Assembly (NCBI GenBank): GCA_035637095.1
Contig: DASPXX010000293.1
Location: 284-64,283 of the forward strand
Length of the DNA stretch: 64,000 nt
DNA from: Thermoanaerobaculia bacterium
Lineage (GTDB): Bacteria > Acidobacteriota > Thermoanaerobaculia > Multivoradales > UBA5704
Reading direction: 5' to 3'
In this document: piece by piece, positions 1-64,000 of the stretch
Position numbering within the stretch: position 1 is the stretch's first letter
Layout: each line of letters begins with the position of its first letter
Made by a program: the position numbers and the translations under genes
The notes under the pieces: model-generated
What the model saw: only the letters and a program-made list of their open reading frames with translations
What the model was told of the DNA's origin: nothing
Database searches by the model: none

Positions 1-42
1 GGGCCGGATGGGAAGTCAGTGCGCCTAGGTTATTTCGGGACG
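1..42. repeat. Left copy of a 42-bp imperfect direct repeat (inside the oxidoreductase gene 3' end)
   Basis: gggccggatgggaaGtcagtgcgcctaGgttatttcgggacG at 1-42 versus gggccggatgggaaTtcagtgcgcctaCgttatttcgggacA at 2789-2830, 39/42 identical. Flanking sequence is unrelated beyond the repeat. Confidence 0.7.
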
Positions 43-179
43 AAGCGATGACCCGGGCGATCGCGCAGCACGGCATGCGCCCGGTGGTCGACCGCACCTT
101 CGCCTTCGAGGAAGCCCCGGCCGCCTGCGAGCTGATGGCGGCGAGCGGACATTTCGGGAAGATCTGCGTGCGGGTGTAG
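1..179 (+). CDS. C-terminal end of a zinc-type alcohol dehydrogenase / NADPH:quinone oxidoreductase (MDR family) protein; 5' part lies outside the window
   Basis: Frame 3 reads ...RDEAMTRAIAQHGMRPVVDRTFAFEEAPAACELMAASGHFGKICVRV* with stop TAG at 177-179. The tail matches MDR-family oxidoreductase C-termini (..P.ID..F.LEEA..A...L.SG.H.GKI.L.V). No start codon is present in the window. Confidence 0.5.
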   Translation, partial: AGWEVSAPRLFRDEAMTRAIAQHGMRPVVDRTFAFEEAPAACELMAASGHFGKICVRV

Positions 180-220
180 GCCCCGTTGACCGTACATAGG
201 GTTTGTGCGACGCTCTATGC

Positions 221-427
221 ATGAGAACGACGCTCGAGATCGACCGTGATCTTCTCGAAGAAGCGGTGCGGGTCACCGGTGCACCCACAAAATCGGTCGC
301 CGTTCGGCTGGGCCTGAAAGCGCTCGTGGATGAGGCTGCCCGCCAGCGGTTGGCGGCGCTCCGTGGAAAGGTGCCCGAGGTCGAGGTCGCTTCGCGGCGG
401 CGCCCGATTCGGGATGACGCCCAGTGA
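221..427 (+). CDS. vapB: VapB-type (type II TA) antitoxin
   Basis: ORF 203..427 (TTG). The likely ATG at 221 gives MRTTLEIDRDLLEEAVRVTGAPTKSVAVRLGLKALVDEAARQRLAALRGK..., the typical N-terminus of VapB-family antitoxins paired with PIN toxins. Its stop TGA overlaps the GTG start of the downstream PIN gene (caGTGAtc). Confidence 0.65.
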   Translation: MRTTLEIDRDLLEEAVRVTGAPTKSVAVRLGLKALVDEAARQRLAALRGKVPEVEVASRRRPIRDDAQ

Positions 428-798
428 TCCTGGTCGACACGTCGGTCTAGGTCGATTTCTTTCGCGGTACAGAACGCGCGGCGGATCTCGCCGAGCATCT
501 CGAATCCAATCTGGTCTTGCTTCATCCCTGGGTTCTCGGGGAGCTTGTCTTGGGCGGCCTCGGCCCGCGACGGAAATCGGTGATCGCGGACCTGAAGCGG
601 CTTCCTGCCGCGCCACTTGTCCCAGATGAAGAGGTGCTGGAGCTGATTCTGGTGCGCCAGCTCAGCGGACGGGGTGTCGGCTGGGTCGACGTTCACCTGC
701 TGGCGACTGCACTGGTGGCTGAATGCGGGCTCTGGACGTTCGATGGAGACCTTGGAGCAGTGGCTCGAGATCTCGGTGTGGTCTCGGTGCAGGGGTAG
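424..798 (+). pseudogene. vapC: VapC (PIN-domain) toxin gene interrupted by an in-frame amber codon at codon 9
   Basis: GTG at 424 overlaps the vapB stop. Translation is V-I-L-V-D-T-S-V-TAG(448-450)-VDFFRGTERAADLAEHLESNLVLLHPWVLGELVLGG... in the same frame as ORF 517..798 (...VDVHLLATALVAECGLWTFDGDL). The canonical PIN N-terminus is ILVDTSVWIDFFRG, so TGG (Trp) appears to have mutated to TAG. Confidence 0.6.
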
Positions 799-966
799 CC
801 GTGGCTCTCGGGTGATCTCGCGGTAACCAGTGAGACCTGATGCCTTGGAAGTGCAAAGCGGCAAGGTTCGGTGGCACAGCAAAGACCACGTGAACACGCT
901 GCTGGGGCTGTTCGTCCCTGCATTGACTACGCCCGTAGAGCTACTGCATTGGGAAGGAGATATACA

Positions 967-1149
967 ATGAAACCCGATCCCGCAATCGAGGAGATCCGCG
1001 CCGTACGCCACCGGATCTCAGAGGAGTTCGGTCACGACACCAAAGCCCTCCTCGACCACTATCGCGAGTTGGAGAAGCTCCATCCCAACAGAGTCCTGCG
1101 ACCGCACGCCTCGGGTCCGTCCAAGGCTCCAACTACAGCCGGAAAGTGA
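967..1149 (+). CDS. Small hypothetical protein (60 aa)
   Basis: Internal ATG of ORF 871..1149 preceded by a strong SD (ggaaGGAGAtatacaATG). Product is MKPDPAIEEIRAVRHRISEEFGHDTKALLDHYRELEKLHPNRV..., helical and protein-like. No confident family assignment. Confidence 0.45.
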   Translation: MKPDPAIEEIRAVRHRISEEFGHDTKALLDHYRELEKLHPNRVLRPHASGPSKAPTTAGK

Positions 1150-1212
1150 CGCAGGCCGAAGAACTGGCGCCTCCGAGCTGCCGTTCCCCGATTCCCCTGG
1201 GAGCCAACAGCC

Positions 1213-1581
1213 TCAGACAACCGATACAGATACGACTCCCGACGCGTGCCCCTCGGCCTTCGGCCGGATGATGATCTCGACGTCGCGATCGAGGAGAGTG
1301 ACGAAACGCAGCAGCCGTTCGGAGGAGAACCGGTTCAGCTTGTAGTGCTTGAGCTCCGAGACATGGGGCTGCGGAATGCCGAACAGCTCTGCCGCGCGAG
1401 CCTGCGTCAAATGGCGGTCCGCAACCAGCTCGTTGAGCCGCATCGCGAGCTGCACGCGCAGCTTCCGCTCGTCGGCATCCGGGAAGCCAAGATCTACCAG
1501 CACGTCACCGCTTCCCGGGTCGACCGTCTCCGTCCGGCCGAAAAGCTTGCGCCTCTGGAGGTCGCCTGGTCGGCCGACCAT
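1213..1581 (-). CDS. HigA-like XRE-family HTH antitoxin
   Basis: Contains ...DVLVDLGFPDADERKLRVQLAMRLNELVADRHLTQARAAELFGIPQPHVSELKHYKLNRFSSERLLRFVTLLDRDVEIIIRP. The HTH followed by a ..RLLRF..L..DVEI.IRP tail is characteristic of HigA-type antitoxins found with RelE/ParE-superfamily toxins. Confidence 0.6.
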   Translation of the reverse strand: MVGRPGDLQRRKLFGRTETVDPGSGDVLVDLGFPDADERKLRVQLAMRLNELVADRHLTQARAAELFGIPQPHVSELKHYKLNRFSSERLLRFVTLLDRDVEIIIRPKAEGHASGVVSVSVV

Positions 1582-1589
1582 GCCGCTCG

Positions 1590-1844
1590 TCAGGATAGAA
1601 CCTCTCTCCTCATCTCTTCGAGGGTCAAGCTCTTGCCCATCTCAATCTCCGCCCGCGCTTTTTCGATGAGCTCTTGAAACACGCCGCTGGTACTCAAGGC
1701 CCAGGACTCAGGATCAACATCCTTCAGCGACACGATGGCAGCAACAGGCTTGCCGGCTGCTGTAAGCACCAGGATCTCATCGTCCAACTCGTCGGCATAT
1801 GACGACAGCGGGCGGGAGGCTGTCGCAAGCTCGATCTTTTTCAT
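1590..1844 (-). CDS. Phd/YefM-family antitoxin
   Basis: MKKIELATASRPLSSYADELDDEILVLTAAGKPVAAIVSLKDVDPESWALSTSGVFQELIEKARAEIEMGKSLTLEEM. The ..vvvtr.GkPvAvlvs.. core is typical of Phd/YefM antitoxins. Its start ATG sits in ttATGAaaaag, which overlaps the reconstructed stop of the upstream relE-like gene. Confidence 0.6.
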   Translation of the reverse strand: MKKIELATASRPLSSYADELDDEILVLTAAGKPVAAIVSLKDVDPESWALSTSGVFQELIEKARAEIEMGKSLTLEEMRREVLS

Positions 1845-2136
1845 AACTGTACCTCCTCGCCGTCAATCCACACGCTGTTCCCTTCTTCTGCCCGACAGCC
1901 AAGACGCGGACTTCCTTCTCTTGCGTCTCGACATCATAGAATACTCTCAGATCACCAACGCGCAGCTCCCACGGTGCGAGAGGGTTGGGCCGCAGGAGCT
2001 TGCGGTTCCTCGTTTCGACCGTAGGCTCATGCGATAACTGCTGCTCGATCGTGTCGAGAAGCAGTGCACGCTGCCGAGCCTCGAGCTGGCGGAGTTGCCT
2101 CTTCACAGACTCGGCAAAGCGAATTCTGAAGGCCAT
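1777..2136 (-). pseudogene. RelE/ParE-family toxin gene with a -1 frameshift near its 3' end
   Basis: MAFRIRFAESVKRQLRQL...LRPNPLAPWELRVGDLRVFYDVETQEKEVRVLAVGQKKG is a RelE/ParE toxin fold. The listed ORF then runs on as TACGLTARRYSYEK.. into the phd gene. Restoring one A in the run ggaa(a)cagc gives ..KKGNSVWIDGEEVQL* with TGA overlapping the phd ATG (ATGA), the expected ancestral arrangement. Confidence 0.5.
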
Positions 2137-2239
2137 AGCGTTTTCAAAGAGTATCTAGTCGTCTCTCGCCATGGCCCCGGAGCTCAAGTAGGCGACCGCC
2201 GCAGGACGGTCAATCATGGAGCACGGCGCGGCCTTCTCA

Positions 2240-2317
2240 CCTGGATCAAAGCCATCTTCCATGTCCCATCCGCCCGCCGGGGGAGTCCAAGATCGCCCCC
2301 TTCCCCGTCGCCGGCAT
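2240..2317. repeat. About 78-bp segment duplicated at 2865..2935 (about 90% identity)
   Basis: cacctggatcaaagccatcttccatgtcccatccgcccgccgggggagtccaagatcgcccccttccccgtcgcc versus aacctggaccaaggccaccttccacgtcccggtccgtccgccgggggagtccaagatcgtccccttccccgtcgcc. Both translate to ..LDQ(S/G)HLP...RPPGESKI(A/V)PFPVA.., so they are fragments of one decayed gene family. Confidence 0.6.
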
Positions 2318-2512
2318 CGCTTCGGGTCCCTCGGCATCTTCCGGGGGGATACCAAAGGACCGGACCGTGGGCTGAGCCAGCCTCGCCTCTCCCTGGTCCT
2401 CCTCGCCTGCGGTCGGTTCCTGAACACCTCTGCGCGCCGCATCGACTGCCAAGTCCTGGCCGAAGAGCTGGCGCCTCTGGAGGTCCCACCTGCCACGAGC
2501 CCACCGGCTCAC
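2246..2512 (-). pseudogene. Degenerate partial copy of the HigA-like antitoxin gene 5' region
   Basis: ORF 2246..2512 (-) begins ..GRWDLQRRQLFGQ.. and contains ..SFGIPPEDAE... This parallels GRPGDLQRRKLFGR and DLGFPDADE of the intact gene at 1213..1581. Nucleotide similarity of about 25 bp (gagctggcgcctctggaggtc) between 1544-1565 and 2464-2490. Confidence 0.3.
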
Positions 2513-2538
2513 TCGCCTTGTCGTAGTAGACTTAGGGC

Positions 2539-2739
2539 ATGAGCCAGATCCTCCTCGACATCTCGGAAGACTCCCTTCTCGCCCTCAGGGTCTCCGCCGA
2601 GGAGGCTGGAGAGCAACTGCGCATGGCCGCCGCGATCAAGCTTTTCGAGCTCGGCCGGCTCTCCTCAGGAGCCGCGGCAGAGCCGGCTCGAAAAGACCTC
2701 TCGCGGCCCTTCAGGCCGCGGGGTAGATCGGACTCCTAG
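2539..2739 (+). CDS. UPF0175-family antitoxin-like protein, apparently 3'-truncated
   Basis: MSQILLDISEDSLLALRVSAEEAGEQLRMAAAIKLFELGRLSSGAAAEP.. is the typical start of UPF0175 proteins (partners of PIN-like DUF3368 toxins). The usual C-terminal part and a downstream toxin are missing. The ORF ends just before the repeated oxidoreductase-gene fragment at 2789. Confidence 0.45.
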   Translation: MSQILLDISEDSLLALRVSAEEAGEQLRMAAAIKLFELGRLSSGAAAEPARKDLSRPFRPRGRSDS

Positions 2740-2788
2740 GACCCAGGGCGTCGGCCTTCGGCCTCGGCCCTGGGCTATGTTCTCCCGG

Positions 2789-2830
2789 CCCCTTGGGCCG
2801 GATGGGAATTCAGTGCGCCTACGTTATTTC
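2789..2830. repeat. Right copy of the 42-bp imperfect direct repeat
   Basis: See the left copy. Lies between the truncated UPF0175 gene and a decayed ORF remnant. Confidence 0.7.
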
Positions 2831-2839
2831 GGGACAGGC

Positions 2840-3230
2840 CCTTACGGGAGCGTGATGGTCGAGAACCTGGACCAAGGCCACCTTCCACGTCCCGGTCCGT
2901 CCGCCGGGGGAGTCCAAGATCGTCCCCTTCCCCGTCGCCATCTACAAGCATCCCCACGCCAACGGGTTCGTCCTCATCCAACCTGCCCTCGCAGGCCAAG
3001 ATCATCGACCTGGACATGCAGAACGCCTGTAAGGACGCGGCGGAGAAGTTCGCCGCCCTGGACCTCAACTGGTGGACCTGCATCCCCGTAGAGGTCATCG
3101 GCCCGGACCTCCAAGAGATGCGGAACATCCACCTCCGCCTGAAGCCAACTCCCTGGATCGCCAGCGATTGGGGGAGGGGGGACCGGTGAACCGGCTCCTC
3201 CAGTTTTGTCAGCGCGGGTACGAGCTTTGA
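2840..3230 (+). pseudogene. Decayed remnant of an unknown gene (needs at least 2 frameshifts); second copy of the 78-bp duplicated segment
   Basis: Protein-like stretches in shifting frames: MVENLDQ.., then ATFHVPVRPPGESKIVPFPVAIYKHPHANGFVLIQPALAGQ, then AKIIDLDMQNACKDAAEKFAALDLNWWTCIPVEVIGPDLQEMRNIHLRLKPTPWIASDWGRG. No single intact ORF. Confidence 0.25.
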
Positions 3231-3315
3231 ACCCTTGGGGGCCGGCGTCCTGCCGGCCCCTTCACCCTTCACCAAGCGTTCAACCGCATTTGACGCAAAC
3301 CGTCCTCAACCGCCA

Positions 3316-4080
3316 TCAGTAAGGATCTGGGTCATAATCCCCCGGGTCGTAGTCAGCGTTAGCCCATTCCTCTTGCTGGGCCTCATACGCGGCTTGCCAC
3401 CGTCCCTGCATCACCTCGCGTAAACACTCGGGGCGGACGATCAGCAAAGGTAGTATGCGATCCATAATCTCGGCAAATTTGAACAGGTCGAACTCAAAAC
3501 CCTCTTCGAGACTATGAGTGGTGCCGTCTTTTTTCACGGAGTACCGGAACGTATACGACCCTGGGTCAACAGCATCGAACTCGCGGACAATTTGTTCAAA
3601 GTCAGATTGCGTCCGAAGCTCGGGTTCGTCAAAATTCCAAACCTCAGGATCACCCGCTGCCCATGTGTTGAAGATTCGAGAGACTTCTTTGAAGAGGGGC
3701 TTCAGATCGTGCTTCATCAACTCCTTGACAGAGATGGGCACCTCACCTTCATCGCGCAAGAGAACCCCTCCTGCGAACACGATTGCCTTGAGACTTAGCT
3801 CAAATGCTTGGCGATACATAAAAACAATAGGGTATGCCTGGAATTCATTGCCGGGATACAGGCCGCGAGTGGCCTTTAGAACTTCGATCCGCTCCTGTGC
3901 GACCAAATGATAACTTCTGGCAATTCGCTCCAGATCTTGGATAGGGTCTCTGTCCCAATTGAGCATGACACGCCCAGGATTCCTCCAACCTCCTTCCGGA
4001 CGCTGAAAGAGAACGCGCTTTGGTTTCGCCTTCACGCTGCTTGGCGCCGAGTTGAGTCCGCCTAGCCCTCTTTTAACCAT
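3316..4080 (-). CDS. Hypothetical protein (255 aa) with an acidic Tyr/Asp/Pro-rich tail
   Basis: Internal ATG of ORF 3316..4470 with SD (GGAGGtcggcattgcATG). MVKRGLGGLNSAPSSVKAKPKRVLFQRPEGGW...YPIVFMYRQAFELSLKAIVFAGGVLL...SYTFRYSVKKDGTTHSLEEGFEFDLFKFAEIMDRILPLL... ending DYDPGDYDPDPY. The upstream 390 nt of the listed ORF is Gly/Arg-rich low complexity and probably not translated. No family recognised. Confidence 0.45.
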   Translation of the reverse strand: MVKRGLGGLNSAPSSVKAKPKRVLFQRPEGGWRNPGRVMLNWDRDPIQDLERIARSYHLVAQERIEVLKATRGLYPGNEFQAYPIVFMYRQAFELSLKAIVFAGGVLLRDEGEVPISVKELMKHDLKPLFKEVSRIFNTWAAGDPEVWNFDEPELRTQSDFEQIVREFDAVDPGSYTFRYSVKKDGTTHSLEEGFEFDLFKFAEIMDRILPLLIVRPECLREVMQGRWQAAYEAQQEEWANADYDPGDYDPDPY

Positions 4081-4519
4081 GCAATGCCGACCTCCTCCCT
4101 GTATCGATGCCTTACTGATCTGGTGATCGGAACGACTGCCACCGTTCCGTCGCCACTCTGGCGCGCCCTGGCATTTTAGCAGGCGCCGGCTCTCCTGATC
4201 TTCTTCCCCCGCCCCGAACCACCAAAAAAGGACAGCCGGCCAGTCGGACATCTCCGGCCCCCTCTCGTCGCCGGCTCGCCTCGTCCCCCGCCTATCGACG
4301 TTCGTCCCTGCCACCCCGCCCCCACCCGCCCCGTGAGGCCCCTGTGCGGCCCCAGGTCGTGGCGCCGTGGCTACGGCCAGCCAACGGCCGCCTCTAAGTT
4401 TCTTTGCTGGAGTGCTTTGCATGCTTTCCAGGGGCGGCACCGCCCCACCGACACCGTGATTTTCAGTCAAATGCCCTGCTGTGGTCCGCGGGGTGACGGC
4501 GCTTCGAGTCGTTGAAACG

Positions 4520-4550
4520 CCCCGGGGGCGAGAGAGCCTCGCCCCCGGGG
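4520..4550 (-). terminator. GC-rich hairpin downstream of the small minus-strand ORF (terminator-like)
   Basis: Perfect 13-bp inverted repeat cccgggggcgag-agagc-ctcgcccccggg. On the minus strand it follows the ORF stop (about 4569) within 20 nt and is followed by CGUUUC. Confidence 0.35.
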
Positions 4551-4568
4551 AAGAGAGCTACAGGGACG

Positions 4569-4868
4569 TCAACCCTTCTTCTTTTCTGCCGCAGCCTTCG
4601 CAGCCTTCAACGCCTCGAGCTCCGTTTCCAGCTTGACGATTTTCTCGTCCGGCGTCAGGCGGCGCCGCGGCTTCGGCAGGCGCGGCTTGACGCCGAAGGC
4701 CAGCAACGCCATGCTGTCGACCCCGAAGACGCTCTGCACGCCGGCGGCCAGCTTGTTGCGGAGGCTGCGCCCGCGGCGCCGGATCTCGCGGCTCCGCCGG
4801 TTCGTCTCGCGCAGCTCACTGCGTTGGACGTCCTGGATGCTCTGGATCTCCTCGCCCTCGACGATCAC
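4569..4868 (-). CDS. Small basic hypothetical protein (99 aa from GTG, or 47 aa from the internal ATG near 4712)
   Basis: ..RRRLTPDEKIVKLETELEALKAAKAAAEKKKG has a coiled-coil/lysine-rich C-terminus and is Arg-rich upstream. Flanked downstream by a hairpin and upstream by the iteron-like array. No clear SD. Family unknown. Confidence 0.3.
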   Translation of the reverse strand: MIVEGEEIQSIQDVQRSELRETNRRSREIRRRGRSLRNKLAAGVQSVFGVDSMALLAFGVKPRLPKPRRRLTPDEKIVKLETELEALKAAKAAAEKKKG

Positions 4869-4919
4869 CTCTTCGAGCTCTCATGGGGGAGGCCCGGCAA
4901 CCGCGGCAGCTCGGCGTGC

Positions 4920-5107
4920 ACGGTCCGAGATAGCGGCAAACCGGCCGAGATAGCCGCTAACGGGACGAGTTAGCCACTAACTCGACGAGTTAACGGCTAT
5001 CTCGGCCGAGATAACGGTTAACCGGGCCGGTTAGCGGTAAACCGGACGAGTTAACGGCTATTCGCGGCCGTTTAGCCGTTAGCGGGCCGGGATAGCGGTT
5101 GAAAACG
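4920..5107. repeat. Iteron-like array: 9 tandem degenerate units of about 20 bp
   Basis: ccgagatagcggcaaaccgg / ccgagatagccgctaacggg / acgagttagccactaactcg / acgagttaacggctatctcgg / ccgagataacggttaaccggg / ccggttagcggtaaaccgg / acgagttaacggctattcgcgg / ccgtttagccgttagcggg / ccgggatagcggttgaaaacgg. Consensus about cCGAGtTArCGGyTAaCCGG. Several units are internally palindromic, for example GAGTTAGccaCTAACTC and GGTTAACC. Confidence 0.7.
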
Positions 5108-5162
5108 GCGCCCCCTCCCCCGTGGAGCGGGAGGGGCACCACCGCCCGCTCCCCGGAGCTCC
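5106..5162 (-). terminator. Two overlapping GC hairpins downstream of the BNR-protein gene; the first is followed by a U-tract on the minus strand
   Basis: Plus-strand cccctccc-ccgtggagc-gggagggg and ggagcggg-aggggcaccaccg-cccgctcc are mutually exclusive stems. On the minus strand the first hairpin is followed by gcgccGUUUUC and lies about 45-100 nt after the stop of the 1110-aa gene. Confidence 0.45.
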
Positions 5163-5207
5163 TTCCAGACAAGGCACCCCTGATTGGGAGGGACGGGGCG
5201 GGGGGTT

Positions 5208-8200
5208 TCAGGGTGTGGGGCCTAACAGCTCGATCTTCGCCCCTTCCACCAGCTTGCGGAACGCCGGCACGTCCTCGGCCCAGACGCGGTCGACGCCGGC
5301 CAGGGCGGTTTTGGCCGTGGCCTCGGCGCGGTCGAGCTGGGAGAGCTGGGTGGCGTTCGGCGGGTCCCAGGAGGATTCGAGGGAGCGGCCGGCGTCCTGG
5401 ATCTGGGTGAAGGCGGTTCCGCTGTCGTCCACGATGCCCTTGGTGCCGGGGGGCACGAAGAGCGTCTTCTCCGCGGCGTCGAGCTTCGCCCTCAGACCCT
5501 TCGCGGCCTTCTTCAGATCGCGGTTGGGGTCTTCGCCTTCCTCGCTCTTGTCTTTCCGCGCCTTGTCCGCGGCGTCGAGCTTCTTCTGGACCAGGTCGAG
5601 GTCGGCGCGGGCTGCCGCGATCCGGTCGGTCGCCGCGCCCAGAGAGTCCTGGACGGTGCGGATACGCTCGAAGGCGGCCTCGCGCGCCTGCCAGTCCCCG
5701 GCGGTGTTCTTGGTGAGCGGAGACGGCACCACCTGGGCGGTCCCCTCCGCCACGTGGTCCTTGTACTTCACCTTCACCCGGTAGGTGCCGGGCGGCACCT
5801 TCGGACCGCTCCGTGGCTCACGCTGCCGCCCCCGGCTGTCGGTGGGCGGCGCCACGAAGGCGTCGCGGCCGAGGTCCCAGGTGGCGCGGTTGAAGCCGAG
5901 CTGCGCCGGACCGTCCATCTTGCGGACCAGCTTGCCGGAGGCGTCCTCGATCCGGATCTCCACGCGTGGGCCTTTGTCCTTGTCCTTCCCCTTCGCTCCG
6001 GTGTCCGCCGTGGCCTCGGGGTCCTCCTTGAGCGTCTCGCCCGGCTTGGCGGGTCCCTTCGCGGCGGTGGCCCGCGCCGCAGCCCGCTCCTCCTCCTTGC
6101 GCGCGCGCTCCGCCTCCTCCTCGGGGAGCGGCAGGCCGGGGAGATTCAAGGAATAGGTGAGCTCGACGCCGTACGGCCGGTTCTCGCCGTGGAAGTCGCC
6201 GGCGCCGGCCCGCGTGTTGCCGTTCCCGATCTCGCGGCGGTCGAGGCGGCCGGCCGTCGACGGGTACAGGTGGAGCGGCTCGCGCAGCACCTCCGGCGTC
6301 AGATGGCGGAGCGGCGTGATGTCGTCCACGATGTAGAGGCCCCGACCGTGGGTGGCGATCACCAGGTCGTTCTCGCGCGGATGGATCGCCAGGTCGGCCA
6401 CAGCCGTGGTGGGCAGGCCGTGCTTCCAGCGCATCCACCGCCTGCCGCCGTCGGTCGACACGTAGAGGCCGAATTCCGTGCCCAGGAAGAGGAGGTCGCG
6501 GTCCACCGGGTCCTGCTCGATGGACAGGGCCCAGCCGTCGACGTCCCTGGTCGCCAGGCTCTTCCAGGTCTTCCCCCAGTCGTCGGTGCGGAAGACGTAG
6601 GGCGCCCAGTCCTCGCGCCGGTGGTTGTCCATCACCAGGAAGGCGCTCGCGGCGTCGAAGCGCGACGGGCGGATGTGCGGCACCCAGGTGTTCGCCGGCA
6701 CGCCCGGGATGTTCTTCTCGACGCTCGTCCAGGTCTTGCCGCCGTCCCGCGTCACGTGCACGCGCCCGTCGTCCGTGCCCACCCAGATCACGCCTCGCTC
6801 GATGGGACTCGGGGCGATGGCGAGGATGGTGGTGTAGCTCTCGGCCGCGGTGACGTCCGGCGTCAGGCCGCCGCTCTCCGACTGCTTCTGCCAGTCGGAG
6901 TTGTCGGTGGTCAGGTCCGGGCTCGCGATCGTCCATGTGTCGCCGCGGTCGGTGGACTTGTGGACGTACTGGCTGCCGTAGTAGAGGGTGCCCGGCTCGA
7001 ACGGATCGAGGGCGAGCCCCGAGCTCCAGTTGAAGCGGAGCGGCTCGTGCCCGTCGCCCGGCTTCGGCTCCGGCGGCTGGATCTCCTTGATCTCGCCGGT
7101 GTGCAGGTTCCAGCGCAAGAGCGCGCCCCCCTGGGACATCGAATACCCGATCTGGGAGTCCTGCGGATCGGGAGCCGCGTCGAAGCCGTCGCCGCCGCCG
7201 ATCCGCATCCAGTGCTGGTTGCGGATGCCACCCTCGTCGTCCTGGACCTCCGAAGGGCCGCGCCAGGTGCCGTTGTCCTGCAGGCCGCCGTAGAGGTTGT
7301 AGGGGACCTCCATGTCGACGTTCACGTGGTAGTACTGGCCGAGCGGCAGGTTCGGCGGGAAGTACCAGGTCCTGCCGCGGTCGCGGGTGATCGCCAGGCC
7401 GCCGTCGTCGCCCGCGATCAGATGGCTCGGATCGCGCGGATCGATCCACATCGTGTGGAAGTCGCCGTGAGTCTTCGTGTCGATCTCGTCGAAGCTCTTG
7501 CCGCTGTCGTTCGAGACCGAGAGGCGCGTCGCGATGTTGTAGACCCGGTTGGGCCAGGCGGGATCGACCCGGATCTCCGAATAGTAGAAGGGGCGGTTCG
7601 ACGTCCGCGGATCGTCGTTGGCGGTCTTCCAGGTGCGCCCGCCGTCCTCGGAGCGCACCAGCGCGCTCTTCGTGGCCTCGACGAGGGCGTAGACGATCTC
7701 CGGGTTGGAGCGCGAGATGGCGAGACCGATCCGGCCGAGGTCGCCGGAGGGCAGCCCGTCGTCCTCGGTCAGCCGCTTCCAGGTCTCCCCGCCGTCATCG
7801 GTCACGTGGAGACCGGAGCCGGGGCCGCCCGAGCGGAAGACCCAGGGCCGGCGGCGGTGCTCCCAGAGCGCGGCAAAGAGCTTGTTCGGATTGGCGGGGT
7901 CCATCGCCAGGTCGGCCGCGCCGGTCCGCTCGTCGACGTAGAGAACCTTGCGCCAGGTGCGTCCGCCGTCGGTCGTCTTGAACACGCCGCGGTCGGCGTT
8001 CTCCCCCCACAGCTGGCCGAGGGCCGCCACCCAGGCGACGTCCGGGTTGGTGGGATGGAGGATGATGCGCGAGATGCGCTCGGTCTTTTCGAGGCCCAGG
8101 TGCTTCCAGGTGCGCCCGCCGTCGAGCGAGCGGTAGACGCCCCAGCCGACCGAGACGCTGTTGCGCGGGTTGTCCTCGCCGGTGCCCACCCAGACGACGT

Positions 8201-8540
8201 CCGGATTGGCCTGGAAGACGGCGATCGCGCCGACCGACGCCACCTTCTGGCTGTCGAAGACCGGATCCCAGGTGAGCCCGCCGTTGACCGTCTTCCAGAC
8301 GCCGCCGTTGGCCGAGCCGACGTAGAGCACGTCGGGATTCGATTCGACGCCCACGACGTCGGAGACGCGGCCGCTCATCGCGGCCGGACCGATGGAGCGC
8401 GCCTTCAAGCCGGCGAAAAGGGACGGATCGATCGGGTCCGCCGCGAGCGGAGCGGTCGGGAGGAGGGGCAGGGCGAGCGCGAGCACGGATGCGGAGAGGA
8501 TGGCGGTTCGACGCATGCACCGTTTGATATCCCGGCGCAT
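5208..8540 (-). CDS. Secreted BNR/Asp-box repeat protein (sortilin/VPS10-like, glycosyl-hydrolase-like beta-propeller), 1110 aa
   Basis: N-terminal signal peptide (MRRDIKRCMRRTAILSASVLALALPLLPTAPLAA). At least 9 Asp-box motifs S/T-x-D-x-G-x-T-W (SLDGGRTW, TTDGGRTW, TDDGGETW, SEDGGRTW, TRDRGRTW, STDRGDTW, TRDGGKTW, TDDWGKTW, STDGGRRW). The long uninterrupted ORF is antisense to the spurious ORF 5754..9239. Confidence 0.85.
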   Translation of the reverse strand: MRRDIKRCMRRTAILSASVLALALPLLPTAPLAADPIDPSLFAGLKARSIGPAAMSGRVSDVVGVESNPDVLYVGSANGGVWKTVNGGLTWDPVFDSQKVASVGAIAVFQANPDVVWVGTGEDNPRNSVSVGWGVYRSLDGGRTWKHLGLEKTERISRIILHPTNPDVAWVAALGQLWGENADRGVFKTTDGGRTWRKVLYVDERTGAADLAMDPANPNKLFAALWEHRRRPWVFRSGGPGSGLHVTDDGGETWKRLTEDDGLPSGDLGRIGLAISRSNPEIVYALVEATKSALVRSEDGGRTWKTANDDPRTSNRPFYYSEIRVDPAWPNRVYNIATRLSVSNDSGKSFDEIDTKTHGDFHTMWIDPRDPSHLIAGDDGGLAITRDRGRTWYFPPNLPLGQYYHVNVDMEVPYNLYGGLQDNGTWRGPSEVQDDEGGIRNQHWMRIGGGDGFDAAPDPQDSQIGYSMSQGGALLRWNLHTGEIKEIQPPEPKPGDGHEPLRFNWSSGLALDPFEPGTLYYGSQYVHKSTDRGDTWTIASPDLTTDNSDWQKQSESGGLTPDVTAAESYTTILAIAPSPIERGVIWVGTDDGRVHVTRDGGKTWTSVEKNIPGVPANTWVPHIRPSRFDAASAFLVMDNHRREDWAPYVFRTDDWGKTWKSLATRDVDGWALSIEQDPVDRDLLFLGTEFGLYVSTDGGRRWMRWKHGLPTTAVADLAIHPRENDLVIATHGRGLYIVDDITPLRHLTPEVLREPLHLYPSTAGRLDRREIGNGNTRAGAGDFHGENRPYGVELTYSLNLPGLPLPEEEAERARKEEERAAARATAAKGPAKPGETLKEDPEATADTGAKGKDKDKGPRVEIRIEDASGKLVRKMDGPAQLGFNRATWDLGRDAFVAPPTDSRGRQREPRSGPKVPPGTYRVKVKYKDHVAEGTAQVVPSPLTKNTAGDWQAREAAFERIRTVQDSLGAATDRIAAARADLDLVQKKLDAADKARKDKSEEGEDPNRDLKKAAKGLRAKLDAAEKTLFVPPGTKGIVDDSGTAFTQIQDAGRSLESSWDPPNATQLSQLDRAEATAKTALAGVDRVWAEDVPAFRKLVEGAKIELLGPTP

Positions 8541-8593
8541 CGCCGGGTGTCAACTTGGGTCTTTGCGCTATCCTTCCGCGAGGAGGTCCGCAA

Positions 8594-9349
8594 ATGCGCC
8601 TGCACGTCCTCGGCAGCTCCGGGGGGTATTCCGTCCCCGACAACCCCTGTACCGGCTTCCTCCTCGAGCACGGGGAGGCGCGGCTGTGGATCGATGCGGG
8701 CACCGGCACGCTGGCCGCCGTGCAGCGAATTCTCCCCCTGGAGAGGATCGACGCGCTCGTCGTCTCGCACGTCCACGCCGACCACTGCGCCGACCTCTTC
8801 ACCGCCTACGTGGCCTTCCGCTTCCAGCTCGACGGCAAGCCGCTACGCAAGCCGCTCTGGGCGCCGCGCGAGGTCTGGGAGGTCGTGCCGCGCTTCCTCG
8901 ACCCCTCGGGCGCCGGAGTCCTCAAGCTGGAGGAGGCCTTCGAGTTCCATCCGCTGGAGGACGGCGCCGAGGCCGAGATCGCCGGAATCCGCTTCCGCTG
9001 TGAGCGCACCGATCATCCGGTCGAGACCCTGGCCTTGCGCGCCGAGGCGGACGGCGCCGTCCTCGCCTTCTCGGCCGACACGGGACCGGCGGCGGACCTC
9101 ACCGGGCTCGCCCGCGACGCCGACCTCTTCGTCTGCGAAGCCTGCTACCAGAACGCCGCCATGGGAGGCCCGGTCCACCTCTCCGCCCGGCAGGCCGCCG
9201 GCCTCGCCCGCCGCGCCGGAGTCCGCAAGCTCGCCCTGACCCACATCTGGCCGACCCTCGACCCCGAGGTCTCGCTCGACGAGGCCCGCGAAGCGGCGGG
9301 GGAGGTGCCGGTCGAGCTGGCGCGGCCGGGCGGGGTGTTCGAGATCTGA
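8594..9349 (+). CDS. MBL-fold metallo-hydrolase (RNase Z / ElaC-like)
   Basis: MRLHVLGSSGGYSVPDNPCTGFLLEHGEARLWIDAGTG...IDALVVSHVHADHCADL.. carries the HxHxDH metallo-beta-lactamase motif. SD gcGAGGAGGtccgcaaATG. The listed ORF starts 39 nt upstream at TTG. Confidence 0.8.
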   Translation: MRLHVLGSSGGYSVPDNPCTGFLLEHGEARLWIDAGTGTLAAVQRILPLERIDALVVSHVHADHCADLFTAYVAFRFQLDGKPLRKPLWAPREVWEVVPRFLDPSGAGVLKLEEAFEFHPLEDGAEAEIAGIRFRCERTDHPVETLALRAEADGAVLAFSADTGPAADLTGLARDADLFVCEACYQNAAMGGPVHLSARQAAGLARRAGVRKLALTHIWPTLDPEVSLDEAREAAGEVPVELARPGGVFEI

Positions 9350-9414
9350 GCCGCAACCCGGGCCGCGTTTCTCCGTATCAACACCGCTGACCCTGTCGTC
9401 GTGGAGGAACCCGT

Positions 9415-10983
9415 ATGCCCGAGAGATCCCGCTTCTGGCTTTCCCTGTACCTGATGTGCTTTGCCCTGCTCGCGGCCCCACTGACCGCTCAGCAGCCGCC
9501 CGCCTCTCCACCGGACGCCAAGACCGCCGAGGCCGCCAAAGGTCAAGACAAGGGTCAGGACAAGAAGCCGGCGCCGGAAGAGAAGTCTTCGCGGACCCAG
9601 CACTCGATCACCCTGGACGGCCAGAAGATCCCGTACACCGCCACCGCCGGCACCATCCTCTTGAAAGACGAGGACGGCACGCCCAAGGCCTCGGTCTTCT
9701 CCATCGCCTACACCCGCGACGGGGTGAAGGACCCGGGGACCCGGCCGGTGACCTTCGCGTTCAACGGCGGCCCGGGCTCGGCCTCCCTCTGGGTCCACAT
9801 GGGAGCTTTCGGACCGAAGCGGGTCGAGCGCGATCCGGAGGGCATGGCCCTGAAGCCCCCGGGCCGCATGGTGGACAACGAGTTCTCCCTCCTCGACACG
9901 ACCGACCTGGTGTTCATCGATCCGGTCGACACCGGCTACAGCCGCACCGTTCCGGGGCAGGACCCCAAGCAGTTCCACGGCGTGCTGCAGGACGTGCAAT
10001 CGGTCGGCGAGTTCATCCGCCTCTGGGTGACGCGCAACCAGCGCTGGGCCTCGCCCAAGTTCATCGCCGGCGAGAGCTACGGCACCACCCGCGCCGCCGG
10101 TCTCGCCCGCTACCTGGACGAACGCTACGGCATGCAGCTCAACGGTGTCGTCCTGGTCTCCTCGGTCCTCAACTGGCAGAACCAGGAGTTCCACACGGGC
10201 AACGACATGCCCTACATCGTCCATCTCCCCACCTACGCGGCCACCGCCTGGTACCACAAGAAGCTGGCGCCCGAGCTCGAGCAGCGCGACCTGCGCTCGG
10301 TGCTCGAGGAGGTGGAGGAGTTCTCCCGCACCGAGTACGCGCAGGCGCTTTTGGAAGGCGACCGCCTCTCTGCCGACCGCCGCAAGGAGATCGCGGCGAA
10401 GGTGGCCCACTACTCAGGCCTGTCGCCCGACTACGTCGAGCGCACCAACCTGCGGATCGACATCTACCGCTTCGTCAAGGAGCTGCTGCGCGACGAGGGG
10501 AAGACCGTGGGGCGCCTGGACACCCGCTTCACCGGCCGCGACCTCGACTCCGCGGGCGAAAACTTCGAGTACGACCCGGCCTCGGCCTCCGTGGGGGGGC
10601 CGTACGTGGCGGCGGCGAACGACTACATCCGCCGGGAGCTCAACTTCCAGGAAGACCTGCCCTACGAGTTCCTGAGCGATAAAGTCTTTCCCTGGAGCTT
10701 CGAGGACTACCAGAACCAGTACCTGAACATGGCCGAGTACCTGCGGCAGGCCATGGTGCGCAATCCGGACCTGAAGGTGCTCATCACCGCCGGCTATTAC
10801 GACCTGGCGACCCCGTATTACGACGCCTTCTTCACGGTCGACCACCTGAACCTGCCGCCCGAGCTGCGCGACCACATCCGGATCACTACCTATGAAGCCG
10901 GCCACATGATGTACATCCGCGCCTCCGAGCACCGCAGGCTCAAGCAGGAGATCGTGAAGTTCATCGGAGAGGCGACGCGGTGA
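9415..10983 (+). CDS. Secreted serine carboxypeptidase, peptidase family S10
   Basis: Signal peptide MPERSRFWLSLYLMCFALLAAPLTAQ. Then ..TFAFNGGPGSASLWVHMGAFGP.. and FIAGESYGTTRAAGLARYL (GESYxG serine motif of S10). SD GGAGGaacccgtATG. Confidence 0.85.
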   Translation: MPERSRFWLSLYLMCFALLAAPLTAQQPPASPPDAKTAEAAKGQDKGQDKKPAPEEKSSRTQHSITLDGQKIPYTATAGTILLKDEDGTPKASVFSIAYTRDGVKDPGTRPVTFAFNGGPGSASLWVHMGAFGPKRVERDPEGMALKPPGRMVDNEFSLLDTTDLVFIDPVDTGYSRTVPGQDPKQFHGVLQDVQSVGEFIRLWVTRNQRWASPKFIAGESYGTTRAAGLARYLDERYGMQLNGVVLVSSVLNWQNQEFHTGNDMPYIVHLPTYAATAWYHKKLAPELEQRDLRSVLEEVEEFSRTEYAQALLEGDRLSADRRKEIAAKVAHYSGLSPDYVERTNLRIDIYRFVKELLRDEGKTVGRLDTRFTGRDLDSAGENFEYDPASASVGGPYVAAANDYIRRELNFQEDLPYEFLSDKVFPWSFEDYQNQYLNMAEYLRQAMVRNPDLKVLITAGYYDLATPYYDAFFTVDHLNLPPELRDHIRITTYEAGHMMYIRASEHRRLKQEIVKFIGEATR

Positions 10984-11026
10984 GGGAGGCCTTGCGCCGG
11001 CCGGCCGCCTGTGCTTCCATGGCTCC

Positions 11027-11290
11027 ATGAGTGGCCGGCTGTCCGACACACCACCCGAGATCGAGGAGATCCTGCTCGCGGGATATCGCCGGATGACGCC
11101 CGCGCAGAAGCTGGAGCGGGTCATGGATCTCAACCGCGCCGCGCGCGAGATGGCGCTGGCGCGCATCCGGGCGACCTACGGGCCGGATCTCTCCGAAGGG
11201 GAGGAACGCCTGCGCCTGGCCGCGCTCTGGCTGGACCGCGAGACGATGATCCGGGTCTTCGGCTGGGATCCGGAGGTCCAGGGCTACTGA
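11027..11290 (+). CDS. Small hypothetical protein (87 aa), partner of the downstream nucleotidyltransferase
   Basis: MSGRLSDTPPEIEEILLAGYRRMTPAQKLERVMDLNRAAREMALARIRATYGPDLSEGEERLRLAALWLDRETMIRVFGWDPEVQGY. Its stop is 1 nt before the next gene start (tgacATG). Confidence 0.6.
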   Translation: MSGRLSDTPPEIEEILLAGYRRMTPAQKLERVMDLNRAAREMALARIRATYGPDLSEGEERLRLAALWLDRETMIRVFGWDPEVQGY

Positions 11291-11291
11291 C

Positions 11292-11876
11292 ATGCCTCTC
11301 GCCGAGGCGCTCCAGGTCACTCTGGAGGTGGTTCGAGTGCTGGAAACCCTCGAAATCCCCTATCTCCTTGGTGGTTCCCTGACCAGCTCCCTCCACGGGA
11401 TTCCCCGCACCACCCAGGATGCCGACCTGGTCGCCGACCTCCAACTCTCGCATGTGGCGCCTCTGGTGGAGCGCCTGAGCGGCGCCTTCTACATCGATGA
11501 CAAGCGCGCCCGGGATGCCATCCGGCGGCGCGCCTCCTTCAACCTCATTCATCTCGCCACCATGACCAAGGTGGACATTTTTATTCTGAAGGACGACCCG
11601 CTCGCGCGGCGCGAGATGGAGCGCCGCCAGTGGATTGCGCTTCCCGGTGGCGAGGGCGCTTCCCTGTGGGTCGCCACCGCCGAGGACATCGTCATCCAGA
11701 AGCTCGCCTGGTTCGTTCTGGGCGGGGAGGAGTCGGAGCGGCAGTGGAACGACGTTCAGGGCGTCTTGAAGGTTCAGCGGGGCAAGTTGGACCTCGAAGA
11801 CCTCCGGCGATCGGCAGCCGAGGCAGGGGTGGAAGACCTGTTGGAGAGGGCTCTGTCCGAAGCCGGCGGAAGCTGA
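11292..11876 (+). CDS. Minimal nucleotidyltransferase-fold protein (194 aa)
   Basis: ..IPYLLGGSLTSSLHGIPRTTQDADLVADL.. carries the GS-x(9-13)-DxD signature of the Pol-beta-like nucleotidyltransferase superfamily. Tightly coupled to the upstream 87-aa gene. Confidence 0.7.
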   Translation: MPLAEALQVTLEVVRVLETLEIPYLLGGSLTSSLHGIPRTTQDADLVADLQLSHVAPLVERLSGAFYIDDKRARDAIRRRASFNLIHLATMTKVDIFILKDDPLARREMERRQWIALPGGEGASLWVATAEDIVIQKLAWFVLGGEESERQWNDVQGVLKVQRGKLDLEDLRRSAAEAGVEDLLERALSEAGGS

Positions 11877-11897
11877 GCCCGAGCGAGCGGGTCGGAA

Positions 11898-12316
11898 GCC
11901 CTCTCGGGTGCCTCATCCGACCTCTCGGACGCGCCATCCGACGTCTCGGGTGGACCATCCGACCCCTCGGATGAGGCATCCGACCTTTCGGGTGCACCAC
12001 CCGAGGCCTCGAACGCGCCATCCGACCCCTCGAATGCGCCATCCGACGCCTCGTCTGTGACATTCGAGGCCTCGGATGCGACATCCGACCTCTCGAGCGT
12101 GACATCCGACCTCTCGGATGTGACATCCGAACCCTCGGATGCGCCATCCGACCTCTCGGATACGCCATCCGACGCCTCGGATGAGCCATCCGACGCCTCG
12201 AACGCGCCATCCGACGCCTCGAACGCGCCATCCGACCTCTCGGACGGGCCATCCGACGCCTCGGATGAGGCAACCGACGTCTCGGATGAGCCGTTCGACC
12301 TCTCGCCTGGCGGGAC
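11898..12316. repeat. Minisatellite: about 20 tandem copies of a degenerate 21-bp (7-codon) unit
   Basis: Unit is about gacgcctcggatgcgccatcc (gacctctcggacgcgccatcc, gacgtctcgggtggaccatcc, gacccctcggatgaggcatcc ...). It starts 22 nt after the nucleotidyltransferase stop. One frame is open from 11877 to 12386 encoding (A/G)PSD(L/A/P)S(D/N) heptads. Other frames give HPTPRTR or RSDGAFEAS repeats. Confidence 0.8.
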
Positions 12317-12359
12317 CAAGGGCACGGTTGCACCTCGCTCGGGGGAGCGCCCGCATCCT

Positions 12360-12939
12360 GCGGGCGGCCGAGGACCTCTTCGGTGACCAGCCGCCGGCGG
12401 CGATCGTCCTGACGCACGGCCATTTCGATCATCGCAGCTCGGCCCGGCAGCTGGCGGAGCACTGGGACGTGCCGGTCTATGCCCACCGTCGATCGTGGGA
12501 GATGCCTTCATACTTCTTCACGGCGTTCGTGAAGGAGCGGCGGCTCGGTGTCGTTCTGGTTGCTCCCTTTGACATCCGCCTTCCGGAGAGGATTGCAGAT
12601 CCCGTTGAGCCGGACGTCCTCTTCATCCGTCGCGAGCACCAGCCGCGGGCGGGTGATCTGCGGTTCGACGGCGTTCCGGACCTGGCGATCGAGGTCCTCT
12701 CTCCAGGGAACTGGCGGTTCGACCGGAACACCAAGCTCCCTGCCTACCGCGATGCCGGCACCCCCGAGACCTGGCTGGTCGATCCGATTGCGAGGACGGT
12801 CGAGGTCTACGCGTTGGACCCCAAGCGGGCGGAGTACGCTCTACGGGAACGGCGGGAGGAGGGCGAAACCGTGAGCTCCGCCATTCTCCCGGGCCTCCGG
12901 ATCACCGTGGCCGAGCTGTTCCCCTCTGCCGATTCTTGA
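12360..12939 (+). pseudogene. Mosaic remnant: MBL-fold fragment fused in-frame to the C-terminal half of a Uma2-family (DUF820) endonuclease
   Basis: Within ORF 12139..12939: ..AAIVLTHGHFDHRSSARQLAEHWDVPVYAH.. (MBL HxHxDH region only). It is followed directly by ..RLGVVLVAPFDIRLPE...PDVLFIRREHQ...GVPDLAIEVLSPGNWRFDRNTKLPAYRDAGTPETWLVDPIARTVEVYAL, which is the Uma2 central and C-terminal part. The N-terminus of the same ORF is the minisatellite read in the HPTPRTR frame. Confidence 0.4.
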
Positions 12940-12987
12940 AGGGACATCCCCCCCGGGGCGGACCAGCAATCGGGGTAGACTAAGGCG

Positions 12988-15900
12988 TTGGCGGTCACAC
13001 CCTTCGTCATGCAGACACCTCTCCCCGAGATCCTCGAGCTCGCTCGTGAGCACCAGGTCGAGCAGGAGGCGTTTTCCGGTTTCGTCGAGCGGTTGAGCAC
13101 GCTGCTCGTTCGCTGGGAGATCCCGACTGGCGGCCGACGAGCGGCGCTCGCCGACTACCTCGACCAGCGGGCAGCAGCCGGTATCACGGCAGCGGACGAG
13201 CAACCGGTGGTCGACGCACTCACCCGCCAGATCCTCGAGGCCCTCGGTTACCGCGACGGCGACTACACCTATAACCAGATGCTCACGGACGGTCCTGATC
13301 GGCCGGATTTCACGATCCGGGTCGACGAGTTTCTAGGACCGTTGCCCGTGTTTCTGGTCGAGGACAAGTCCACTTCGGTGCGCGACTTCGAGCGCCGGCA
13401 GCGCAAGGGCGCTGAAGAAGAATCCCCCGTTGAGCAGCTCCGCCGCTATGTCCTTGCGGGCGCGGTGCACGGCCGCGCCGGCCTCCTCTGCAACGGCTGG
13501 CGGCTCGAGGCCTGGGAGTTTGGCGCCGAGGGAGCGATCCGGCTGGTCCAGATCGACCTCCATGGGCTCGCGCGGGCCGCGCTGGCAGGGGCCGAGCTCG
13601 GCCAACGGCCCGCGCTCCGCGCCCTCTGGAAGAGATTTTCACGTTTCGCCTTCACCCACGCCCGCGAGCTCACCGAGCGGTCGCTCACCACCCCGCCTCT
13701 CGGCGTCGAGGGAATCGAGCGCGTCCAGAAGGCCCTCTCCCGGCGGGGCAGGACCCAGGACTTGGAAGCGGAGTTGCTCGCCCACCATGAGCGGGTCTGG
13801 CGCGAACAAGCCGCCGATGTGCGGCAAACGCCGGAGAGCCTGGTTGCGGCCCTCCGCGACCTGATCGAACAGTTCGCGGAGGACGTGCTCCACCAGCTCG
13901 ACGAAGTGCTCGCCCGCCATCGCACGTACGAGGCGGCGCGGGCGGAGCTGGCTCCGGCCGAGGCCGCGGCACGCCTGCGCCAGGACGTGGTGTTGCGCCA
14001 GACCAGCTTCGACTTGACGAAGGAGGACTTCGAGCTCCGCCTCCTCGCACCACTGGACGAGTGGTGCCGGCGCCCACGCCTGGAGGATCTCGACGAGAAG
14101 GTGGCCGCCTGGCTGGCTGCCCTCGAGCCCCTCGTCAAGCTCTCGAACGGCCCGGCGGCCCACCCGGCCGCCCAACTCGCCCTCGCGCCGGCGACCGAGC
14201 CCCCGCAAGGTCCGCGAATGGGCGTACCCAAGAATGGTGCGGCGAATGGGAAGCGCAAGATCCTTCAGGGTATGGAAGCGGCGCTGCGCAAGGTGGGCCA
14301 GCGGGCGATCGAGGACTATGCGGCGATCCAGCAGCTCGAAGAGGAATACCGCGCGACATTGCGTGCGGCGGATGCCTACCAGACCTGGGCGCGGCGGGTC
14401 TCGTCGAGCGCTCTCGTCGGTTTGCCGGAGGCCGAGTTCCGGCGCGAGTTCGCGCGCCAGACTGCCTACGTTTACATCATCCGCCTGCTGCTCGTGCGTA
14501 TCTGCGAGGACAAGGGGCTGTTCCGGCGCAAGCTCTCCGATGGTGGACTGATCCTCTGGAAGGAGCGGGTGCCGCAGTACCTCGACTACGCCTCGGGACG
14601 GTCCTACGAGTACCTGACCCGCATGGCCTATGAGTGCGCGCAGAACGTCTACGTTCACTTCTACGGCGCCTCCGAGCTGTTCGACTGGTACCGGATGGAC
14701 GACAAGATGCTGCTGCGCGCTCTGCTCGTCCTCAATGCGTTCAACCTCGAAGGGATCGACACCGACATCATCGGTGCCGTCTACGGCCGGTACCTCGAAG
14801 AGGGCAAACACGAGCAGGGGCGCTATTACACGCCGAAGGCGCTGGTGACCCACATGCTGGATCTCGCCGGCTGGCGCGGCGAGGAGATCGTCGGCCGCCG
14901 GCTCGCCGATCTCGCCTGCGGCTCCGGCAGCTTTCTGGTCGAGGCCTGCCGGCGATTGCTCGACACGTTCCGCAATCGTGAGGGCCGGATCCCGAAAGCG
15001 AAGCTCCGGCCCGCGCTCGAGGAGGTGCAGCGCTCGCTCCACGGCCTCGAGATCAACCCGTTCGCCTGCTATCTCGCAGAGACGAACCTGCTGATTCAGG
15101 TGCTCGACCTCCTCAAACAGGCCAAGGACGAGGGCATCACGCTGGTCGTCGACCGGTTCCGGATCTACTGTGAGGACTCTCTGATCGTCGCGCAGAAGCT
15201 CGGCGAGGTGTCGGAAACATCCCTCTTCCTCCTCGGCAAGGACCGGGCGGCAGCCGAGCAGATCAAGGCACGGACGGGCCCGTTCGCCGCCGGCTTCGAC
15301 GTTCTGGTCGGGAACCCACCCTACGTGCGCGCCGACGAAGACGCTCCCGCCTGGGCCGCCTACCGGCGCCGGCTCGAGAATCAGGAGTGGTTCTCGACCC
15401 GTCACCAGAAGTGGGACCTCTACGTCCCGTTCGTCGAGCAGTATCACCGGCTGCTCGCCGACCGGCCGGACGCCCGCTGTTGCCTGGTGACGATCGAATC
15501 CCTGGCCACCGCCCCGTATGCCGAGAAGCTCCGCGAGCTCCTGCTCCGGAAGTCCACTCTCCATGACGTCCTGGTGACCCGCGGGCTCAAGCTGTTCGAG
15601 GACGCGAAGTGGCAGGACAACTTGATCTTTTCGTTCTCGCGAGGCGCGCCGGCGCCAGAGCATCGCATCCGGCGATCGATTGCAGAGAACAGAGACGAGC
15701 GAGGAGAGATTCTCACCGAGCCCCTCGATGAGATCGTCCAGGCAGAAGCCGATCCCGACCGGCTCTTCCGTGCGCGCGAGCAGGTCGAGCTCGACCTCGA
15801 GAAGACCGTGCGGCTCGAAGAGATCTGCTACGTCTCGAAGGGTATGGTGCTGCATTCGAACGAAAAGCTGAGAGACGGCCAGATCGTGCTCGTGCCTCCG

Positions 15901-17013
15901 AGCTACGACCCTGGCCGCTTCGGAGAAGAGCTCGTCGAAGATCTGGGTGAGCAAGGAAAGCGTATCCGGCACCGTGTTTTCTACCGCGACGATCTGGTCG
16001 CCGAACGGCCCGACGAAATTCACACGCAACCCTACCTGGATTCTCGCGAAGTGAAGCGGGGAGGGTTGGGCCGCATCCAATGGCTCGAATACGGCGAGCA
16101 CACGCGCTGTCCGGCCCGGGTCAGCCGGCCCACGTTTCCGGAGCTCTTCGCTGTCCCGAAAATGATGTTCGGCAGCTTTACCGGCGTTGCCGTCGACGAC
16201 GGCTCCCAGGACGGCTTTCTGATGGTGGCTCACACGGTTCGGATCGCCGTCCGTTGGGCCGCCCTTGCCGGGGTCGAGAACCGCTCACTCACCAAGGCGA
16301 GATCCTCTTTGAGCATTGATCACGACCTGAAGCCTTCTCGAAATTATTCGGATTGGTATCTCTGCGCTCTGGCGCTCAGTGAGCCGATCCAGCGCTGGCT
16401 TCACGCCGAGAAGCGGTCGATGAAAGAAGATGTCTACCCTGACGACATCAAGGCGATCCCGGTGAAGCGGATCTCCGCGGCGAAGCAGGAGCCGTTCGTG
16501 CGACTGGAGAAGGAGCGGCACGGGTTGTGGCGGGAGCTGGTGGTTCTCGAAGAAGAAGGTTTTCGGATCGGGGCCCGGATCGAAATTCCGGTGCGCGCGC
16601 TCGCCGAGCGGTTTCGGCGCGAGCATCCGGAGATCGAACACCTCTCCCTTCTCAAGCTTCCCTCATCTCTTGTAGAGCTCAAGGAAACGGCATTAGAACA
16701 GGACCTCAATGGGGCCAAGGCCATCGGCTCAGAGGTCCGGGTACGACGAGAGACCGTGGCACGGGTGGGCGAGGCGGTGAGGCAGAAGGAGGAGGTCGCC
16801 TCGCTCCTGGCCCGCCTCTTGGGCACTCTGCCTGGGTCGCTCGCAGAAATCTCCATAGAGCTGCCGCGGAGCGAACGAGGCCTGCTCGCCCTCGCGCACT
16901 TCCTCGATGAGCAGGAAGAGGGCGGCCGGCGCCGGCAGACGCGCATCGCCGAGATCCAGGGCGAGATCGATCGTCTCGCCTGGGCGCTCTATCGGCCGGC
17001 CTCAACCGGCTGA
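12988..17013 (+). CDS. Type IIG restriction-modification enzyme: N-terminal PD-(D/E)xK nuclease, gamma-class N6-adenine DNA methyltransferase, C-terminal specificity region (1341 aa)
   Basis: N-terminus ..RPDFTIRVDEFLGPLPVFLVEDKST.. (PD..EDK). Methyltransferase motifs GRYYTPKALVTHMLDLAGW (motif X), LADLACGSGSFLVEA (motif I, SAM binding), FDVLVGNPPYV (motif IV NPPY). Architecture resembles the MmeI/Eco57I group. No brx/pgl neighbours. Confidence 0.8.
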   Translation: MAVTPFVMQTPLPEILELAREHQVEQEAFSGFVERLSTLLVRWEIPTGGRRAALADYLDQRAAAGITAADEQPVVDALTRQILEALGYRDGDYTYNQMLTDGPDRPDFTIRVDEFLGPLPVFLVEDKSTSVRDFERRQRKGAEEESPVEQLRRYVLAGAVHGRAGLLCNGWRLEAWEFGAEGAIRLVQIDLHGLARAALAGAELGQRPALRALWKRFSRFAFTHARELTERSLTTPPLGVEGIERVQKALSRRGRTQDLEAELLAHHERVWREQAADVRQTPESLVAALRDLIEQFAEDVLHQLDEVLARHRTYEAARAELAPAEAAARLRQDVVLRQTSFDLTKEDFELRLLAPLDEWCRRPRLEDLDEKVAAWLAALEPLVKLSNGPAAHPAAQLALAPATEPPQGPRMGVPKNGAANGKRKILQGMEAALRKVGQRAIEDYAAIQQLEEEYRATLRAADAYQTWARRVSSSALVGLPEAEFRREFARQTAYVYIIRLLLVRICEDKGLFRRKLSDGGLILWKERVPQYLDYASGRSYEYLTRMAYECAQNVYVHFYGASELFDWYRMDDKMLLRALLVLNAFNLEGIDTDIIGAVYGRYLEEGKHEQGRYYTPKALVTHMLDLAGWRGEEIVGRRLADLACGSGSFLVEACRRLLDTFRNREGRIPKAKLRPALEEVQRSLHGLEINPFACYLAETNLLIQVLDLLKQAKDEGITLVVDRFRIYCEDSLIVAQKLGEVSETSLFLLGKDRAAAEQIKARTGPFAAGFDVLVGNPPYVRADEDAPAWAAYRRRLENQEWFSTRHQKWDLYVPFVEQYHRLLADRPDARCCLVTIESLATAPYAEKLRELLLRKSTLHDVLVTRGLKLFEDAKWQDNLIFSFSRGAPAPEHRIRRSIAENRDERGEILTEPLDEIVQAEADPDRLFRAREQVELDLEKTVRLEEICYVSKGMVLHSNEKLRDGQIVLVPPSYDPGRFGEELVEDLGEQGKRIRHRVFYRDDLVAERPDEIHTQPYLDSREVKRGGLGRIQWLEYGEHTRCPARVSRPTFPELFAVPKMMFGSFTGVAVDDGSQDGFLMVAHTVRIAVRWAALAGVENRSLTKARSSLSIDHDLKPSRNYSDWYLCALALSEPIQRWLHAEKRSMKEDVYPDDIKAIPVKRISAAKQEPFVRLEKERHGLWRELVVLEEEGFRIGARIEIPVRALAERFRREHPEIEHLSLLKLPSSLVELKETALEQDLNGAKAIGSEVRVRRETVARVGEAVRQKEEVASLLARLLGTLPGSLAEISIELPRSERGLLALAHFLDEQEEGGRRRQTRIAEIQGEIDRLAWALYRPASTG

Positions 17014-17014
17014 T

Positions 17015-17563
17015 TTAGACGCCCCGCCCCGCGCCCGGCCACGGCCCCGGCGATTCCTCGGGCATCTCGCGCGCGGCGGTTTCGGTCTTGAAGATCTTGA
17101 AGCCCCGCGCCTGGTAGGCGGGGAGGGCCGCGGGATGGTCGAGCGAGCAGGTGTGCAGCCAGACGCGGCGGGCACCTCCCTCCCAGGCGCGCTCGACGGC
17201 TGCGCTGAGGAGCGCGCCGCCGAGGCCCCGGCCGCCGAAGCGCGGTAGCAGGCCGAAGTAGGCGATCTCGACGCTCCCCTCCGCCTGCCGCTCCAGCTCG
17301 AAGTAGCCGGCCGGCGTGCCCGATACCGAGCCGATCCAGGTCTCGAGCTCCGGCCGGTCCAGCCAGGCCATCCACCGGTCCCAGGTCCAGGCGAGACGGT
17401 CCACCCAGAAGAGGTCTCCGCCGACGGCGGAATAGAAGAAGCGGTTGAGCTCGGGGCAGGGGATCTCCGCCCGCTCGATCCGCAGCTCCGGCCGCGGCCG
17501 GGCCGGCCGGAAGTCCTTGCGGTCGGTCAGCTCCAGATGCCAGGTGGTGATCTCGCAGTGCAT
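17015..17563 (-). CDS. GNAT-family N-acetyltransferase
   Basis: ..VEIAYFGLLPRFGGRGLGGALLSAAVERAWEGGARRVWLHTCSLDHPAALPAYQARGFKIF has GNAT motif A (R/Q-x-x-G-x-G/A) and motif B. Confidence 0.8.
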   Translation of the reverse strand: MHCEITTWHLELTDRKDFRPARPRPELRIERAEIPCPELNRFFYSAVGGDLFWVDRLAWTWDRWMAWLDRPELETWIGSVSGTPAGYFELERQAEGSVEIAYFGLLPRFGGRGLGGALLSAAVERAWEGGARRVWLHTCSLDHPAALPAYQARGFKIFKTETAAREMPEESPGPWPGAGRGV

Positions 17564-17582
17564 TGCGGAAATTGTATAGGGG

Positions 17583-17604
17583 CCCCGGATCTCTCCGGGG
17601 CCCC
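17583..17604 (-). terminator. Perfect GC hairpin between the cysteine-rich peptide gene and the GNAT gene
   Basis: ggccccgga-tctc-tccggggcc, 9-bp stem. On the minus strand it lies about 30 nt after the peptide gene stop and is followed by UAUACAAUUUCC. It ends 15-20 nt before the GNAT start codon. Confidence 0.35.
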
Positions 17605-17635
17605 GAGAACCGCCTTGTGCCGGCGGGTGTTTTGG

Positions 17636-17812
17636 TTATTCGCAGGGTTGGCTTTCAGGGATGCAGGTCGGCGAGCCTTGCTCCACGCAGCAGTGATACC
17701 CCTGAATACAGAGCAGGTTGCAGACCTGAGCGGCTTCTGTGCGGGGGACCGTACTCACGGTCGCCGCGAGAACCAGGAAGAGACTACCGAGCCGCAAGAT
17801 GAGTTTACGCAT
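17636..17812 (-). CDS. Small secreted cysteine-rich peptide precursor (58 aa; predicted 31-aa mature peptide with 6 Cys)
   Basis: Internal ATG of ORF 17636..17917 with strong SD (GGAGGtttcatcATG). MRKLILRLGSLFLVLAATVSTVPRTEA / AQVCNLLCIQGYHCCVEQGSPTCIPESQPCE*. Signal peptide followed by a Cys-rich core (C-x3-C-x6-CC-x7-C-x6-C). Confidence 0.55.
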   Translation of the reverse strand: MRKLILRLGSLFLVLAATVSTVPRTEAAQVCNLLCIQGYHCCVEQGSPTCIPESQPCE

Positions 17813-18005
17813 GATGAAACCTCCAGTTTCCGTGTTTGTTCTTTCTTTGGGCTGTCTGCCCTCCAGAAGGAGCTCTCCGGGTTTGGAGAAGCTCCGCTGT
17901 CGATGATCTCTTCGCAATATGCGTGCCCGCGTATTTGTTGGGTGTCATCGAAAATGCGGTCTCTCGGGATGGGCGCCCTGGAGCTGTTGGGCTGGGCGTA
18001 TCGCG

Positions 18006-18034
18006 TTGACAGCCTCCGGCCTGCAAGGTAGAGT
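18006..18034 (+). promoter_or_regulatory. Sigma70-like promoter upstream of the OPT transporter gene
   Basis: TTGACA - 17 bp (gcctccggcctgcaagg) - TAGAGT, about 35 nt upstream of the start codon at 18068, with a GAGGG SD before the ATG. Confidence 0.45.
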
Positions 18035-18067
18035 CGCCCGGCCAAATAAACAGCCGACCTGAGGGCT

Positions 18068-20113
18068 TTGATGAACGCGAATCCAGAGTCCAAGCCACCC
18101 GCCGGACCGCCTCGCCATCAGCCTTTCGTCCCCGAAACCGCCGAGATGCCGGAGTTCACGCTCCGCGCCGTGCTCCTGGGCCTCGTGATGACGCTCGTGC
18201 TCGGAGCCGCCAACGCCTACCTGGGCCTGCGCGCCGGGGTGACGATCGCGGCGACCTATCCAGCCGCCGTGATCGGCATGGCGGTGCTCCGCCTGTGGAA
18301 GGGATCGATCCTCGAAGAGAACATCGCGCGAACGGCGGGCTCGATCGGCGAGTCGGTCGCGGCCGGCGCGATCTTCACGCTCCCGGCCTTCGTCATCGCC
18401 GGAGCGTGGCCGTCCTTCTCCGCGAAGGACGCGTATTGGAAGTCCACGGCCCTGATGCTGGTCGGGGGCGTGCTCGGCGTTCTCTTCGTCTCGCTCGTGC
18501 GGCGGGTCATGGTCGAGGACCGCGAGCTTCCGTTCCCCGAGTCGGTGGCCGCGGCCGAGATCCACAAGGCGGGCCAGAGGGGCGCCCAGGCGGCCAAGTA
18601 CCTCTTCTACAGCATGGGCGTCGGCGGGCTGGTCTACATCCTCGGCGTCATCAAGCTGTTCGCGCCGGACCGGGACTTCCTCCTCAAGATCGGTTCCCTC
18701 GGGCTGAGCAAGATCCGCCTGGGCTCCGCCGCCGAGGCTCCCGCGCTGAGCACGGGCGGCGTCACCACTTTCGCGGCTCCCACGGTGAGCCCCGCCTACC
18801 TGGGCGTCGGCTACATCATCGGTCCCGAGCTCGCGGCGCTCAACTTCTCGGGCGGCGTGCTCGCGTGGGGCTTCATGGTCCCGCTCCTCATGTTCCTGCT
18901 CGGCCCCCAGATCCAGACCTTCCTGCCGGCGGGCGCTGCGCCCGACGACTGGGCCGGCCAGGTCGGCCTCGTCTGGCGGTTCGTCGTGCGGCCGATCGCG
19001 GTCGGCGGCATGCTCGTGGGCGCGGCGTTCACGCTCTACAAGATGCGGAAGAACCTGTTCGGCGGGCTCGCCCGGGCCTTCTCCGAGCTCAAGGGCAAGG
19101 CCGGCCACGAGCAGGCGGCCGGGCGGACCGAGCGCTACATGAGCTCCCGCACGGTCTTCGCGCTGATCGCCCTCGTGTTCGTCCTGATGGTCTTCCTCTA
19201 TGTCTACATGTCGGGCCTGGTGATGGGCGCCATTGTGGCCGGCATCGTGATGCTCCTGGCGGGCTTCTTCTTCGCCACCGTGTCCGGCTATCTCGTCGGA
19301 TTGATCGGCTCCTCGAACAACCCGATCTCCGGCCTGACGCTCTCGACCCTGATCATCGCCGCCCTGCTGATGGTCTCGCTCGGCGTGTCCGGCAAGAGCG
19401 GCATCGTGGCGGTCCTCGGAGTGGCGGCCGTGGTCTGCGTCTCGTCGGCGGTGGCCGGTGAGCTGCTCCAGGACTTCAAGGTCGGCTACATCCTCGGCGG
19501 CACGCCACGCACCATCCAGATCGTCGAGCTGATCGCCGTGGTCTGCGCGAGCCTCGTCATGTACTTCCCGCTGATGATCCTCCATCAGGGCATGGGAGGC
19601 TTCGGCTCCCCGCAGCTCCCCGCACCGCAGGCCGGGCTGATGGCGGCGCTCGCGCAGGGGATCGTGGGCGGGAACATGCCCTGGACCCTGGTGGTGGTCG
19701 GCATCTTCATGGGGATCGCGATGATCCTGTTCCGCGTGCGCAGCCCCATGCTCGTCGCGGTCGGCATGTACCTGCCGCTCTCCACGACCTTCGCGATCTT
19801 CGTCGGTGGCATGATCCGTGGGCTGACCGACAGGATGAGCGAGCGCAAGGGCTTCAACGAGGCACAGAAGGCGCGCGTGGAGAACGTCGGCGTGCTGGTC
19901 GCCTCCGGCCTGATCGCCGGCGAGGCGCTCATGGGGCTGGCGAATGCGACCTACATCTTCTTCGCGAAAAAGGAGCTGCCCGGGATCCTCCAGAACCCGT
20001 CGTATCTCGTTGGGCTCGTCGTGATGGCGATCCTCGCCTTCATCCTGGTCCGCGTGCCCCTGGCAAACGCGGGGAGCCCGGACGAGCCGGCGCCGCCGGT
20101 CGCGATGATGTGA
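18068..20113 (+). CDS. OPT-family oligopeptide transporter (681 aa)
   Basis: Polytopic membrane protein. ..FTLRAVLLGLVMTLVLGAANAYLGLRAGVTIAATYPAAVIGMAVLR.. ..GSIGESVAAGAIFTLPAF.. and the length (about 650-700 aa) and repeated structure are typical of bacterial OPT transporters. Confidence 0.85.
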   Translation: MMNANPESKPPAGPPRHQPFVPETAEMPEFTLRAVLLGLVMTLVLGAANAYLGLRAGVTIAATYPAAVIGMAVLRLWKGSILEENIARTAGSIGESVAAGAIFTLPAFVIAGAWPSFSAKDAYWKSTALMLVGGVLGVLFVSLVRRVMVEDRELPFPESVAAAEIHKAGQRGAQAAKYLFYSMGVGGLVYILGVIKLFAPDRDFLLKIGSLGLSKIRLGSAAEAPALSTGGVTTFAAPTVSPAYLGVGYIIGPELAALNFSGGVLAWGFMVPLLMFLLGPQIQTFLPAGAAPDDWAGQVGLVWRFVVRPIAVGGMLVGAAFTLYKMRKNLFGGLARAFSELKGKAGHEQAAGRTERYMSSRTVFALIALVFVLMVFLYVYMSGLVMGAIVAGIVMLLAGFFFATVSGYLVGLIGSSNNPISGLTLSTLIIAALLMVSLGVSGKSGIVAVLGVAAVVCVSSAVAGELLQDFKVGYILGGTPRTIQIVELIAVVCASLVMYFPLMILHQGMGGFGSPQLPAPQAGLMAALAQGIVGGNMPWTLVVVGIFMGIAMILFRVRSPMLVAVGMYLPLSTTFAIFVGGMIRGLTDRMSERKGFNEAQKARVENVGVLVASGLIAGEALMGLANATYIFFAKKELPGILQNPSYLVGLVVMAILAFILVRVPLANAGSPDEPAPPVAMM

Positions 20114-20119
20114 GCTTTG

Positions 20120-20251
20120 GCCCTCACCCCCGGCCCCTCTCCCACAAGTGGGAGAGGGGAGAGGGTTAGAAGGCTCCGCGGGCTCCGGAAAAGCTTTTGA
20201 TCAAACCTACACCCCTCTCCCGCTTGCGGGAGAGGGGCCGGGGGTGAGGGC
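20120..20251. mobile_element. MITE-like palindromic element, copy a (132 bp) between convergent OPT and ligase genes, overlapping the ligase 3' end
   Basis: gccctcacccccggcccctctccc-acaagt-gggagagggg ... cccctctccc-gcttgc-gggagaggggccgggggtgagggc. 24-bp terminal inverted repeats, each containing a cccctctccc/gggagagggg hairpin, with a 52-bp spacer. Confidence 0.7.
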
Positions 20252-21350
20252 TCTCGACCTGCTCGAAGGTGCAGGCCTCGGGGTCCTTGTCCGGCCGCCA
20301 GCGCAGGAGCTTGGTGCCGTGGCGGAAACGGCCGCCGGAGAAGTGGTCGTAGCGCACCTCGCAGACCAGGACGGGATCGAGCGGGATCCATTCGGTCGAG
20401 CGACCCTGCGACCAGCGGCTCGGCCCTCCCGGCGCCTTGCCGGAGAAGCCGCTCCCGCCCTGGTACGGCTTCACGATCTTCTCGACCTCCTTCCGCTCCG
20501 CCGCGGTGAAGCTCGACGAGAAGCCCACGTGGTCGAGCTCCCCCTCGTCGTTGTAGAGGCCGAGGAGGAGCGAGCCGAGCCCCTCGCCCTTCTGCGCCTT
20601 GCGGATGCCGCCGACCACGCAGTCGGCGGTCCGCATCCGCTTCACCTTCACCATGCCGCTGCGGTCTCCCGAGAGGTAGCCGGCCTCCAGCCGCTTGGCG
20701 ACGACGCCGTCGAGCCCGGAGGCGCCGAGCTGGCTGATCCATCTCTCGGCGAGCTTCCTGTCCTCGGTCGCCGGGGAGAGGACGGCGGAGGCCTCCCCCT
20801 CCGGCCGCGCGGGGATCTTCGCGAAGAGCGCTTCGAGGCGCCGCCGCCGCTCGGACAGGGGCTCGTCCACCAGGGATTTGCCTCTGGAGTCGACCAGCAG
20901 GTCGAAGGCGTAGAGGCTCGCCGGGGTCTCGCGGGCCAGCTTGCGGACGCGGCTCTCGGCGGGGTGGATGCGCTGCAGCAGGTCGTCGAACGCGAGCACG
21001 CCGTCGCGCGCGATCACGATCTCGCCGTCGAGGACGAAGGTGGAGACCGGAAGCGCGGCGAGCGCCTCCACCAGCTCGGGAAAGTAGCGCCCCAGCGGCT
21101 GGCAGGCCTTCGACTGGAGAAGCACCTGCTTCCCCTTGCGAAACGCCAGGCACCGGAAGCCGTCCCACTTTGGCTCATAGAGCCAGCCGCCGCCCCCGGG
21201 GATGCGCTCGGCCGACCGCGCCTCCATCGGGGGGAACGGCGGCCGGACCGGCAGGTCGATGGCGGGAAAGTCGCCTTCGAGAGCCTCGGCAGGCACCGCC
21301 CCGGCCGTCACTCGGGTCTCGGAGGGCTTTTTCTTGCTGCGAGTCGCCAT
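20166..21350 (-). CDS. ATP-dependent DNA ligase (LigD ligase-domain-like, 394 aa)
   Basis: Start MATRSKKKPSETRV.. (internal ATG of ORF 20166..22016). ..GGWLYEPKWDGFRCLAFRKG.. is the KxDG adenylation motif I. ..LDGEIVI.., ..VDGVVAKRL.., ..KVKR.. are downstream ligase motifs. The last about 30 codons (..[28 protein letters not shown]) are encoded by MITE copy a. Confidence 0.8.
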   Translation of the reverse strand: MATRSKKKPSETRVTAGAVPAEALEGDFPAIDLPVRPPFPPMEARSAERIPGGGGWLYEPKWDGFRCLAFRKGKQVLLQSKACQPLGRYFPELVEALAALPVSTFVLDGEIVIARDGVLAFDDLLQRIHPAESRVRKLARETPASLYAFDLLVDSRGKSLVDEPLSERRRRLEALFAKIPARPEGEASAVLSPATEDRKLAERWISQLGASGLDGVVAKRLEAGYLSGDRSGMVKVKRMRTADCVVGGIRKAQKGEGLGSLLLGLYNDEGELDHVGFSSSFTAAERKEVEKIVKPYQGGSGFSGKAPGGPSRWSQGRSTEWIPLDPVLVCEVRYDHFSGGRFRHGTKLLRWRPDKDPEACTFEQVESPHPRPLSRKRERGVGLIKSFSGARGAF

Positions 21351-21379
21351 GCCCACAGAAAGTTGCAAGGGCGGTGCCT

Positions 21380-21934
21380 CTAGCGCAGCCGGGCCCGTGG
21401 CCCGAGCACCCGGCCGAGGAGGCTCGCGAGAAGCTTCTCGTCCACCGAGGTCAAGAAGCGCTTGGGGAGCACCTGCAGGGCGCCCGGGGTGGTGAGGACG
21501 AAGAAGTGGCGGGACTCGTACGCCCGCGCGACCTGGTTCCAGCCGAAGCGGGCGGTCACCGTGGGCGACTCGAAGAGGAACCCCTCCTCGGAGAGCTCGT
21601 AGCGCAGCGGCACGAGCAGAGCCCGGATGGCTTCGCTGTTGATCCCCGCGAACGCCACCGCGCAGGGGACGACCAGCAGGGCCACGATCGCCGGGAACCA
21701 GGGCGGGATCCGCGAGGCCGTCTCCACCTCGGGCTGCGCGGCGAGGTAGAGGTTCACCGCCGAAAAGAGGAGGCCGGCGGCGGTGATCACGACTCCGAAG
21801 CCGCTCCGGAAGTAGACCAGGAGCCGGGCGCGGGCGATGTCCTGCTTGGTCAGGGTCACCCGGATCTCGATCGGCGCATCCACGCCCAGAGGATAGACGA
21901 AAAATGGAGACGCGCCGCCCGGGTCGTGTAACAT
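21380..21934 (-). CDS. YcxB-like membrane protein
   Basis: ..LVYFRSGFGVVITAAGLLFSAVNLYLAAQPE...IPPWFPAIVALLVVPCAVAFAGINSEAIRALLVPLRYELSEEGFLFESPTVTARFGWNQVARAYESRHFFVLTTPGALQVLPKRFL. Two TM helices plus a YcxB-type C-terminal module. Sits directly upstream of the ligase on the same strand. Confidence 0.6.
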   Translation of the reverse strand: MLHDPGGASPFFVYPLGVDAPIEIRVTLTKQDIARARLLVYFRSGFGVVITAAGLLFSAVNLYLAAQPEVETASRIPPWFPAIVALLVVPCAVAFAGINSEAIRALLVPLRYELSEEGFLFESPTVTARFGWNQVARAYESRHFFVLTTPGALQVLPKRFLTSVDEKLLASLLGRVLGPRARLR

Positions 21935-21991
21935 AGTGGCTCCGGACTTCCAGACGAGATCTCGGCCCCTTTTTTCCCTGGGAGGACAGCC

Positions 21992-22276
21992 ATGAGCGGA
22001 CAGGACGGGCGGCCACCGAGAGGAACCGTCGAAGAGCTGCTACGGCGGATCGAGGCCTTGGCGCGCCCCGGAGACGCCGGTCCTCCGGGAGGCTTCGAGC
22101 TCTGGGTCCCCCAGCGCCTCACCCTGCGCGGCCAGACGATCCCGTTCGACGTGGCGCTCATGGTCGTGCTCGACGCGCTCCTGGAGAAGAGCTTCGTCCC
22201 GGCCGGCTTCACCGAAGAGGACGGCGGCCGTCTCTACCTCTACGAGCGCGCCGACGCCGCACAGCCCCAGGTGTGA
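21992..22276 (+). CDS. Small hypothetical protein (94 aa)
   Basis: SD GGGAGGacagccATG. MSGQDGRPPRGTVEELLRRIEALARPG...FDVALMVVLDALLEKSFVPAGFTEEDGGRLYLYERAD. Upstream of and co-oriented with the lipoprotein gene. Confidence 0.45.
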   Translation: MSGQDGRPPRGTVEELLRRIEALARPGDAGPPGGFELWVPQRLTLRGQTIPFDVALMVVLDALLEKSFVPAGFTEEDGGRLYLYERADAAQPQV

Positions 22277-22341
22277 CCCTCGCGCCCTCCGAGCCTGGCC
22301 GCGATCTTGCGTAAGCGAGATCCTGGAAAGGGGGCGACGCG

Positions 22342-23352
22342 ATGAGGAATGCAGCGAGGATCGTCTGTCTGTTTGTCCTGGCGCTGCCGGCGCTGACCAC
22401 CCTCACAGGATGCGGCCGCAGCACGGCGAAGGCGGAGGCGAGCGCGCGCCCCGCCTCGCCGGCCGGGGAGCGGACCGCGTCCTCTCCGTCCCACCGCGGC
22501 GGGTATCCGCGCACCGAGATGCGGAACGTCCAGCTCCAGGCGCTGCCCGGAGTGATCCTCGAGATCCGGCGCCTGCGCGGCCAGCTCCAGCCGACCTCGG
22601 GGAACGACATCCCCTTCTTCGACGACCCGTCGACCTTCGAGATCCGCATCGACAGCGCGGAGATCGCCGCCACCCCAAAGAGCCTCGAGACTCTGATGAA
22701 CCAGGTCACGTTCAACTATCCCGGGGCGCCGCTCAAGGACCTCCACATCACGATCGAGGACGGCAAGGTGCGGCAGTCGGGACGTATGGAGAAGAAGATC
22801 CCCATCCATTTCGAGACGCTGTCGGAGGTCTCGGTGACCCAGGACGGGAAGATCCGGCTCCATCCGGTCCAGATCAAGGCCGGCGGCCTGCCGGTCAAGA
22901 AGCTGCTCGACGTGCTGGGCGTCGAGATGGACGAGATGATCAAGACGCAGGCGTCGCGCGGGGTGGCGGTCGACGGCGACGACATCCTCCTCGATCCGGA
23001 GCGCCTGGTGCCGCCGCCGCGCATCAAGGGCCAGCTGACCGCCGTGCGGGTCGAGAAGGACCGCATCGTCCAGATCTTCGGAGGGAAGGGGAAGGATCTC
23101 GCGCCGCCCGACCCGGACGCGAAGAACTACATGTACTACAAGGGCGGCACGCTCCGCTTCGGCAAGCTGACCATGAACGGGGCCGACCTGCAGATCGTCG
23201 ACGCCGACCCCAAAGATCCCTTCTACTTCTACCTGAAGGAGTACAAGAAGCAGCTCGTCGCCGGCTACTCGCAGAACACGCCGAGCCTCGGGCTGGTCGT
23301 CCACATGCCCGACTTCGACCAGTCGGGCAGGCGGCTCAAGGGGCCGGCCTGA
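22342..23352 (+). CDS. Lipoprotein of unknown function (336 aa)
   Basis: MRNAARIVCLFVLALPALTTLTGC has a signal peptide with an L-T-G-C lipobox. Long protein-like ORF. The antisense ORF 22240..23304 is an artefact. Confidence 0.75.
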   Translation: MRNAARIVCLFVLALPALTTLTGCGRSTAKAEASARPASPAGERTASSPSHRGGYPRTEMRNVQLQALPGVILEIRRLRGQLQPTSGNDIPFFDDPSTFEIRIDSAEIAATPKSLETLMNQVTFNYPGAPLKDLHITIEDGKVRQSGRMEKKIPIHFETLSEVSVTQDGKIRLHPVQIKAGGLPVKKLLDVLGVEMDEMIKTQASRGVAVDGDDILLDPERLVPPPRIKGQLTAVRVEKDRIVQIFGGKGKDLAPPDPDAKNYMYYKGGTLRFGKLTMNGADLQIVDADPKDPFYFYLKEYKKQLVAGYSQNTPSLGLVVHMPDFDQSGRRLKGPA

Positions 23353-23355
23353 TCC

Positions 23356-25047
23356 TCATTCCTGCGTGGAGAGGATCGCGCGGATGGTCTCCAGCGCGGG
23401 GTCCCGATTGGAGAAATAGTCCTTCGCGCAAAGCGGCACCGGGATGTCCGGCGCGATCCAGGAGCGGAAGTCCGTGGGCTCCGACTGGTGGTACCGCGAG
23501 GAGATGCTGCCGGCCAGGCCGCTCGCGGGGAGGACGAAGACCGTGTCCTCGCCGATGAAGTTCGGGCTCGAGCTGCTCGGCTCGCCGACGAAGACCGCGT
23601 TGGTGAGCCGGTCGACCTCGTTGATGAAGATCTGCGCGGCGGAGAAGGTCGAGCGGCCGGTGATCACGAAGAGCCTGGCGTCCTTCCGCGTCGTCTCGAA
23701 GTGGATGAGCGTGCGCAGCAACGGCGTGAGCAGCATGGCGTTGCCGCCGAAGTTGTGGCGGACGTCCACGATCAGGTTCTGCGTCCCCTGCTCGTCGACG
23801 GCACGCCGGAGGCGCCCCGCGAACGCCGCGAGCGTTTCGCCCGGCGCATCCGCCACCTGGTTGAATTGAGCATAGAGCGTCTTCGGCTCGGGCAGGGCTT
23901 CGAACCAGTGCGCCTCCTCCGCGCGGCGCAGGTAGAGCGGCACCGGTGGCGCGCCGGGCAGGGCGGACGGCGTCAACGTCTTGGGGAGCGGACCGGCGGG
24001 GCCGGGCTGGAGCTCGATCGTCTCGCGGCTCTCGCCGGGTCCGAGCACGGTCAGAGGGACGTGCAGCGGGTCCGCCACGGCGCCGATCGCGCGGAGAAAG
24101 TCGGGGCGCGTCAGGAGGACGGCCCCCATGGCCCGCACGAACATCGGGTTGTCCCTGCTCACGTAGGAGGCGATGCGGTCGAGCGCCGGACCCGGATCGA
24201 GCGATCCGATCGCCGCCACCCGCGATCCGATGAGCCGTTCGAGGCCGCTGGAAGCGCCGACGACGTACAGGCCGTCGCAGAAATCGTAGAAGCGCACCGG
24301 GAGCTGCCGGAGGGCGTGCGGGCCGAAGAAATAGAGCATGCTGTGCCCGTCGCCGAGCCGCGCCAGCAATCCCTGGAGGCCGACGGCGATCTCCTCGTCG
24401 CCCAGGCTCGGAAGGCGCTCGCGCAGCGCCGCCGCGGCTGGTTCGAATCCTTCCGGCAGAGGCTGCACGCGGTAGGCGGCGTGGACGCGCCGGATCTCGG
24501 CGAGGAGATAGTCGAGATCGGATTGCCAGGCCGCACCGCGGTCGAGCCGGCCCGGGGGAGCCTGTCCCGCGGCCTTCGCGAAGTCCGGATTGTCGCGCAG
24601 TGCCGCGAAGGCCGGATCTCCCGCGATGTCTGCCCGCCGCTCGAAGCCCGCGGCGAGCGCTCCCGCGAGGGCATCGAGGGCGCTCTGGCGATCGCCGGCG
24701 AGCGCGTAGGCCCGCGCGGCGTTGTAGCGGTCGTTCGGATCGGGCTCCCGTTCGAGCCCGAGCGTCCGCTCGAAGGCCTGCGCCGCCTCGCGGTAGCGTT
24801 TTTCGCCGAGGCGGCAGAAGCCCAGCTGGCGCCAGATGCGGACATCGTCCGGGGAGGTGGCGACGAGCTGCTCGTAGAGCGCGGCCGCGCGGGAGAAATC
24901 GCCGCTCTGGGCGAGGTCGTCCGCGCGCGCCGTTGTCCGGTAGTAGTCGGCGGGCGCGAGCCGTGTGGGCTCCTCGGCCCGCGCCGGCCCCGCGGCGATG
25001 CACACCGCCACCAGGGCGGCCCGTCTCCAGGTCGCAAGACACGACAT
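23356..25047 (-). CDS. Secreted TPR-repeat protein fused to an S41-family (tail-specific/C-terminal processing) peptidase domain
   Basis: Signal peptide MSCLATWRRAALVAVCIAAGPARA. N-terminal TPR-like region. C-terminal ..ARLFVITGRSTFSAAQIFINEVDRLTNAVFVGEPSSSSPN.. matches the S41 catalytic region. Confidence 0.75.
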   Translation of the reverse strand: MSCLATWRRAALVAVCIAAGPARAEEPTRLAPADYYRTTARADDLAQSGDFSRAAALYEQLVATSPDDVRIWRQLGFCRLGEKRYREAAQAFERTLGLEREPDPNDRYNAARAYALAGDRQSALDALAGALAAGFERRADIAGDPAFAALRDNPDFAKAAGQAPPGRLDRGAAWQSDLDYLLAEIRRVHAAYRVQPLPEGFEPAAAALRERLPSLGDEEIAVGLQGLLARLGDGHSMLYFFGPHALRQLPVRFYDFCDGLYVVGASSGLERLIGSRVAAIGSLDPGPALDRIASYVSRDNPMFVRAMGAVLLTRPDFLRAIGAVADPLHVPLTVLGPGESRETIELQPGPAGPLPKTLTPSALPGAPPVPLYLRRAEEAHWFEALPEPKTLYAQFNQVADAPGETLAAFAGRLRRAVDEQGTQNLIVDVRHNFGGNAMLLTPLLRTLIHFETTRKDARLFVITGRSTFSAAQIFINEVDRLTNAVFVGEPSSSSPNFIGEDTVFVLPASGLAGSISSRYHQSEPTDFRSWIAPDIPVPLCAKDYFSNRDPALETIRAILSTQE

Positions 25048-25069
25048 GTTCGTCCTCCTTTTGTGTGGG

Positions 25070-26407
25070 TCAGCCTGCTCGGAGCTTCGCGCGATGCGGC
25101 TTCCGCAGGCGTTCGAGCGCCCAGGCCGCGGTCTGCCGCACCGGGCCGGACGGATCGCCGAGCGCGGCGGTCAGGGGATCGAAGCCGCGGGGGTCTCCCA
25201 GCTCTCCGAGCGTCCAGGCCATCTTTTCGCGGACGCGCCCGCTCGGATCGCCCAGGGTGGCGATCACCGCCTCGACGCCGCCGTCCGACCGGAGCCGCTC
25301 CAGCTCTGCCGCGACGTCCTTGGCGCGCCAGTCGCGTCCCGGCAGGCGCGCGATGAGCGCGTCGACCGCGTCGGCCGCCTGCCGTGCCGGCTCGCCGTGC
25401 AGCCGCTCCTCGATCGTCTGCCGACGCGCCGCGGCCTCGACCGCGAGATCCGGCGGAGGTGGCGCGAGCGGCAGCAGGGCGCAGATGGCCAGACCGGCCA
25501 GGGCCGCCGCGCACGCTCCGGCACGGCGCGCTCCCGAGAGCGGCTCGCCGGGCTCGAACAGGCGGCGGACGCGCTGCTCGAGCATCCCGGGATGCGCTGC
25601 CGATGAAGCGACGAGGTCGAGCCCGGCCGACCCGCGGCGGCTCTGCCGCCAGCGCACGACCGCGACGAGCGCCGAGGCGAAATCGACCGGCGCGAGCGAT
25701 TCGACGGCGCGGCGGTCTGCGGCAGCCTCGCTCTCGGCGCGGACGATGCGCTCGAGGAGCCAGAGAGCGGGGCTCACCCAGAGCGCGCAGCGCACGATGC
25801 GGAGGAGGGCGGTGGCGAGGGGGTCCCGCCAGCGCGCGTGATCGAGCTCGTGACGCGCCAGGGCCGCGACCGTGCGGGCCTCGCAGCCGGCGAGCAGAGG
25901 CTCCGGGAGCACGACGGCGCGGGTGCGAACGCCGGCCGCGAACGGGCCGTCGCGGGAGTCGAGGTAGAGAGCGACGCCTTCCGGCCAGCCGAGCGACCGC
26001 CGGAGCGCGGCGGGAGCGGGGCGCCACCGCCGCCGCGCCCGCGCGAGGGCCAGATGGCCGAGCGCCTCCCGCGCGAGGAGCAGGGCCGCCACGCCGGCCC
26101 AACCGGCCGCAGCAAATCGCCCGGCGCGGCTGGACTCCGCGAGGTCGATCACCTCGCCGGGGTGAGTCGCGGGAGAGGACGGGCCGGCCGCGGTCCGCCG
26201 CGGCTCCTGCCGGGGGAGAAGCGTCGCGGCGAGCGGTAGACAAGCGGCCGCCGCAAACGCGACGAGGGCGACCAGGTAGCGCGCCCGCGGCAGCGCCGGA
26301 CGGGCGATCCGGAAGGCGAGCGCCACTCCAAGAGCGATGGGCAACCCGATCGCGATCAGATTGAACCCGAGGCGGAGGACCCACTGCACCGGCTCGAAAG
26401 CGTTCAT
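25070..26407 (-). CDS. BlaR1/MecR1-like M56 membrane metalloprotease sensor with C-terminal HEAT-like repeats
   Basis: Start MNAFEPVQWVLRLGFNLIAIGLPIALGVAL.. overlaps the blaI-like stop (ATGA). TM helices. ..ALARHELDHARWRD.. is the HExxH zinc motif of M56. C-terminus ..LGDPSGRVREKMAWTLGELGDPRGFDPLTAALGDPSGPVRQTAAWALERL has PBS-lyase/HEAT repeats. Confidence 0.8.
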   Translation of the reverse strand: MNAFEPVQWVLRLGFNLIAIGLPIALGVALAFRIARPALPRARYLVALVAFAAAACLPLAATLLPRQEPRRTAAGPSSPATHPGEVIDLAESSRAGRFAAAGWAGVAALLLAREALGHLALARARRRWRPAPAALRRSLGWPEGVALYLDSRDGPFAAGVRTRAVVLPEPLLAGCEARTVAALARHELDHARWRDPLATALLRIVRCALWVSPALWLLERIVRAESEAAADRRAVESLAPVDFASALVAVVRWRQSRRGSAGLDLVASSAAHPGMLEQRVRRLFEPGEPLSGARRAGACAAALAGLAICALLPLAPPPPDLAVEAAARRQTIEERLHGEPARQAADAVDALIARLPGRDWRAKDVAAELERLRSDGGVEAVIATLGDPSGRVREKMAWTLGELGDPRGFDPLTAALGDPSGPVRQTAAWALERLRKPHRAKLRAG

Positions 26408-26802
26408 CGGCGGTCCTCCCGGCGGCGCTGCGCATCGATCAGCGCCTGGATGCGGTCGAGTTGCTCGGAGTCGAGGTCCCTCTCGACGAGATGCGCCGCC
26501 AGCGCCTCGACCGAGCCCTCGAAGAAGCGCTCGGTCAGCCGCCGGATCGCGCCGCCGACCTCGGCGGGCTCCTTGACGAGAGGGCGGTACGCGTGCGCCT
26601 TCCCCGCAGTCTCCCGCGCGACCAGCCCCTTGACCTCCAGGCGGTTGAGCATCGTCTGGATCGTGGTGTAGGCGATCTCGACGCCCTGCTCGCGCAGATG
26701 CCCCTGGACGTCGCTCACCGTCGCGCGGCCGAGCCGCCACAGCGCCTGCATGATGTCCAGCTCGCGATCCCCGAGCGACCTGTCCCCTCGCGGTGCCGTC
26801 AT
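26404..26802 (-). CDS. BlaI/MecI/CopY-family transcriptional repressor
   Basis: From the internal ATG: MTAPRGDRSLGDRELDIMQALWRLGRATVSDVQGHLREQGVEIAYTTIQTMLNRLEVKGLVARE.. The winged-helix region is typical of BlaI. Translationally coupled to the M56 gene. Confidence 0.8.
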   Translation of the reverse strand: MTAPRGDRSLGDRELDIMQALWRLGRATVSDVQGHLREQGVEIAYTTIQTMLNRLEVKGLVARETAGKAHAYRPLVKEPAEVGGAIRRLTERFFEGSVEALAAHLVERDLDSEQLDRIQALIDAQRRREDRR

Positions 26803-26943
26803 TGCCCCGATCTCCTTTCCTACTCGTGTAGGACATGAGCATCGTACCGCCGCGGCGGCGTGCGTGTCAACTACAGGAGTAGGAGGAGGGGAGCAGGGTC
26901 CCGTCAAAGTCGGGCGGAGGCGGAGTTTTCCCCCGCCCAAAGA

Positions 26944-27000
26944 CCCTCACCCCCCTGGTCCCCTCTCCCACCCGCACTCCCACCCTCCGGGAGAGGGGGA
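26944..27000. repeat. Degenerate single-arm copy (c) of the MITE-like element
   Basis: ccctcacccccctggtcccctctccc-acccgcactcccaccctcc-gggagaggggg resembles the outer arm plus hairpin of copies a and b. Confidence 0.5.
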
Positions 27001-27009
27001 ACCCCCAAC

Positions 27010-27210
27010 GCTCGCTTTTTCAAGCTCCCCTTCGTCCATTTCGTCCCCCTCGACAACCGCATCGCGCTCCGCTCCAACCACCTTCCGGGGGAGATCCACG
27101 AGGACCCCGCGGACCGGATCATCATCGCCACGGCGCTGACTCTGGGAGCTCCCCTGGTTTCGAAGGACACGAGGATTCGTGACTATCCTCACGTCGAGAC
27201 CATCTGGTGA
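27010..27210 (+). pseudogene. 3' fragment of a vapC (PIN-domain) toxin gene lacking its 5' half
   Basis: ORF 26860..27210 ends ..FKLPFVHFVPLDNRIALRSNHLPGEIHEDPADRIIIATALTLGAPLVSKDTRIRDYPHVETIW*. The ..DP.DR.IIATAL..g..LVT.D..I..Y.. tail is the C-terminal third of PIN toxins. The N-terminal region is replaced by MITE copy c and unrelated sequence. Confidence 0.45.
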
Positions 27211-27404
27211 GGTCCTGCCCCCAGAGCTTACGAAGACCTTAGGAGCGCACAGAGAACCTCGGCGAAGAGAGCGGCGGTCGCTGCCGGCCCCCTATAGCCC
27301 AGTGCTAAAGCCCAGCCTATGGCCCGACCTGACCTTCCCTGGGCCATAGAAGTCATTGAAAACAAATCGCTCCATCCAAGTATGCGATCGGCGTCTGCTC
27401 TCGG

Positions 27405-29045
27405 CTAAGAGCTCTGGGCCTTAGACTCCGCAATCACCCAGCGTGCCCAGCGCCGTCGGCCCCGCAACGCAACCCGAGCCTCTTTGCGCATTTCTTCCAG
27501 AAGCCGCTGAATACCGCTCTCTGATTCGGAAGGCAGCACTTGGCGAAGCTCGGACAGCGGCGAGCCGGCTTCCCCCTGATCGCGAAGGTGCTGGAGCAGC
27601 AACGCCTTGTTCGTCTCGCGATCCAACCCCTTCTTGCGAGTGTAGACGCCCTTGGCCCCGAGAGCCGCATAGAGCCGCCGCGAAAGCAGATAGCGGGTCC
27701 CCTTGCCGCGCCCAAGAGATTCCACCGCTCCTGCAGCAATCAATCCCGGCAGCCGCGCCTTCAGGTGCTCTGGCAATGGCTGTTCCCGGTACAGGCAATG
27801 CAAGGCAAGGAAGTCGTAGGTGGAAAAGAAACTGGTCATCTCTTCGGTCAGCCTCTCCAGATAGCGCACGAAGGCGGGGTCGCGAACCATGCCCTCAAGG
27901 GTCAGGCGCACTTCGTGACTGGACGTGCCTGCGAGGCTGGGCAACAGCTTTCCTTGCCGGAGAGCGCTCTCGAACATCAAGTTCATGCCCTGTCCAGAGC
28001 GCTCGATCAGCCCGCACTTGGCCAAGGCCTCGGCCAGGCGACGATTGCGGGGATTCTGCTGGTCGAGGATGTTTTCGGGGGTGATGCCCGGCGGCAGGCC
28101 GCCCGGGCTCACGATTTCCAGGCGCTGGGGGAACTGGCGGACGAACACCGAGCCACCCAGCCTGTAGTCCCGATGCGCTACCGCATTCAGCAAGGCTTCG
28201 CGCACCGCGACCTCGTCGAAAGTGGGCAACTCCAGACGGAACAGTCCCTCCTGATAGCTCTGGCGGTTATTGCGCAAATTGATCTTCTGCCACAGCATGT
28301 CCTGGCAGAGCAAGAATCCTTCGCGGAGCTCTATGCGATCCGCCGCCGGCCCCGATGCCTCGGACGAGCGATATTCAAAGACGATCTCGGCTTGAGCCAA
28401 CCGCCGTCCGAGGGCGGCATGCGTGCCGAAGAGAATCAGCGCTGCGTATGTAGGCTGGCCATCCAGGAGCAATTCGGCATTGGCCAGCGTGTCCGCGTCG
28501 CTCCAGGACAGCCGCCGCTGGTCGTGCATTTTCGTGGCCCAGCGGGTGCGGAACGCGGAGATCGCTTCCATCGACAGATCGGCCAGGGTCGCCTGGGGGC
28601 ATGGTTCGGCGGAAAAGTCCGGCCCCACTTCGGCAAAGATCGTCCGCAAGTCGGCAGCGGTCATGACTGCGAGATCATCGCCCGCCCGTTTGAGATAGCG
28701 GCCTCCGATCTGCCATGCCGTGCCCGGCAAGCGGCCGGGTACCTTCACCACCAGCACGCGCCCTTCGGGCGTCCGCACCTCTTCGATCGGGATGCGATGC
28801 GACAGACGCTCGTGCAAGCCTGCCTCGGTACGACCCGGTTCGGCAAAGGCGGAGGTGCCGACGATACGCCGAGGCCGCTTATCGGTCACGCCGAGGATGA
28901 TCGTGCCGCCCCCCTCATTGGCGAGTGCGACACAGTATTCAACCAGTTTCTCGAATTGATAGCTCTGTTTGGCCTCTTTAAATTCGAGGTTCCTGCCCTC
29001 GGGCTCGTCGAGCCACTGTTGGAGTTGGTCGTGGGTCGTCGGCAT
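27405..29045 (-). CDS. AlbA_2 (Schlafen-like) + HATPase_c-type ATP-binding protein, putative transcriptional regulator/defense-associated ATPase
   Basis: From the internal ATG: MPTTHDQLQQWLDEPEGRNLEFKEAKQSYQFEKLVEYCVALANEGGGTIILGVTDKRPRRIVGT.. (AlbA_2/Schlafen divergent AAA-like domain). C-terminal half ..LNAVAHRDYRLGGSVFVRQFPQRLEIVSPGGLPPGIT.. (ATPase-like). Divergently transcribed from jetA. Confidence 0.7.
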   Translation of the reverse strand: MPTTHDQLQQWLDEPEGRNLEFKEAKQSYQFEKLVEYCVALANEGGGTIILGVTDKRPRRIVGTSAFAEPGRTEAGLHERLSHRIPIEEVRTPEGRVLVVKVPGRLPGTAWQIGGRYLKRAGDDLAVMTAADLRTIFAEVGPDFSAEPCPQATLADLSMEAISAFRTRWATKMHDQRRLSWSDADTLANAELLLDGQPTYAALILFGTHAALGRRLAQAEIVFEYRSSEASGPAADRIELREGFLLCQDMLWQKINLRNNRQSYQEGLFRLELPTFDEVAVREALLNAVAHRDYRLGGSVFVRQFPQRLEIVSPGGLPPGITPENILDQQNPRNRRLAEALAKCGLIERSGQGMNLMFESALRQGKLLPSLAGTSSHEVRLTLEGMVRDPAFVRYLERLTEEMTSFFSTYDFLALHCLYREQPLPEHLKARLPGLIAAGAVESLGRGKGTRYLLSRRLYAALGAKGVYTRKKGLDRETNKALLLQHLRDQGEAGSPLSELRQVLPSESESGIQRLLEEMRKEARVALRGRRRWARWVIAESKAQSS

Positions 29046-29118
29046 GACGGCGATCTCTTCTCTGAGGTACCACCGCCGATGATACGATACCTCGCGCGAA
29101 CGACGCGAGGTTGCCGCA

Positions 29119-30717
29119 TTGCAAGAAAGAACCACCCCACGCGAACCTGATGCCGTTTCGACGGCCCGGACCGCCGACACCGGTGGCCGGCTGACGCTGT
29201 TCTCTTACACGGTCGAGTCGCTCGCCCCGCTCTACCGTGCGGTCATGCGCCTGTTCCTGGAGGCCAAGGGGCGCTACCGGATCCAGCTGCGGCCGGATGA
29301 GGTCGCCGCCGAGCTCCGCCGCGCGAGCCTCCTGGGGGACCTCCCCGAGGGGAGCGTCGACCGCGCCCTGGACCAGCTCGTCGACTGGGGGAACCTGCGG
29401 CGCAGCCACGACACCGGGCGGGTCGCCACCCTGGAGGACTTCCGCCGCCGTCACTTCATCTATCAGCTGACCGCCGCGGGCGAGGCCGCCGAGCGGGCGG
29501 TCGGCGAGGTCCTGGCCGCCCTGGAGAGGAGCGGCTCGCTGCAGCGGGTGATGCTGGGGACCATTCTGCGCAACCTCCTGGAGATCCGCGGCGAGCTGGA
29601 GAGCGGCGAGCCGAAGCCGGAGCGGTTGTTCGAGCTGCTGTTCAACGTGACGGAGCAGTTCCGCGCCCTGACCGAGAACGCGAGCACCTTCCTCGCCCGG
29701 CTCCACGAGGCGATCGACCAGGGGGAGGTGCGGACCGAGACATTCCTTATCTATAAGCAGGCGGTCCTGGAGTACCTGGAGCAGTTCCTCGGCGAGCTGT
29801 CGGAGATCTCTCCCCGTATCACCCGGGAGGTGCAGGAGATCGAGGCGGCCGGCAGCGAGCGGCTGGTGACCCTGGCGGCCCGCGCCGATGCGGCCCCGAC
29901 GCCGCTCGGCCTCCAGGACCCGGCCGAGGGGCTGCGCCGCAAGTGGCGGGGGATCGCCGCCTGGTTCGTGGGCGACGGCCGGGAGCGCGCCACCGTGGAG
30001 CATCTGCGCTCCGCGGCGCGCGGCGCGATCAACCGCATCCTCCTGGTGCTCGAACGGCTGCACGAGAAACGCTTCCGCCGCTTCAGCCGCGCCGCCGACC
30101 TGCTGCGCTTGGCCGGCTGGTTCGACGGTCTCGACCGGGAGCCCGGGGGTGGGGAGCGCGCCCACCGCCTCTTCCAGGCCCTCTTCGGCCTCTTCGGCGC
30201 CCGGCACCTCGGTGGGCTCGAGGAGGATCCGGATCTGGTGCGGCCCGGCATGAGCTGGTGGGAGGCCCCGCCGGTGCCGATCGCTCCCGTCCTGCGCAAC
30301 ACCGGCCGCGGCAATTTCACCGGCCGGGCGGCGCAGATCGTCGACCACTCGCGGGTGAAGCAGCTCCTCGCCGAGCGCCATCGCCGCGACTGGGAGGCGC
30401 AAGCGGCGGCGCTGGCCCGTTTCGCCGGCCGCGGTCCCCTGGCGCTCGCCGGTCTGCCGCCGCTCTCGCCGGATGAGTTCGCTCTCCTCCTCTCGCTCCT
30501 CGACCAGCTGCTCGCGGCTCCGCCGGCGCCGGACGGCCGGCGCGCGACCCGCAGCCGCGACGGCCGCCTGCGCCTCGCGCTCGGTCCGGCGGCTCCCGGG
30601 GCGCTCGCCAGGATCGAGACAGCGGCCGGCCGGCTCGTCCTCCCGGCGTTCACCCTGGAGGTCGAGACCGCCGGGGAGACGGGGGCGCGGCTCCTCGCCC
30701 GCGGAGGTGCGGCTTGA
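29119..30717 (+). CDS. jetA: JetA-like protein of the TIGR02677/DUF2397 type (first gene of the four-gene SMC-Toprim cassette)
   Basis: 532 aa. ..TLFSYTVESLAPLYRAVMRLFLEAKGRYRIQLRPDEV.. Stop overlaps the next gene start (gcTTGAcc). Size, position and composition match the first gene of the TIGR02677-02678-02680-02679 cassette. Confidence 0.6.
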   Translation: MQERTTPREPDAVSTARTADTGGRLTLFSYTVESLAPLYRAVMRLFLEAKGRYRIQLRPDEVAAELRRASLLGDLPEGSVDRALDQLVDWGNLRRSHDTGRVATLEDFRRRHFIYQLTAAGEAAERAVGEVLAALERSGSLQRVMLGTILRNLLEIRGELESGEPKPERLFELLFNVTEQFRALTENASTFLARLHEAIDQGEVRTETFLIYKQAVLEYLEQFLGELSEISPRITREVQEIEAAGSERLVTLAARADAAPTPLGLQDPAEGLRRKWRGIAAWFVGDGRERATVEHLRSAARGAINRILLVLERLHEKRFRRFSRAADLLRLAGWFDGLDREPGGGERAHRLFQALFGLFGARHLGGLEEDPDLVRPGMSWWEAPPVPIAPVLRNTGRGNFTGRAAQIVDHSRVKQLLAERHRRDWEAQAAALARFAGRGPLALAGLPPLSPDEFALLLSLLDQLLAAPPAPDGRRATRSRDGRLRLALGPAAPGALARIETAAGRLVLPAFTLEVETAGETGARLLARGGAA

Positions 30718-31880
30718 CCACCCTCCTCGACGAAGAGCAGCGCCGGGCCGTCCGTCTCCTCCTCGCCCACCCGTTCGTCAGCGACGCGCGGCCCGATCCC
30801 GAGACCTTCGCTCTCGTCCGCCGCCACGCCCGGGAGCTCCAGCGCTGGTTTGCCGAGCAGCTCGGCTACCGCCTGGTGGTGGACACCGAATTCGCCCGCC
30901 TCCACAAACGGCCGGCTCCCGGTGCGCGCCTCCGCCCGCTCCGCACGCAGAGCAACCTGCCGTTCGATCCGCGCCGCTACGCGCTCCTCTGCCTGGTGCT
31001 CGCCGCCCTGGAGCGCGTCGAGGTGCAGACGGTCCTCTCCGAGCTGGCGGGGCAGGTGGCTCTCCTCGCCGCCTCGGAGGAGGCGGTGCGGGGCTTCGAC
31101 CTGGAGAGCTTCGCCGAGCGGCAGGCGTTCGTCGACGTGATCCGCTGGCTGGTGGAGCAGGGGGTCCTCAGCCTGGCGGACGGCGAGGACACTGCCTTCG
31201 TCGAGGGCCGCGGCGACGCCCTGTACGACCTCCACAGCCGTCGCCTCTCGCAGCTTCTCTCGGCGCCGGTCCCGGCCGCGGCGCCGGAGTCTCTGGAATC
31301 AACGGGCCTCGACGTCTATCCGGAGACCGAGGAGGGGGCGAACCGGCGGGTGCGGCACCGCTTGATGCGCCGGCTGGTCGAAGAGCCTGTCCTTTATATA
31401 GAGGACCTGGAGGAGGCGGAGCGCAGCTACCTCACCTCCCAGCGCCACTATCTGCTCGGCCAGGTCTCCGGCCAGACCGGCCTCGCCGTCGAGGTGCGGC
31501 GGGAGGGGCTCGCGGCGGTCGATCCGGCGGGCCGGTTGAGCGACCTCGCCTTTCCCGCCACCGGGACGCTCTCCCACGCCTCCCTCCTGCTCGCCGGGTA
31601 CCTGGCGGAGACGGCCCGCGCGGCTCCCGATCCCGCCGCCCCGGTCTCCCACGAGGACCTCCGCACCTGCATGGAGGGTCTCCTGGAGCGCTACGGCCAC
31701 CTGTGGAGCAAGCGCTACCGGGACGATCCGGCCGGCGTGGGCAGGCTCCTGGCCGATTCCCTGGAGCTGCTGGAGCAGATGGGGTTGCTTTCCCGCGGGG
31801 GTGGCGGAGTCGTGGCATTGCCGGCAATCGCGCGATTCGGTGTGACGGAGCCGGCCAGCAAGGACGAGACCGATGGATGA
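30714..31880 (+). CDS. jetB: JetB-like protein of the TIGR02678/DUF2398 type
   Basis: 388 aa, TTG start overlapping the jetA stop. Its stop is 8 nt inside the jetC start (ccgATGgATGAgg). Second gene of the cassette. Confidence 0.55.
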   Translation: MTTLLDEEQRRAVRLLLAHPFVSDARPDPETFALVRRHARELQRWFAEQLGYRLVVDTEFARLHKRPAPGARLRPLRTQSNLPFDPRRYALLCLVLAALERVEVQTVLSELAGQVALLAASEEAVRGFDLESFAERQAFVDVIRWLVEQGVLSLADGEDTAFVEGRGDALYDLHSRRLSQLLSAPVPAAAPESLESTGLDVYPETEEGANRRVRHRLMRRLVEEPVLYIEDLEEAERSYLTSQRHYLLGQVSGQTGLAVEVRREGLAAVDPAGRLSDLAFPATGTLSHASLLLAGYLAETARAAPDPAAPVSHEDLRTCMEGLLERYGHLWSKRYRDDPAGVGRLLADSLELLEQMGLLSRGGGGVVALPAIARFGVTEPASKDETDG

Positions 31881-34800
31881 GGGGCTGGTGCAGGGTGGCA
31901 CTCTGGAGATCTTCCCGGGTGGGGCGGCGGCCGCCGCCGCGCTTCCCGCTCCGGGACGCGAGCGCTTCCAGCCGCTGCGCGCCGGCATCCTCAACATCTG
32001 GCAGTACGACGAGCAGGAGCTGCGCTTCCACCAGGGGCGGCTCATCCTGCGCGGCGAGAACGGGAGCGGCAAGTCGAAGGCGCTGGAGGTGCTCCTCCCC
32101 TTCCTCTTCGATGCGGACCTCTCGCCGCAGCGCCTCGATCCGTTCGGCGGCACCTCGCGCTCCATGGAGTGGAACCTGCTCCAGGACGGCCGCTTCGAGA
32201 GCCGCGTCGGCTACGTCTGGCTGGAGCTGGGACGGTGCGGCGACGGCGCGGAGGTCTGCTGGACTCTCGGCTGCGGGCTGCGCGCCACGCAGCGGACCCG
32301 CCGGGTCGAGGCCTGGTACTTCCTCACCCGCCGCCGGGTGGGCCGCGATCTCTTCCTCCTCTCCGCGCAGCGGACCCCCCTCCTCAAGGACCAGCTCCGG
32401 CAGCAGATCGGCGAGGAGGGCTGGGTCTTCGACACCGGCCGCGACTACCGCGAGAAGCTCGACATCCAGATCTTCGGCCTGGGCGAGGACCGTTTCGCGA
32501 CGCTGCGCCACCTCCTGCTGCAGCTCCGGCGGCCGCATCTGTCCGAGCGGCTCGATCCTGCCACGCTCGCGGAGATCCTCAAGGAGAGCCTGCCGCCCCT
32601 CGATACCGATCTCATCGGCCAGCTTTCGGAGAGCTTCGAGCGGCTGGACAACGAGCAGAAGGAGCTGGCCCGGGTCGAGGCCGCGGTGGCCGGCGTGGCC
32701 GCGTTCCTGGAGACCTACCGGGAGTACGGCCGCGGGATCGCGCGCGCCCGCTCCGCCGAGGTGCGCCAGACCGACAGCCGCTATCACAAGACCGCCGCCG
32801 AGGTCCGCGAAGCCGAGGAGGAGCGCGAGCGGCTGGACGGCGGTCTCGCCGATCTGGGAGAGCGCGAGAGCGACCTGGAGGCGGAGACCGCGGCGGTCCG
32901 CGGCAAGCTCCAGGGTCTGGAGAAGTCGGACCTCATGCGCTCGGCCGAGGCGCTCCAGGCCCAGCGCGAGCACGCCGAGGTCCTGGCGCAGCGGGCCTCC
33001 CAGGAGCGGGAGGACGCCAACCGGGAAGCGCAGCGGCAGGAGGACCGCCGGCGGGACTTCGACAGCGCGGAAGCGGAGGCGCGGCGGTCGACGGCCGAGC
33101 GGGAGGCGGCGGCCGCCCTGGCGCTCGCCGCGGCCCGGGAAGCCGGTCTCGAGGCATTGGCCGCGGCCGCCCTGGCCGCGCTGTCCGAGCGGGCCGCGGC
33201 GGCCGAGGCCCTGGTGCGCGCCGCGGTCCACCGCCAGGAGGAGGGGATCGCCGAGCTGCGCCGGCTGGCCCAGGATCGCGATCGGGCGGAGCGGCAGGAG
33301 GAGCGCAGCGAGGAGAAGCTGCGCGAGGCGGATGCCCGGCTGCGCCAGGCCGTGGCACGCAGCCTGGCCGCCCGCGCCGAGGTGGAGCGCCAGCGGCAGC
33401 AGCTCGAGGAGGCGTTGGCCGGCTGGCAGGCGGGTCTGGTCGAGATGGATCTCGACGCGGCAGCTCTGGAGCCTCTGCTCGACCGCATCCAGGCGATCGC
33501 CGGCGGCGAGGAGGTCGACCTGGCAGGAGCGGTTGCCGCGCTGGCGGCGCCGCGGCGGGACGCCCTGGTCCGCGAGCGGGCCGCGCTGGAGGAGGAGGTC
33601 GCACGGGTCGCCGCCGAGCGGCGTGCTGTAGACGAGGAGCGGCGGCGTGTGGAATCTGCCCGCGAGCTCGGCCCGGAGCCGCCGCGGACCCGGGAGAGCG
33701 ACCGGACGGAGAGGCCCGGGGCGCCCCTCTATCTGCTCTGCGAATTCACCGAAAGGCTCGGCGCGGAGGAGCGGGCGGGCCTCGAAGCCGCCCTGGAGGC
33801 CTCGGGGCTCCTCGACGCGTGGGTCCTGCCCGACGGCGGCGTGCTCTCGCCCGGCACCCTCGACACGTTCCTGGTTCCGGCCGATCTCGTCACCGAGACG
33901 AGCCTGGCCAATCTCCTGCGGCCGGCGCCGGATCATGGCGTGGAGCGTGAGGTGATCGAGGCGGTCCTCCGCTCGATCGAGGTCGGACCTGCCGGGGCCG
34001 GTTTTTCCTCGGTCGGAAAGGACGGCGCGTTCCGGCTCGGACCGCTCTCCGGCGCCTGGGCCAAGCCGGTGGCCGAGCACGTGGGCGCCGGTGCCCGCGA
34101 GGCGGCCCGCGCCCGGCGCCTGGCCGAGATCGCCGCACAGCTGGAGGAGCTCAATCGGCGGCTCGCCGGGCTGGCAGCCCAGGGAGAAACCCTGGACGCC
34201 CGGCTCGCGCGCCTGGATCACGAAGCCCTTGCCGCGCCCTCCGCGTCCCCGCTGACCCGGGCGGTCCATCAGGCGGCGGCAGCGACGAGCGAAGAGATCC
34301 GCCAGCGGACCGAGCGGGACGCCGCCGAACAGGAGACCGCCGCGGCGCGGGCTGCCCGGCAGGCCGCCGAGCGGCGGCTCGCAGCCCGGGCGCGCGAGCT
34401 CGACTTGGCGGGCTGGCTCGACGATCTGGAAGGCGCGCGCCTGAGCCTCCTCCGTTTCGAGACCGGCTTCCGCGAGCTGGTCCGTGCCGCGGCGTCCGCG
34501 GTCGCCGCAACGGAGCGCAGCGAGCGGGCGCGCCAGCTCCTGGACGAGGCGGCCTCCCGCGCGGCGGAGCTGCGGTCGCGGGCCCAGGAGAGCGCCGCGG
34601 CGGCACAGTCCGCGGCGGCGGAATACGCGACGCTCGAAGCCACGGTGGGGGTCGAGGCGCGGGAGGTCCTGGAGCTCCATCGCGCGGAGAGCCGCCGGCT
34701 CGGCGATCTCGAGCATCGGGAGAAACGGCTGGGCGAGGAGATCCAGACGGCCCGCGAGCAGCGGGCCCGCATCCGCGAGCGTCTGGAGCTCCGGCAGGTC

Positions 34801-35949
34801 GAGCTGGCGGAGCGCGAAGCCGAGCGCGCCGGGGCGGTGGCGCGGCTGGGGAGATGGGTGGATGCCGGCCTGCTTCCCCTGGTGCTCGGCGAGAGCGCGG
34901 AGCCGCCGCCGGCCTGGTCGCTCACCCGCGCCCTCGACCTCGCCCGCGAGATCGAGAAGGCGACCGCCAACGTGGACCTGGGGCCGGAGGCCGCGAACCG
35001 CCGGGTCAACCGGCTGCACGAGCAGTTCCGTCTCCTCGCCGCCGATCTGGGCGCCGACTACCAGCCGAGCCTCGACCAGGACGAGGACCTGGTCCGGGCC
35101 CGGGTGGGCTACAACGGCCGCGAGTACGACGTCCCCGGCCTCCTCGCCACCCTCCGCGAAAACCTGGAGGTCCGCCGCAACCTGCTCGCCGAGCACGAGC
35201 GAGAAGTCCTCCGGCGCTATCTGTTGGGCGAGGTGGGCGACCACCTGCGCCACCGCCTCCGCGAGGCCCGCGCCCTGGTGGAGGAGATGAACCGGCTGCT
35301 GGAGGAGTGCCGGACGGCCTCGGGGCTGACCTTGAAGCTCGCCTGGGAGCCGACGCCTGAGGCCGCTCCCGAGATCCGCGATGCGGTGCAGCTGATCCGC
35401 CAGGACCTCGCCCTCCTCGCCGACCACGACCGCCGCCGGCTGGAGGCCTTCTTCCAGGCGAGGATCTCGGAAGCCCGCCAGCAGTGGGAGGCCGTGCCGT
35501 GGCGCGAGCACCTGATGGCGGCCCTCGACTACCGTGCCTGGCACCGCTTCCGGATCCTCCGCCGCACCGGCGACGACAGCGGCTGGATCGAGCTCACCCG
35601 CCGCGGCCATGGCGCCAGCTCCGGGGGCGAGAAGGCGGTGGCTCTCCACCTTCCCCTGTTCGCCGCGGCCGCGGCCCACTACCGCTCGGCGCTCCCCACC
35701 GCGCCGCGCGTCATCCTGCTCGACGAGGCGTTCGCCGGCATCGACCAGCGGATGCGGGGGCGCTGCATGGGCCTGCTGGTCGATTTCGATCTCGACTTCA
35801 TGATGACCAGCCATGAGGAATGGGGCTGCTACGAAGAGCTGCCCGGGGTGGCGACCTACCAGCTCTACCGCGATCCGGCTCTCGACGGCGTGGCGGCCGT
35901 GCGCTTCGTCTGGTCGGGCCACTCTCTCCGGGAGGACCCGGCGGGGTGA
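31873..35949 (+). CDS. jetC: JetC-like SMC-family ATPase (TIGR02680 type, 1358 aa)
   Basis: N-terminal Walker A ..LILRGENGSGKSKALEVLLPFLFDADLSPQRLDPFG... Very long Ala/Glu/Arg-rich coiled-coil middle. C-terminal ..SSGGEKAVALHLPLFAAAAAHY...RVILLDEAFAGIDQRMR... (ABC signature-like SGGEK plus Walker B LLDEAF). This SMC/RecN-like architecture matches TIGR02680. Confidence 0.8.
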   Translation: MDEGLVQGGTLEIFPGGAAAAAALPAPGRERFQPLRAGILNIWQYDEQELRFHQGRLILRGENGSGKSKALEVLLPFLFDADLSPQRLDPFGGTSRSMEWNLLQDGRFESRVGYVWLELGRCGDGAEVCWTLGCGLRATQRTRRVEAWYFLTRRRVGRDLFLLSAQRTPLLKDQLRQQIGEEGWVFDTGRDYREKLDIQIFGLGEDRFATLRHLLLQLRRPHLSERLDPATLAEILKESLPPLDTDLIGQLSESFERLDNEQKELARVEAAVAGVAAFLETYREYGRGIARARSAEVRQTDSRYHKTAAEVREAEEERERLDGGLADLGERESDLEAETAAVRGKLQGLEKSDLMRSAEALQAQREHAEVLAQRASQEREDANREAQRQEDRRRDFDSAEAEARRSTAEREAAAALALAAAREAGLEALAAAALAALSERAAAAEALVRAAVHRQEEGIAELRRLAQDRDRAERQEERSEEKLREADARLRQAVARSLAARAEVERQRQQLEEALAGWQAGLVEMDLDAAALEPLLDRIQAIAGGEEVDLAGAVAALAAPRRDALVRERAALEEEVARVAAERRAVDEERRRVESARELGPEPPRTRESDRTERPGAPLYLLCEFTERLGAEERAGLEAALEASGLLDAWVLPDGGVLSPGTLDTFLVPADLVTETSLANLLRPAPDHGVEREVIEAVLRSIEVGPAGAGFSSVGKDGAFRLGPLSGAWAKPVAEHVGAGAREAARARRLAEIAAQLEELNRRLAGLAAQGETLDARLARLDHEALAAPSASPLTRAVHQAAAATSEEIRQRTERDAAEQETAAARAARQAAERRLAARARELDLAGWLDDLEGARLSLLRFETGFRELVRAAASAVAATERSERARQLLDEAASRAAELRSRAQESAAAAQSAAAEYATLEATVGVEAREVLELHRAESRRLGDLEHREKRLGEEIQTAREQRARIRERLELRQVELAEREAERAGAVARLGRWVDAGLLPLVLGESAEPPPAWSLTRALDLAREIEKATANVDLGPEAANRRVNRLHEQFRLLAADLGADYQPSLDQDEDLVRARVGYNGREYDVPGLLATLRENLEVRRNLLAEHEREVLRRYLLGEVGDHLRHRLREARALVEEMNRLLEECRTASGLTLKLAWEPTPEAAPEIRDAVQLIRQDLALLADHDRRRLEAFFQARISEARQQWEAVPWREHLMAALDYRAWHRFRILRRTGDDSGWIELTRRGHGASSGGEKAVALHLPLFAAAAAHYRSALPTAPRVILLDEAFAGIDQRMRGRCMGLLVDFDLDFMMTSHEEWGCYEELPGVATYQLYRDPALDGVAAVRFVWSGHSLREDPAG

Positions 35950-37214
35950 GCGCGGAGGCCGGGGAGCTCCTCCGTTTCCTGGGCCGGCGGGAGCTGCGGC
36001 GGCTCTGGATGGAGGTCCGCGACCGGCTGGAGCGCTTGGGCGGCCTCCGCGGAACGGTGCTCCTCGCCGATGCCGGGGAGGAGGAGAGGCGGATGGTGGC
36101 GGACCTCCTCGGTCTGGCGACCGTCCCAGGGGGCGAGCTCCGCATCCGGCTCGACCGCCTCGACCGAGTCCTCCGGGAGTCCCGGTTCGCGGTCGACCTG
36201 CGCACGGCCGTGGAGCTTCTGGGCGGACCGCTGCGCGACCGGCCGGGCGAGCGGGCCGAGGAACGCGAACGCCGCCAGAAGCTCTGGGAAGACGCCGCCC
36301 GCCATCCGGTCGTCGCCGCCCGCCCCGCCCTCCAGCTCTGGCTCGACGCTCTGCGATCGGGCGGGCTGTTGCGGCGGCTGGCCGGCCACGGTGGCGAGCG
36401 GCTTCTCCTGGAGCAGGCGCTCGCCGTCCTCGCCGCGCTCTCCCGCCGCCCGGACGCGGTCCGTCTGCCCGTCCTCGCCAGCGAGGTGCTCGGCGACAGC
36501 CATGCTCTGGACGCCGGCCGCCCGGTGACCACCCTGGTCCTCAAGGCGCTCGCCCGCGAGGCCGATCTTCAGCCGCCGCGGGGCGCCGCCGAGCGCCGCC
36601 AGCTGTGGGAGCAGGCCGGAGTGGTGGCGGACGACCTGAGCTGCCAGGTGCTGGTCCTGGGCCTTGCGCCCGTCGGGGGCGGACCTGTCGGTGAAAGCCT
36701 CCGCGCCCTGGCGGCGGCGGGAGAGCCGGCGCGCATCACCTTGCGCCAGCTCCTCAACGGAGATCTCGCGTTCCCTCCCGGTCTCGAGGTCCGCATCTGC
36801 GAAAACCCGGTCGTGGTCGCCGCCGCGGCGGACCGTTGGGGTCCTGCCTGCCCGCCGCTCCTCTGCCTCGAAGGCTTCGCGAGCTATGCCGCCCACACAC
36901 TCCTGGCGCGGCTCGCGCGACACGGCGCCGTCTTCCGCTATCACGGAGATTTCGACTGGGATGGGTTGCGGATCGCCAACAAGCTGCGCGAGGTCGTGCC
37001 GTTCCAGCCCTGGCGCTTCACGACGGCCGACTACCGAGCGGCTCTCACCGCCGGGGGTGAGCGGCCCTCGCTCCACGGGTACCCCGCGGTGGCTTCATGG
37101 GATACGGAGCTCGGCGGCGCCCTCGCGGAGGCCGGCTTGGCGGTGGAAGAGGAGACGGTCCTCGGCGGTCTGCTCGGTGACCTGGCAAAAGTCCCTCTCA
37201 GGGAAAGATCGTGA
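35946..37214 (+). CDS. jetD: JetD-like protein with C-terminal Toprim-type domain (TIGR02679/DUF2399 type)
   Basis: GTG start overlapping the jetC stop (gGTGAgc). C-terminal ..LCLEGFASYAAHTLLARLARHGAVFRYHGDFDWDGLRIANKLREVVPFQPW.. has a Toprim-like acidic motif (E...GDFDWDG). Size and position are consistent with the fourth gene of the cassette. Confidence 0.6.
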   Translation: MSAEAGELLRFLGRRELRRLWMEVRDRLERLGGLRGTVLLADAGEEERRMVADLLGLATVPGGELRIRLDRLDRVLRESRFAVDLRTAVELLGGPLRDRPGERAEERERRQKLWEDAARHPVVAARPALQLWLDALRSGGLLRRLAGHGGERLLLEQALAVLAALSRRPDAVRLPVLASEVLGDSHALDAGRPVTTLVLKALAREADLQPPRGAAERRQLWEQAGVVADDLSCQVLVLGLAPVGGGPVGESLRALAAAGEPARITLRQLLNGDLAFPPGLEVRICENPVVVAAAADRWGPACPPLLCLEGFASYAAHTLLARLARHGAVFRYHGDFDWDGLRIANKLREVVPFQPWRFTTADYRAALTAGGERPSLHGYPAVASWDTELGGALAEAGLAVEEETVLGGLLGDLAKVPLRERS

Positions 37215-37261
37215 CCGGCGTGCCGACCGGTACCGGTCGAACAGCTCTCTCATGCCCGGAT

Positions 37262-37500
37262 CGGACGGGCCATCTGTTCCGAGATATGGGCCACCTGCTC
37301 CGCGGAACGAGACCCCGTTCCGCGGTACGGGTCACCTGCTCCGAGGTACAGGCCATCTGTTCCGCGGAGCGAGCCGCCTGTTCCGTGGAGCGAGCTGTCC
37401 ATTCCGCGGAGCGAGCCTCCTGTTCCACCGGGCGAAGCCCCGCTCCGAGGAACGAGCCTCCCGTTCCGCGGAACGGATCACCCGCTCCATGGAACGGGAA
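37262..37500. repeat. Field of about 11 degenerate tandem repeats with a palindromic TCCGCGGA core
   Basis: ctgttccgagatatgg / ctgctccgcggaacgag / cgttccgcggtacggg / ctgctccgaggtacagg / ctgttccgcggagcgag / ctgttccgtggagcgag / cattccgcggagcgag / ctgttccaccgggcgaag / cgctccgaggaacgag / ccgttccgcggaacgg / cgctccatggaacggg. Period about 21-24 bp. Lies immediately downstream of jetD. A perfect 16-bp palindrome CGACCGGTACCGGTCG precedes it at about 37226. Confidence 0.65.
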
Positions 37501-37644
37501 GCCCACATCCTGGACCTCGCCGCGGACGTCATGGGGCGGACCGCCTCCAGCGCAGGGTGTGGGGGGTGGTGGATGGGATTTGTACGGGAAGGCAGGATGG
37601 GACGGGAGAGGCCGTATACTAGAGCCTACTGGAGGGGAGGAACC

Positions 37645-37953
37645 ATGCCGCGTCCGCACATTTTCCATGTGGTGTTCTTCAAGGACAGAGATTGGTGGGT
37701 CGCCCAGTGTCTTGAGCGAAATCTCGCAACGGCTTCTCAAGACCCGAAAGACCTGCCGAGCAAGCTTGAGACTGTACTGAAGGTCCAGATCGAGGCCGAT
37801 CAGGAGGCGGGCATCGAGCCCTTCAGTGCCTTGCCGCAGGCACCACGCCGCTTTTGGCAGATGTTCCAACGCGCCGAGCTCTGGCAGCTCGATGAGGGCA
37901 TGGCAGAGCCGCCCGTCAATACTCCGGCGTGGACCGAGCTGGCGGTAGCCTAG
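37645..37953 (+). CDS. HicB-like (UPF0150) antitoxin-family protein
   Basis: SD GGAGGggaGGaaccATG. MPRPHIFHVVFFKDRDWWVAQCLERNLATASQDPKDLPSKLETVLKVQIEADQEAGIEPFSALPQAP.. follows the UPF0150/HicB pattern (..viek.edg.wva.vpelpg..tqG.t.eEal.n.keaie..le...e.g.p.P). Confidence 0.5.
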   Translation: MPRPHIFHVVFFKDRDWWVAQCLERNLATASQDPKDLPSKLETVLKVQIEADQEAGIEPFSALPQAPRRFWQMFQRAELWQLDEGMAEPPVNTPAWTELAVA

Positions 37954-38207
37954 TCGTCCGGTAACGGATTCAGCCCAAGCAGGGTTGCATCGAAACCCAG
38001 ATTTTCGCAGTGAGCCTCTTGTTCTCTTGGTGACAGAAGGGCGTTCGGCCCCTTGTCACCCAGGGAAGTCCTTTCTCCCGCCGGGCCTTCCAGAAAGAAT
38101 CCGCTCTTGTTTTGCCTCAGCACCACCTTGAAACCGCTGATGTGGTCCAGCTCGTTCATGAACTGTCTCACAGTTCGCTCGTGACTCAACGACCTCCCTC
38201 CATCCAT
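37950..38207 (-). CDS. Divergent HicA/YcfA-like small protein (lacks the canonical GSH motif)
   Basis: Internal start of ORF 37950..38339, whose N-terminal part overlaps the tRNA and is spurious. MDGGRSLSHERTVRQFMNELDHISGFKVVLRQNKSGFFLEGPAGERTSLGDKGPNALLSPREQEAHCENLGFDATLLGL resembles HicA (..LeknGfelvRqkGSHhif.hP..gr.vTvP....l...tl.sIlkqaGl) but has KSG instead of GSH. Convergent with the hicB-like gene and overlapping it by 4 nt. Confidence 0.3.
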   Translation of the reverse strand: MDGGRSLSHERTVRQFMNELDHISGFKVVLRQNKSGFFLEGPAGERTSLGDKGPNALLSPREQEAHCENLGFDATLLGLNPLPDD

Positions 38208-38255
38208 GAGCGGCGTCTGAACAGCATTACCCCTGGGCCAGGCGCTTTCAACAAA

Positions 38256-38345
38256 TGGCGGAGGGGGTGGGATTCGAACCCACGGGCCGCGTGAACGACC
38301 GGCGGTTTTCAAGACCGCTGCTTTAGACCGCTCAGCCACCCCTCC
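38256..38345 (-). tRNA. tRNA-Ser (anticodon UGA), 90 nt with a long variable arm and encoded CCA
   Basis: Reverse complement GGAGGGGTGGCTGAGCGGTCTAAAGCAGCGGTCTTGAAAACCGCCGGTCGTTCACGCGGCCCGTGGGTTCGAATCCCACCCCCTCCGCCA. 7-bp acceptor stem GGAGGGG/CCCCTCC, anticodon loop CTTGAAA (TGA), T-arm GTGGG-TTCGAAT-CCCAC, long variable arm, discriminator G plus CCA. Confidence 0.85.
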
Positions 38346-38358
38346 GTGATCTGGAAGC

Positions 38359-39642
38359 TTACTTGGTGGGCTCGATCCTCTCCAAACCGCCCATCCAGGG
38401 ACGCAGCGCCTCGGGGATCAACACCGTGCCGTCCTCCTGCTGGTAGTTCTCCAGGATCGCCACCAGCGTCCGCCCCACGGCGAGGCCCGAGCCGTTCAGG
38501 GTGTGCAGGAGCTTCGCCTTGCCGCCGCCGGCCGGCCGGTAGCGCAGGTTCGCCCGCCTCGCCTGGAAATCCTCGCAGTTGCTGCAGGAGGAGATCTCCC
38601 GGTAGGCGTCCTGGGCGGGCAGCCAGACCTCGATGTCGTGCGTCTTCGCCGCGCCGAAGCCCATGTCCCCGGTCGAGAGCGTGACCACCCGGTAGGGGAG
38701 CCCCAGGCGCTCGAGGACCTTCTCGGCGTTGCCGGTCAGCTCGGCGAGGGCGTCGTAGCTCGTCTCCTGGGTGGTCAGGTGCACCAGCTCGACCTTGTTG
38801 AACTGGTGCTGGCGGATCAGGCCGCGGACGTCCTTGCCGTAGGAGCCGGCCTCACTGCGGAAGCAGGGGGTCCAGGCGGTGAAGCGGACGGGCAGACGCT
38901 CTTCGTCCAGGGTCTCGTCGCGGTAGAGATTGGTCAGCGGCACTTCGGCCGTGGGAACCAGGAAGTAGTTGGTCCCTTCCAGATGGAAGAGGTCCTGCTC
39001 GAACTTGGGGAGCTGGCCGGTGCCGGTCAGGCTCTCGCGGCTGACGATGAACGGCGGCAGGACCTCGGTGTAGCCGTGCTCGCGGGTGTGGAGGTCGAGC
39101 ATGAAGTTGATCAGCGCCCTTTCGAGGCGGGCGCCGGCGCCGAAGTAGGCGGTGAAGCGGGCGCCGGCCACCTTGGCGCCGCGCTCGAAATCGAGGATGC
39201 CGAGCGCCGGGCCGAGGTCCCAGTGGGCCTTGGGCGTGAAATCGAAACGGCGCGGCTCGCCGACCACCCGCTCGACGCGGTTGGCCGACTCGTCGGGGCC
39301 GACCGGCACGCTCTCGTGCGGCAGGTTGGGGAGCGAGAGCTCGACGGCGGCCATCTCGGGATCGAGAGCGGCGAGACGGGCCTCCAACTCCTCGATGCGC
39401 TCCTTCATCCGGCCGACGGCGGCGATCTCGGCCGAGGCGTCGCCTCCCTGCTGCTTGACCTTGCCGATGGCGCGGCTCGCCTCGTTGCGCTGCCGCTTCA
39501 AGTCTTCGACCTCGACGAGGTCGGTCCGCCGCTCGGCGTCGAGGCGCAGCCACTCGTCGAGCAGGGCCGGGTCGGTGTTCCGGGTCGCCAGGGCCTGGCG
39601 GACCTTGTCGGGGTTGTCGCGCAAAAGGTCTCGGGAAAGCAT
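38359..39642 (-). CDS. serS: Seryl-tRNA synthetase
   Basis: From the internal ATG: [39 protein letters not shown].. (N-terminal coiled-coil arm). Class II catalytic core with ..[34 protein letters not shown].. and ..[20 protein letters not shown]... The extra 107 N-terminal codons of the listed ORF are Ala/Ser-rich and unlikely to be translated. Confidence 0.9.
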
Positions 39643-39694
39643 GATGGCGAAGTCTATATCAGGCCCCGGGCGACGCTCAGCCCCTCGTTTCCGT

Positions 39695-42600
39695 ATGATC
39701 CGCACCACGCCGGCTGAAGCTCGCCGCCGATTTCCGATCGTGAACGCAGACCGCATCTCCTTTCGTGACGCGCTGGCGCGCGCCGCGGTCCCGCTCGCCG
39801 CCCTGGCGGCGATGGCCGCGCTCGCCTCGCGCGAGGTCGATCCCGTGGGGGCCGCCGAGACGGCGTATCTGGCGGTGCTGGCCACGGCGGGGCTGCTGGC
39901 CGTCGCCTTTCTGGCGCCGGCGCCGGCCTGGGAAGCGGGCGTGGGCGCCACCCTGGCTACCACGATCGTCTGGGCGCTCCCGCCCGGGCCGGGGCGGGGG
40001 GCGGCGGTTGTGTTGCTTCTTGTGGCGGCTCTGGCGGTTGCGGCGGGGCGGAGGTTCCCTCACCCCCGGCCCCTCTCCCGCGAGCGGGAGAGGGGTGAAC
40101 AGCAAGAGAATGTCTTTGCTTTGCTCCCCTCTCCCGCTCGCGGGAGAGGGGCCGGGGGTGAGGGCTTCTTGCTCCCGCTCTCCTTCGGCCTCCAGGTTCT
40201 CCTGCGCGGGAGCGAGCTGCTGTTTCAACCCCAGGTGAATCTGCGGACTCTGGTGGCACTTCTGGGACTCCCGGTGGCCGGGGCGGCCGCCACGGCGGTG
40301 CTGGCCCGGCGCTATGGGCCGGCCGCCCTGGCCGCGGCGGGTGCGGCCCTGTTGCTTGCACCAGGGTGGAACGTGGCGGCCACGGCCGGGCTGGTGGCTC
40401 TGGCTGCCGGCGACCTGATCGCCCGGTGGAGAGGGGCCATCCTGGCCACCGCCGTCCTGGCCGGCGCCTTCCTGCTGAGGCCAGGAGTGCCGGATCTCTC
40501 GATGGCGGCGGGTCTGCTGGCACTGGCGGTGCTGTACCTGGGGCGGAAGATCCTCGCCGTCACGGCGGTCGCCATCGCCGCCCTCCTCTTGACGACCGCC
40601 CTGCTCGCCTCCTATCCCTGGCTGCGCAGCGAGCCCCTCCAGGAAGCCCTCGGCCTCTTCGTTCACATCCCCACTCCCGGCACCTCCCTCCTCCCCCCTG
40701 CTACGGCGGTCGTCGTCGACGCGGCGCATCCATCCTGGAGAGTTGCGGTCACGGGGAAGAGCGTGGACACGGTGGTCCTCGACTCCAGCCTCTCGAACGG
40801 CGCCGGCTTGCCGAACGGCACGCCGGTCGCGACGGTGCACCTCCGCGGCGGGGACGGCAGGATCTACGGATGGGTCGTGCGGGCGGGGCAGGATACCGGC
40901 GAGTGGGCGGCGCGGCGGCCGGATGTGGCGGCGGCGAGCGTCCTCAAGTCGCCGCCGCCCTGGCTCTCCTGGGTGGCCGGCGGCTTCTTCGGCCAGCGGT
41001 ACCGGTCCCTCTGGAACGTCGACTCCCCCGGGTCCTTCACCGAGCTGTCCATCGAGCGCAATCCGGCCCTGCCGCCGCAGGTCAGCCTGGCGCTCCACGC
41101 GGTGGAGATCCGGAAGCCGTTTGCCGCCCGGCTGCTGCCCGCGGGCGATCCTTTCCGCGGCACGCTGGCGGTCCTGCCGCTGGTCCTCGCAGCGCTCTGG
41201 GCCATCGCGCGGTGGAGCGTACGCCGCGGCGCCGAGCCGCTCTCCCGCGCCGGCTCGGCCGGAGAGCTCGCGGCGCTGGCCGTCCTCGTCCTCTGCATCC
41301 TGGCCCGGCCGGGCCTCGGGCTCGCGTGGTCCGCGGAGGTCCTGGCCGCAGGGCTCGTCCTGGTGCTCGGGTTTCGCGCCGTCCGGCAGGTCCGGGCTCT
41401 GCGGCCTCTCCTCGGCGACCGGCTGCCGCGCCGCCCGTCGCTCGTCTTCTTCCTCCTGCCGCTCACCGTCTACGTGGCGATCCTCCCCTGGTCGACGGTC
41501 CACCGCCAACCGGACGGCGACGAGCCGTTCTATCTGCTGATCACCCACAGCCTGGCCTACGACTTCGACGCCGAGCTGACCAACAACTATGCGCACGGGG
41601 ACTGGCGGCACTTCATGGAGCGGCCGATCGAGCCGCAGGCCGGGGACCCGGTCGGACCGCACGGCGAGCTCTATTCGCGCCACAACGAGCTGCTCCCCCT
41701 GGCGCTGGTCCCGGCCTACCGCGTGGGGGGACGGATCGGCGCCCTCGGCATGATGGCGGCCTTCACGGCCCTCCTCGCCTGGCTGATGCTGCGCCTCGGC
41801 CGCCACTACGTTCCGGACCGGCCGGGCGAGGTCCTCTCCGCCTGGGCGCTGGCGGTGCTCGCTCCGCCGCTTCTCCTCTACTCCTACCAGGTCTGGGTGG
41901 AGGTGCCGGCGGCTCTCCTGATGCTGTTCGCCCTCGACCGCATCCTCGATCTCGACGGCCAGCGGCAGTGGACGGTCCGCCAATGGCTGGGGATCGGCCT
42001 GTCGATCCTGCTCCTGCCGCTCCTCAAGATGCGGTTCGTGCTCATCTCCGGGCCGCTCCTTGCGCTCGCCTGGTGGTATTCGGGACGGCCGCGCCGGCCG
42101 GTGTTCTTGCTGACCGCGGCGCTCGCCCTGCTCGGCGTGGGCATGCTCGCGTACAACCAGGCGGTCTACGGGAACCCGCTCAAGATCCACACCTGGGAAG
42201 AGGTGGACCCGCACCGCCACGACCTGCTCTCGTATTGGAAGGGCGGGCTCGGGCTGCTCTGGGATTCGGCGTTCGGCCTGTTCGGCTGCGCACCCATCTG
42301 GCTGATCGTCCTCCCTGCCGTGCTCCTCCTCCTCGCCCGCCGCCACCGGCTCCTGATCCACCTGGCAGTGCTGACCCTTCCTTATCTCCTGGTCGTGGTG
42401 CCGCGGATCGAGTGGTACGGCGGCTGGTCTCCCCCGTTCCGCTATGCGCTGATCGGGCTGCCGTTCCTCAGCCTGGCGCTGGCGCCTCTCCTGGAGCGGC
42501 GGGACGGTCCCGGGGCGCGGGCGCTCCTCGCCGGTCTCGGCACCTTGACCCTGGCCCTGGCGCTGCTCTGGCTGGTCATGCCGGGCTGGACCTACAACTT

Positions 42601-43258
42601 CGCGGACGGCCGGACCTACCTGCTCGACGCTCTCGGGCAGCGGCTGGGTCTGGACGTCGCCCGCTTCTTCCCCAGCTCCATCCGTCCCCGGCCCGCCACC
42701 TGGCTCTGGCCGCCACTCACCATCCTCTTCACCACGGTTCTCTGGTGGTTCCCCTTCCGGAGAGGGGGCCAGGGGGTAAGGGTCGCCGGGCTCGCCGGAG
42801 TCGCCGCCGTCCTGCTCCTCGCCGCGGCGGTCCCCCCGGCCGCCGCACGCCTGCCCACCACGGTCGCCGAGATCGAGGACCCGCAGGTGGCGAAGAGCGG
42901 TGGGCATCTCTATCCCGACCGCTGGATCATCGAGCGGGCTCGCCATCGCGGCGGCTGGGTGCTGCGGGTCGGCGAGCGGGTGAAGGTGCCGGTGAAGGCC
43001 GGGGGACGGCGGGTCTGCCTGGTGCTCCGGGGAGAGCTCGTCCAGAACCAGCTGGTGCCGTTCCGGCTCGACATACAGGCAGGCGACCGACTGCTGGCCG
43101 TCTGGGCTCCGGGCCGCGACCGCGCCTGGGATGCAGTGACGCTCGGCCCCTTCGACTGGCCGGCGGGCAAGCCCCTGGTGCTCTCCGCCTTCGGGCCGCA
43201 CCCGCCGGGAGAGCCCAACGGCATCGTGCTCGACCGGGTGGATTTCGCATGGGAGTGA
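39695..43258 (+). CDS. Large polytopic membrane protein, probable GT-C-type glycosyltransferase/EPS assembly protein (about 1187 aa); contains in-frame MITE copy b
   Basis: Start placed after the divergent serS start ([24 protein letters not shown].. or GTG about 39740). Many hydrophobic helices. Region ..[35 protein letters not shown].. resembles the first loop of GT-C (ArnT/PMT/YfhO-like) glycosyltransferases. Followed by five glycosyltransferase genes with overlapping junctions. The antisense ORF 39677..43201 is an artefact. Confidence 0.6.
40057..40164. mobile_element. MITE-like palindromic element, copy b (108 bp = 36 codons), inserted in-frame inside the membrane protein gene
   Basis: ccctcacccccggcccctctccc-gcgagc-gggagagggg-tgaacagcaagagaatgtctttgctttgct-cccctctccc-gctcgc-gggagaggggccgggggtgaggg. 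Same architecture as copy a with a shorter spacer. Translated as ..[41 protein letters not shown].. without a stop. Confidence 0.7.
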
Positions 43259-44118
43259 CCGTCTCCGCGGTCGTCCCCACCCTCGGCCGCAGCCCGTGGC
43301 TCGTCCCCTGCCTCGAAGCCCTGCGGCGAGACGGGGGGAAAAGCATCGAGGTGATCGTCGTCGATCAGGGGGAGTCGCCCGTGGAGCTGCCGGCCGGGCT
43401 GGCCGACCGGGTCCTGCGGCCGGAGCGGAACCTCGGCTTCGCCGGAGGGACGAACCTGGGGATCACGGCTGCGACGGCCGGGATGGTGGCCACGGTCAAC
43501 GACGACGCCCTGATCGAGCCGGGCTGGATCGCGGCGCTCACGGCGGCCCTGGAGAGCGATCCGCGCGCCGCGGCAGCCCAGGGAGTCACTCTTCTGATGG
43601 ATGATGAGGAACGGGCGGACGGCTGCGGCATCGCCTGGAACCGCTGGTGGCAGGCGGTCCAGATCGGCCACGGCCTGCCGGCGCCCTCGGAGTCAGAGCC
43701 GCCGCGGGAGATCTTCGGCGTCTCGGCCACGGCCGCCCTTTTCCGCCGCGCCGCCCTGGACGCCGTGGCGGTGGGCGGCAACGCCTTCGATCCGCGTCTG
43801 ATCTCCTACTATGAAGACGTCGAGCTGGCCGGGCGGCTGCGGGCGGCGGGCTGGCGTGCCCTGCTGGTGCCGGCCGCGCGCGCCCGCCATGCCGGCTCGA
43901 CCACGGGTGGAACGATGAGTCACGAGCGCTGGCGCCTGATCTACGGCAACCGTTGGCTGGTGGCCTCGCGCTTCCTGGGCGGAGGGTTCTGGCCGCGGGT
44001 GCCCTGGATGCTCTTGCGGGATGTCGTCGATCTGGCCCGGTCGGGCGGTCGGGGGGACTGGGCGCGGGCCTCCGGGATCGCGGCCGGCTGGGCGCGGGCG
44101 GTCCGCGGTCTCTCATGA
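43249..44118 (+). CDS. Family 2 glycosyltransferase
   Basis: [43 protein letters not shown]...NLGFAGGTNLGI.. is the GT2 (GT-A) N-terminal signature. Start overlaps the upstream stop by 10 nt. Stop overlaps the next start (ATGA). Confidence 0.8.
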   Translation: MGVTVSAVVPTLGRSPWLVPCLEALRRDGGKSIEVIVVDQGESPVELPAGLADRVLRPERNLGFAGGTNLGITAATAGMVATVNDDALIEPGWIAALTAALESDPRAAAAQGVTLLMDDEERADGCGIAWNRWWQAVQIGHGLPAPSESEPPREIFGVSATAALFRRAALDAVAVGGNAFDPRLISYYEDVELAGRLRAAGWRALLVPAARARHAGSTTGGTMSHERWRLIYGNRWLVASRFLGGGFWPRVPWMLLRDVVDLARSGGRGDWARASGIAAGWARAVRGLS

Positions 44119-45002
44119 ATCCCCTCCTCACCGGCATCGTCGTGCACTGGCACAACGAAGAGGCCCTCGCGGCGCTGACCGCGGCCTGGCCGAGCGACCC
44201 GCGTTTCGAGCTGTTGGTGGTGGACAACGGCTCGTCCCTCCAGCCCGGCCGCAATCTGGGGTTCGCAGGAGGGGCGAACGCCGGGATCGCGAAGGCGAAG
44301 GCGCCGATCGTCCTGCTGCTGAACCCCGATGCGGCCCCCGAGGAGGGAGCCCTGGAGCGGCTCCTCGAAGGGTTCGCGACCTTCCCCGACGCCGCGGGGC
44401 TCGCACCGCGGTTGACCGGGCCGGAGGGAGAGCCGCAGTTCGCCTGGCAGCTCCGGCGGCTGCCCTCGCCGCTGGAGCTCCTCCTCCACACCCTGCCGCT
44501 CGGCGGCTCCCGGGGCGGACTGCGGACCGAGCCGCCTCCCGGCAGCCCGGTGGAGCAGCCGGCCGCCGCAGCCCTGGCGCTCCGGCGCTCGGCCGTCGAG
44601 CAGATCGGCGGGCTCGACGCCGGATTCTGGCCGGCCTGGTTCGAGGACGTGGATCTGGCGCGCCGGCTGGCGGCAGCCGGGCAGGTGTTGCGCTACTGGC
44701 CGGCGGCCTGCTTCCGCCACGGCCTGGGCAGCACGGTGCCTCACCTCGGCTATGGACCATTCCTCTGGATCTACGACCGCAACCTGGTGCGCTACCTGCG
44801 GAAGCACCACGGAGCGGGCTGGGCGCTCCTGGCGCAGGCGCTCCTCGTCCTCGGGATCGCGGTCCGCCTCCTGCTCCTGCCGCTCCGCCGGCCGCAGCGG
44901 GCCGCTTCGCGGCGCGAGGCGTTGAAGGGATTGTTGATGGTGCTGGGCGGAGTGTTGACGGGGTGGCGATGGCCGCGGCGGATGCTGGAGGCGGCGGCAT
45001 GA
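44115..45002 (+). CDS. Family 2 glycosyltransferase
   Basis: MNPLLTGIVVHWHNEEALAALTAAWPSDPRFELLVVDNGSS...NLGFAGGANAGI... ATGA overlaps at both ends. Confidence 0.8.
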   Translation: MNPLLTGIVVHWHNEEALAALTAAWPSDPRFELLVVDNGSSLQPGRNLGFAGGANAGIAKAKAPIVLLLNPDAAPEEGALERLLEGFATFPDAAGLAPRLTGPEGEPQFAWQLRRLPSPLELLLHTLPLGGSRGGLRTEPPPGSPVEQPAAAALALRRSAVEQIGGLDAGFWPAWFEDVDLARRLAAAGQVLRYWPAACFRHGLGSTVPHLGYGPFLWIYDRNLVRYLRKHHGAGWALLAQALLVLGIAVRLLLLPLRRPQRAASRREALKGLLMVLGGVLTGWRWPRRMLEAAA

Positions 45003-45964
45003 ACGTGGCCGTCTGCATCGTCACCCACAACTCCGCCGCCGACCTCCCTGGCTGTCTGGAGGCGGTGGGGCGGTTGGAGCACCGGCCGCTGGAGGTCGTG
45101 GTGGTGGACTGCGCCAGCGCGGACGGCAGCCTCGACGTGGCGCGGCGCCATGCCCCGCCGGGCCTCCCCTTCCAGGCCGTCGATCTCGGCGAGAACCGCG
45201 GCTTCACGGGCGGGATGAACGCTGCCCTGGCCACTTCGAGCTCCGACTGGGTGCTGACCCTCAACGCCGACGCCCGGCCCGCTCCGGACTACGTCACCCG
45301 CCTCCTCGCCCGCGCGGAGGCCCATCCGGACCTGCGGACCGGCGCCGTCACCGGCCGGCTCGTCCGTCCCGACGGGCGCCTCGACGCCTGCGGCATGCGC
45401 CTGACACGCACCTGGCGCCACCTGGACCGCGGCTCGGGGGAGCCGGACCACGGCCAGTACATGATCCCCGAGCGGGTCTTCGGCGCCTCGGGTGCGGCCT
45501 CGCTCTTCCGCCGCGCAGCCCTGGAGGACGCCGCCGTGGACGGCGAGGTGTTCGATGCCCGGTTCCACTCGTTCCGCGAGGACGCCGAGCTCTGCTTCCG
45601 CCTGCGCGAGCGCGGCTGGGAGATCCTTTACGAGCCCGCGGCGGTCGCCGAGCACCGCCGGTTCAACCTGCCGGAGCGGCGGTCCTCGATGCCTGCGATC
45701 GTCAACTATCACTCCCTGAAGAACCGCTACCTCCTGCGGCTCTACCACCAGACCGCCGGCAACTTCGTCCGCACCCTGCTGCCGGCGCTCCTCCGCGACC
45801 TGATGGCCCTCGCCTGGGTGCTGCTCTTCGAGCGCAGCTCGCTCCCCGCCTATACCTGGCTCTGGAAGCACCGCCGCGAGATCCTGCGCCGCCGCCGCCT
45901 TATCCAGGGGCGCCGCACAGCCACCCTCGACCGCTGGTTCTCCTCCGCGGGAGACCCCCTGTGA
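44999..45964 (+). CDS. Family 2 glycosyltransferase
   Basis: MNVAVCIVTHNSAADLPGCLEAVGRLEHRPLEVVVVDCASADGS...NRGFTGGMNAAL.. DxD-type GT2 core. Stop overlaps the GT4 start (GTGA). Confidence 0.8.
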   Translation: MNVAVCIVTHNSAADLPGCLEAVGRLEHRPLEVVVVDCASADGSLDVARRHAPPGLPFQAVDLGENRGFTGGMNAALATSSSDWVLTLNADARPAPDYVTRLLARAEAHPDLRTGAVTGRLVRPDGRLDACGMRLTRTWRHLDRGSGEPDHGQYMIPERVFGASGAASLFRRAALEDAAVDGEVFDARFHSFREDAELCFRLRERGWEILYEPAAVAEHRRFNLPERRSSMPAIVNYHSLKNRYLLRLYHQTAGNFVRTLLPALLRDLMALAWVLLFERSSLPAYTWLWKHRREILRRRRLIQGRRTATLDRWFSSAGDPL

Positions 45965-47079
45965 CCCGGTCCTTGCACGTCGCCCTGATGGGCAGCCGCG
46001 GCATCCCCGGCCGCTATGGCGGCTACGAGACCCTGATGGAGGAGCTGGCGCCCCGGCTGATCGCGCGCGGCTTTCGGGTGACCGTCTACTGCCGGTCCCA
46101 CGTCACGCCGCCGGGGCTCACGCGATGGCGGGGCGCCGAGCTGATCGTGCTGCCGACGATCCGCACCAAGTACCTGGACACGCCGGTCCACACCTTCCTC
46201 TCCTGCCTGCGCGCCCTGCGCGAGCCGTACGACGCCGCGCTGGTGGTCAACTCGGCGAACGCCCTGTTCGTGCCGATCCTGCGCCTCTCGGGTGTGCCGG
46301 TGGCGCTCCACGTGGACGGGATCGAGAAGCGGCGCGCGAAGTGGGGTCCGGTGGGGCGCGGCGTCTACGCCGCCTCGGAACGGCTCGCCTGCGTCGTCCC
46401 CGACGCCCTGGTGACCGACGCCGAGGTCATCCGCCGTCATTACCTGGAGCGCTACGGCGCCGAGTCGGTGCCCATCGCCTACGGGGTCGACCCGCGTCCG
46501 CCGCGCGAGACCGGGGTGCTGGCGCGGCTGGGCCTCAGTCCCAGGTGCTACTTCCTCTACGTCAGCCGCTTCGAGCCGGAGAACAACCCGCACCGGGTGG
46601 CGGCGGCGTACCGGTCGGTCGGCGGCGACCTGCCGCTGGTCATGGTGGGCGGCGCGCCCTATGCGAGCGCCTTCATCGCCGGCTTCACGCGCGGCGCCGA
46701 CCCGCGCATCCTCCTCCCCGGGCCGATCTACGGGGAGGGGTACCGGGAGCTCCTCTCCCACGCCCTGGCCTATGTCCATGCCACGGACGTAGGCGGTACG
46801 CACCCGGCGCTCGTAGAAGCTATGGGCTACGGAAACTGCGTGCTGGTCAACGAGACGCCCGAGAACCGCGAGGTGGCTGGAGAGGCGGCGCTGTATTTCG
46901 ACGCCGCGGCTCCGGAGACCCTGGCGGAGCGATTGGAGGAGGTGCGGCGGGAGCCGGAGCAGGCCGCGGACATCGGCCGGCTCATGGCCCGGCGGGCCGC
47001 CCTCCTCTATGACTGGGAACACGTCGCCGACCGGTACGCCCGGCTGTTCCAGCGCCTCGCCGGCCGCAGCCCTGGCTGA
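45961..47079 (+). CDS. Family 4 (GT-B) glycosyltransferase
   Basis: MTRSLHVALMGSRGIPGRYGGYETLMEELAPRLIARGFRVTVYCR.. C-terminal ..HATDVGGTHPALVEAMGYGNCVLVNETPENREV.. is the GT4 E-x7-E region. Confidence 0.85.
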   Translation: MTRSLHVALMGSRGIPGRYGGYETLMEELAPRLIARGFRVTVYCRSHVTPPGLTRWRGAELIVLPTIRTKYLDTPVHTFLSCLRALREPYDAALVVNSANALFVPILRLSGVPVALHVDGIEKRRAKWGPVGRGVYAASERLACVVPDALVTDAEVIRRHYLERYGAESVPIAYGVDPRPPRETGVLARLGLSPRCYFLYVSRFEPENNPHRVAAAYRSVGGDLPLVMVGGAPYASAFIAGFTRGADPRILLPGPIYGEGYRELLSHALAYVHATDVGGTHPALVEAMGYGNCVLVNETPENREVAGEAALYFDAAAPETLAERLEEVRREPEQAADIGRLMARRAALLYDWEHVADRYARLFQRLAGRSPG

Positions 47080-47149
47080 AAAAGTGTGGGATTCGCGATA
47101 GAATCATCACGTTGCGACGAGGCGGAATTTAGACGATCGAACCGCATCC

Positions 47150-48604
47150 ATGCTGAAAGAACGAGCCCGTACCCTTGCCGTCTCCATCTTCCTGCTCGAT
47201 CTGACTCTGGTGGCCGCGGCGTTTCTGGCCGCCTACGGAGTCCGCGATTTCCTGCTTCCCCGCGTCGCTTCGGGGACCTTCCCCAGCCGGCTCTATGCGC
47301 TGGGCGACTATCTGCCGCTCTTGCCGCTCGCGCTGGTGATCTGGGGGACGCTGCTCCTCCTCTCCGGCCGCTACCGGTCGCACCGCACGGTGCCGCTGCT
47401 CGACGAGGCCTGGGCGATCATCCGCGTCTGCTTCATCGGCGCCGCGGTCTTCACGCTCCTCCTCTACGCGGCGCGCATCGACGAGCAGCTCCTGGGCGAC
47501 GATCGCATCAGCCGGTTCTGGATCCTGCTGTTCGCCATCTTCTCGTGCGTCTTCCTGCTCTCCGAGAAGATCGGCCTGCGCGTCACCTCCCGCTGGGTGC
47601 GGATGCGCGGCTTCAACTACCGCACGGTGCTGATCGTGGGCACGGGCCCCACCGCCCTCGCGATCGCCGACTCGATCCAGAGCCACCGCTTCTGGGGCTA
47701 CCGCATCCTCGGCTTCATCGCCAACGGCCAGGGGATCTCGCCGGGTTTCCCGAGGAGCTGGCCGGTCCTCGGCGAGGTGGACGACATCCCGCGGATCGTC
47801 GAGAGCAACGTGGTGGACGACGTGATCTTCGCCGTCCACCGCCGCGAGCTCGACCGCCTGGAGGACCTCTTCTTGAGCCTCCAGGAGCAGGGGATCCGCA
47901 CCCGGCTCGCGCTCGACCTCTTCCCTCACACGCGGGCCCAGGTGCAGCTGGAGGAACTGGACGGCATGCCGCTCCTCTCCTTCGCCACGGCTCCCTCCAG
48001 CCACATCCAGCTCCTGGCCAAGCGCACCGTGGACGTCGCGGTGGCCTCGTTCCTGCTCCTCCTCGGCCTGCCGGTGGTGCTGATGGTCGCCGTGGCGGTC
48101 AAGCTGAGCTCGGGGGGGAGCGTCCTCTTCCGCCAGACCCGCTGCGGCCTGAACGGGCGCTCCTTCACCCTCTACAAGTTCCGCACGATGGTCGAGGACG
48201 CCGAGGAGCGCCGCCGCGAGCTGCTGCATCTCAACGAGATGAACGGGCCGGTGTTCAAGCTGAAGGCCGATCCGCGGGTGACCTCGCTGGGCCGGTTCCT
48301 GCGCCGCTTCAGCCTCGACGAGCTGCCGCAGCTCTGGAACGTGCTGCGCGGCGACATGAGCCTGGTGGGGCCGCGCCCGCCGATCCCGGAAGAGGTGGCC
48401 AAGTACGAGCGCTGGCAGCGGCGCCGCCTGGCGATGAAGCCCGGCCTGACCTGCCTCTGGCAGATCAGCGGCAGGAACGAGCTCGACTTCCACCGCTGGA
48501 TGGAGCTGGATCTGGAGTACATCGACTCCTGGACTCCGCTGCTCGATTTCAAGATCCTGCTGAAGACGATCCCCGCGGTGCTCTCCGGGCGCGGGGCGAG
48601 CTGA
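47150..48604 (+). CDS. Polyprenyl-phosphate hexose-1-phosphate transferase (WbaP/EpsB-type priming glycosyltransferase)
   Basis: Four N-terminal TM helices. C-terminal sugar-transferase domain ..LKRTVDVAVASFLLLLGLPVVLMVAVAVKLSSGGSVLFRQTRCGLNGRSFTLYKFRTM...LDELPQLWNVLRGDMSLVGPRP.. (bacterial sugar transferase signature). Confidence 0.9.
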   Translation: MLKERARTLAVSIFLLDLTLVAAAFLAAYGVRDFLLPRVASGTFPSRLYALGDYLPLLPLALVIWGTLLLLSGRYRSHRTVPLLDEAWAIIRVCFIGAAVFTLLLYAARIDEQLLGDDRISRFWILLFAIFSCVFLLSEKIGLRVTSRWVRMRGFNYRTVLIVGTGPTALAIADSIQSHRFWGYRILGFIANGQGISPGFPRSWPVLGEVDDIPRIVESNVVDDVIFAVHRRELDRLEDLFLSLQEQGIRTRLALDLFPHTRAQVQLEELDGMPLLSFATAPSSHIQLLAKRTVDVAVASFLLLLGLPVVLMVAVAVKLSSGGSVLFRQTRCGLNGRSFTLYKFRTMVEDAEERRRELLHLNEMNGPVFKLKADPRVTSLGRFLRRFSLDELPQLWNVLRGDMSLVGPRPPIPEEVAKYERWQRRRLAMKPGLTCLWQISGRNELDFHRWMELDLEYIDSWTPLLDFKILLKTIPAVLSGRGAS

Positions 48605-48633
48605 GGAGAGGGGAGAGGGTTAGCTTCTCCGGC
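48604..48633. repeat. Partial copy (d) of the MITE-like element between convergent wbaP and peptidase genes
   Basis: gaggagaggggagagggttagcttctccgg matches the inner part of copy a (gggagaggggagagggttagaaggctccg). Confidence 0.45.
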
Positions 48634-49366
48634 CGCCCAGCAGACCGGAGCGGAACAGGAAGTAGAGCAGGGTCGTCAGGGTCGAGATCACCGCCGCCAC
48701 GTAGGTCAAGGCCGCGGCGTTCAGCACCCGGTCGATGCCTTCGCGCTCCTGCGCCATCACGATCCCGTTCTCCAGGACGAGGCGCTTGGCGCGCGCCGAG
48801 GCGTCGAGCTCCACCGGCAGCGTGACGATCTGGAACATCAGCACCAGCGAGAAGAGGGCCGCTCCGAAGAGCACGATCTGGGGCCCCATCGCGCTCCGCA
48901 TGTAGACCAGGAACAGGCCGAGCATCATCACCAGGTAGCCCACCGACGAGCCGATGTTGGCGGTGGGGACGAGCAGCGAGCGGAGCCACAGCGGTTTGTA
49001 GCCTTCCGCATGCTGGATCGCATGCCCCGCCTCGTGGCAGGCCACGCCCACCGCGGCCACCGAATTGGACGCATAGACCCCCTCGGACAGGGCGAGAGTC
49101 TTGTTCGCCGGGTTGTAGTGGTCGGTCAACTTCCCGTGCGTGGGGACGACCTGCACGTCGTAGATCCCCGCCCGGTCCAGCATGGCCTTGGCGGCCTGGG
49201 CGCCGGTCAGACCGCGCATGGTGCGCACCTGCGAATATTTGTTGAACGCCGACCGGGTCCGGAAGCTCGCCCAGAGGGAGAGCAGAAAGGCCGGCAGGAT
49301 GAACACGAAATATATCGGATCGAAGTGATAGAGCACGATCGAGCCTCCTTCGCTCTCTCGAAACAA
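48620..49366 (-). CDS. Membrane zinc metallopeptidase (YugP-like, HExxH)
   Basis: ..LALSEGVYASNSVAAVGVACHEAGHAIQHAEGYKPLWLRS.. has an HEaGH zinc motif in a membrane-embedded YugP-like protein. Multiple TM segments. Confidence 0.75.
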   Translation of the reverse strand: MFRESEGGSIVLYHFDPIYFVFILPAFLLSLWASFRTRSAFNKYSQVRTMRGLTGAQAAKAMLDRAGIYDVQVVPTHGKLTDHYNPANKTLALSEGVYASNSVAAVGVACHEAGHAIQHAEGYKPLWLRSLLVPTANIGSSVGYLVMMLGLFLVYMRSAMGPQIVLFGAALFSLVLMFQIVTLPVELDASARAKRLVLENGIVMAQEREGIDRVLNAAALTYVAAVISTLTTLLYFLFRSGLLGGRRS

Positions 49367-49446
49367 GCCACCCTATTGTACTCATTCCGGACGCCGGACC
49401 GCGGACGGTCCTGATACAGTCGCTCCCGCGGGAAGGAGAACGGGGC

Positions 49447-50175
49447 ATGACCGACACCCAGGGCAGAATCGCCATCGTCACCGGCGGGAGCCGCGGCATC
49501 GGACGCGGGATCGCCGAAGCGCTCCTCACGGACGGCTGGCGGGTGCATCTCTGCAGCCGGAGCCCGGCCTCGGTCGAGCAGGCGCTCGGCGAGCTCCGTG
49601 AACGCTTCGCGGACCGGGGCGATCCGGTGGCGGGCCGGGCGGTCGACGTCCGCCGCCAGGACGAGGTGGACTCCTTCGTCAAGGACGTGCTGGACCGCGA
49701 GGCGCGGATCGACTGTCTGGTCAACAACGCCGGCCTCGGCCGCTTCGCGCCGGTGGACGAGCTGACCGGCGACGAGTGGCGGGAAGTCCTCCAGACCAAC
49801 CTGGACGGCTGCTTCTACTTCCTCCACGCCGTGGCACCGGCGATGAAACGCCAGGGGAGCGGCTGGATCTTCAACGTCGCCTCGCTCGCGGGCAAGAGCT
49901 CCTTTGCCGGCGGCGGCGCCTACAACGCCAGCAAGTTCGGGCTGATCGGCCTGTCGGAGGCCGCCATGCTCGACCTGCGGCCGCATGGGGTGCGCGTCTC
50001 CGCGCTCCTCCCGGGGAGCGTCGACACCGGCTTCGGGCAGCGCAGCGGCGGCCAGGACCGGAGCTGGATGCTGCGGCCGGACGACATCGCCGCCATGGTC
50101 CTCCACCTGCTGAGCTACCCGCAGCATGCCCTGCCCAGCCTGGTGGAGATGCGGCCCAGCCGCCCGCCGAAATAG
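49447..50175 (+). CDS. SDR-family short-chain dehydrogenase/reductase
   Basis: ..RIAIVTGGSRGIGRGIAEALL.. (TGxxxGxG cofactor motif), ..NNAG.., ..ASLAGKSSFAGGGAYNASKFGL.. (S...YxxxK catalytic motif). Confidence 0.9.
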   Translation: MTDTQGRIAIVTGGSRGIGRGIAEALLTDGWRVHLCSRSPASVEQALGELRERFADRGDPVAGRAVDVRRQDEVDSFVKDVLDREARIDCLVNNAGLGRFAPVDELTGDEWREVLQTNLDGCFYFLHAVAPAMKRQGSGWIFNVASLAGKSSFAGGGAYNASKFGLIGLSEAAMLDLRPHGVRVSALLPGSVDTGFGQRSGGQDRSWMLRPDDIAAMVLHLLSYPQHALPSLVEMRPSRPPK

Positions 50176-50182
50176 GGGCGCG

Positions 50183-51499
50183 TCAGGAAACCACCATCGC
50201 CCGGGCGATGATGCGCGCGATCCCGGCCAGCTGCTCGGGCCGGACCTCTCCCTCTTCGAGAGCGCGGACGAGATCGTCGACCGCGGCGCGCACCCCTCCG
50301 GCCAGATCGCGGCTCTGGAAGGCGATGCGAATCTCGCCGCCGAGCGCGCGCAGATTGGCACCTCGCCCCTGGCGGAGGAAGAGCGCCGCCAGGTCGAGGC
50401 CGACGAGGATCGCATAGCCGGCGGCCCCGGAACGGTGGAAAGCGTTCCAGGCTTCGCGGAGGAGGACCTCGGCCTGGTGCTCGTGCCGGCTCAACGCGGC
50501 GAGCAACCCCTCGATGCGGACCAGCACGGCCCGGTCCACCGCGGTCCGCCGCCGGGCCGGCCGCTCGGCCAAGAGCGCAAGGATGCGGCGCCCCCGGAGG
50601 GGATCGCCCAGGGCGGCGAGACAGCCGGCGATCCCCCATCCGCCGCCGAGGGCGAGCCCGGCATCGACCGCCGCCGCTCCCAGGGCCAGAACGCGGTCGA
50701 ATACCGTCACCGCGGCGTCCCAGTCCTCCTGGTCCAGGAAGACGGCGGCGAGGTCGATGAGGGCCAGGGCCTGATCCCGCGTCTGGCCGGCGCCGCCGAA
50801 CAGGGCGGCGGCGCGCTCCAGGAGAGCCTTGGCCTCGTCGAAGCGCCGCTGATCGCGGCGCACCCGGGCAAGTGTGTGGCAATACTCGGCGCTCTCGAGC
50901 GGATCGATGCTCTTCTCGAGATGGGGGACCGCGCGCACCAGGGCCTCGTCGGCATCCTCCAGACGGCCCGCCCTTCGGCACGCCTCGCCGGCGGCACACC
51001 AGGCGCCGATGGCCAGCCCCGTCTCGACTCCCGTTCCGGACTCCCGCGCGGCGAGCTTCTGCGCGATGGAAGCAGCCAGGCGCGCCAGCGACTCGGCCTC
51101 GGTTGCGTCCGCCACCTGCCAGCTCCGCTCGAGCAGCTTCCAGGCGACGAAGACGGTGCGGAAGCGGTGACCCGCCGCGAGATGTGCATGCCGCTCCCCC
51201 AGCGGCAGAGCGAGCAGCTCGGCGACCAGGGGCTCGGCCCGCCGGCGGCCTTTCTCCACCTGTGCGGCGGTATGGCTCATCTTCTCGGCCATGCGGGCGA
51301 AAGCCCTCTCGTACCGTTCCGGCTCCGGCGCCGGCGACCGAGGCTCGCCCGGACGCCGGCGCACCGGCCGCGGGCTCAGCAGACCCCACCCCTGCCGGGA
51401 GCAGCGCGGGCATTCCAGCAGATGGAGCACCAGGCCCGCATCGGCGACGGTCAGGGTCTGCAGGAAGATGCGCAGAATCGATGGTTTCGGGTGGTTCAT
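50183..51499 (-). CDS. TPR-like regulatory protein with N-terminal Cys-x2-Cys motif (438 aa), paralog of 52560..53699
   Basis: From the internal ATG: MNHPKPSILRIFLQTLTVADAGLVLHLLECPRCSRQGW.. then helical-repeat body (..LEKSIDPLESAEYCHTLARVRRDQRRFDEAKALLERAAALF..). Its ATG overlaps the stop of the upstream XRE gene (ATGA). Confidence 0.55.
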   Translation of the reverse strand: MNHPKPSILRIFLQTLTVADAGLVLHLLECPRCSRQGWGLLSPRPVRRRPGEPRSPAPEPERYERAFARMAEKMSHTAAQVEKGRRRAEPLVAELLALPLGERHAHLAAGHRFRTVFVAWKLLERSWQVADATEAESLARLAASIAQKLAARESGTGVETGLAIGAWCAAGEACRRAGRLEDADEALVRAVPHLEKSIDPLESAEYCHTLARVRRDQRRFDEAKALLERAAALFGGAGQTRDQALALIDLAAVFLDQEDWDAAVTVFDRVLALGAAAVDAGLALGGGWGIAGCLAALGDPLRGRRILALLAERPARRRTAVDRAVLVRIEGLLAALSRHEHQAEVLLREAWNAFHRSGAAGYAILVGLDLAALFLRQGRGANLRALGGEIRIAFQSRDLAGGVRAAVDDLVRALEEGEVRPEQLAGIARIIARAMVVS

Positions 51500-51909
51500 T
51501 GGCGGGGCCCTCCTTCCCCTTCTTCTCCGGCCGGCAGCGACCTGCCGGCGTAACGGTGCGCCATGATCAGCCCGTCGAGAAACAGGACGAGCGAGTCGCG
51601 CTGGGGCTCGGGCAGCTGCTCCAGAGCCGGCAGGCGCTCCCGCAGGCGCAGATCGACGCCGGGGTTGCGCGGTCCGCGTCCGGTCAGGAGATAGTCGGCT
51701 GTGACGTTGAACGTCTCGGCGACCCGCACGAGCACGGACACTCGCGGCATCCAGCACCCCCTTTCCAGCTTGCTGACCTGTTGCAGGCTGCACCCGATCC
51801 GCGACGCGAGCTCTCTCTGCTTCCACCCCCGGCCGCGCCGCAGGCGGGCGATCCGCTCTCCGACCTGTTTGACGACTGGTTTCTCATTGTCCTGGTCATT
51901 GTCCTGCAC
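51496..51909 (-). CDS. XRE-family helix-turn-helix transcriptional regulator
   Basis: ..VGERIARLRRGRGWKQRELASRIGCSLQQVSKLERGCWMPRVSVLVRVAETFNVTADYLL.. is a classic Cro/C1-type HTH. Translationally coupled to the TPR-like gene. Confidence 0.75.
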   Translation of the reverse strand: MQDNDQDNEKPVVKQVGERIARLRRGRGWKQRELASRIGCSLQQVSKLERGCWMPRVSVLVRVAETFNVTADYLLTGRGPRNPGVDLRLRERLPALEQLPEPQRDSLVLFLDGLIMAHRYAGRSLPAGEEGEGGPRQ

Positions 51910-52205
51910 GCCCGTCCTCCTTTGTCATAACGAGGATCATTGTTCGCAACCGGAGGACATATGTCAACGTTCCGCCTCATTTCTCCCGATGAAGTTGTGG
52001 CTTCCGGGCTGCCGGAGCGGGGCGTGAGGACAATCGTCCTATGTCACCGCCGGCGCGGCGACGCCGCAGAAGGAGCCGGAGGGCCGTCCGATTGACATGT
52101 TCAGGCGATAAGTTGCGACAATAGGTCTCCTCGACCCTGATCGGGTTGCGCCGCGAGCTCCGGGGCCATGGAGGCTCCGGTCGTCCCGCGGCCGGGAGGA
52201 CAGAC

Positions 52206-52445
52206 ATGTTCCGCACTTTGTTCCGCCGTGGCATCCCCATCCTCGCCCTGGCCCTCCTTCTCGTCGGATCGGCCCCCGCCGCCGCCCAGTCGTCGGGCCC
52301 AGAGCGCTGGGATGGGCTCTGGGGATGGCTGGTGAGCCTCTGGAGTGACGGTGAGATCACCACAGGAGACCGGGGGCTCGGGGCCGATCCGGACGGCGAG
52401 ACGAGCGAGGGGGATCGCGGCCTCGAGCTCGACCCGAACGGTTGA
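52206..52445 (+). CDS. Small secreted protein with internal tandem repeat (79 aa)
   Basis: From the internal ATG: MFRTLFRRGIPILALALLLVGSAPAAAQSSGPERWDGLWGWLVSLWSDGEI-TTGDRGLGADPDGE-TSEGDRGLELDPNG*. Signal peptide plus two copies of a (T/S)x(G)DRGL(G/E)xDP(D/N)G unit. Confidence 0.45.
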   Translation: MFRTLFRRGIPILALALLLVGSAPAAAQSSGPERWDGLWGWLVSLWSDGEITTGDRGLGADPDGETSEGDRGLELDPNG

Positions 52446-52559
52446 TCCGCCGCGGCAAAGCAGGGGCGGGAGCTCGCTGCCCCTGCTTTTTCATGGCTCG
52501 ACATCCCGCGGAGTGTGAGAGAATATACCCACTTTCCTTTCCGAGGGAACACGAGAGCC

Positions 52560-53699
52560 ATGGACGAGCACCCGACACCACGGATTCTGAAGGACTTGCT
52601 TCTTCTGGAACGCGAGCGCGCCGAGGCGGACGCCAGGATCGACAAGCTCCTCAGCGGCGGAAAGATGGGGGACGAAGCCGAGCTCTGGACCTGGGGTCTG
52701 TGCGAAAGGCTCCAGGAGAGGAGCTGGGAGCTTCGGCAGAAGGACCCTGCGAAGATGGTCGACCTGGCGCAGCGTGCCGTCGAGGTCGCGAAAAGCATCG
52801 ATCCCCAAAAGTATGGACCCGAGCACGTGGAGGACCTGTCGGCCCGTGCCTGGGCAGGGCTTGCCAACGCCTACCGCATCGCCGACCAGCTCTCTCGCGC
52901 GGAGACGGCCTTCAGCAAGGCGTTCGAAGCCCGCCGGCGGGGGACCGGCTCACCGCTCCTCCAGGCTCGTTTGGCTGAGATCTCGGCTTCCCTTCTCTGC
53001 GATCAACGCCATTTCCCTGAGGCCTTCCGGCTCCTCGACTTCGCTCATCAGACCTATCTACGGCACCATGCTCTTCATGAGGCTGGACGTGCACTCATTC
53101 AGAAAGGCATCCACGCGGGACGAAGCGGCGATCCAGAAGATGGCATCCAGCTGATCGCCCGGGGGCTCCGCCTCATCGACCGAGCCCGCGATTCCAAGCT
53201 GGTCTTTCAATCTCTCCACAACATTCTTCTCTTTCGGGTCGAGCTCGGAGACTTCAAGTCCGCCCGGCGGCTGATTTTCGAGATGCGTCCCCTCTACGAA
53301 TTCCAGGGTGACCAAATCGCAAAGGTGAAGCTGCGCGGGATCGAGGGGAAGGTCTTCTTGGGCCTGGGCGAGATCGACCGCGCCATCCGGGCCTTCCAGC
53401 AGGCCAAGGACGGGTTCCTGGGATTGGGCCTGGACTACGATGCGGCCCTCGTCTCCTTCGACCTCGCGGTGGTCTGGCTCGAGCAGGGCAAGAAGGAGGA
53501 GGTGCGCCGGCTCCTGCACGAGATGCTGGAGACCTTCCGTACCCGCTACATCGCCCGCGAAGCGATCGCCGCCCTCATCATGCTGCGCGATTCGGCCGAC
53601 GAAGGCGAGCTGACGACCGAAACCGTAGAGATGATCGGCGGGCTCTTCCGGGCCTTCAAGAAAAGGCCGAAGGAGCCCGACATCGGGGAGCCGGACTGA
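52560..53699 (+). CDS. TPR-like regulatory protein, paralog of 50183..51499
   Basis: MDEHPTPRILKDLLLLERERAEADARID...LQERSWELRQ...AKSIDPQKYGPEHVEDLSARAW.. parallels ..LLERSWQ.. and ..EKSIDPLESAEYCHTLARV.. of the other copy. All-helical repeat protein. Confidence 0.55.
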   Translation: MDEHPTPRILKDLLLLERERAEADARIDKLLSGGKMGDEAELWTWGLCERLQERSWELRQKDPAKMVDLAQRAVEVAKSIDPQKYGPEHVEDLSARAWAGLANAYRIADQLSRAETAFSKAFEARRRGTGSPLLQARLAEISASLLCDQRHFPEAFRLLDFAHQTYLRHHALHEAGRALIQKGIHAGRSGDPEDGIQLIARGLRLIDRARDSKLVFQSLHNILLFRVELGDFKSARRLIFEMRPLYEFQGDQIAKVKLRGIEGKVFLGLGEIDRAIRAFQQAKDGFLGLGLDYDAALVSFDLAVVWLEQGKKEEVRRLLHEMLETFRTRYIAREAIAALIMLRDSADEGELTTETVEMIGGLFRAFKKRPKEPDIGEPD

Positions 53700-53702
53700 T
53701 CC

Positions 53703-54158
53703 CTACCCGCTCTTCGGCGTCTCCGGCCCCGCGGTCTCGTCCGGATCGGACAGCCCCCGCCGCTTCAGCTCCTGGCGGACCGCCCGCAGCACGATCTCCT
53801 CGACCTGCTCGGCGGTGAGCGACACGGGCTCCTTCTTCTCGTCTTCCGCCTTCGGGGCTTCGGCCGCCTCCTTCAGCACCTTGTCCGGGTCGAGCCCGAG
53901 CGCCTTCAGGACCCAGCGCGAATCCTGCGGCGGTGAGACCTCGAAGAAGAAGCTCAGCGGATCGCGGTTCAGCTCCCGCGCCAGCCGGTAGACGTGCCAG
54001 ACTTTCAGCTCGATCCGTCCCCGGAACAGGCTCCCCAGATACCCCTGCCCCAGGCCCAGGCTCCGCTCGATGTCCCGGCGCGACCGCCGCGCGTCGTGGA
54101 TCGCCAGGTCGAGAAGGTCCAGCATTCTCTGAACCTCCATGTCTTCCAGAGGGCTCAT
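53703..54158 (-). CDS. XRE-like HTH domain protein
   Basis: ..DIERSLGLGQGYLGSLFRGRIELKVWHVYRLARELNRDPLSFF.. is an HTH-XRE-like N-terminal domain with a charged C-terminal tail. Convergent with the second TPR-like gene. Confidence 0.55.
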   Translation of the reverse strand: MSPLEDMEVQRMLDLLDLAIHDARRSRRDIERSLGLGQGYLGSLFRGRIELKVWHVYRLARELNRDPLSFFFEVSPPQDSRWVLKALGLDPDKVLKEAAEAPKAEDEKKEPVSLTAEQVEEIVLRAVRQELKRRGLSDPDETAGPETPKSG

Positions 54159-54248
54159 GACGGCAGGAAGTCTAGAACGGAATCTGCCGCTTCTCCAGGG
54201 TGGAAACGATTTCTCCCTGGGGCCTCCTTCGCGCTATATTGCGCCCCC

Positions 54249-56393
54249 ATGACCGAGACCGACGGCACCTTCCAGAAGCTGCGCGAGCTCGCCAACAACC
54301 TCTGGTGGTCCTGGCAGCCCGACATCCGGGCCATCTTCCGCGAGCTCGATCCGGAGACCTGGCGCATCGTCTATCACAACCCCGTGGCGCTCCTGCAGCG
54401 GATCAACGCCGAGGAGATCTCGCGCCGCGTGCAGGATCTGGAGATGCAGACCCGGATCAACCAGGCCCACCGCCGGCTGCGGCAATATCTGGAGGGCCGC
54501 GAGAGTTGGGGCGCGGTCCACGCCGGCCCCCTCCAGGCGTTCCCGGTCGCCTACTTCTCGGCCGAGTTCGGCCTCCACCAGTCGCTGCCGATCTACTCCG
54601 GAGGCCTCGGAGTGCTGGCCGGCGACCACTTGAAGAGCATGAGCGACCTCGGGGTGCCGGTGGTCGGCGTCGGTCTCCTCTATCACCAGGGGTACGTGCA
54701 CCAGCTCATCGACGAGAACGGCTGGCAGCAGGACCTGTACGAGCCCATCTCGGCCGCCGAGCTGCCGGTGGAGGAGGTGCTCGACAGTCAACTTGACAAT
54801 CAGGGGCTTCAGGTCCGCTTTCCGGTCGAGCTGCCGGGCCGCGAGGTCTGGGTGCGGCTCTGGGGCGTGGCGGCCGGCCGCAGCCGCCTGCTGCTGCTCG
54901 ATGCCCGCGACGAGGCCAACTCACCCGAGGACCAGGAGCTCACAGCACGCCTCTACGGCGGCGACCAGGAGACCCGCGTCCAGCAGGAGATCCTGCTCGG
55001 CGTCGGAGGCTTCCGCGCCCTCCAGAAGGTGGGGATCACGCCGTCCGTGCTCCACCTGAACGAGGGGCACTCGGCCTTCGCCCTCCTCGAGCGCGCCAGA
55101 GAGATCGTCGAGCGGCAGGGGCTCGACCCCAGCGACGCCCTGCGCGAGGTGGCGGCGGCGAGCGTCTTCACGACGCACACGCCTGTCGAGGCCGGCCACG
55201 ACCACTTCCGGGCCGACCTCGCCGGCAAGCATCTGGAGGCGCTGGCCCGCGGCCTCGGCATGCCTCTCGACCAGGTCATGAAGCTCGGCGCCGAGCGGCC
55301 GAACGATCCCAATGCGCCCTTCTGTCCGACCGTGCTCGCGCTGAACCTCACCCGGCGCAGCAACGGCGTGTCGTCGCTGCATGGCCGGGTCTCGCGCAAG
55401 ATGTGGCATCACCTCTACCCGGGACGCACCGAGGAGGAGGTGCCGATCGGGCACATCACGAACGGCGTGCACGTCCGCACCTGGCTGGCGTCCGACATGC
55501 ACGCCCTCTTCATCCAGTACCTGGGGCCGCGCTGGCTCGAATCGCTCAGCCGGCCCAAGCTGTGGAGCCGGACGGCGCGCATTCCGGACGCCGAGATCTG
55601 GGAGGTGCACCAGGTGCTCAAGGCGCGTCTGGTCACCTTCGTGCGCCGCCGCCTGGCCGACCGCCGCGAGCGTCTCGGCCTGCCGGATCCGGACCGCGAG
55701 CCGCTCGATCCCGAGGCCCTGACCCTGGGCTTCGCCCGCCGCTTCGCCACCTACAAGCGGGCCGACATCCTCTTCCAGGACCTCGACCGGCTCGACCGTC
55801 TGGTCAACGCACCCGAGCGGCCGGTGCGGATCGTCTTCGCCGGCAAGGCCCACCCGCGCGATACGGGGGGCAAGGCGCTCGCCCAGCGGGTGGCCAACCT
55901 GGAGCGCGATCCGCGCTTCGCCGGCAAGGTCGTGTTCGTGGAGAACTACTCGATGCACGTGGGCCGCCAGCTCGTCCAGGGCGTGGACGTCTGGCTCAAC
56001 ACGCCGCGCCGCCCGCTCGAGGCGTGCGGCACCAGCGGGCAGAAGTGCATCCTGAACGGTGCGCTCAACTGCTCGATCCTCGACGGCTGGTGGGCGGAGG
56101 CCTACGACGGCGCCAACGGCTTCGCCGTGGGCACGGGCGAGATCCACGCCGATCCCGACGTGCAGGATGAGCGCGACGCCGCCGCTCTCTTCGAGACCCT
56201 GGAGCGCGAGGTGGTGCCGCTCTACTACGACCGCGATGCCGCGGGGCTCCCGCACGGCTGGATCCGGCGGATCAAACGGGCCATCCGCACCCTGGCGTGG
56301 CGCTACAACGCCGACCGCATGGTGATGGACTACGTCCGCGAGTGCTACCTCCCCGCCGCCGGCGGCGACACCTGCCGGATGCCGGCAGCCTAG
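54249..56393 (+). CDS. glgP: Alpha-glucan (glycogen/maltodextrin) phosphorylase, GT35 family
   Basis: From the internal ATG: MTETDGTFQKLRELANNLWWSWQPDIRAIFRELDPETW.. (DUF3417-type N-terminus). ..GGLGVLAGDHLKSMSDLGVPVVGVGLLYHQGY.. and ..FARRFATYKRADILF.. (pyridoxal-phosphate lysine region) are typical of alpha-glucan phosphorylases. Confidence 0.9.
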   Translation: MTETDGTFQKLRELANNLWWSWQPDIRAIFRELDPETWRIVYHNPVALLQRINAEEISRRVQDLEMQTRINQAHRRLRQYLEGRESWGAVHAGPLQAFPVAYFSAEFGLHQSLPIYSGGLGVLAGDHLKSMSDLGVPVVGVGLLYHQGYVHQLIDENGWQQDLYEPISAAELPVEEVLDSQLDNQGLQVRFPVELPGREVWVRLWGVAAGRSRLLLLDARDEANSPEDQELTARLYGGDQETRVQQEILLGVGGFRALQKVGITPSVLHLNEGHSAFALLERAREIVERQGLDPSDALREVAAASVFTTHTPVEAGHDHFRADLAGKHLEALARGLGMPLDQVMKLGAERPNDPNAPFCPTVLALNLTRRSNGVSSLHGRVSRKMWHHLYPGRTEEEVPIGHITNGVHVRTWLASDMHALFIQYLGPRWLESLSRPKLWSRTARIPDAEIWEVHQVLKARLVTFVRRRLADRRERLGLPDPDREPLDPEALTLGFARRFATYKRADILFQDLDRLDRLVNAPERPVRIVFAGKAHPRDTGGKALAQRVANLERDPRFAGKVVFVENYSMHVGRQLVQGVDVWLNTPRRPLEACGTSGQKCILNGALNCSILDGWWAEAYDGANGFAVGTGEIHADPDVQDERDAAALFETLEREVVPLYYDRDAAGLPHGWIRRIKRAIRTLAWRYNADRMVMDYVRECYLPAAGGDTCRMPAA

Positions 56394-56722
56394 AGGACCG
56401 CGTCCGCCTTCGCCGCCAGGATGAGGTCGTTTTCGCTCAGGCCCCCGATCGAGTGGGTCCAGAGCGTCACCTTCACCTTGCCCCAGGTGAGAAAGATGTC
56501 GGGATGGTGCCCCTCCCGCTCGGCCACCTCACCCAGGCGGTTGACGAAAGCCAGCGCCTCGGCAAAGTCCTTGAAGCGGTACTCCTTCTCCAGATGGTGC
56601 TCGCTGACCAGCGTCCACCCTTCGAGCTGCCCATAGAGCCGGCGCAGCTCCTCGCCTTTGAGGGCCTGAGTCCCCGCCTCGCAGGGCTGGCAGGAACGAG
56701 AAGTCAGATCCTCCGTCGTCAT
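56390..56722 (-). CDS. Pterin-4-alpha-carbinolamine dehydratase (PCD/DCoH)
   Basis: MTTEDLTSRSCQPCEAGTQALKGEELRRLYGQLEGWTLVSEHHLEKEYRFKDFAEALAFVNRLGEVAEREGHHPDIFLTWGKVKVTLWTHSIGGLSENDLILAAK. The [EDKH]-x(3)-H-H-P motif and overall length match PCD. Confidence 0.85.
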   Translation of the reverse strand: MTTEDLTSRSCQPCEAGTQALKGEELRRLYGQLEGWTLVSEHHLEKEYRFKDFAEALAFVNRLGEVAEREGHHPDIFLTWGKVKVTLWTHSIGGLSENDLILAAKADAVL

Positions 56723-56916
56723 CACCACACCTCCTTCGCAAAACCGCAAACCGCGCGGCTCCTCGCCGGACAGTCTATGGCAATTCGTATCCGCAGCAAC
56801 CGGCGTGCCGCGGAGTGGCGCACATCTTGCTCCTTCCCTGTCCGGGAGCGATCGGCGCTTCCACGGAGACCCTGGACCTCGTCCTCGGCAGATCCATCCA
56901 GTGACTGGGGGAACCG

Positions 56917-59490
56917 ATGCAAACCCATTCCCGGCTCCACACCTTCCGGCGCGACCTTGCGGAGCTCCCGCCGGGCCGGCGGCGTCTCCTGGTTGCCTCC
57001 CTCGCCGTCTCGTGCCTGCTCTTCCTGGCGGGCTTCTCGTTCACCGCCTACCTCTGGCACCTGGCGCGCCAGTTCCCGGAGGCGCCCTTCGCGCAGCCGT
57101 CCCGGCTCTATGGACAGGCCACCCTGCTCGCGCCGGGAGAGCCGGCGAGCAGCGCCCAGCTGGTCGAGGAGCTGCGCCAGTCGGGGTACCGGGAGAGCGC
57201 AGACCACGGGCAGGCCCTCGCTCGCGGGACCTTCCGCCGCCGCGGCGATCTGGTGGAGGTCCACCTGCGCCCCTTCCGCACACCCGCAGGCGTGGGAGGC
57301 GGCGCGCCCGTCGCGGTGGAGATCCGCCATGGCCGGATCGCCCGGCTGCGCGTCGCCGGCCGGCCGGCGGAGGCCGCCGCCCTCGAGCCGCCGCTCCTGG
57401 CTTCCTTCTATGGCCCCGAGGTGAACGAGAGGCGGCCGGTCACTCTCGACGAGCTCCCTGACGAGGTGGTCCGCGCGGTCCTCGCGGCCGAGGACGACAA
57501 CTTCTTCGGCCATCCCGGCATCTCGCCGACCGGCACGGCCCGCGCCCTCTGGGTGAACCTGCGCGGCGGCTCGATGCAGCAGGGGGGGAGCACGATCACC
57601 CAGCAGCTGGTCAAGAACCTCTATCTGACCAGAGAGCGGACGATCCAGCGCAAGGTCAAGGAGGCGCTGATCGCGGTGATCCTCGAGATGCGCTACGGCA
57701 AGCGGGCGATCCTCGAAGCCTACCTGAACGAGGTCTACTGGGGGCGTAGCGGGCCGGCCAACATCGTCGGTCTCGGAGCCGCCGCGCACGCCTGGTTCGG
57801 CAAGGACGCCGCCGAGCTCTCCCTTCCCGAGGCGGCCACCCTCGCGGCGATGATCCGCGCTCCCAGCGACTCCTCGCCGGTCGCTGACGCCGCCAAGGTC
57901 CTCGAGCGCCGCAACTGGATCATCCGGCGCATGGCCGAGCTCGGCTGGATCACTCCGGCGCGCGCCGGCCTCGCCGTGCAGGCGCCTCTCGCTCCCGATC
58001 CGCACCCGGTCGACGCACACCCGCTCGCGCCGTACTTCGCCCGCTTCGCGGCCGAGGAGGCCCGGGAGCGCTTCGGCATCGAGGATCTGGCGGACAAGGG
58101 ATATCTCCTCTTCTCGACCGTCAGCCCTCGCGAGCAACGGAAGGCTGAAGGGTCCGTCTCCCAGGGCCTCACCGCTCTGGAGAACGGATGGGAGCGCCGC
58201 CGCCGCGCGCACGGCCCTCTCCAGGCCGCTCTCGTCTCGGCCGATCCGCGCAACGGCGCCATCCTCTCCTGGGTCGGCGGGCGGGACTTCTCGACAAGCC
58301 AGTTCGACCGCGTCTCGCAGGCGCGGCGTCAGGCCGGGAGCGCCTTCAAGCCGGTGATCTATGCCGCGGCGTTTCGCAACGCGGTGGCCAACCCGGCCAC
58401 GCTGCTGCGCGACTCCCCGATCCTGGTGCGGGTCGGGACGACCGAGTGGCGGCCGCAGAACAACGACCGCGGCTTCCGCGGCTGGGTGACGGTGCGCTCC
58501 GCCCTGGAGCAGAGCCTGAACATCCCCACCGTGCGCCTCGCGCTGCAGGTGGGTCTCCCCCAGGTGATCGAGACGGCGCGGGACTTCGGCATCCAGGAGG
58601 AGCTGGAGCCGGTCCCCTCGCTGGCCCTCGGGGCCTTCGAGGTCACTCCCCTGGAGATGACGCGGATCTATGCGACGCTCGCCGACGGCGGCGCCCGCCC
58701 GGCGCTGCACGGTCTGGCCGCGGTGAGCGACCGCTTCGGCGAGCCGGTCCTCGGCGACGACCTGGAGGCGCCGCGCCGGGTGCTCCCGCCGCAAACGGCG
58801 TGGCTGGTGACCTCGATCCTCCAGGGGGTGGTGGACCGCGGCACCGGCGCGGGAGTCCGCCGGCTCGGGATCCGCGACCCGCTGGCCGGCAAGACCGGCA
58901 CCACCAACGACCGCCGCGACAGCTGGTTCGCGGGCTACTCCCCCGACCGGGTGACGGTGGTCTGGGTGGGCTACGACGACAACTCCGAGACCCACCTCTC
59001 GGGATCGCGGGCGGCGCTGCCGATCTGGAGCCGCTTCGTGGCCGCCGTCCGGCCGTCCCGCGGCTTCCTCCCCTTCGTGCCGCCGCCGGGCATCGTGGAG
59101 GCGACGGTCGATCCGCTGACCGGAGAGCTCGCCACCCCGTTTTGCCCGTACCGGGTGACCGAGCAGTTCGCCGAGTGGCAGGCGCCGAGCGAGCCCTGCC
59201 ATCTCCACGCACCCGGAGGCACCCAGACCTGGGCGGACATCAATCTGAATGGTGTGCCGATCGATCCGGCCACCGGGCCCGCGGGGCTCGGCGCCCCGGG
59301 CCAGGCCTTCTCGCCGTATCCCGTGGAGATCGATCCGCAGGCGGCGGACACCACCGAGGCGGCGGAAGGCTCGATCCTGATCCGGCCGTCGCGGCGCGAG
59401 CCGGTCGAGCTGTCCGAGCCGCCTCCACCCACCGCGGACGGGGCGCCGATCGGAGCACCGGCGACCGATCCGGCGCCGCCTCCACCTTGA
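56917..59490 (+). CDS. Class A penicillin-binding protein (GT51 transglycosylase + transpeptidase)
   Basis: TM anchor. GT51 motifs ..AAEDDNFFGHPGISPTG.. and ..GGSTITQQLVKNLYL... Transpeptidase motifs ..QAGSAFKPVIYAAAF.. (SxxK), ..SLN.., ..KTGTTND.. (KTG). Confidence 0.9.
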   Translation: MQTHSRLHTFRRDLAELPPGRRRLLVASLAVSCLLFLAGFSFTAYLWHLARQFPEAPFAQPSRLYGQATLLAPGEPASSAQLVEELRQSGYRESADHGQALARGTFRRRGDLVEVHLRPFRTPAGVGGGAPVAVEIRHGRIARLRVAGRPAEAAALEPPLLASFYGPEVNERRPVTLDELPDEVVRAVLAAEDDNFFGHPGISPTGTARALWVNLRGGSMQQGGSTITQQLVKNLYLTRERTIQRKVKEALIAVILEMRYGKRAILEAYLNEVYWGRSGPANIVGLGAAAHAWFGKDAAELSLPEAATLAAMIRAPSDSSPVADAAKVLERRNWIIRRMAELGWITPARAGLAVQAPLAPDPHPVDAHPLAPYFARFAAEEARERFGIEDLADKGYLLFSTVSPREQRKAEGSVSQGLTALENGWERRRRAHGPLQAALVSADPRNGAILSWVGGRDFSTSQFDRVSQARRQAGSAFKPVIYAAAFRNAVANPATLLRDSPILVRVGTTEWRPQNNDRGFRGWVTVRSALEQSLNIPTVRLALQVGLPQVIETARDFGIQEELEPVPSLALGAFEVTPLEMTRIYATLADGGARPALHGLAAVSDRFGEPVLGDDLEAPRRVLPPQTAWLVTSILQGVVDRGTGAGVRRLGIRDPLAGKTGTTNDRRDSWFAGYSPDRVTVVWVGYDDNSETHLSGSRAALPIWSRFVAAVRPSRGFLPFVPPPGIVEATVDPLTGELATPFCPYRVTEQFAEWQAPSEPCHLHAPGGTQTWADINLNGVPIDPATGPAGLGAPGQAFSPYPVEIDPQAADTTEAAEGSILIRPSRREPVELSEPPPPTADGAPIGAPATDPAPPPP

Positions 59491-61269
59491 CTACGCGTCG
59501 CCGCTCCGGCCGCCGCTCCCTTTGGACACCAACCCGCCGATGCCGGAGAGGAGGCCCGCCGCGACCAGGATCAATCCGATCAAGGCGCGGGTGTGGTCGC
59601 CCTCGCTCGCCGTCGCCGCCTCGTAGAGGAGCTGACCGGGGCCGGCGTCGTGCGGGATGACGAAGAGACCGATTCCCGCCAGGGAGAACCCGAGCCCCGC
59701 CAGCCGCTGCCACAGACCCGACCGCGCGGGACGCCCGGCCTCCCGGCCCACCACGCTGTGGTTGTAGCCGTAGGAGAAGTAGATCCCCATGCCCAGCACC
59801 AGCCAGCCGATGAACCGCCACCACGAGGCGGGCGGCAGGTAGACCATCAGGAAGATGCAGGAGGCGGAGCCCAGCAGGGGGACGACCCACGGCCCGAACG
59901 GCACGCGGAATCCGCGCGGCCGGTCCGGGTCCTTGTAGCGCAGAATGGTGATCCCGACGCAGACCAGGACGAAGGCGAAGAGCGTCCCGATGTTGGTCAG
60001 CTCCACGACCTCGTTGATGTTGGCCACTCCGGAGAAGACCGCGACGGCGATGCCGGTCAGGATGGTCGTGACGTGCGGCGTACGGTACTTCGGATGCACC
60101 CGGGCCGCCCACTCGGGGAGCAGGCCGTCGCGCGCCATGGAGAAGAAGATCCGCGGCTGGCCGAGCTGGAAGACCAGGAGCACCGAGGTGGTGGCGAAGA
60201 CGGCTCCCAGGGCGATGATCAGGGTGGGCCACCGCATCCCCAGGCCGGAGAAGGCGGCCGCCAGCGGCTCGGCCGTGCCGAGCTGCGTCCAGGGGAGCAT
60301 CCCGGTCAGCACGATCGCCACCAGGATGTAGATCACCGTACAGACGATCAGGCTGGCGATGATGGCGATCGGCATGTTGCGCTTCGGATCGCGCGTCTCT
60401 TCCGCCGCCGTGGACACGGCGTCGAACCCGATGTAGGCGAAGAAGATGATGGCCGCCGCCGTCGAGATGCCCCGGAAGCCGTTCGGCGCGAACGGGGTCC
60501 AGTTCGCGGGATTGACGTACAACGAGCCGAAAATCACGAAGAAGGTGATGATCGCCAGCTTGAGCACCACCATGGCCGAGTTGAACCAGGCGCTCTCGCG
60601 GATGCCGATCACCAGGATCCAGGTGATGGCCATGACGATCAGGAAGGCCGGCACGTTGAAGACCAGGGGGACGCCGAAGATCCGCGGCGCCTGCTCCAGG
60701 GCCTGGGCGGCGCGCTGGACCACGAGCCCGAGCGCCGCGGGGTCGGTCCCGCCGGCGTGCGCCTCGGCGATCTGGGCGGCGGCCTGGACAGCGGAGCGGT
60801 AGTCGGTGCAGAGCCATTCCGGGAGAGCGAAGCCGACCGAGCGCAGCAGCTCCTGGAAGTAGCCGGACCAGGAGATGGCCACCGCCACGTTGCCCACCGC
60901 GTACTCGATGATCAGGTCCCAGCCGATGATCCAGCCGACCAGCTCGCCCAGGGTGGCGTAGGAGTAGGTGTAGGCCGACCCGGACACCGGCACCATCGAG
61001 GCGAACTCCGCGTAGCAGAGGGCCGCGAAGCCGCAGGTGATGGCGGTGAGAACGAAGGAGAGGACGAGGGCCGGGCCGGCGCCCGGACGGTCGAGGGAGC
61101 CGGCGGCGGCCGTGCCGACCGTCGAGAAGATGCCGGCGCCGATGATGGCGCCGATGCCCAGCAGGGTGAGCTGGACCGGCCCCAGGGAGCGGCGCAGCGC
61201 GTGTTGCGGCTCCTCGGCCGAGGCGAGGATCGCGTTCAATGATTTGGTGCGGAAGATGCCTCGGAGCAT
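59491..61269 (-). CDS. APC-superfamily amino acid permease with C-terminal extension
   Basis: From the internal ATG: MLRGIFRTKSLNAILASAEEPQHALRRSLGPVQLTLLGIGAIIGAGIFSTVG.. is the canonical N-terminal signature of amino-acid/polyamine (APC) permeases. 12+ TM segments. Confidence 0.85.
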   Translation of the reverse strand: MLRGIFRTKSLNAILASAEEPQHALRRSLGPVQLTLLGIGAIIGAGIFSTVGTAAAGSLDRPGAGPALVLSFVLTAITCGFAALCYAEFASMVPVSGSAYTYSYATLGELVGWIIGWDLIIEYAVGNVAVAISWSGYFQELLRSVGFALPEWLCTDYRSAVQAAAQIAEAHAGGTDPAALGLVVQRAAQALEQAPRIFGVPLVFNVPAFLIVMAITWILVIGIRESAWFNSAMVVLKLAIITFFVIFGSLYVNPANWTPFAPNGFRGISTAAAIIFFAYIGFDAVSTAAEETRDPKRNMPIAIIASLIVCTVIYILVAIVLTGMLPWTQLGTAEPLAAAFSGLGMRWPTLIIALGAVFATTSVLLVFQLGQPRIFFSMARDGLLPEWAARVHPKYRTPHVTTILTGIAVAVFSGVANINEVVELTNIGTLFAFVLVCVGITILRYKDPDRPRGFRVPFGPWVVPLLGSASCIFLMVYLPPASWWRFIGWLVLGMGIYFSYGYNHSVVGREAGRPARSGLWQRLAGLGFSLAGIGLFVIPHDAGPGQLLYEAATASEGDHTRALIGLILVAAGLLSGIGGLVSKGSGGRSGDA

Positions 61270-61362
61270 GGGCCTCCCGATCGTTGCGGTCCGTAAATGT
61301 CCGGCGGAGCATGACATGGGAGAGGCGAGAGGCGCAACGAGGACCATCCGCTCGGCAGCTCC

Positions 61363-61416
61363 CCCCTCTCCCGGTGGAAGGGGGGGCGATGGGAGAGGGG
61401 GGCCGGGGGGGTGAGG
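61363..61416. repeat. Degenerate copy (e) of the MITE-like element upstream of the permease gene
   Basis: cccctctccc-ggtggaaggggggcgat-gggagagggg-ggccgggggggtgagg is the hairpin plus outer arm of the element family. Confidence 0.5.
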
Positions 61417-61504
61417 TCGGGAGGGGGAAGGCTCGCAGGAGAAGACGGCTCACTCGGGGGGTGTTTGCATCGGCCCCGTTTTCCTCTAGGATTGGCGCCT
61501 CTCC

Positions 61505-62803
61505 ATGGCGCGGAAGAAAATTCCCCTCCACACGCGCATCCTCATCGGCGGCCTCCTGGGCGCCGTGGCGGGGATCATCGCCTATCTCACGGCGGGGGAC
61601 TCTCCGGGCCTCCAGAGCTTCATCACCTATGGGACCGGCCCGCTCGGCAGGATCTTCCTGAACCTCCTGTTCATGCTGGTCATCCCGCTGATCTTCTCGG
61701 CGCTGGTCCTGGGAGTGGCGGGTATGGGGGACCCCCGTGCCCTGGGGCGGATCGGCCTCAAGTCCCTCCTCTACACCGTCTGCGTCTCCGCCATCGCCGT
61801 CCTGCTCGGGATCACCCTGGTCAACCTCTTCCGCCCCGGCGACGTCATCTCGCCGGAGCTCAAGGCGCGCCTCGCGGCGAGCGCCGCGCAGCGGGCCGCC
61901 CAGGCGACCGTGGCGGCACCGGCGCCGCCCAAATCCGGCATCGACATGGTGGTCGACATCGTCCCGCGCAACCCGATCAAGGCGGCGGCCGAGGGGGACA
62001 TGCTGGCGGTCATGTTCTTCTCCCTGTTCGTGGGGATCGGGCTCGCCCTGGTCCGCACCCCGGCCGCCCTGCGCTTCCAGGAGGCGGTCGAGGGCCTGCT
62101 CGACATCAGCATGCGTCTCATCGACATCGTGATCGCCTTCGCCCCCGTGGGCGTCGCCGCCCTGCTGTTCAACCTCACGGCCCAGCTCGGCTACGAGGTG
62201 CTCCGGCAGCTCGCGATCTACGTGGGGGTCGTGCTGCTGGCCCTGGCGATCCACCAGTTCGTGGTGTACTCACTCGCGGTGAAGCTGCTGGGCGGGATGA
62301 GCCCCCTGACCTTCTTCAAGGGCGTCGAAGAGGCCATGATCACCGCGTTTTCGACCTCGTCGAGCAACGCGACCCTGCCGACCGCGCTGCGGGTGGCCGA
62401 GGAGGAGCTCCACCTCCCGCCGAGCGTGTCGCGTTTCGTGCTCACCATCGGCGCCACCATGAACCAGAACGGCACGGCCCTCTTCGAGGGGGTCACCGTG
62501 CTGTTCCTTGCCCAGTTCTATAACGTTCCCCTGACCTTGCCGCAGCAGGCGACGGTCGTCGGGATCTGCATCCTGGGCGGCATCGGCACGGCGGGCGTCC
62601 CTTCGGGATCGATCCCGGTGGTGGCGATGATCCTCGGCCTGGTCGGCATCCCCGTCGAGGGGATCGGCCTGATTCTCGGAGTGGATCGTTTCCTGGACAT
62701 GTGCCGCACGGTTTTGAACGTCACCGGCGACCTCGCGGCGGCGGTGGTCGTCTCGCGCGGCGAAGAGGCCCTGGCCGGACCGGCGCCGGTGGCGGAGAGC
62801 TGA
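61505..62803 (+). CDS. Dicarboxylate/amino acid:cation symporter (DAACS, GltP/DctA-like)
   Basis: ..LIGGLLGAVAGI.., ..AFSTSSSNATLPTAL.. and ..NMDGTAL.. equivalents (TIGATMNQNGTALFEG), plus ..TGDLAAAVVVS.. are the signature re-entrant loop motifs of the SDF/DAACS family. Confidence 0.9.
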   Translation: MARKKIPLHTRILIGGLLGAVAGIIAYLTAGDSPGLQSFITYGTGPLGRIFLNLLFMLVIPLIFSALVLGVAGMGDPRALGRIGLKSLLYTVCVSAIAVLLGITLVNLFRPGDVISPELKARLAASAAQRAAQATVAAPAPPKSGIDMVVDIVPRNPIKAAAEGDMLAVMFFSLFVGIGLALVRTPAALRFQEAVEGLLDISMRLIDIVIAFAPVGVAALLFNLTAQLGYEVLRQLAIYVGVVLLALAIHQFVVYSLAVKLLGGMSPLTFFKGVEEAMITAFSTSSSNATLPTALRVAEEELHLPPSVSRFVLTIGATMNQNGTALFEGVTVLFLAQFYNVPLTLPQQATVVGICILGGIGTAGVPSGSIPVVAMILGLVGIPVEGIGLILGVDRFLDMCRTVLNVTGDLAAAVVVSRGEEALAGPAPVAES

Positions 62804-62952
62804 CGAAGCGTCGCGAACAGGGGTGAGGTGTGCGATATTCCGGCACGGATTCTGCTTCATTCTATCGGTCGGCTCCCAGCCCCTCCCGGGGGCTCTCCCG
62901 GCCGGGAACCAAATTCGTTCTGCCCCCATCTAAGAGGCGGAGAGGTGACTAA

Positions 62953-63774
62953 ATGCACAGACCGACGACCTATCTTCTAGCCCTTCTGCTGCTGACGGCG
63001 CCGGTGCTCAGCGGGTGCAACAAGGTCCGCGCCCGGGTCGAGCTCAAGAAGGGCAACGCTTTCTACCAGCAGGAGTCCTATGCCAAGGCACTCCCGCAGT
63101 TCCAGAAGGGGATCGAGCTGGATCCGGCTGCGACGTTCGCCTGGCGCTCGGTCGCCCTGTCGGCGCTCGCCCTCTATCGCCCGGGCGATGCAAGCAAACA
63201 GAATCGCGAATACGAGCGGCTCGCGATCGAAGGGTTCGAGAACTACCTCAAGGACTATCCGGACGATGCCAAAGCGCATGAGTATCTGCTGACGATGTAC
63301 GTCAACTCCAAGCAGTACGACAAGGCGATGGCTTATATCGACGGGCAGATCGAGGCTCAGCCGGACAAGCGCGCGGAGCTCGAGGGGATGAAGGTCAACA
63401 TCCTCACGCAGACCGGCCAGCTCGAGCAGGCCGCCCAGCTCGCCCAGCGGGTCTCCCCCGAGAAGCGCGCCGAGATGCTGTACTCGGTCGGTGTCTCGGC
63501 CTGGGACAAGGTCAAGAACGATCCGAGCCTCGACAACGCGGCCCGCGAGAAGCTGGTCGATCTCGGTCTGACAACCATCAAGCAGGCGCTGGACATCCAG
63601 CCCGAGTACTTCGAGGCCCTGGTCTATTACGGCCTCCTCTATCGCCAGAAAGCGGACGTCACGCTCGACGAGGCCAAGAAGCAGGAATACCTCGCGCTGG
63701 CCACCGAGTGGCGTGACAAGGCGATCGCGCTGAGGAAGAAATCACAGGCGGCGCAGGCCAAGCCGGCTGCCTGA
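62953..63774 (+). CDS. TPR-repeat lipoprotein
   Basis: MHRPTTYLLALLLLTAPVLSGC has a signal peptide with an L-S-G-C lipobox. Remainder is all-helical TPR-like (..YAKALPQFQKGIELDP.., ..DDAKAHEYLLTMYVNSKQYDKAMAY..). Confidence 0.8.
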   Translation: MHRPTTYLLALLLLTAPVLSGCNKVRARVELKKGNAFYQQESYAKALPQFQKGIELDPAATFAWRSVALSALALYRPGDASKQNREYERLAIEGFENYLKDYPDDAKAHEYLLTMYVNSKQYDKAMAYIDGQIEAQPDKRAELEGMKVNILTQTGQLEQAAQLAQRVSPEKRAEMLYSVGVSAWDKVKNDPSLDNAAREKLVDLGLTTIKQALDIQPEYFEALVYYGLLYRQKADVTLDEAKKQEYLALATEWRDKAIALRKKSQAAQAKPAA

Positions 63775-63792
63775 ACAAGGTCGAGGTGCGAA

Positions 63793-64000
63793 ATGTTCGA
63801 AAATTCCCTGATCGAGCTGGACACCAAACGGAGCAGCCGCGGCATTCGCTTCTGGCTCATGCCCGTGGCCATCGGCCTCCACCTGATCGTGGGTGGCGCG
63901 TTGCTCTTCGCTCAGTACTGGAACGTCCCGGCCGTCCCCGAGCCGCCCATCAACGTCGTGTTCATGAACGCGGCCCCGCCACCGCCACCGCCGCCGCCGC
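63793..64000 (+). CDS. N-terminal part of a TonB-like energy transducer (continues beyond the window)
   Basis: MFENSLIELDTKRSSRGIRFWLMPVAIGLHLIVGGALLFAQYW.. is a single TM anchor followed by the start of a proline-rich spacer (..AAPPPPPPPP), the typical TonB N-terminal layout. Confidence 0.55.
   Translation, partial: MFENSLIELDTKRSSRGIRFWLMPVAIGLHLIVGGALLFAQYWNVPAVPEPPINVVFMNAAPPPPPPPP

Follow-up and report, generated by a model that had tools for sequence, protein, structure and literature searches.

Among described systems, the type II Wadjet of Neobacillus vireti LMG 21834 (nvJET-II; PDB 9qe0/9qe1) consists of the same four families in the same gene order as the cassette reported here. 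This homologue restricts plasmids; its mechanism requires ATP, JetABC and JetD, is Mn-dependent, and leads to sequence-independent cleavage restricted to circular DNA (bioRxiv 10.1101/2025.03.10.642339). Type I Wadjet and MksBEFG systems, for which we compared E. coli GF4-3 JET, P. aeruginosa PA14 JetABCD and C. glutamicum MksBEFG (nuclease MksG), follow a logic common to the cassette, i.e. an SMC-kleisin-KITE motor combined with a Toprim nuclease. The condensins MukBEF and MksBEF share with type II Wadjet the dimeric SMC-kleisin-KITE architecture, but they organise chromosomes and have no nuclease subunit. Here we analysed a 64,000-nucleotide stretch (the window) from a metagenome-assembled genome of an uncultured Thermoanaerobaculia bacterium (Acidobacteriota), the chromosome of which very probably carries a complete and, judging from its sequence, apparently functional type II Wadjet, jetA-jetB-jetC-jetD, at positions 29119-37214.

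The jet operon and its proposed function

The ORF listing contains four genes on the + strand, each overlapping the next, and their order, sizes and co-orientation are those of the original prediction (Table 1). The junctions are also as described there, with TTGA between jetA and jetB (an overlap of 4 nt), ATGGATGA between jetB and jetC, and GTGA between jetC and jetD, and an overlap at every junction is consistent with translational coupling. The TTG of jetA is the first in-frame start, and the start of jetD is supported by a 100% identical NCBI protein of 422 aa.

Table 1. Features of the jet locus and its flanks (window positions)
Feature	Position	Strand	Description	Basis
SLFN_AlbA_2 + HATPase_c_4 neighbour	27405..29045	-	546 aa; not part of Wadjet	Pfam
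Divergent intergenic region, AlbA_2 gene/jetA	29046..29118	.	73 bp	Sequence
jetA	29119..30717	+	532 aa, kleisin subunit	DUF2397 / TIGR02677
jetB	30714..31880	+	388 aa, tandem-KITE subunit	DUF2398 / TIGR02678
jetC	31873..35949	+	1358 aa, SMC-type ATPase	TIGR02680
jetD	35946..37214	+	422 aa, GTG start, Toprim nuclease	DUF3323 + DUF2399, TIGR02679
YkuD (L,D-transpeptidase) 3' remnant	37198..37263	-	Frameshifted	blastn + sequence reading
Degenerate tandem array	37265..37505	.	~11 units of 21 bp, core GTTCCGCGGA(A/G)C	TRF period 21; repeat families D1 and D2, units in register
102-aa protein gene	37645..37953	+	Conserved; HicB-N-terminal-like predicted fold	
69-aa protein gene	37950..38159	-	Convergent with 102-aa gene, 4-nt overlap	ORF
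tRNA-Ser(UGA)	38256..38345	-		ARAGORN; Rfam tRNA 60.7 bits
serS	38359-39633	-	Next after tRNA-Ser(UGA)	SerS Pfam domains

The proteins were searched against Pfam, NCBIfam and PADLOC models and the scores were set against curated cut-offs. As the original prediction of a TIGR02677/78/80/79 cassette had proposed, all four proteins match the JetA2/JetB2/JetC2/JetD2 models end to end (E 1e-88 to 0), far above the cut-offs, and these four are also the top PADLOC models. JetA scores 464 bits with PF09660 (E 9e-139) and 379 bits with TIGR02677 (cut-off 166), with E 1.6e-144 for PADLOC JetA2; for JetB the values are 363 bits (PF09661, E 1.7e-108), 295 bits (TIGR02678, cut-off 125) and E 3.8e-123 (JetB2). 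JetC reaches 1043 bits with TIGR02680 (cut-off 463) and 1287 bits with PADLOC JetC2, and matches PF13558 (SbcC_Walker_B), while JetD, composed of PF11796 and PF09664, has 330 bits with TIGR02679 (cut-off 196) and E 1.3e-137 with JetD2. Standard annotation tools already recognise a type II Wadjet here, NCBI annotating JetD as "TIGR02679 family protein", which makes this an ordinary finding: the cassette is a known, textbook type II Wadjet.

The ATPase motifs of JetC and the Toprim catalytic residues of JetD are intact in alignments, where degenerate motifs would have spoken against the prediction. JetC has Walker A GENGSGKS, signature SGGEK and Walker B ILLDEAFAGID, all aligned with nvJetC. In JetD, the motif CENP...HGDFDWDG is present, and E286, D335, D337, E402 and E403 are invariant in an alignment of 47 homologues. 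JetD found no match among PDB sequences; the link to solved nucleases is made through its predicted fold (AF2 model, pLDDT 93.6), which is the MksG / JetD / Topo VI-A fold, with MksG 8b7f, P. aeruginosa JetD 7til, Topo VI-A 1d3y and Spo11 as the best PDB matches. Since the CAP-like part at the N-terminus is different, overall TM-scores reach a modest 0.3-0.4.

Judging from homologues, the most probable targets of the cassette are small circular plasmids, which JetABC would sense and JetD would then cleave. In a model built from the N. vireti JET-II and type I systems, each SMC motor unit would consist of a JetC dimer with the JetA kleisin and the JetB tandem KITE, and such units would pair as a dimer of motors that loads onto DNA and uses ATP to extrude loops. 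On a small circle extrusion would reach completion and the motors would stall against each other, upon which an activated JetD dimer would introduce a double-strand break without sequence specificity, and host exonucleases would degrade the linearised plasmid; the large chromosome and linear DNA would be spared. The activity expected at this locus, like its metal dependence and size limit, is extrapolated from a distant Bacillota homologue.

Flanks of the operon and the serS locus

Downstream of jetD, the sequence returns to that of the closest relative found (SerS 92% identical; L088/L089). The 3'-end of the YkuD gene in this relative (L089, 6241-6308) matches the window at 37197-37263 with 84% identity in blastn, and the remnant reads ...VPVGTPVTIFP* instead of ...VPVGTPVAIYP*, with a 1-nt deletion. 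Synteny resumes at this remnant. The repeat field that was predicted after the cassette is the 21-bp tandem array of Table 1, a counterpart of which was not found in the closest relative (L089). The predicted local drop in GC is also present: 37215-38255 has a GC of 0.621, whereas the cassette has 0.737 and the window as a whole 0.689.

The two small genes that follow had been described as HicB/HicA-like, a description that holds only in part. For the 102-aa protein, an AF2 model (pLDDT 83) matches HicB 6g1c_B best among PDB structures, followed by 4p78_A and 6g26, but the match is weak (E 0.018, TM 0.59), and neither small protein has a Pfam, NCBIfam or PADLOC match; moreover, the genes are convergent rather than an operon. 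The 102-aa protein has 112 homologues (59-93% identical), all annotated as hypothetical; every homologue with a named organism comes from Thermoanaerobaculia. The 69-aa protein has an 87% identical partner, in the same convergent arrangement, in L088/L089. The expected tRNA-Ser(UGA) comes next, and its pairing with serS is conserved in relatives.

The closest relative has no cassette at this locus; the region is thus variable, and by this comparison the cassette sits in a variable stretch beside serS and tRNA-Ser, rather than being present in all close relatives. Five related cassettes (L081-L085) keep the four-gene order, encode proteins that share ~64-88% identity with their counterparts in the window, and have different flanks. 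Related cassettes travel as a compact four-gene module through different genomic contexts.

Alternative readings of the locus

The original prediction placed the cassette in a tRNA-Ser-adjacent island, which holds only in part. In the fuller form of this reading, the cassette would have arrived in a mobile island integrated at the 3'-end of tRNA-Ser(UGA), with the AlbA_2 gene, the repeats and the small genes as cargo. Absence of the cassette in the closest relative agrees with this reading, as does the stretch downstream of the tRNA, which is different in each of the relatives compared (L001-L007, L088/L089) and in some holds defence-like or toxin-antitoxin genes (TIR-TPR in L001, UPF0175 in L005); L002 holds two copies of tRNA-Ser(UGA) ~0.5 kb apart, and GC drops at 27-29 kb and 37.2-38.25 kb. 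However, the scanned ORFs of 1-38 kb contain no integrase or recombinase domain, the proposed search for a direct repeat of the tRNA 3'-end gave no copy in the window, the left border does not fall within the window, and the cassette itself is host-like in GC and in third-codon-position GC (GC3, 0.83-0.91 in the jet genes). Moreover, jetD is separated from the tRNA by what remains of a native YkuD gene and by the two small genes, which in the relative occur as a pair flanking serS, and synteny thus breaks at the jetD stop (37197-37214) and not at the tRNA 3'-end. Island cargo is therefore a rather unlikely reading. The AlbA_2 gene, the true extent of which was set by homologue length, is indeed divergent from jetA as predicted, and the 73 bp between the two starts mean that their promoters probably overlap; a promoter-like site for jetA with a weak consensus match (TTGATA-17-TAAATT, 28956-28984, + strand) was found by consensus scan just upstream of this region. 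This arrangement could suggest a fifth, coupled Wadjet component acting as sensor or regulator, but the pairing is not conserved: the gene adjoins none of the five related cassettes examined, and two close AlbA_2 homologues have SIR2_2, AAA_16 and NucS_C as neighbours and no Wadjet. With more than 5796 homologues of 546-549 aa, 72-80% identical across several distant phyla, and a GC of 0.629 against 0.737, it has a separate transfer history. A fifth component is thus extremely improbable, and the gene is, from its distribution, an unrelated neighbour that is widely transferred between phyla.

Two further readings concern the function of the operon. As SMC, kleisin and KITE proteins, JetABC are relatives of MukBEF, nvJET-II resembles MukBEF in its resting geometry and channel-less hinge (bioRxiv 10.1101/2025.03.10.642339), and the codon composition of the cassette is host-like, all of which would suit a chromosome-organising condensin of MukBEF/MksBEF type rather than defence. 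Against this, the cassette includes a fourth gene for a Toprim nuclease whose catalytic residues are invariant, a subunit that the housekeeping systems lack, the closest relative has no cassette at the corresponding locus, the contexts differ among related genomes, and the type II homologue restricts plasmids; we consider a condensin role scarcely credible. That the cassette is an inactive relic would agree with the decayed YkuD gene beside it and with the lack of direct evidence of jet expression, but the four ORFs are intact and of full length against the profiles, neither the catalytic motifs nor the start/stop overlaps have been lost, and the high GC3 resembles that of host genes, so that a relic is very unlikely. 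A complete type II Wadjet is the reading that we prefer.

Comparison with known systems

HicAB modules resemble the downstream flank in one respect, as the HicB N-terminal domain is the nearest counterpart of the fold predicted for the 102-aa protein. In contrast to such modules, the small genes here have no HicA/HicB HMM match and are not co-transcribed, the 102-aa protein has no recognisable DNA-binding C-terminal domain, and its gene is found without the 69-aa partner in other genomes.

Compared with type I systems, the JetD model finds its top PDB fold matches in their nucleases, as given above, but the families differ: type I PADLOC models reach only E 1e-10 (JetC) and 1e-5 (JetD), and type I systems have a homodimeric KITE of ~240 aa, shorter coiled coils and another JetD N-terminal domain. 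Subunits of the two types are not interchangeable. The cassette also differs from MukBEF and MksBEF in its patchy, mobile distribution.

The closest correspondence is with nvJET-II. JetA matches the JetA chain of the N. vireti complex (9qe0_E, E 1.2e-31), JetB has the length of nvJetB, which is a tandem KITE (bioRxiv 10.1101/2025.03.10.642339), and JetC (1371 aa in nvJetC) aligns over nearly its full length, residues 35-1350 matching 9qe0_A with E 3.8e-99. The hosts belong to different phyla, Bacillota and Acidobacteriota, and the sequences have diverged, JetB matching 9qe0_D over residues 2-339 with only E 3.4e-12; after the D-loop region, JetC here has His (MTSHEEW), whereas nvJetC has Gln (MNSQALW). 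Walker A, signature and Walker B are nevertheless common to both.

Gene layout and family assignment of the cassette

The original prediction described four co-oriented genes in the order A-B-C-D, joined by overlapping junctions. The coordinates in the table below and the overlaps agree with this layout and with a single operon, and the same gene order is repeated in five related loci. Neighbouring reading frames share 4 nt (jetA/jetB), 8 nt (jetB/jetC) and 4 nt (jetC/jetD), and the sequences at these junctions are TTGA, ATGGATGA and GTGA, as had been proposed. The GTG start of jetD was backed twice, since the PADLOC JetD2 profile starts at this codon and an NCBI protein of 422 aa (P0001) is 100% identical.

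Features of the jetABCD cassette and its surroundings, in order along the window
Feature	Position	Strand	Remark
SLFN_AlbA_2 + HATPase_c_4 gene (546 aa)	27405-29045	-	domain matches; 73 bp gap to jetA
jetA (532 aa)	29119-30717	+	ORF
jetB (388 aa)	30714-31880	+	ORF
jetC (1358 aa)	31873-35949	+	ORF
jetD (422 aa, GTG start)	35946-37214	+	ORF
YkuD (L,D-transpeptidase) 3' remnant, frameshifted	37198-37263	-	convergent overlap with jetD stop
Tandem array, ~11 degenerate 21-bp units	37265-37505		core GTTCCGCGGA(A/G)C
102-aa gene	37645-37953	+	
69-aa gene	37950-38159	-	
tRNA-Ser(UGA)	38256-38345	-	directly followed by serS

The TIGR02677, TIGR02678, TIGR02680 and TIGR02679 models and those for DUF2397, DUF2398 and DUF2399, to which the four proteins had been assigned, were all matched above their cut-offs. 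JetA was recognized by PF09660 (DUF2397; 464 bits, profile positions 1-482 of 483), by TIGR02677 (379 bits, cut-off 166) and by PADLOC JetA2 (E 1.6e-144), and it matched the kleisin chain 9qe0_E of nvJET-II, the type II Wadjet of Neobacillus vireti, with an E-value of 1.2e-31. For JetB, whose 388 aa fit the enlarged (~390 aa) tandem-KITE form of type II, the corresponding matches were PF09661 (DUF2398; 363 bits, profile positions 2-361 of 363), TIGR02678 (295 bits, cut-off 125) and PADLOC JetB2 (E 3.8e-123); its residues 6-338 were aligned to 9qe0_D, and the E-value against a 9qe0/9qe1 chain was 3.4e-12. JetC scored 1043 bits with TIGR02680 (cut-off 463) and 1287 bits with PADLOC JetC2, also matched PF13558, and was aligned over residues 35-1350 to 9qe0_A (E 3.8e-99), in keeping with an SMC ATPase that has a long coiled coil. 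JetD carried PF11796 (DUF3323) and PF09664 (DUF2399), with 330 bits for TIGR02679 (cut-off 196) and an E-value of 1.3e-137 for PADLOC JetD2. The PADLOC models of type I and type III Wadjet gave marginal scores only. By every sequence criterion tested, the cassette is thus assigned to type II Wadjet. The system is an ordinary, already classified one: tools of the PADLOC type detect it directly, and its proteins bear their TIGRFAM names at NCBI.

The catalytic motifs were also found intact in alignments, and neither the Walker motifs of JetC nor the Toprim-like motif claimed for JetD is degenerate. JetC can be aligned without residue shifts to nvJetC, the SMC subunit of nvJET-II, at Walker A (GENGSGKS), at the ABC signature (SGGEK) and at Walker B plus D-loop (ILLDEAFAGID). 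In an alignment of JetD with 47 homologues at 45-81% identity, E286 (in CENP), H333, D335 and D337 (in HGDFDWDG), E402 and E403 were invariant across all 47. No PDB sequence matched JetD, and its structure was therefore predicted from this alignment (pLDDT 93.6). The top Foldseek PDB matches of the model were the nuclease MksG of C. glutamicum (8b7f), JetD of P. aeruginosa (7til), topoisomerase VI-A (1d3y and M. mazei entries) and Spo11. Residue conservation and predicted fold therefore support the Toprim reading.

The tRNA-Ser locus and the neighbours of the cassette

The best matches of SerS lie in MAGs of Thermoanaerobaculia and Holophagales (71-78% identity), and NCBI assigns the proteins identical to those of the window to a Thermoanaerobaculia MAG; an actinobacterial origin, which the high GC had suggested, was rejected on these grounds. 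In the relatives compared, serS and tRNA-Ser(UGA) lie next to each other in L001, L002, L004 and L007, and 2-5 kb separate them in L003 and L005; on the serS side of the window, synteny of the genes (glycosyltransferase, 45961-47079, 47150-48604) is kept in L003, L005 and L007. Also on this side, the gene for a very large hydrophobic protein without a Pfam match (~39700-43258, +) lies upstream of the glycosyltransferase genes; the region shows strong negative AT skew, and two L089 ORFs are syntenic with it. Downstream of the tRNA, none of the content of window positions 1-38.2 kb was seen in the relatives examined (L001-L005 and L007), and the relatives differ from each other: a TIR-TPR protein is found in L001, a UPF0175 module in L005, and a trypsin-like protein with a second tRNA-Ser copy in L002. 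The site beside tRNA-Ser is variable across the class. In L002, a Holophagales relative, the two tRNA-Ser(UGA) genes (11295-11384 and 11872-11958) lie ~0.5 kb apart downstream of serS, and the trypsin-like gene that follows them has low GC3; this arrangement could reflect an integration event at the tRNA in that lineage.

The closest relative, L088/L089 (JGI 3300004781), was found via the 102-aa protein, with SerS 91.7% identical and the tRNA-serS DNA 89% identical. Its genes run in the order S58 peptidase, PrsW, antitoxin, YkuD, tRNA-Ser and serS, followed by the 102-aa gene, a 79-aa gene, membrane proteins and GT2, and at this serS/tRNA-Ser locus Wadjet is absent from it, the sole close relative compared. 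The 3' end of the L089 YkuD gene matches window positions 37197-37263 at 84%, where a 1-nt deletion breaks the frame, and the match includes the final 18 nt of jetD up to and including the stop. In the window, the repeat field and the two small genes stand in place of the remainder of the YkuD gene. Synteny with L088/L089 breaks at 37197-37214, beside the YkuD remnant and ~1 kb from the tRNA.

These data bear on the proposal that the cassette belongs to an island integrated at the 3' end of tRNA-Ser. That the cassette is missing from the locus in the nearest available relative speaks for a variable region, but the break falls at the jetD stop and not at the tRNA. Moreover, neither Pfam, NCBIfam nor PADLOC detected an integrase or recombinase domain in the ORFs of 1-38.2 kb picked by a GC3-based caller; a second copy of the tRNA 3' end was not found within the window at up to 3 mismatches in 24 nt, and blastn-short returned only 11-nt chance matches there. 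The composition of the cassette is not foreign either: its GC content of 0.737 and GC3 of 0.83-0.91 are like those of host genes (window GC 0.689), and only the flanks deviate, the AlbA_2 gene with 0.629 and 37215-38255 with 0.621. A tRNA-integrated island is thus only partly supported, and the left border of such a putative island would be either outside the window or nonexistent. Around the five loci in which the jetABCD order is kept (L081, L082/L083, L084, L085) the flanks vary, with OMP decarboxylase and xanthine permease in two cases, ThiG in one and UDG in one, and in 0 of the 5 is the AlbA_2 gene or tRNA-Ser beside the cassette. In this, the cassette acts like a compact module of four genes that changes place.

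The divergent pairing with an AlbA_2/Schlafen-type gene stood in part, as the gene is real and lies beside jetA, but the pairing is not repeated in relatives. Homologues 72-80% identical to its product were found in Deltaproteobacteria, Geobacter, Nitrospirota, Myxococcales, Gemmatimonas and others, and two of them sit among other defence-like genes without Wadjet. A role of AlbA_2 as a Wadjet partner was rejected from gene context in relatives, and the gene looks like an independently transferred one that landed beside the operon. AlbA_2/HATPase_c_4 homologues number in the thousands, and their conservation is unusually high for a spread over distant phyla. The AlbA_2 protein of the window was not found at 100% identity in the protein collection, where JetD and the 102-aa protein were found.

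Defence-type genes are abundant in the left part of the window. At 12988-17013 (+) a 1341-aa Eco57I/PglX-like N6-adenine methyltransferase of type IIG-like form is encoded; PglX models score far below their cut-offs for this enzyme, and no other BREX genes are nearby. Its neighbours (11292-11876, 12139-12939) comprise an ORF with domain matches to both Uma2 (PADLOC PDC-S03) and metallo-beta-lactamase and a weak AbiEii-like ORF. Toxin-antitoxin-type genes at 1213-2136 (-) and 26860-27210 (+) include one for an HTH_37 protein, ORFs with weak resemblance to Phd/YefM and ParE, and an ORF with a PIN domain, of whose profile only the C-terminal half is matched. At 25070-26940 (-) a BlaR1-like M56 peptidase with HEAT repeats is encoded downstream of the gene for a BlaI-type repressor (Penicillinase_R, E 3e-30), into which the called ORF 25070-26842 extends too far. 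The lowest GC of the window, 0.554, is found at 3001-4470, where the 384-aa ORF 3316-4470 (-) and neighbouring ORFs had no Pfam, NCBIfam or PADLOC matches.

The segment between jetD and tRNA-Ser

The repeat field described beside the cassette is present as a tandem array. It has no counterpart in L089 and no Rfam match, and nothing specific was found in the literature on arrays of this kind. A search with a three-unit pattern returned >119 metagenome contigs, nearly all with period-21 arrays, and only a high-GC subset, L102 among it, shares the longer motif CCG(C/T)TCCGCGGA(A/G)C; a near-identical unit occurs in L102 (7700-7900) in unrelated context. The period-21 counterparts of this TCCGCGGA-core array (loci L093-L172) have 2 to 48 copies, on contigs with GC of 0.36-0.74. 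No gene family recurs beside these arrays, and in viral contigs the array core had 2 matches against 2 and 13 for control palindromic cores. The array was rejected as a special family, because the controls are as frequent or commoner, no neighbour family recurs and Rfam gives no match; nor does the comparison with the controls support an enrichment of the TCCGCGGA core.

The two small genes that follow had been called HicB/HicA-like. Neither the 102-aa nor the 69-aa protein matched a PADLOC model, a Pfam family at E-values as high as 10 or an NCBIfam model at E-values as high as 1, and HicA/HicB identity by HMM was dropped. The genes are convergent, here with 3' ends overlapping by 4 nt and in L088 as well, so that they are not co-transcribed. 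What is left of the assignment is a weak resemblance of the predicted 102-aa fold (pLDDT 83) to the N-terminal domain of HicB, for which Foldseek ranked highest in the PDB the entries HicB 6g1c_B (E 0.018, TM 0.59), 4p78_A and 6g26, none with E <0.001. The 102-aa protein itself is strongly conserved (112 clusters, 59-93% identity, nearly all of ~102 aa), and its gene occurs alone in other contexts (L086, L087).

The small-gene pair lies on the opposite side of tRNA-serS in L089, where 8419-8973 matches window positions 37635-38189. This 555-bp module has changed sides and in L089 is placed between serS and the membrane-protein genes. We consider it very unlikely that the whole ~1-kb segment from jetD to tRNA-Ser, with the 21-bp array and the convergent genes in place of the YkuD body, forms a small relocating module; if it did, the array might serve it as a site of recombination or of binding, or might influence the Wadjet operon next to it.

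Distribution and comparison with nvJET-II

In the scored set, 433 JetD homologues were found at E <1e-10. The closest are 64-83% identical, and the named ones among them belong to Thermoanaerobaculia or Acidobacteriota, the phylum in which this Wadjet subtype circulates as a compact four-gene module. As an intact type II Wadjet of an uncultured Thermoanaerobaculia lineage, the cassette is an addition of little import beyond annotation, and no new mechanism or component is indicated.

Expectations for its activity come from nvJET-II, whose plasmid cleavage requires JetABC, JetD and ATP, with manganese working, and whose substrate is circular or artificially circularised DNA, not linear DNA, cut at random sites; the activity falls off with circles of ~50 kb and above (bioRxiv 10.1101/2025.03.10.642339). 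By analogy with the nvJET-II literature, paired motors would extrude DNA loops driven by ATP and would stall once a small circle is fully extruded, and stalling would activate the JetD dimer to cut. The cassette of the window is expected to restrict plasmids by ATP-dependent cleavage of small circular DNA in the same manner, and circular plasmids may establish poorly in this lineage. The motor unit of nvJET-II is JetA1B1C2, with one tandem-KITE JetB of 388 aa (bioRxiv 10.1101/2025.03.10.642339), and JetB of the window has the same length as that of N. vireti. The cassette may be of use as a diverged, high-GC comparison for the sole type II system studied so far.

Follow-up and report, generated by a model that had tools for sequence, protein, structure and literature searches.

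Conserved pairing of a predicted exported peptide with a TPR protein in a putative regulatory cassette of a Thermoanaerobaculia bacterium

The locus lies in a soil MAG of the Thermoanaerobaculia (Acidobacteriota), within a stretch of 64 kb (the window). Its genes are arranged in the order TPR1 (- strand) and XRE1 (- strand), which overlap by ATGA, PEP (+ strand), TPR2 (+ strand) and HTH2 (- strand); all the features named in an earlier note on this DNA were found where it had placed them. Gene structures, domain identities, cis-elements and the conservation of the PEP/TPR pair were established in the analysis, as detailed below.

PEP (52206-52445, + strand) is preceded by a strong SD sequence (GGGAGGA) and is predicted from its sequence to encode a 79-aa exported pre-peptide. 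The signal peptide (residues 1-27) runs from a positively charged n-region through a hydrophobic core (KD 2.01) to an AAA|Q cleavage site, and is followed by a Trp-rich amphipathic helix (residues 33-47) and by the repeats GDRGLGADPDG (52365-52397, + strand) and GDRGLELDPNG (52410-52442, + strand), the second of which places DPNG at the C-terminal end. A secreted protein of this length carrying GDRGLxxDP(D/N)G twice at its C-terminus had been proposed earlier, and the proposal was borne out: the signal peptide is predicted and the dN/dS of 0.27-0.43 indicates conservation, the two points on which the small ORF might have failed. The family is built of a signal peptide, the Trp-rich helix and 1-5 copies of G-x-G-x-DP(N/D)G, in which the DP[ND]G core is invariant and the flanking residues are clade-specific; the DPNG residues are the most conserved and are invariant even across paralogous cassettes. 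Conservation spans the whole mature region, including the helix, as well as the n-region of the signal peptide, where the motif h-[HQR]-R-G-[IV] is kept across clades and is tandemly expanded in locus L039. Comparison of PEP with known structural and antimicrobial peptide families gave no match.

The predicted PEP promoter (52092-52122, + strand) consists of TTGACA at 52092-52097 and the extended -10 element TGcGACAAT at 52114-52122; its block CGAYAAGTTGCGACAATAGG is kept in close relatives, with related blocks in L008, L010 and L011. It is followed by a conserved, structured 5' leader of the PEP mRNA (52128-52205, + strand), which has three helices and an apical loop whose CAU is invariant. 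Pairing was kept in 77% of cells (36-46% in slid controls), and the covariation score of 0.275 (against about 0.1) was reached by 0/500 shuffles. Matches of the covariance model R1 were confined to sites preceding PEP genes, among them those of the held-out loci L003, L018, L035 and L068, and no match to the leader was found in Rfam. The leader is read as non-coding because an upstream ATG shifts reading frame between close relatives. Downstream of PEP lies an intrinsic terminator (GCAGGGGC...GCCCCTGC then TTTTT; 52460-52491, + strand), which was missed by the scan tool because its loop is 11 nt long; the XRE-linked clade has hairpins of -30 to -45 kcal/mol at the equivalent position. The 11-mer TGTGAGAGAAT (52514-52524, + strand), about 46 nt upstream of TPR2, recurs in identical or near-identical form 46-65 nt before the TPR start of 27/55 loci, including loci whose TPR proteins share only ~45% identity, and is read as a putative extended -10 promoter of TPR2's own.

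On the divergent side, a promoter scan predicted a sigma-70-type promoter for the XRE1-TPR1 operon (TTGACA-17-AACAAT, 10/12 match; 51939-51967, - strand), which is kept in five loci, with the layout TTGACA-17-AAGAAT in L008 and L010. Its -35 box is overlapped by candidate operator O1, the palindrome GGACATATGTCA (51955-51966), which is present in 5/5 close relatives (the L006 variant GACAATTGTC keeps the dyad). Candidate operator O2, GGACAATCGTCC (52028-52039), lies 73 bp from O1 and is a perfect GGACAATTGTCC in L005 and L006. With one mismatch allowed, GGACANNTGTCC has two matches in the whole 64 kb, namely O1 and O2, both inside the 296-bp divergent promoter region, and the two palindromes share the conserved pattern GGACA-N2-TGTC(C/A). 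The earlier note had suggested TGTCA-containing repeats in this region as XRE operators: all four strings can be read in the sequence, but conservation is limited to two of them, which form the -35 hexamers (TTGACA) of the divergently oriented promoters of XRE1 and PEP. The suggestion holds only in part, and the conserved candidate operators are the two palindromes.

TPR1 (50183-51499, - strand; 438 aa; Pfam TPR_12/TPR_2) is a cytoplasmic protein, with no transmembrane segment, that combines a ZAS-type zinc finger with TPR repeats, and TPR2 (52560-53699, + strand; 379 aa; Pfam TPR) is orthologous to the TPR protein that forms the core pair with PEP. The two are paralogous, as had been claimed (26% identity over 310 aa, E=3e-12; Pfam TPR models matched both). 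Close homologs of TPR1 number only ~35, each on a contig that also bears a TPR2 ortholog, and TPR1 is a lineage-specific extra copy, a young paralog confined to close relatives. TPR2 has >300 homologs, mostly of 440-455 aa and with HLLxGCxxC; the copy in the window has lost, by an in-frame deletion, the ~64-aa zinc-finger segment found in most orthologs. The AF2 model of a full-length TPR2 ortholog (82% identical; pLDDT 87.9) is an all-helical TPR superhelix, for which LGN/Pins and designed consensus TPR proteins were the top fold matches; RapF and RapI were among the significant matches, RapF only in 32nd place. The modelled fold is a generic superhelix, with a likeness to Rap no better than that to generic TPR proteins.

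The ZAS/zf-HC2 anti-sigma-like domain of TPR1 (residues 1-45; 51365-51499, - strand) was assigned by family profile and Pfam, and contains the HLLECPRC string that had been singled out earlier as zinc-ribbon-like (residues 26-33; 51401-51424). The candidate zinc ligands are H3, H26, C30 and C33, the H, H, C and C being invariant or nearly so in the family. The N-terminal family profile matched the anti-sigma factors DdvA (3e-5), RslA (1.4e-4) and ChrR (4e-3), and Pfam zf-HC2 matched 27/47 family members. In the AF2 model the domain forms three short helices with HLLECPRC at the helix 2/3 junction; a Foldseek search with the domain alone gave no match.

XRE1 (51496-51909, - strand) encodes a 137-aa XRE-family HTH protein (HTH_19/31/3, E ~1e-12; NCBIfam RstR-like, 2e-19) with PDB profile matches to ImmR, 434 cI and SinR and a highly conserved C-terminal helical tail (invariants D86...A117). 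The translational coupling described earlier is present: the TGA stop of XRE1 overlaps the TPR1 ATG as ATGA (51496-51499), also in L004 and L068. HTH2 (53703-54158, - strand) encodes a divergent XRE/Cro-cI-type HTH protein of 151 aa; alone it matched HTH_3 weakly (E=0.009), 9/11 of its orthologs matched HTH_3 (best 1.7e-10), and the family profile matched lambda cI (E=0.007). Its convergent arrangement with TPR2 was also as described, with 3' ends that abut or overlap in L008, L010 and L073 as well. No similarity between XRE1 and HTH2 was detectable. The XRE proteins accompany one clade only; XRE1 is absent from L011, L012, L066 and L073 and frameshifted in L074.

The conservation of the pair was counted in species-representative genomes, over testable loci only. 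At 50/51 loci from 44 assemblies, the TPR gene was immediately preceded on its own strand by a PEP-like ORF with signal peptide, amphipathic helix and DPNG motif. The pair also occurs in L069, L070 and L071 despite TPR identities of only 28-31%, and its genomic contexts number at least seven overall (flanks: SDR/GlgP, LepA/DAO, NRPS-M23/SecA, PRC, EPSP synthase, ECF sigma, Rce1-like and RHS). Each of nine genomes carries 2-3 cassettes, whose TPR proteins are 36-49% identical and whose peptide motif classes differ (GDCGLEIDPDG, KRGGGSDPNG and EGAGLDPWG inside one genome); such divergence would look like that of cognate, mutually insulated pairs. In the majority of cassettes no sigma or XRE gene is adjacent, and a two-query tblastn found no sigma gene in the 64 kb; in one distant relative the TPR stop overlaps the start of an ECF sigma gene (GTGA), a translational coupling. 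That PEP and TPR are functionally unconnected neighbours by shared descent is scarcely credible and strongly disfavoured by the comparative data: the entire SDR...GlgP neighbourhood is syntenic among the closest relatives, yet the pair persists across contexts at the identities given above and is duplicated as a unit within genomes.

The locus is best explained as a regulatory cassette around an ancient two-gene core, PEP and a ZAS-TPR protein. With the flanking XRE-type proteins the pair looks like an undescribed peptide-linked regulatory module; a description of the cassette was found in none of the databases or literature searched. The earlier note had proposed RRNPP-type logic split over HTH and TPR polypeptides. 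The link of exported peptide to TPR protein stands, whereas the HTH and TPR genes do not hold together as a split unit: the conserved unit is smaller and older than claimed, and the XRE proteins are outside its core.

Our preferred reading, held tentatively and at somewhat less than even confidence, is that of a Rap/Phr-like ligand-receptor pair acting through an anti-sigma-like domain; peptide-TPR binding, the ZAS partner, peptide re-entry and the direction of regulation are what we infer. The first gene would supply a small Sec-exported pre-peptide from its own promoter, with a structured leader and a terminator, and the second, in its complete form, a cytoplasmic protein with a zinc-binding ZAS/zf-HC2 domain and a TPR superhelix of ~8 repeats. 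The ZAS domain would sequester a transcription factor: an ECF sigma factor in some lineages and, in this one, probably XRE1 (co-translated with TPR1) or possibly HTH2. Binding of PEP, or of a processed G-x-G-x-DP(N/D)G fragment, to the superhelix would switch this sequestration, and XRE1 would bind the two palindromes between the divergent promoters, thereby autoregulating and setting PEP expression.

The ligand-receptor reading is favoured because the PEP/TPR linkage holds despite changing flanks and low TPR identity, because cassettes within genomes diverge in TPR and motif class, and because the invariant DP[ND]G core has clade-specific flanks and a variable copy number. It is further favoured by the LGN/Pins-like, peptide-binding type of superhelix, by the ZAS-like N-terminus with the ECF sigma overlap in one relative, by the XRE1/TPR1 overlap, an arrangement typical of regulator-antagonist pairs, and by the two palindromes, unique in the window and both in the divergent promoter region. 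In addition, the pair shows five of the five features of the computational signature of RRNPP systems (RRNPP_detector; PMC10075063). The cassette is nevertheless not a member of RRNPP. It shows no specific sequence or fold relation to those systems beyond generic TPR.

Like Rap-Phr/RRNPP(A) systems of Bacillota and phages (Rap, NprR, PlcR, PrgX, Rgg, AimR), the cassette joins a small Sec-type propeptide gene to a gene for a 250-500-aa cytoplasmic TPR protein, and several diverged cassettes occur per genome; the tandem duplication of the putative pheromone motif recalls Phr propeptides (PMC11343458), and the TPR protein, as in Rap, does not bear a DNA-binding domain and would work through sequestration of a regulator. 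Unlike those systems, the cassette belongs to diderm Acidobacteriota, its output domain is a ZAS-type zinc finger rather than an HTH or the Rap three-helix bundle, the peptide gene comes first, a terminator divides it from the TPR gene and each gene has a promoter of its own, PEP has a long mature region (50-80 aa) that is conserved throughout, and no Opp importer is linked. With the ZAS/zf-HC2/class I ASD anti-sigmas (RsrA, ChrR, RslA, DdvA) it shares the N-terminal H...H-x3/4-C-x2-C at the ligand spacing of ChrR (H6, H31, C35 and C38), the profile and Pfam matches and, in one relative, the ECF sigma coupling. It differs from them in that most cassettes have no adjacent sigma, the co-translated partner in the window is an XRE protein, and the sensor, a TPR superhelix in the cytoplasm, is paired with a gene for an exported peptide; soluble anti-sigmas occur in only 10 groups of the ECF classification, none of ZAS-TPR design (PMC7826278). 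XRE1 resembles XRE repressors with protein antagonists (SinR/SinI, phage cI/RstR) in its HTH and C-terminal helical tail (SinR/434 cI/ImmR/RstR-like matches), its co-expression with a non-DNA-binding partner and the candidate palindromic operators over its own promoter; its putative antagonist is a 438-aa ZAS-TPR protein, unlike the small SinI or RstC.

Several observations count against the ligand-receptor reading. The route of PEP from periplasm to cytoplasm is unexplained, because the cassette has neither an oligopeptide importer nor a dedicated protease linked to it and an outer membrane is present. Typical RRNPP propeptides are conserved only in the short mature peptide, whereas here the whole mature PEP and the signal n-region are conserved, and DPNG fits poorly as a specificity determinant because it is invariant across paralogous cassettes. 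The TPR2 of the window has no ZAS output domain, most cassettes have no adjacent sigma or XRE gene, the likeness to Rap equals that to generic TPR, and Foldseek gave no match to the N-terminal domain alone.

In a second reading, unlikely but of appreciable weight, PEP would be a regulated product, not a signal, and the ZAS-TPR protein (with XRE in this clade) would sense something else and control PEP. The product would act outside the cytoplasm and could be, for instance, an adhesin-like factor, a Ca2+-binding component of the envelope or matrix, or a Trp-rich peptide with membrane or antimicrobial activity. Conservation of the amphipathic Trp-rich helix and the turn-forming DPNG repeats alike suggests a function of the whole 50-80-aa protein, while a separate promoter, a structured leader and a strong terminator are expected of a highly expressed, tightly controlled output gene; the absence of a linked importer and the frequent adjacency of regulators to their targets agree with this. 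Such generic adjacency leaves unexplained, however, why the pair persists through 28% identity and rearrangements with a DNA-binding partner often missing nearby, and why the copies in one genome have diversified in parallel; nor does PEP match a known structural or antimicrobial peptide family.

That XRE1 with TPR1 and HTH2 with TPR2 form two-subunit PlcR/NprR-type receptors that bind re-imported PEP and DNA, the model of the earlier note, is considered quite improbable. The ATGA coupling, the conserved convergent arrangement, the XRE1 tail (a possible docking surface), the candidate operators in the PEP/XRE1 intergenic region and the five-point signature speak for it; against it, most cassettes do not have the XRE genes, whose decay is independent, TPR1 is a recent paralog, a ZAS-type domain belongs to the TPR protein itself, which in one relative is paired with an ECF sigma, and specific homology to RRNPP receptors is absent. 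Very unlikely, in our estimate, is an export monitor, in which the TPR protein would bind unexported pre-peptide, the signal peptide or its fragment in the cytoplasm and relay secretion or envelope status to transcription. Re-import would then not be needed, the kept and expanded n-region motif would be accounted for, one cassette sits immediately before secA, and enterococcal pheromones, which derive from signal peptides, are a precedent for such ligands; but it would be unexplained why the DPNG motif at the C-terminus is conserved and repeated, and the neighbourhood of secA was seen once only.

We know of no peptide signalling in Acidobacteriota. If the ligand-receptor reading is true, the cassette would represent Rap/Phr or RRNPP logic in a diderm acidobacterium, with an anti-sigma-like domain as its output.

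The interval described by the earlier note (50183-54158) lies in a window of about 69% G+C whose sequence is identical to contigs of a soil-metagenome Thermoanaerobaculia (Acidobacteriota) MAG. Five genes, with genes for an SDR protein and a glucan phosphorylase on their flanks, were identified: TPR1 (50183-51499, - strand, 438 aa), XRE1 (51496-51909, - strand, 137 aa), PEP, encoding a small exported-type pre-peptide (52206-52445, + strand, 79 aa), TPR2 (52560-53699, + strand, 379 aa) and HTH2 (53703-54158, - strand, 151 aa). These gene features were confirmed by Pfam TPR and HTH matches, by the overlap of the XRE1 stop and TPR1 start codons (ATGA, retained among relatives), by the layout of PEP and by purifying selection. 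The two TPR-like proteins are paralogs, as proposed: both matched Pfam TPR models and they share 26% identity over 310 aa (E=3e-12). Upstream of the locus, an exopolysaccharide-type cluster (window ~40000-48604) carries four glycosyltransferase genes and a Bac_transf priming transferase gene (47150-48604), followed by a Zn_peptidase_2 membrane peptidase gene (48620-49366). A defence-system or phage origin was rejected: PADLOC and PHROGs gave generic HTH matches for XRE1 only, and none for the TPR proteins or PEP.

For comparison, 54 loci were collected from species-representative genomes with a TPR-family profile, all of them from Thermoanaerobaculia, Holophagales or other Acidobacteriota MAGs. 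The association of peptide and TPR genes proposed earlier recurs in these genomes: 51 of the loci extend far enough upstream to be judged, and in 50 of them a same-strand ORF of 79-124 aa directly precedes the TPR gene. This ORF always encodes a predicted signal peptide (h-[HQR]-R-G-[IV] n-region, PAAA cleavage region) and an amphipathic helix, and its G-x-G-x-DP(N/D)G motif is present once to five times. The same pair, hereafter the cassette, was also observed at family members only 28-31% identical to TPR1 (peptide motifs KAGCEMDPDG in L069, KRGGEIDPNG in L070 and GSSIDPHG-COOH in L071). The genes flanking the cassette vary in at least seven ways, and in the nine genomes that have two or three cassettes the TPR proteins share 36-49% identity and the peptides belong to different classes. 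Because the pairing is retained at such low identity, across these contexts and in diverged multiple copies, it goes far beyond synteny by descent, which argues for PEP and its TPR partner being a functional pair.

PEP is preceded by a strong Shine-Dalgarno sequence and encodes a basic n-region, a hydrophobic core and a putative cleavage site between AAA and Q; in the predicted mature peptide an amphipathic helix rich in Trp (RWDGLWGWLVSLW) is followed by the GDRGLxxDP(D/N)G unit in two copies, with DPNG as the exact C-terminus. The earlier note would have abandoned its proposal had this small ORF proved unconserved; it is conserved, with dN/dS values of 0.27-0.43. The features from which a signal peptide is predicted (positive n-region, 19-aa hydrophobic core with KD 2.01, A-x-A motif) are kept in about 55 homologs. 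A word-indexed search returned only 10 close homologs, and a search of species genomes with the PEP peptide alignment gave no matches, the patterns being too specific to the clade of the window. Four clade-specific motif classes were distinguished: GD[RC]G[LP][GE]xDP[ND]G (repeated), [KR]G[WFM]G[IVL]DPNG (single), EG[PA]G[FLY]DP[NWL]G and DKG[LMA]G[LV]DPNG. Five DP(N/D)G repeats are present in PEP homologs of L073 (3456-3851) and in the second copy of L074. Different clades share the h-[HQR]-R-G-[IV] n-region motif, an unusual constancy for an ordinary Sec signal peptide, and in one homolog (L039, 2272-2646) HRG(I/V)I is repeated five times in tandem there. Second PEP copies lie downstream of the TPR2 ortholog in L068 (2303-2539), besides HTH2, and in L074 (5357-5692), where the HTH2 gene is absent; repeat number and gene copy number of PEP are evolutionarily labile.

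An upstream ATG (52168) was taken neither for the true start of PEP nor for that of a uORF, because its frame relative to PEP shifts between close relatives and the Shine-Dalgarno sequence precedes the downstream ATG. It is unlikely that PEP is a RiPP precursor, since a modifying enzyme is not consistently linked. Some occasional cassette neighbours, none consistently linked, may have to do with how the peptide is processed or exported: a CPBP intramembrane protease resembling Rce1, an M23 peptidase together with SecA, and large NRPS genes (L071 2075-2905; L011 4441-5316, 7390-10152; L074 6194-9335).

The TPR proteins (379, 438 and 440-455 aa) match TPR_12/TPR_2 above the Pfam cutoff, and a transmembrane segment is absent. 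A 90%-clustered database contains more than 300 TPR2 homologs, most of them 440-455 aa long; almost all come from Thermoanaerobaculia or other Acidobacteriota. On alignment with full-length relatives (e.g. P0014, P0016), the TPR2 of the window is an in-frame deletion variant that has lost about 64 residues containing HP...L..FLLGRL......V..HLL.GC..C, whereas TPR1 retains this zinc-finger segment as HLLECPRC, with an H-x3-C-x2-C motif and an upstream His ligand. The short form (375-385 aa) is common to about 20 relatives and is still well conserved; without the segment, it may serve as a decoy or ligand sink. The approximately 35 TPR1 homologs are all close relatives, always with a TPR2 ortholog on the same contig, and TPR1 is a young paralog.

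A profile of the N-terminus, built from the first 58 residues of 47 diverse family members, matched the solved anti-sigma domains of DdvA (3e-5), RslA (1.4e-4) and ChrR (3.9e-3). Pfam zf-HC2 was matched by 27 of the 47 members (best 4.6e-6), single sequences scoring below the Pfam gathering score. Across the family, each putative zinc ligand (H3, H26, C30 and C33 in TPR1; H4, H29, C34 and C37 in P0014) is either invariant or conserved to more than 90%, and the ligands are spaced as in ChrR. AF2 models (pLDDT 87.9 and 85.1) place a long helix after three short ones, ahead of a TPR superhelix of about eight repeats; residues 1-105 of TPR1 were modelled with pLDDT 85, with the motif at the helix 2/3 junction. 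Because Foldseek of the isolated N-terminal domain against the PDB gave no significant match, its assignment as a zf-HC2-type, anti-sigma-like zinc-binding domain (ZAS) rests on sequence profiles. In Foldseek searches the superhelix resembled TPR domains that bind peptides, those of LGN/Pins, designed consensus TPR proteins and KLC. RapF and RapI were significant but not privileged matches, ranking 32nd (TM 0.44/0.51) and 42nd, respectively, behind LGN, designed consensus TPR proteins and OGT, and the best PDB sequence match to a Rap protein had E=0.27.

An exhaustive profile search placed the family of these proteins, whose full-length form joins a ZAS-type zinc finger to TPR repeats (ZAS-TPR), at 3,099 clusters (50% identity, E<=1e-30), and neither Pfam nor NCBIfam holds a family-level model for it; the family is therefore large and unnamed. 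Membership of the NsdA family was rejected on partial matches only (36-38 bits against a 75-bit cutoff). Natural PEP-TPR fusions, as a Rosetta-stone link, were likewise rejected: longer members have longer linkers or tandem TPR modules. Two complete TPR modules are joined in one polypeptide in P0134 (723 aa) and P0242 (916 aa).

The earlier note had placed an XRE-type HTH protein beside each TPR gene. This is clear for XRE1, an unambiguous XRE-family protein with a Cro/cI-type domain; HTH2 matches weakly alone and can be assigned at the level of its family, which is clearly Cro/cI-type (HTH_3 in nine of 11 orthologs, and a profile that matches lambda cI). No similarity was detected between XRE1 and HTH2. 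The divergent XRE1 and convergent HTH2 genes were found only with the repeated GD[RC]G clade, and the largest cassette clade has no HTH neighbour. Even within the XRE-linked clade, XRE1 is absent from L011, L012 and L073, is a frameshifted remnant in L074 and has been lost together with PEP in L067 and L013. The XRE proteins are accessory to the cassette, and the proposal of HTH plus TPR as a core unit split over two polypeptides was not supported, the XRE genes being confined to one clade and often missing or decayed. The XRE1 tail (LPEPQRDSLVLFLDGL) was rejected as a mimic of sigma region 4: its single Sigma70_r4_2 match did not recur in five of six orthologous tails. On the L069 metagenomic contig, two genes (5873-7324 and 7830-9008, both - strand) lying 2-4 kb from a cassette encode XRE HTH proteins of about 485 aa, one of them also matching TPR models in an RRNPP-like fused architecture.

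A link to ECF sigma factors was seen at the distant relative L070 (383-2295), where the stop codon of the ZAS-TPR gene (product 28% identical to TPR1) overlaps the start of an ECF sigma gene (GTGA), which fits the anti-sigma-like N-terminus. Another ECF sigma gene, paired in the classical way with a zf-HC2 anti-sigma gene, is found 2 kb beyond. ZAS-TPR proteins resemble ZAS anti-sigma factors in the ligand motif of TPR1 and in profile similarity to DdvA, RslA and ChrR, but differ in that a co-transcribed ECF sigma gene was found only at L070; tblastn with the two L070 sigma proteins, a weak test, matched neither the window nor any of 70 related loci.

Cis elements were sought by footprinting across five close relatives and by promoter scan. 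The four TGTCA-containing strings that the earlier note had suggested as XRE operators exist, but two are the -35 boxes of divergent promoters and the other two are not conserved. The predicted XRE1 promoter is TTGACA-17-AACAAT (51967-51939, - strand), and the predicted PEP promoter has a TTGACA -35 box (52092-52097, + strand) and then an extended -10 element (TGcGACAAT). Two conserved dyads, GGACATATGTCA (51955-51966, overlapping the XRE1 -35 box) and GGACAATCGTCC (52028-52039, 73 bp from the first), are the only matches in the 64 kb, and perfect or dyad-preserving variants occur in L005 and L006; we infer that they are XRE1 operators. The end of PEP lies 114 nt before TPR2, with a strong intrinsic terminator (52460-52491, + strand) in between, and the two genes have independent transcription signals. 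An 11-mer, TGTGAGAGAAT (52514-52524, + strand), about 50 nt upstream of the TPR2 start, is conserved even in distant cassettes (L008, L021, L025, L030, L038, L040, L046, L054, L058, L064) and remains identical where the proteins of the cassettes share only about 45% identity; it probably represents the extended -10 promoter of TPR2, though unusually invariant.

The 78 nt from the predicted transcription start of PEP to its start codon (52128-52205, + strand) form a conserved candidate leader RNA with three helices and an invariant CAU in the apical loop. Paired cells made up 77% of the alignment, against 36-46% in slid controls, and the covariation score of 0.275 (against ~0.1) was reached by none of 500 shuffles. 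The covariance model matched only in front of PEP genes, held-out loci included, and every leader detected precedes a PEP gene of the GD[RC]G or EG[PA]G clade (among them L003 1069-1151, L018 3492-3573, L068 4265-4344 on the - strand and L035 1-52). The structure is provisional because RNAalifold by itself gave a weak consensus; more was learned from counting pairs explicitly against controls.

The cassette shares with RRNPP(A) systems, the peptide quorum-sensing systems of Bacillota, a small pre-peptide of 79 aa (class 10-100 aa) encoded directly beside the TPR gene and a cytoplasmic TPR protein within 250-500 aa. The n-region, core and A-x-A motif of PEP would suit a Sec/SPI-type signal peptide, and the pair agrees with all five computational criteria for such systems (PMC10075063). 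The variable number of PEP repeats parallels the tandem Phr pheromones (PMC11343458). The cassette is not itself an RRNPP member: the N-terminus of the TPR protein is zf-HC2/ZAS-like (and deleted in the TPR2 of the window) rather than an HTH or a Rap-type three-helix bundle, specific homology or fold relationship to known receptors is absent, and the host phylum is diderm. A peptide with a cytoplasmic TPR partner is known; the anti-sigma-type output domain and the phylogenetic home are new.

Tentatively, the cassette is read as working like Rap/Phr, with PEP as ligand and ZAS-TPR as a receptor with an anti-sigma-like output. The ZAS-like domain would sequester a transcription factor, which in some lineages would be an ECF sigma and here probably XRE1 and/or HTH2, binding of PEP or a DPNG-containing fragment to the TPR superhelix would switch this sequestration, and XRE1 would close the loop on the divergent promoters. 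We give this Rap/Phr-like model somewhat below even probability because an import route is lacking (no importer or protease gene is consistently linked at the compared loci), the mature peptide is conserved throughout, as is the signal-peptide n-region, the DPNG core is invariant across paralogs, and TPR2 has no output domain. PEP could instead be a regulated product and not a signal, which we consider rather unlikely. A smaller share still falls to a literal split RRNPP receptor, for which the gene layout speaks and the patchy XRE genes do not, and to an intracellular export monitor.

Acidobacteriota are among the most abundant soil bacteria, and to our knowledge almost nothing is known of their signalling; peptide quorum sensing through cytoplasmic receptors is generally seen as particular to Gram-positive Bacillota and their phages. 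No description of the PEP/ZAS-TPR system was found in the literature searched, and PEP, the ZAS-TPR family as such and the leader have no entry in Pfam, NCBIfam, PADLOC, PHROGs or Rfam (for PEP, in the first four; for 51800-52700, no relevant Rfam 15 match at E<=10). Under the conservative reading, the locus still provides a new family of exported peptides that has its own dedicated regulator, together with operators open to testing and a leader RNA that is a new candidate cis-regulatory element. If PEP and ZAS-TPR are ligand and receptor, a diderm phylum would gain peptide signalling, sigma or XRE regulators a new mode of gating, and a large unnamed family (~3,100 clusters at 50% identity, E<=1e-30) a function. 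It is a bolder and doubtful proposal, though not a negligible one, that the cassette is the founding peptide-pheromone system outside Bacillota, in which a cytoplasmic TPR receptor would sense the exported DPNG-repeat peptide and, through its anti-sigma-type zinc finger, release an ECF sigma or XRE regulator, widespread in soil Acidobacteriota (Thermoanaerobaculia, Holophagae) and present as several mutually insulated copies per genome; if true, RRNPP quorum sensing and sigma/anti-sigma signalling would be combined in one system.
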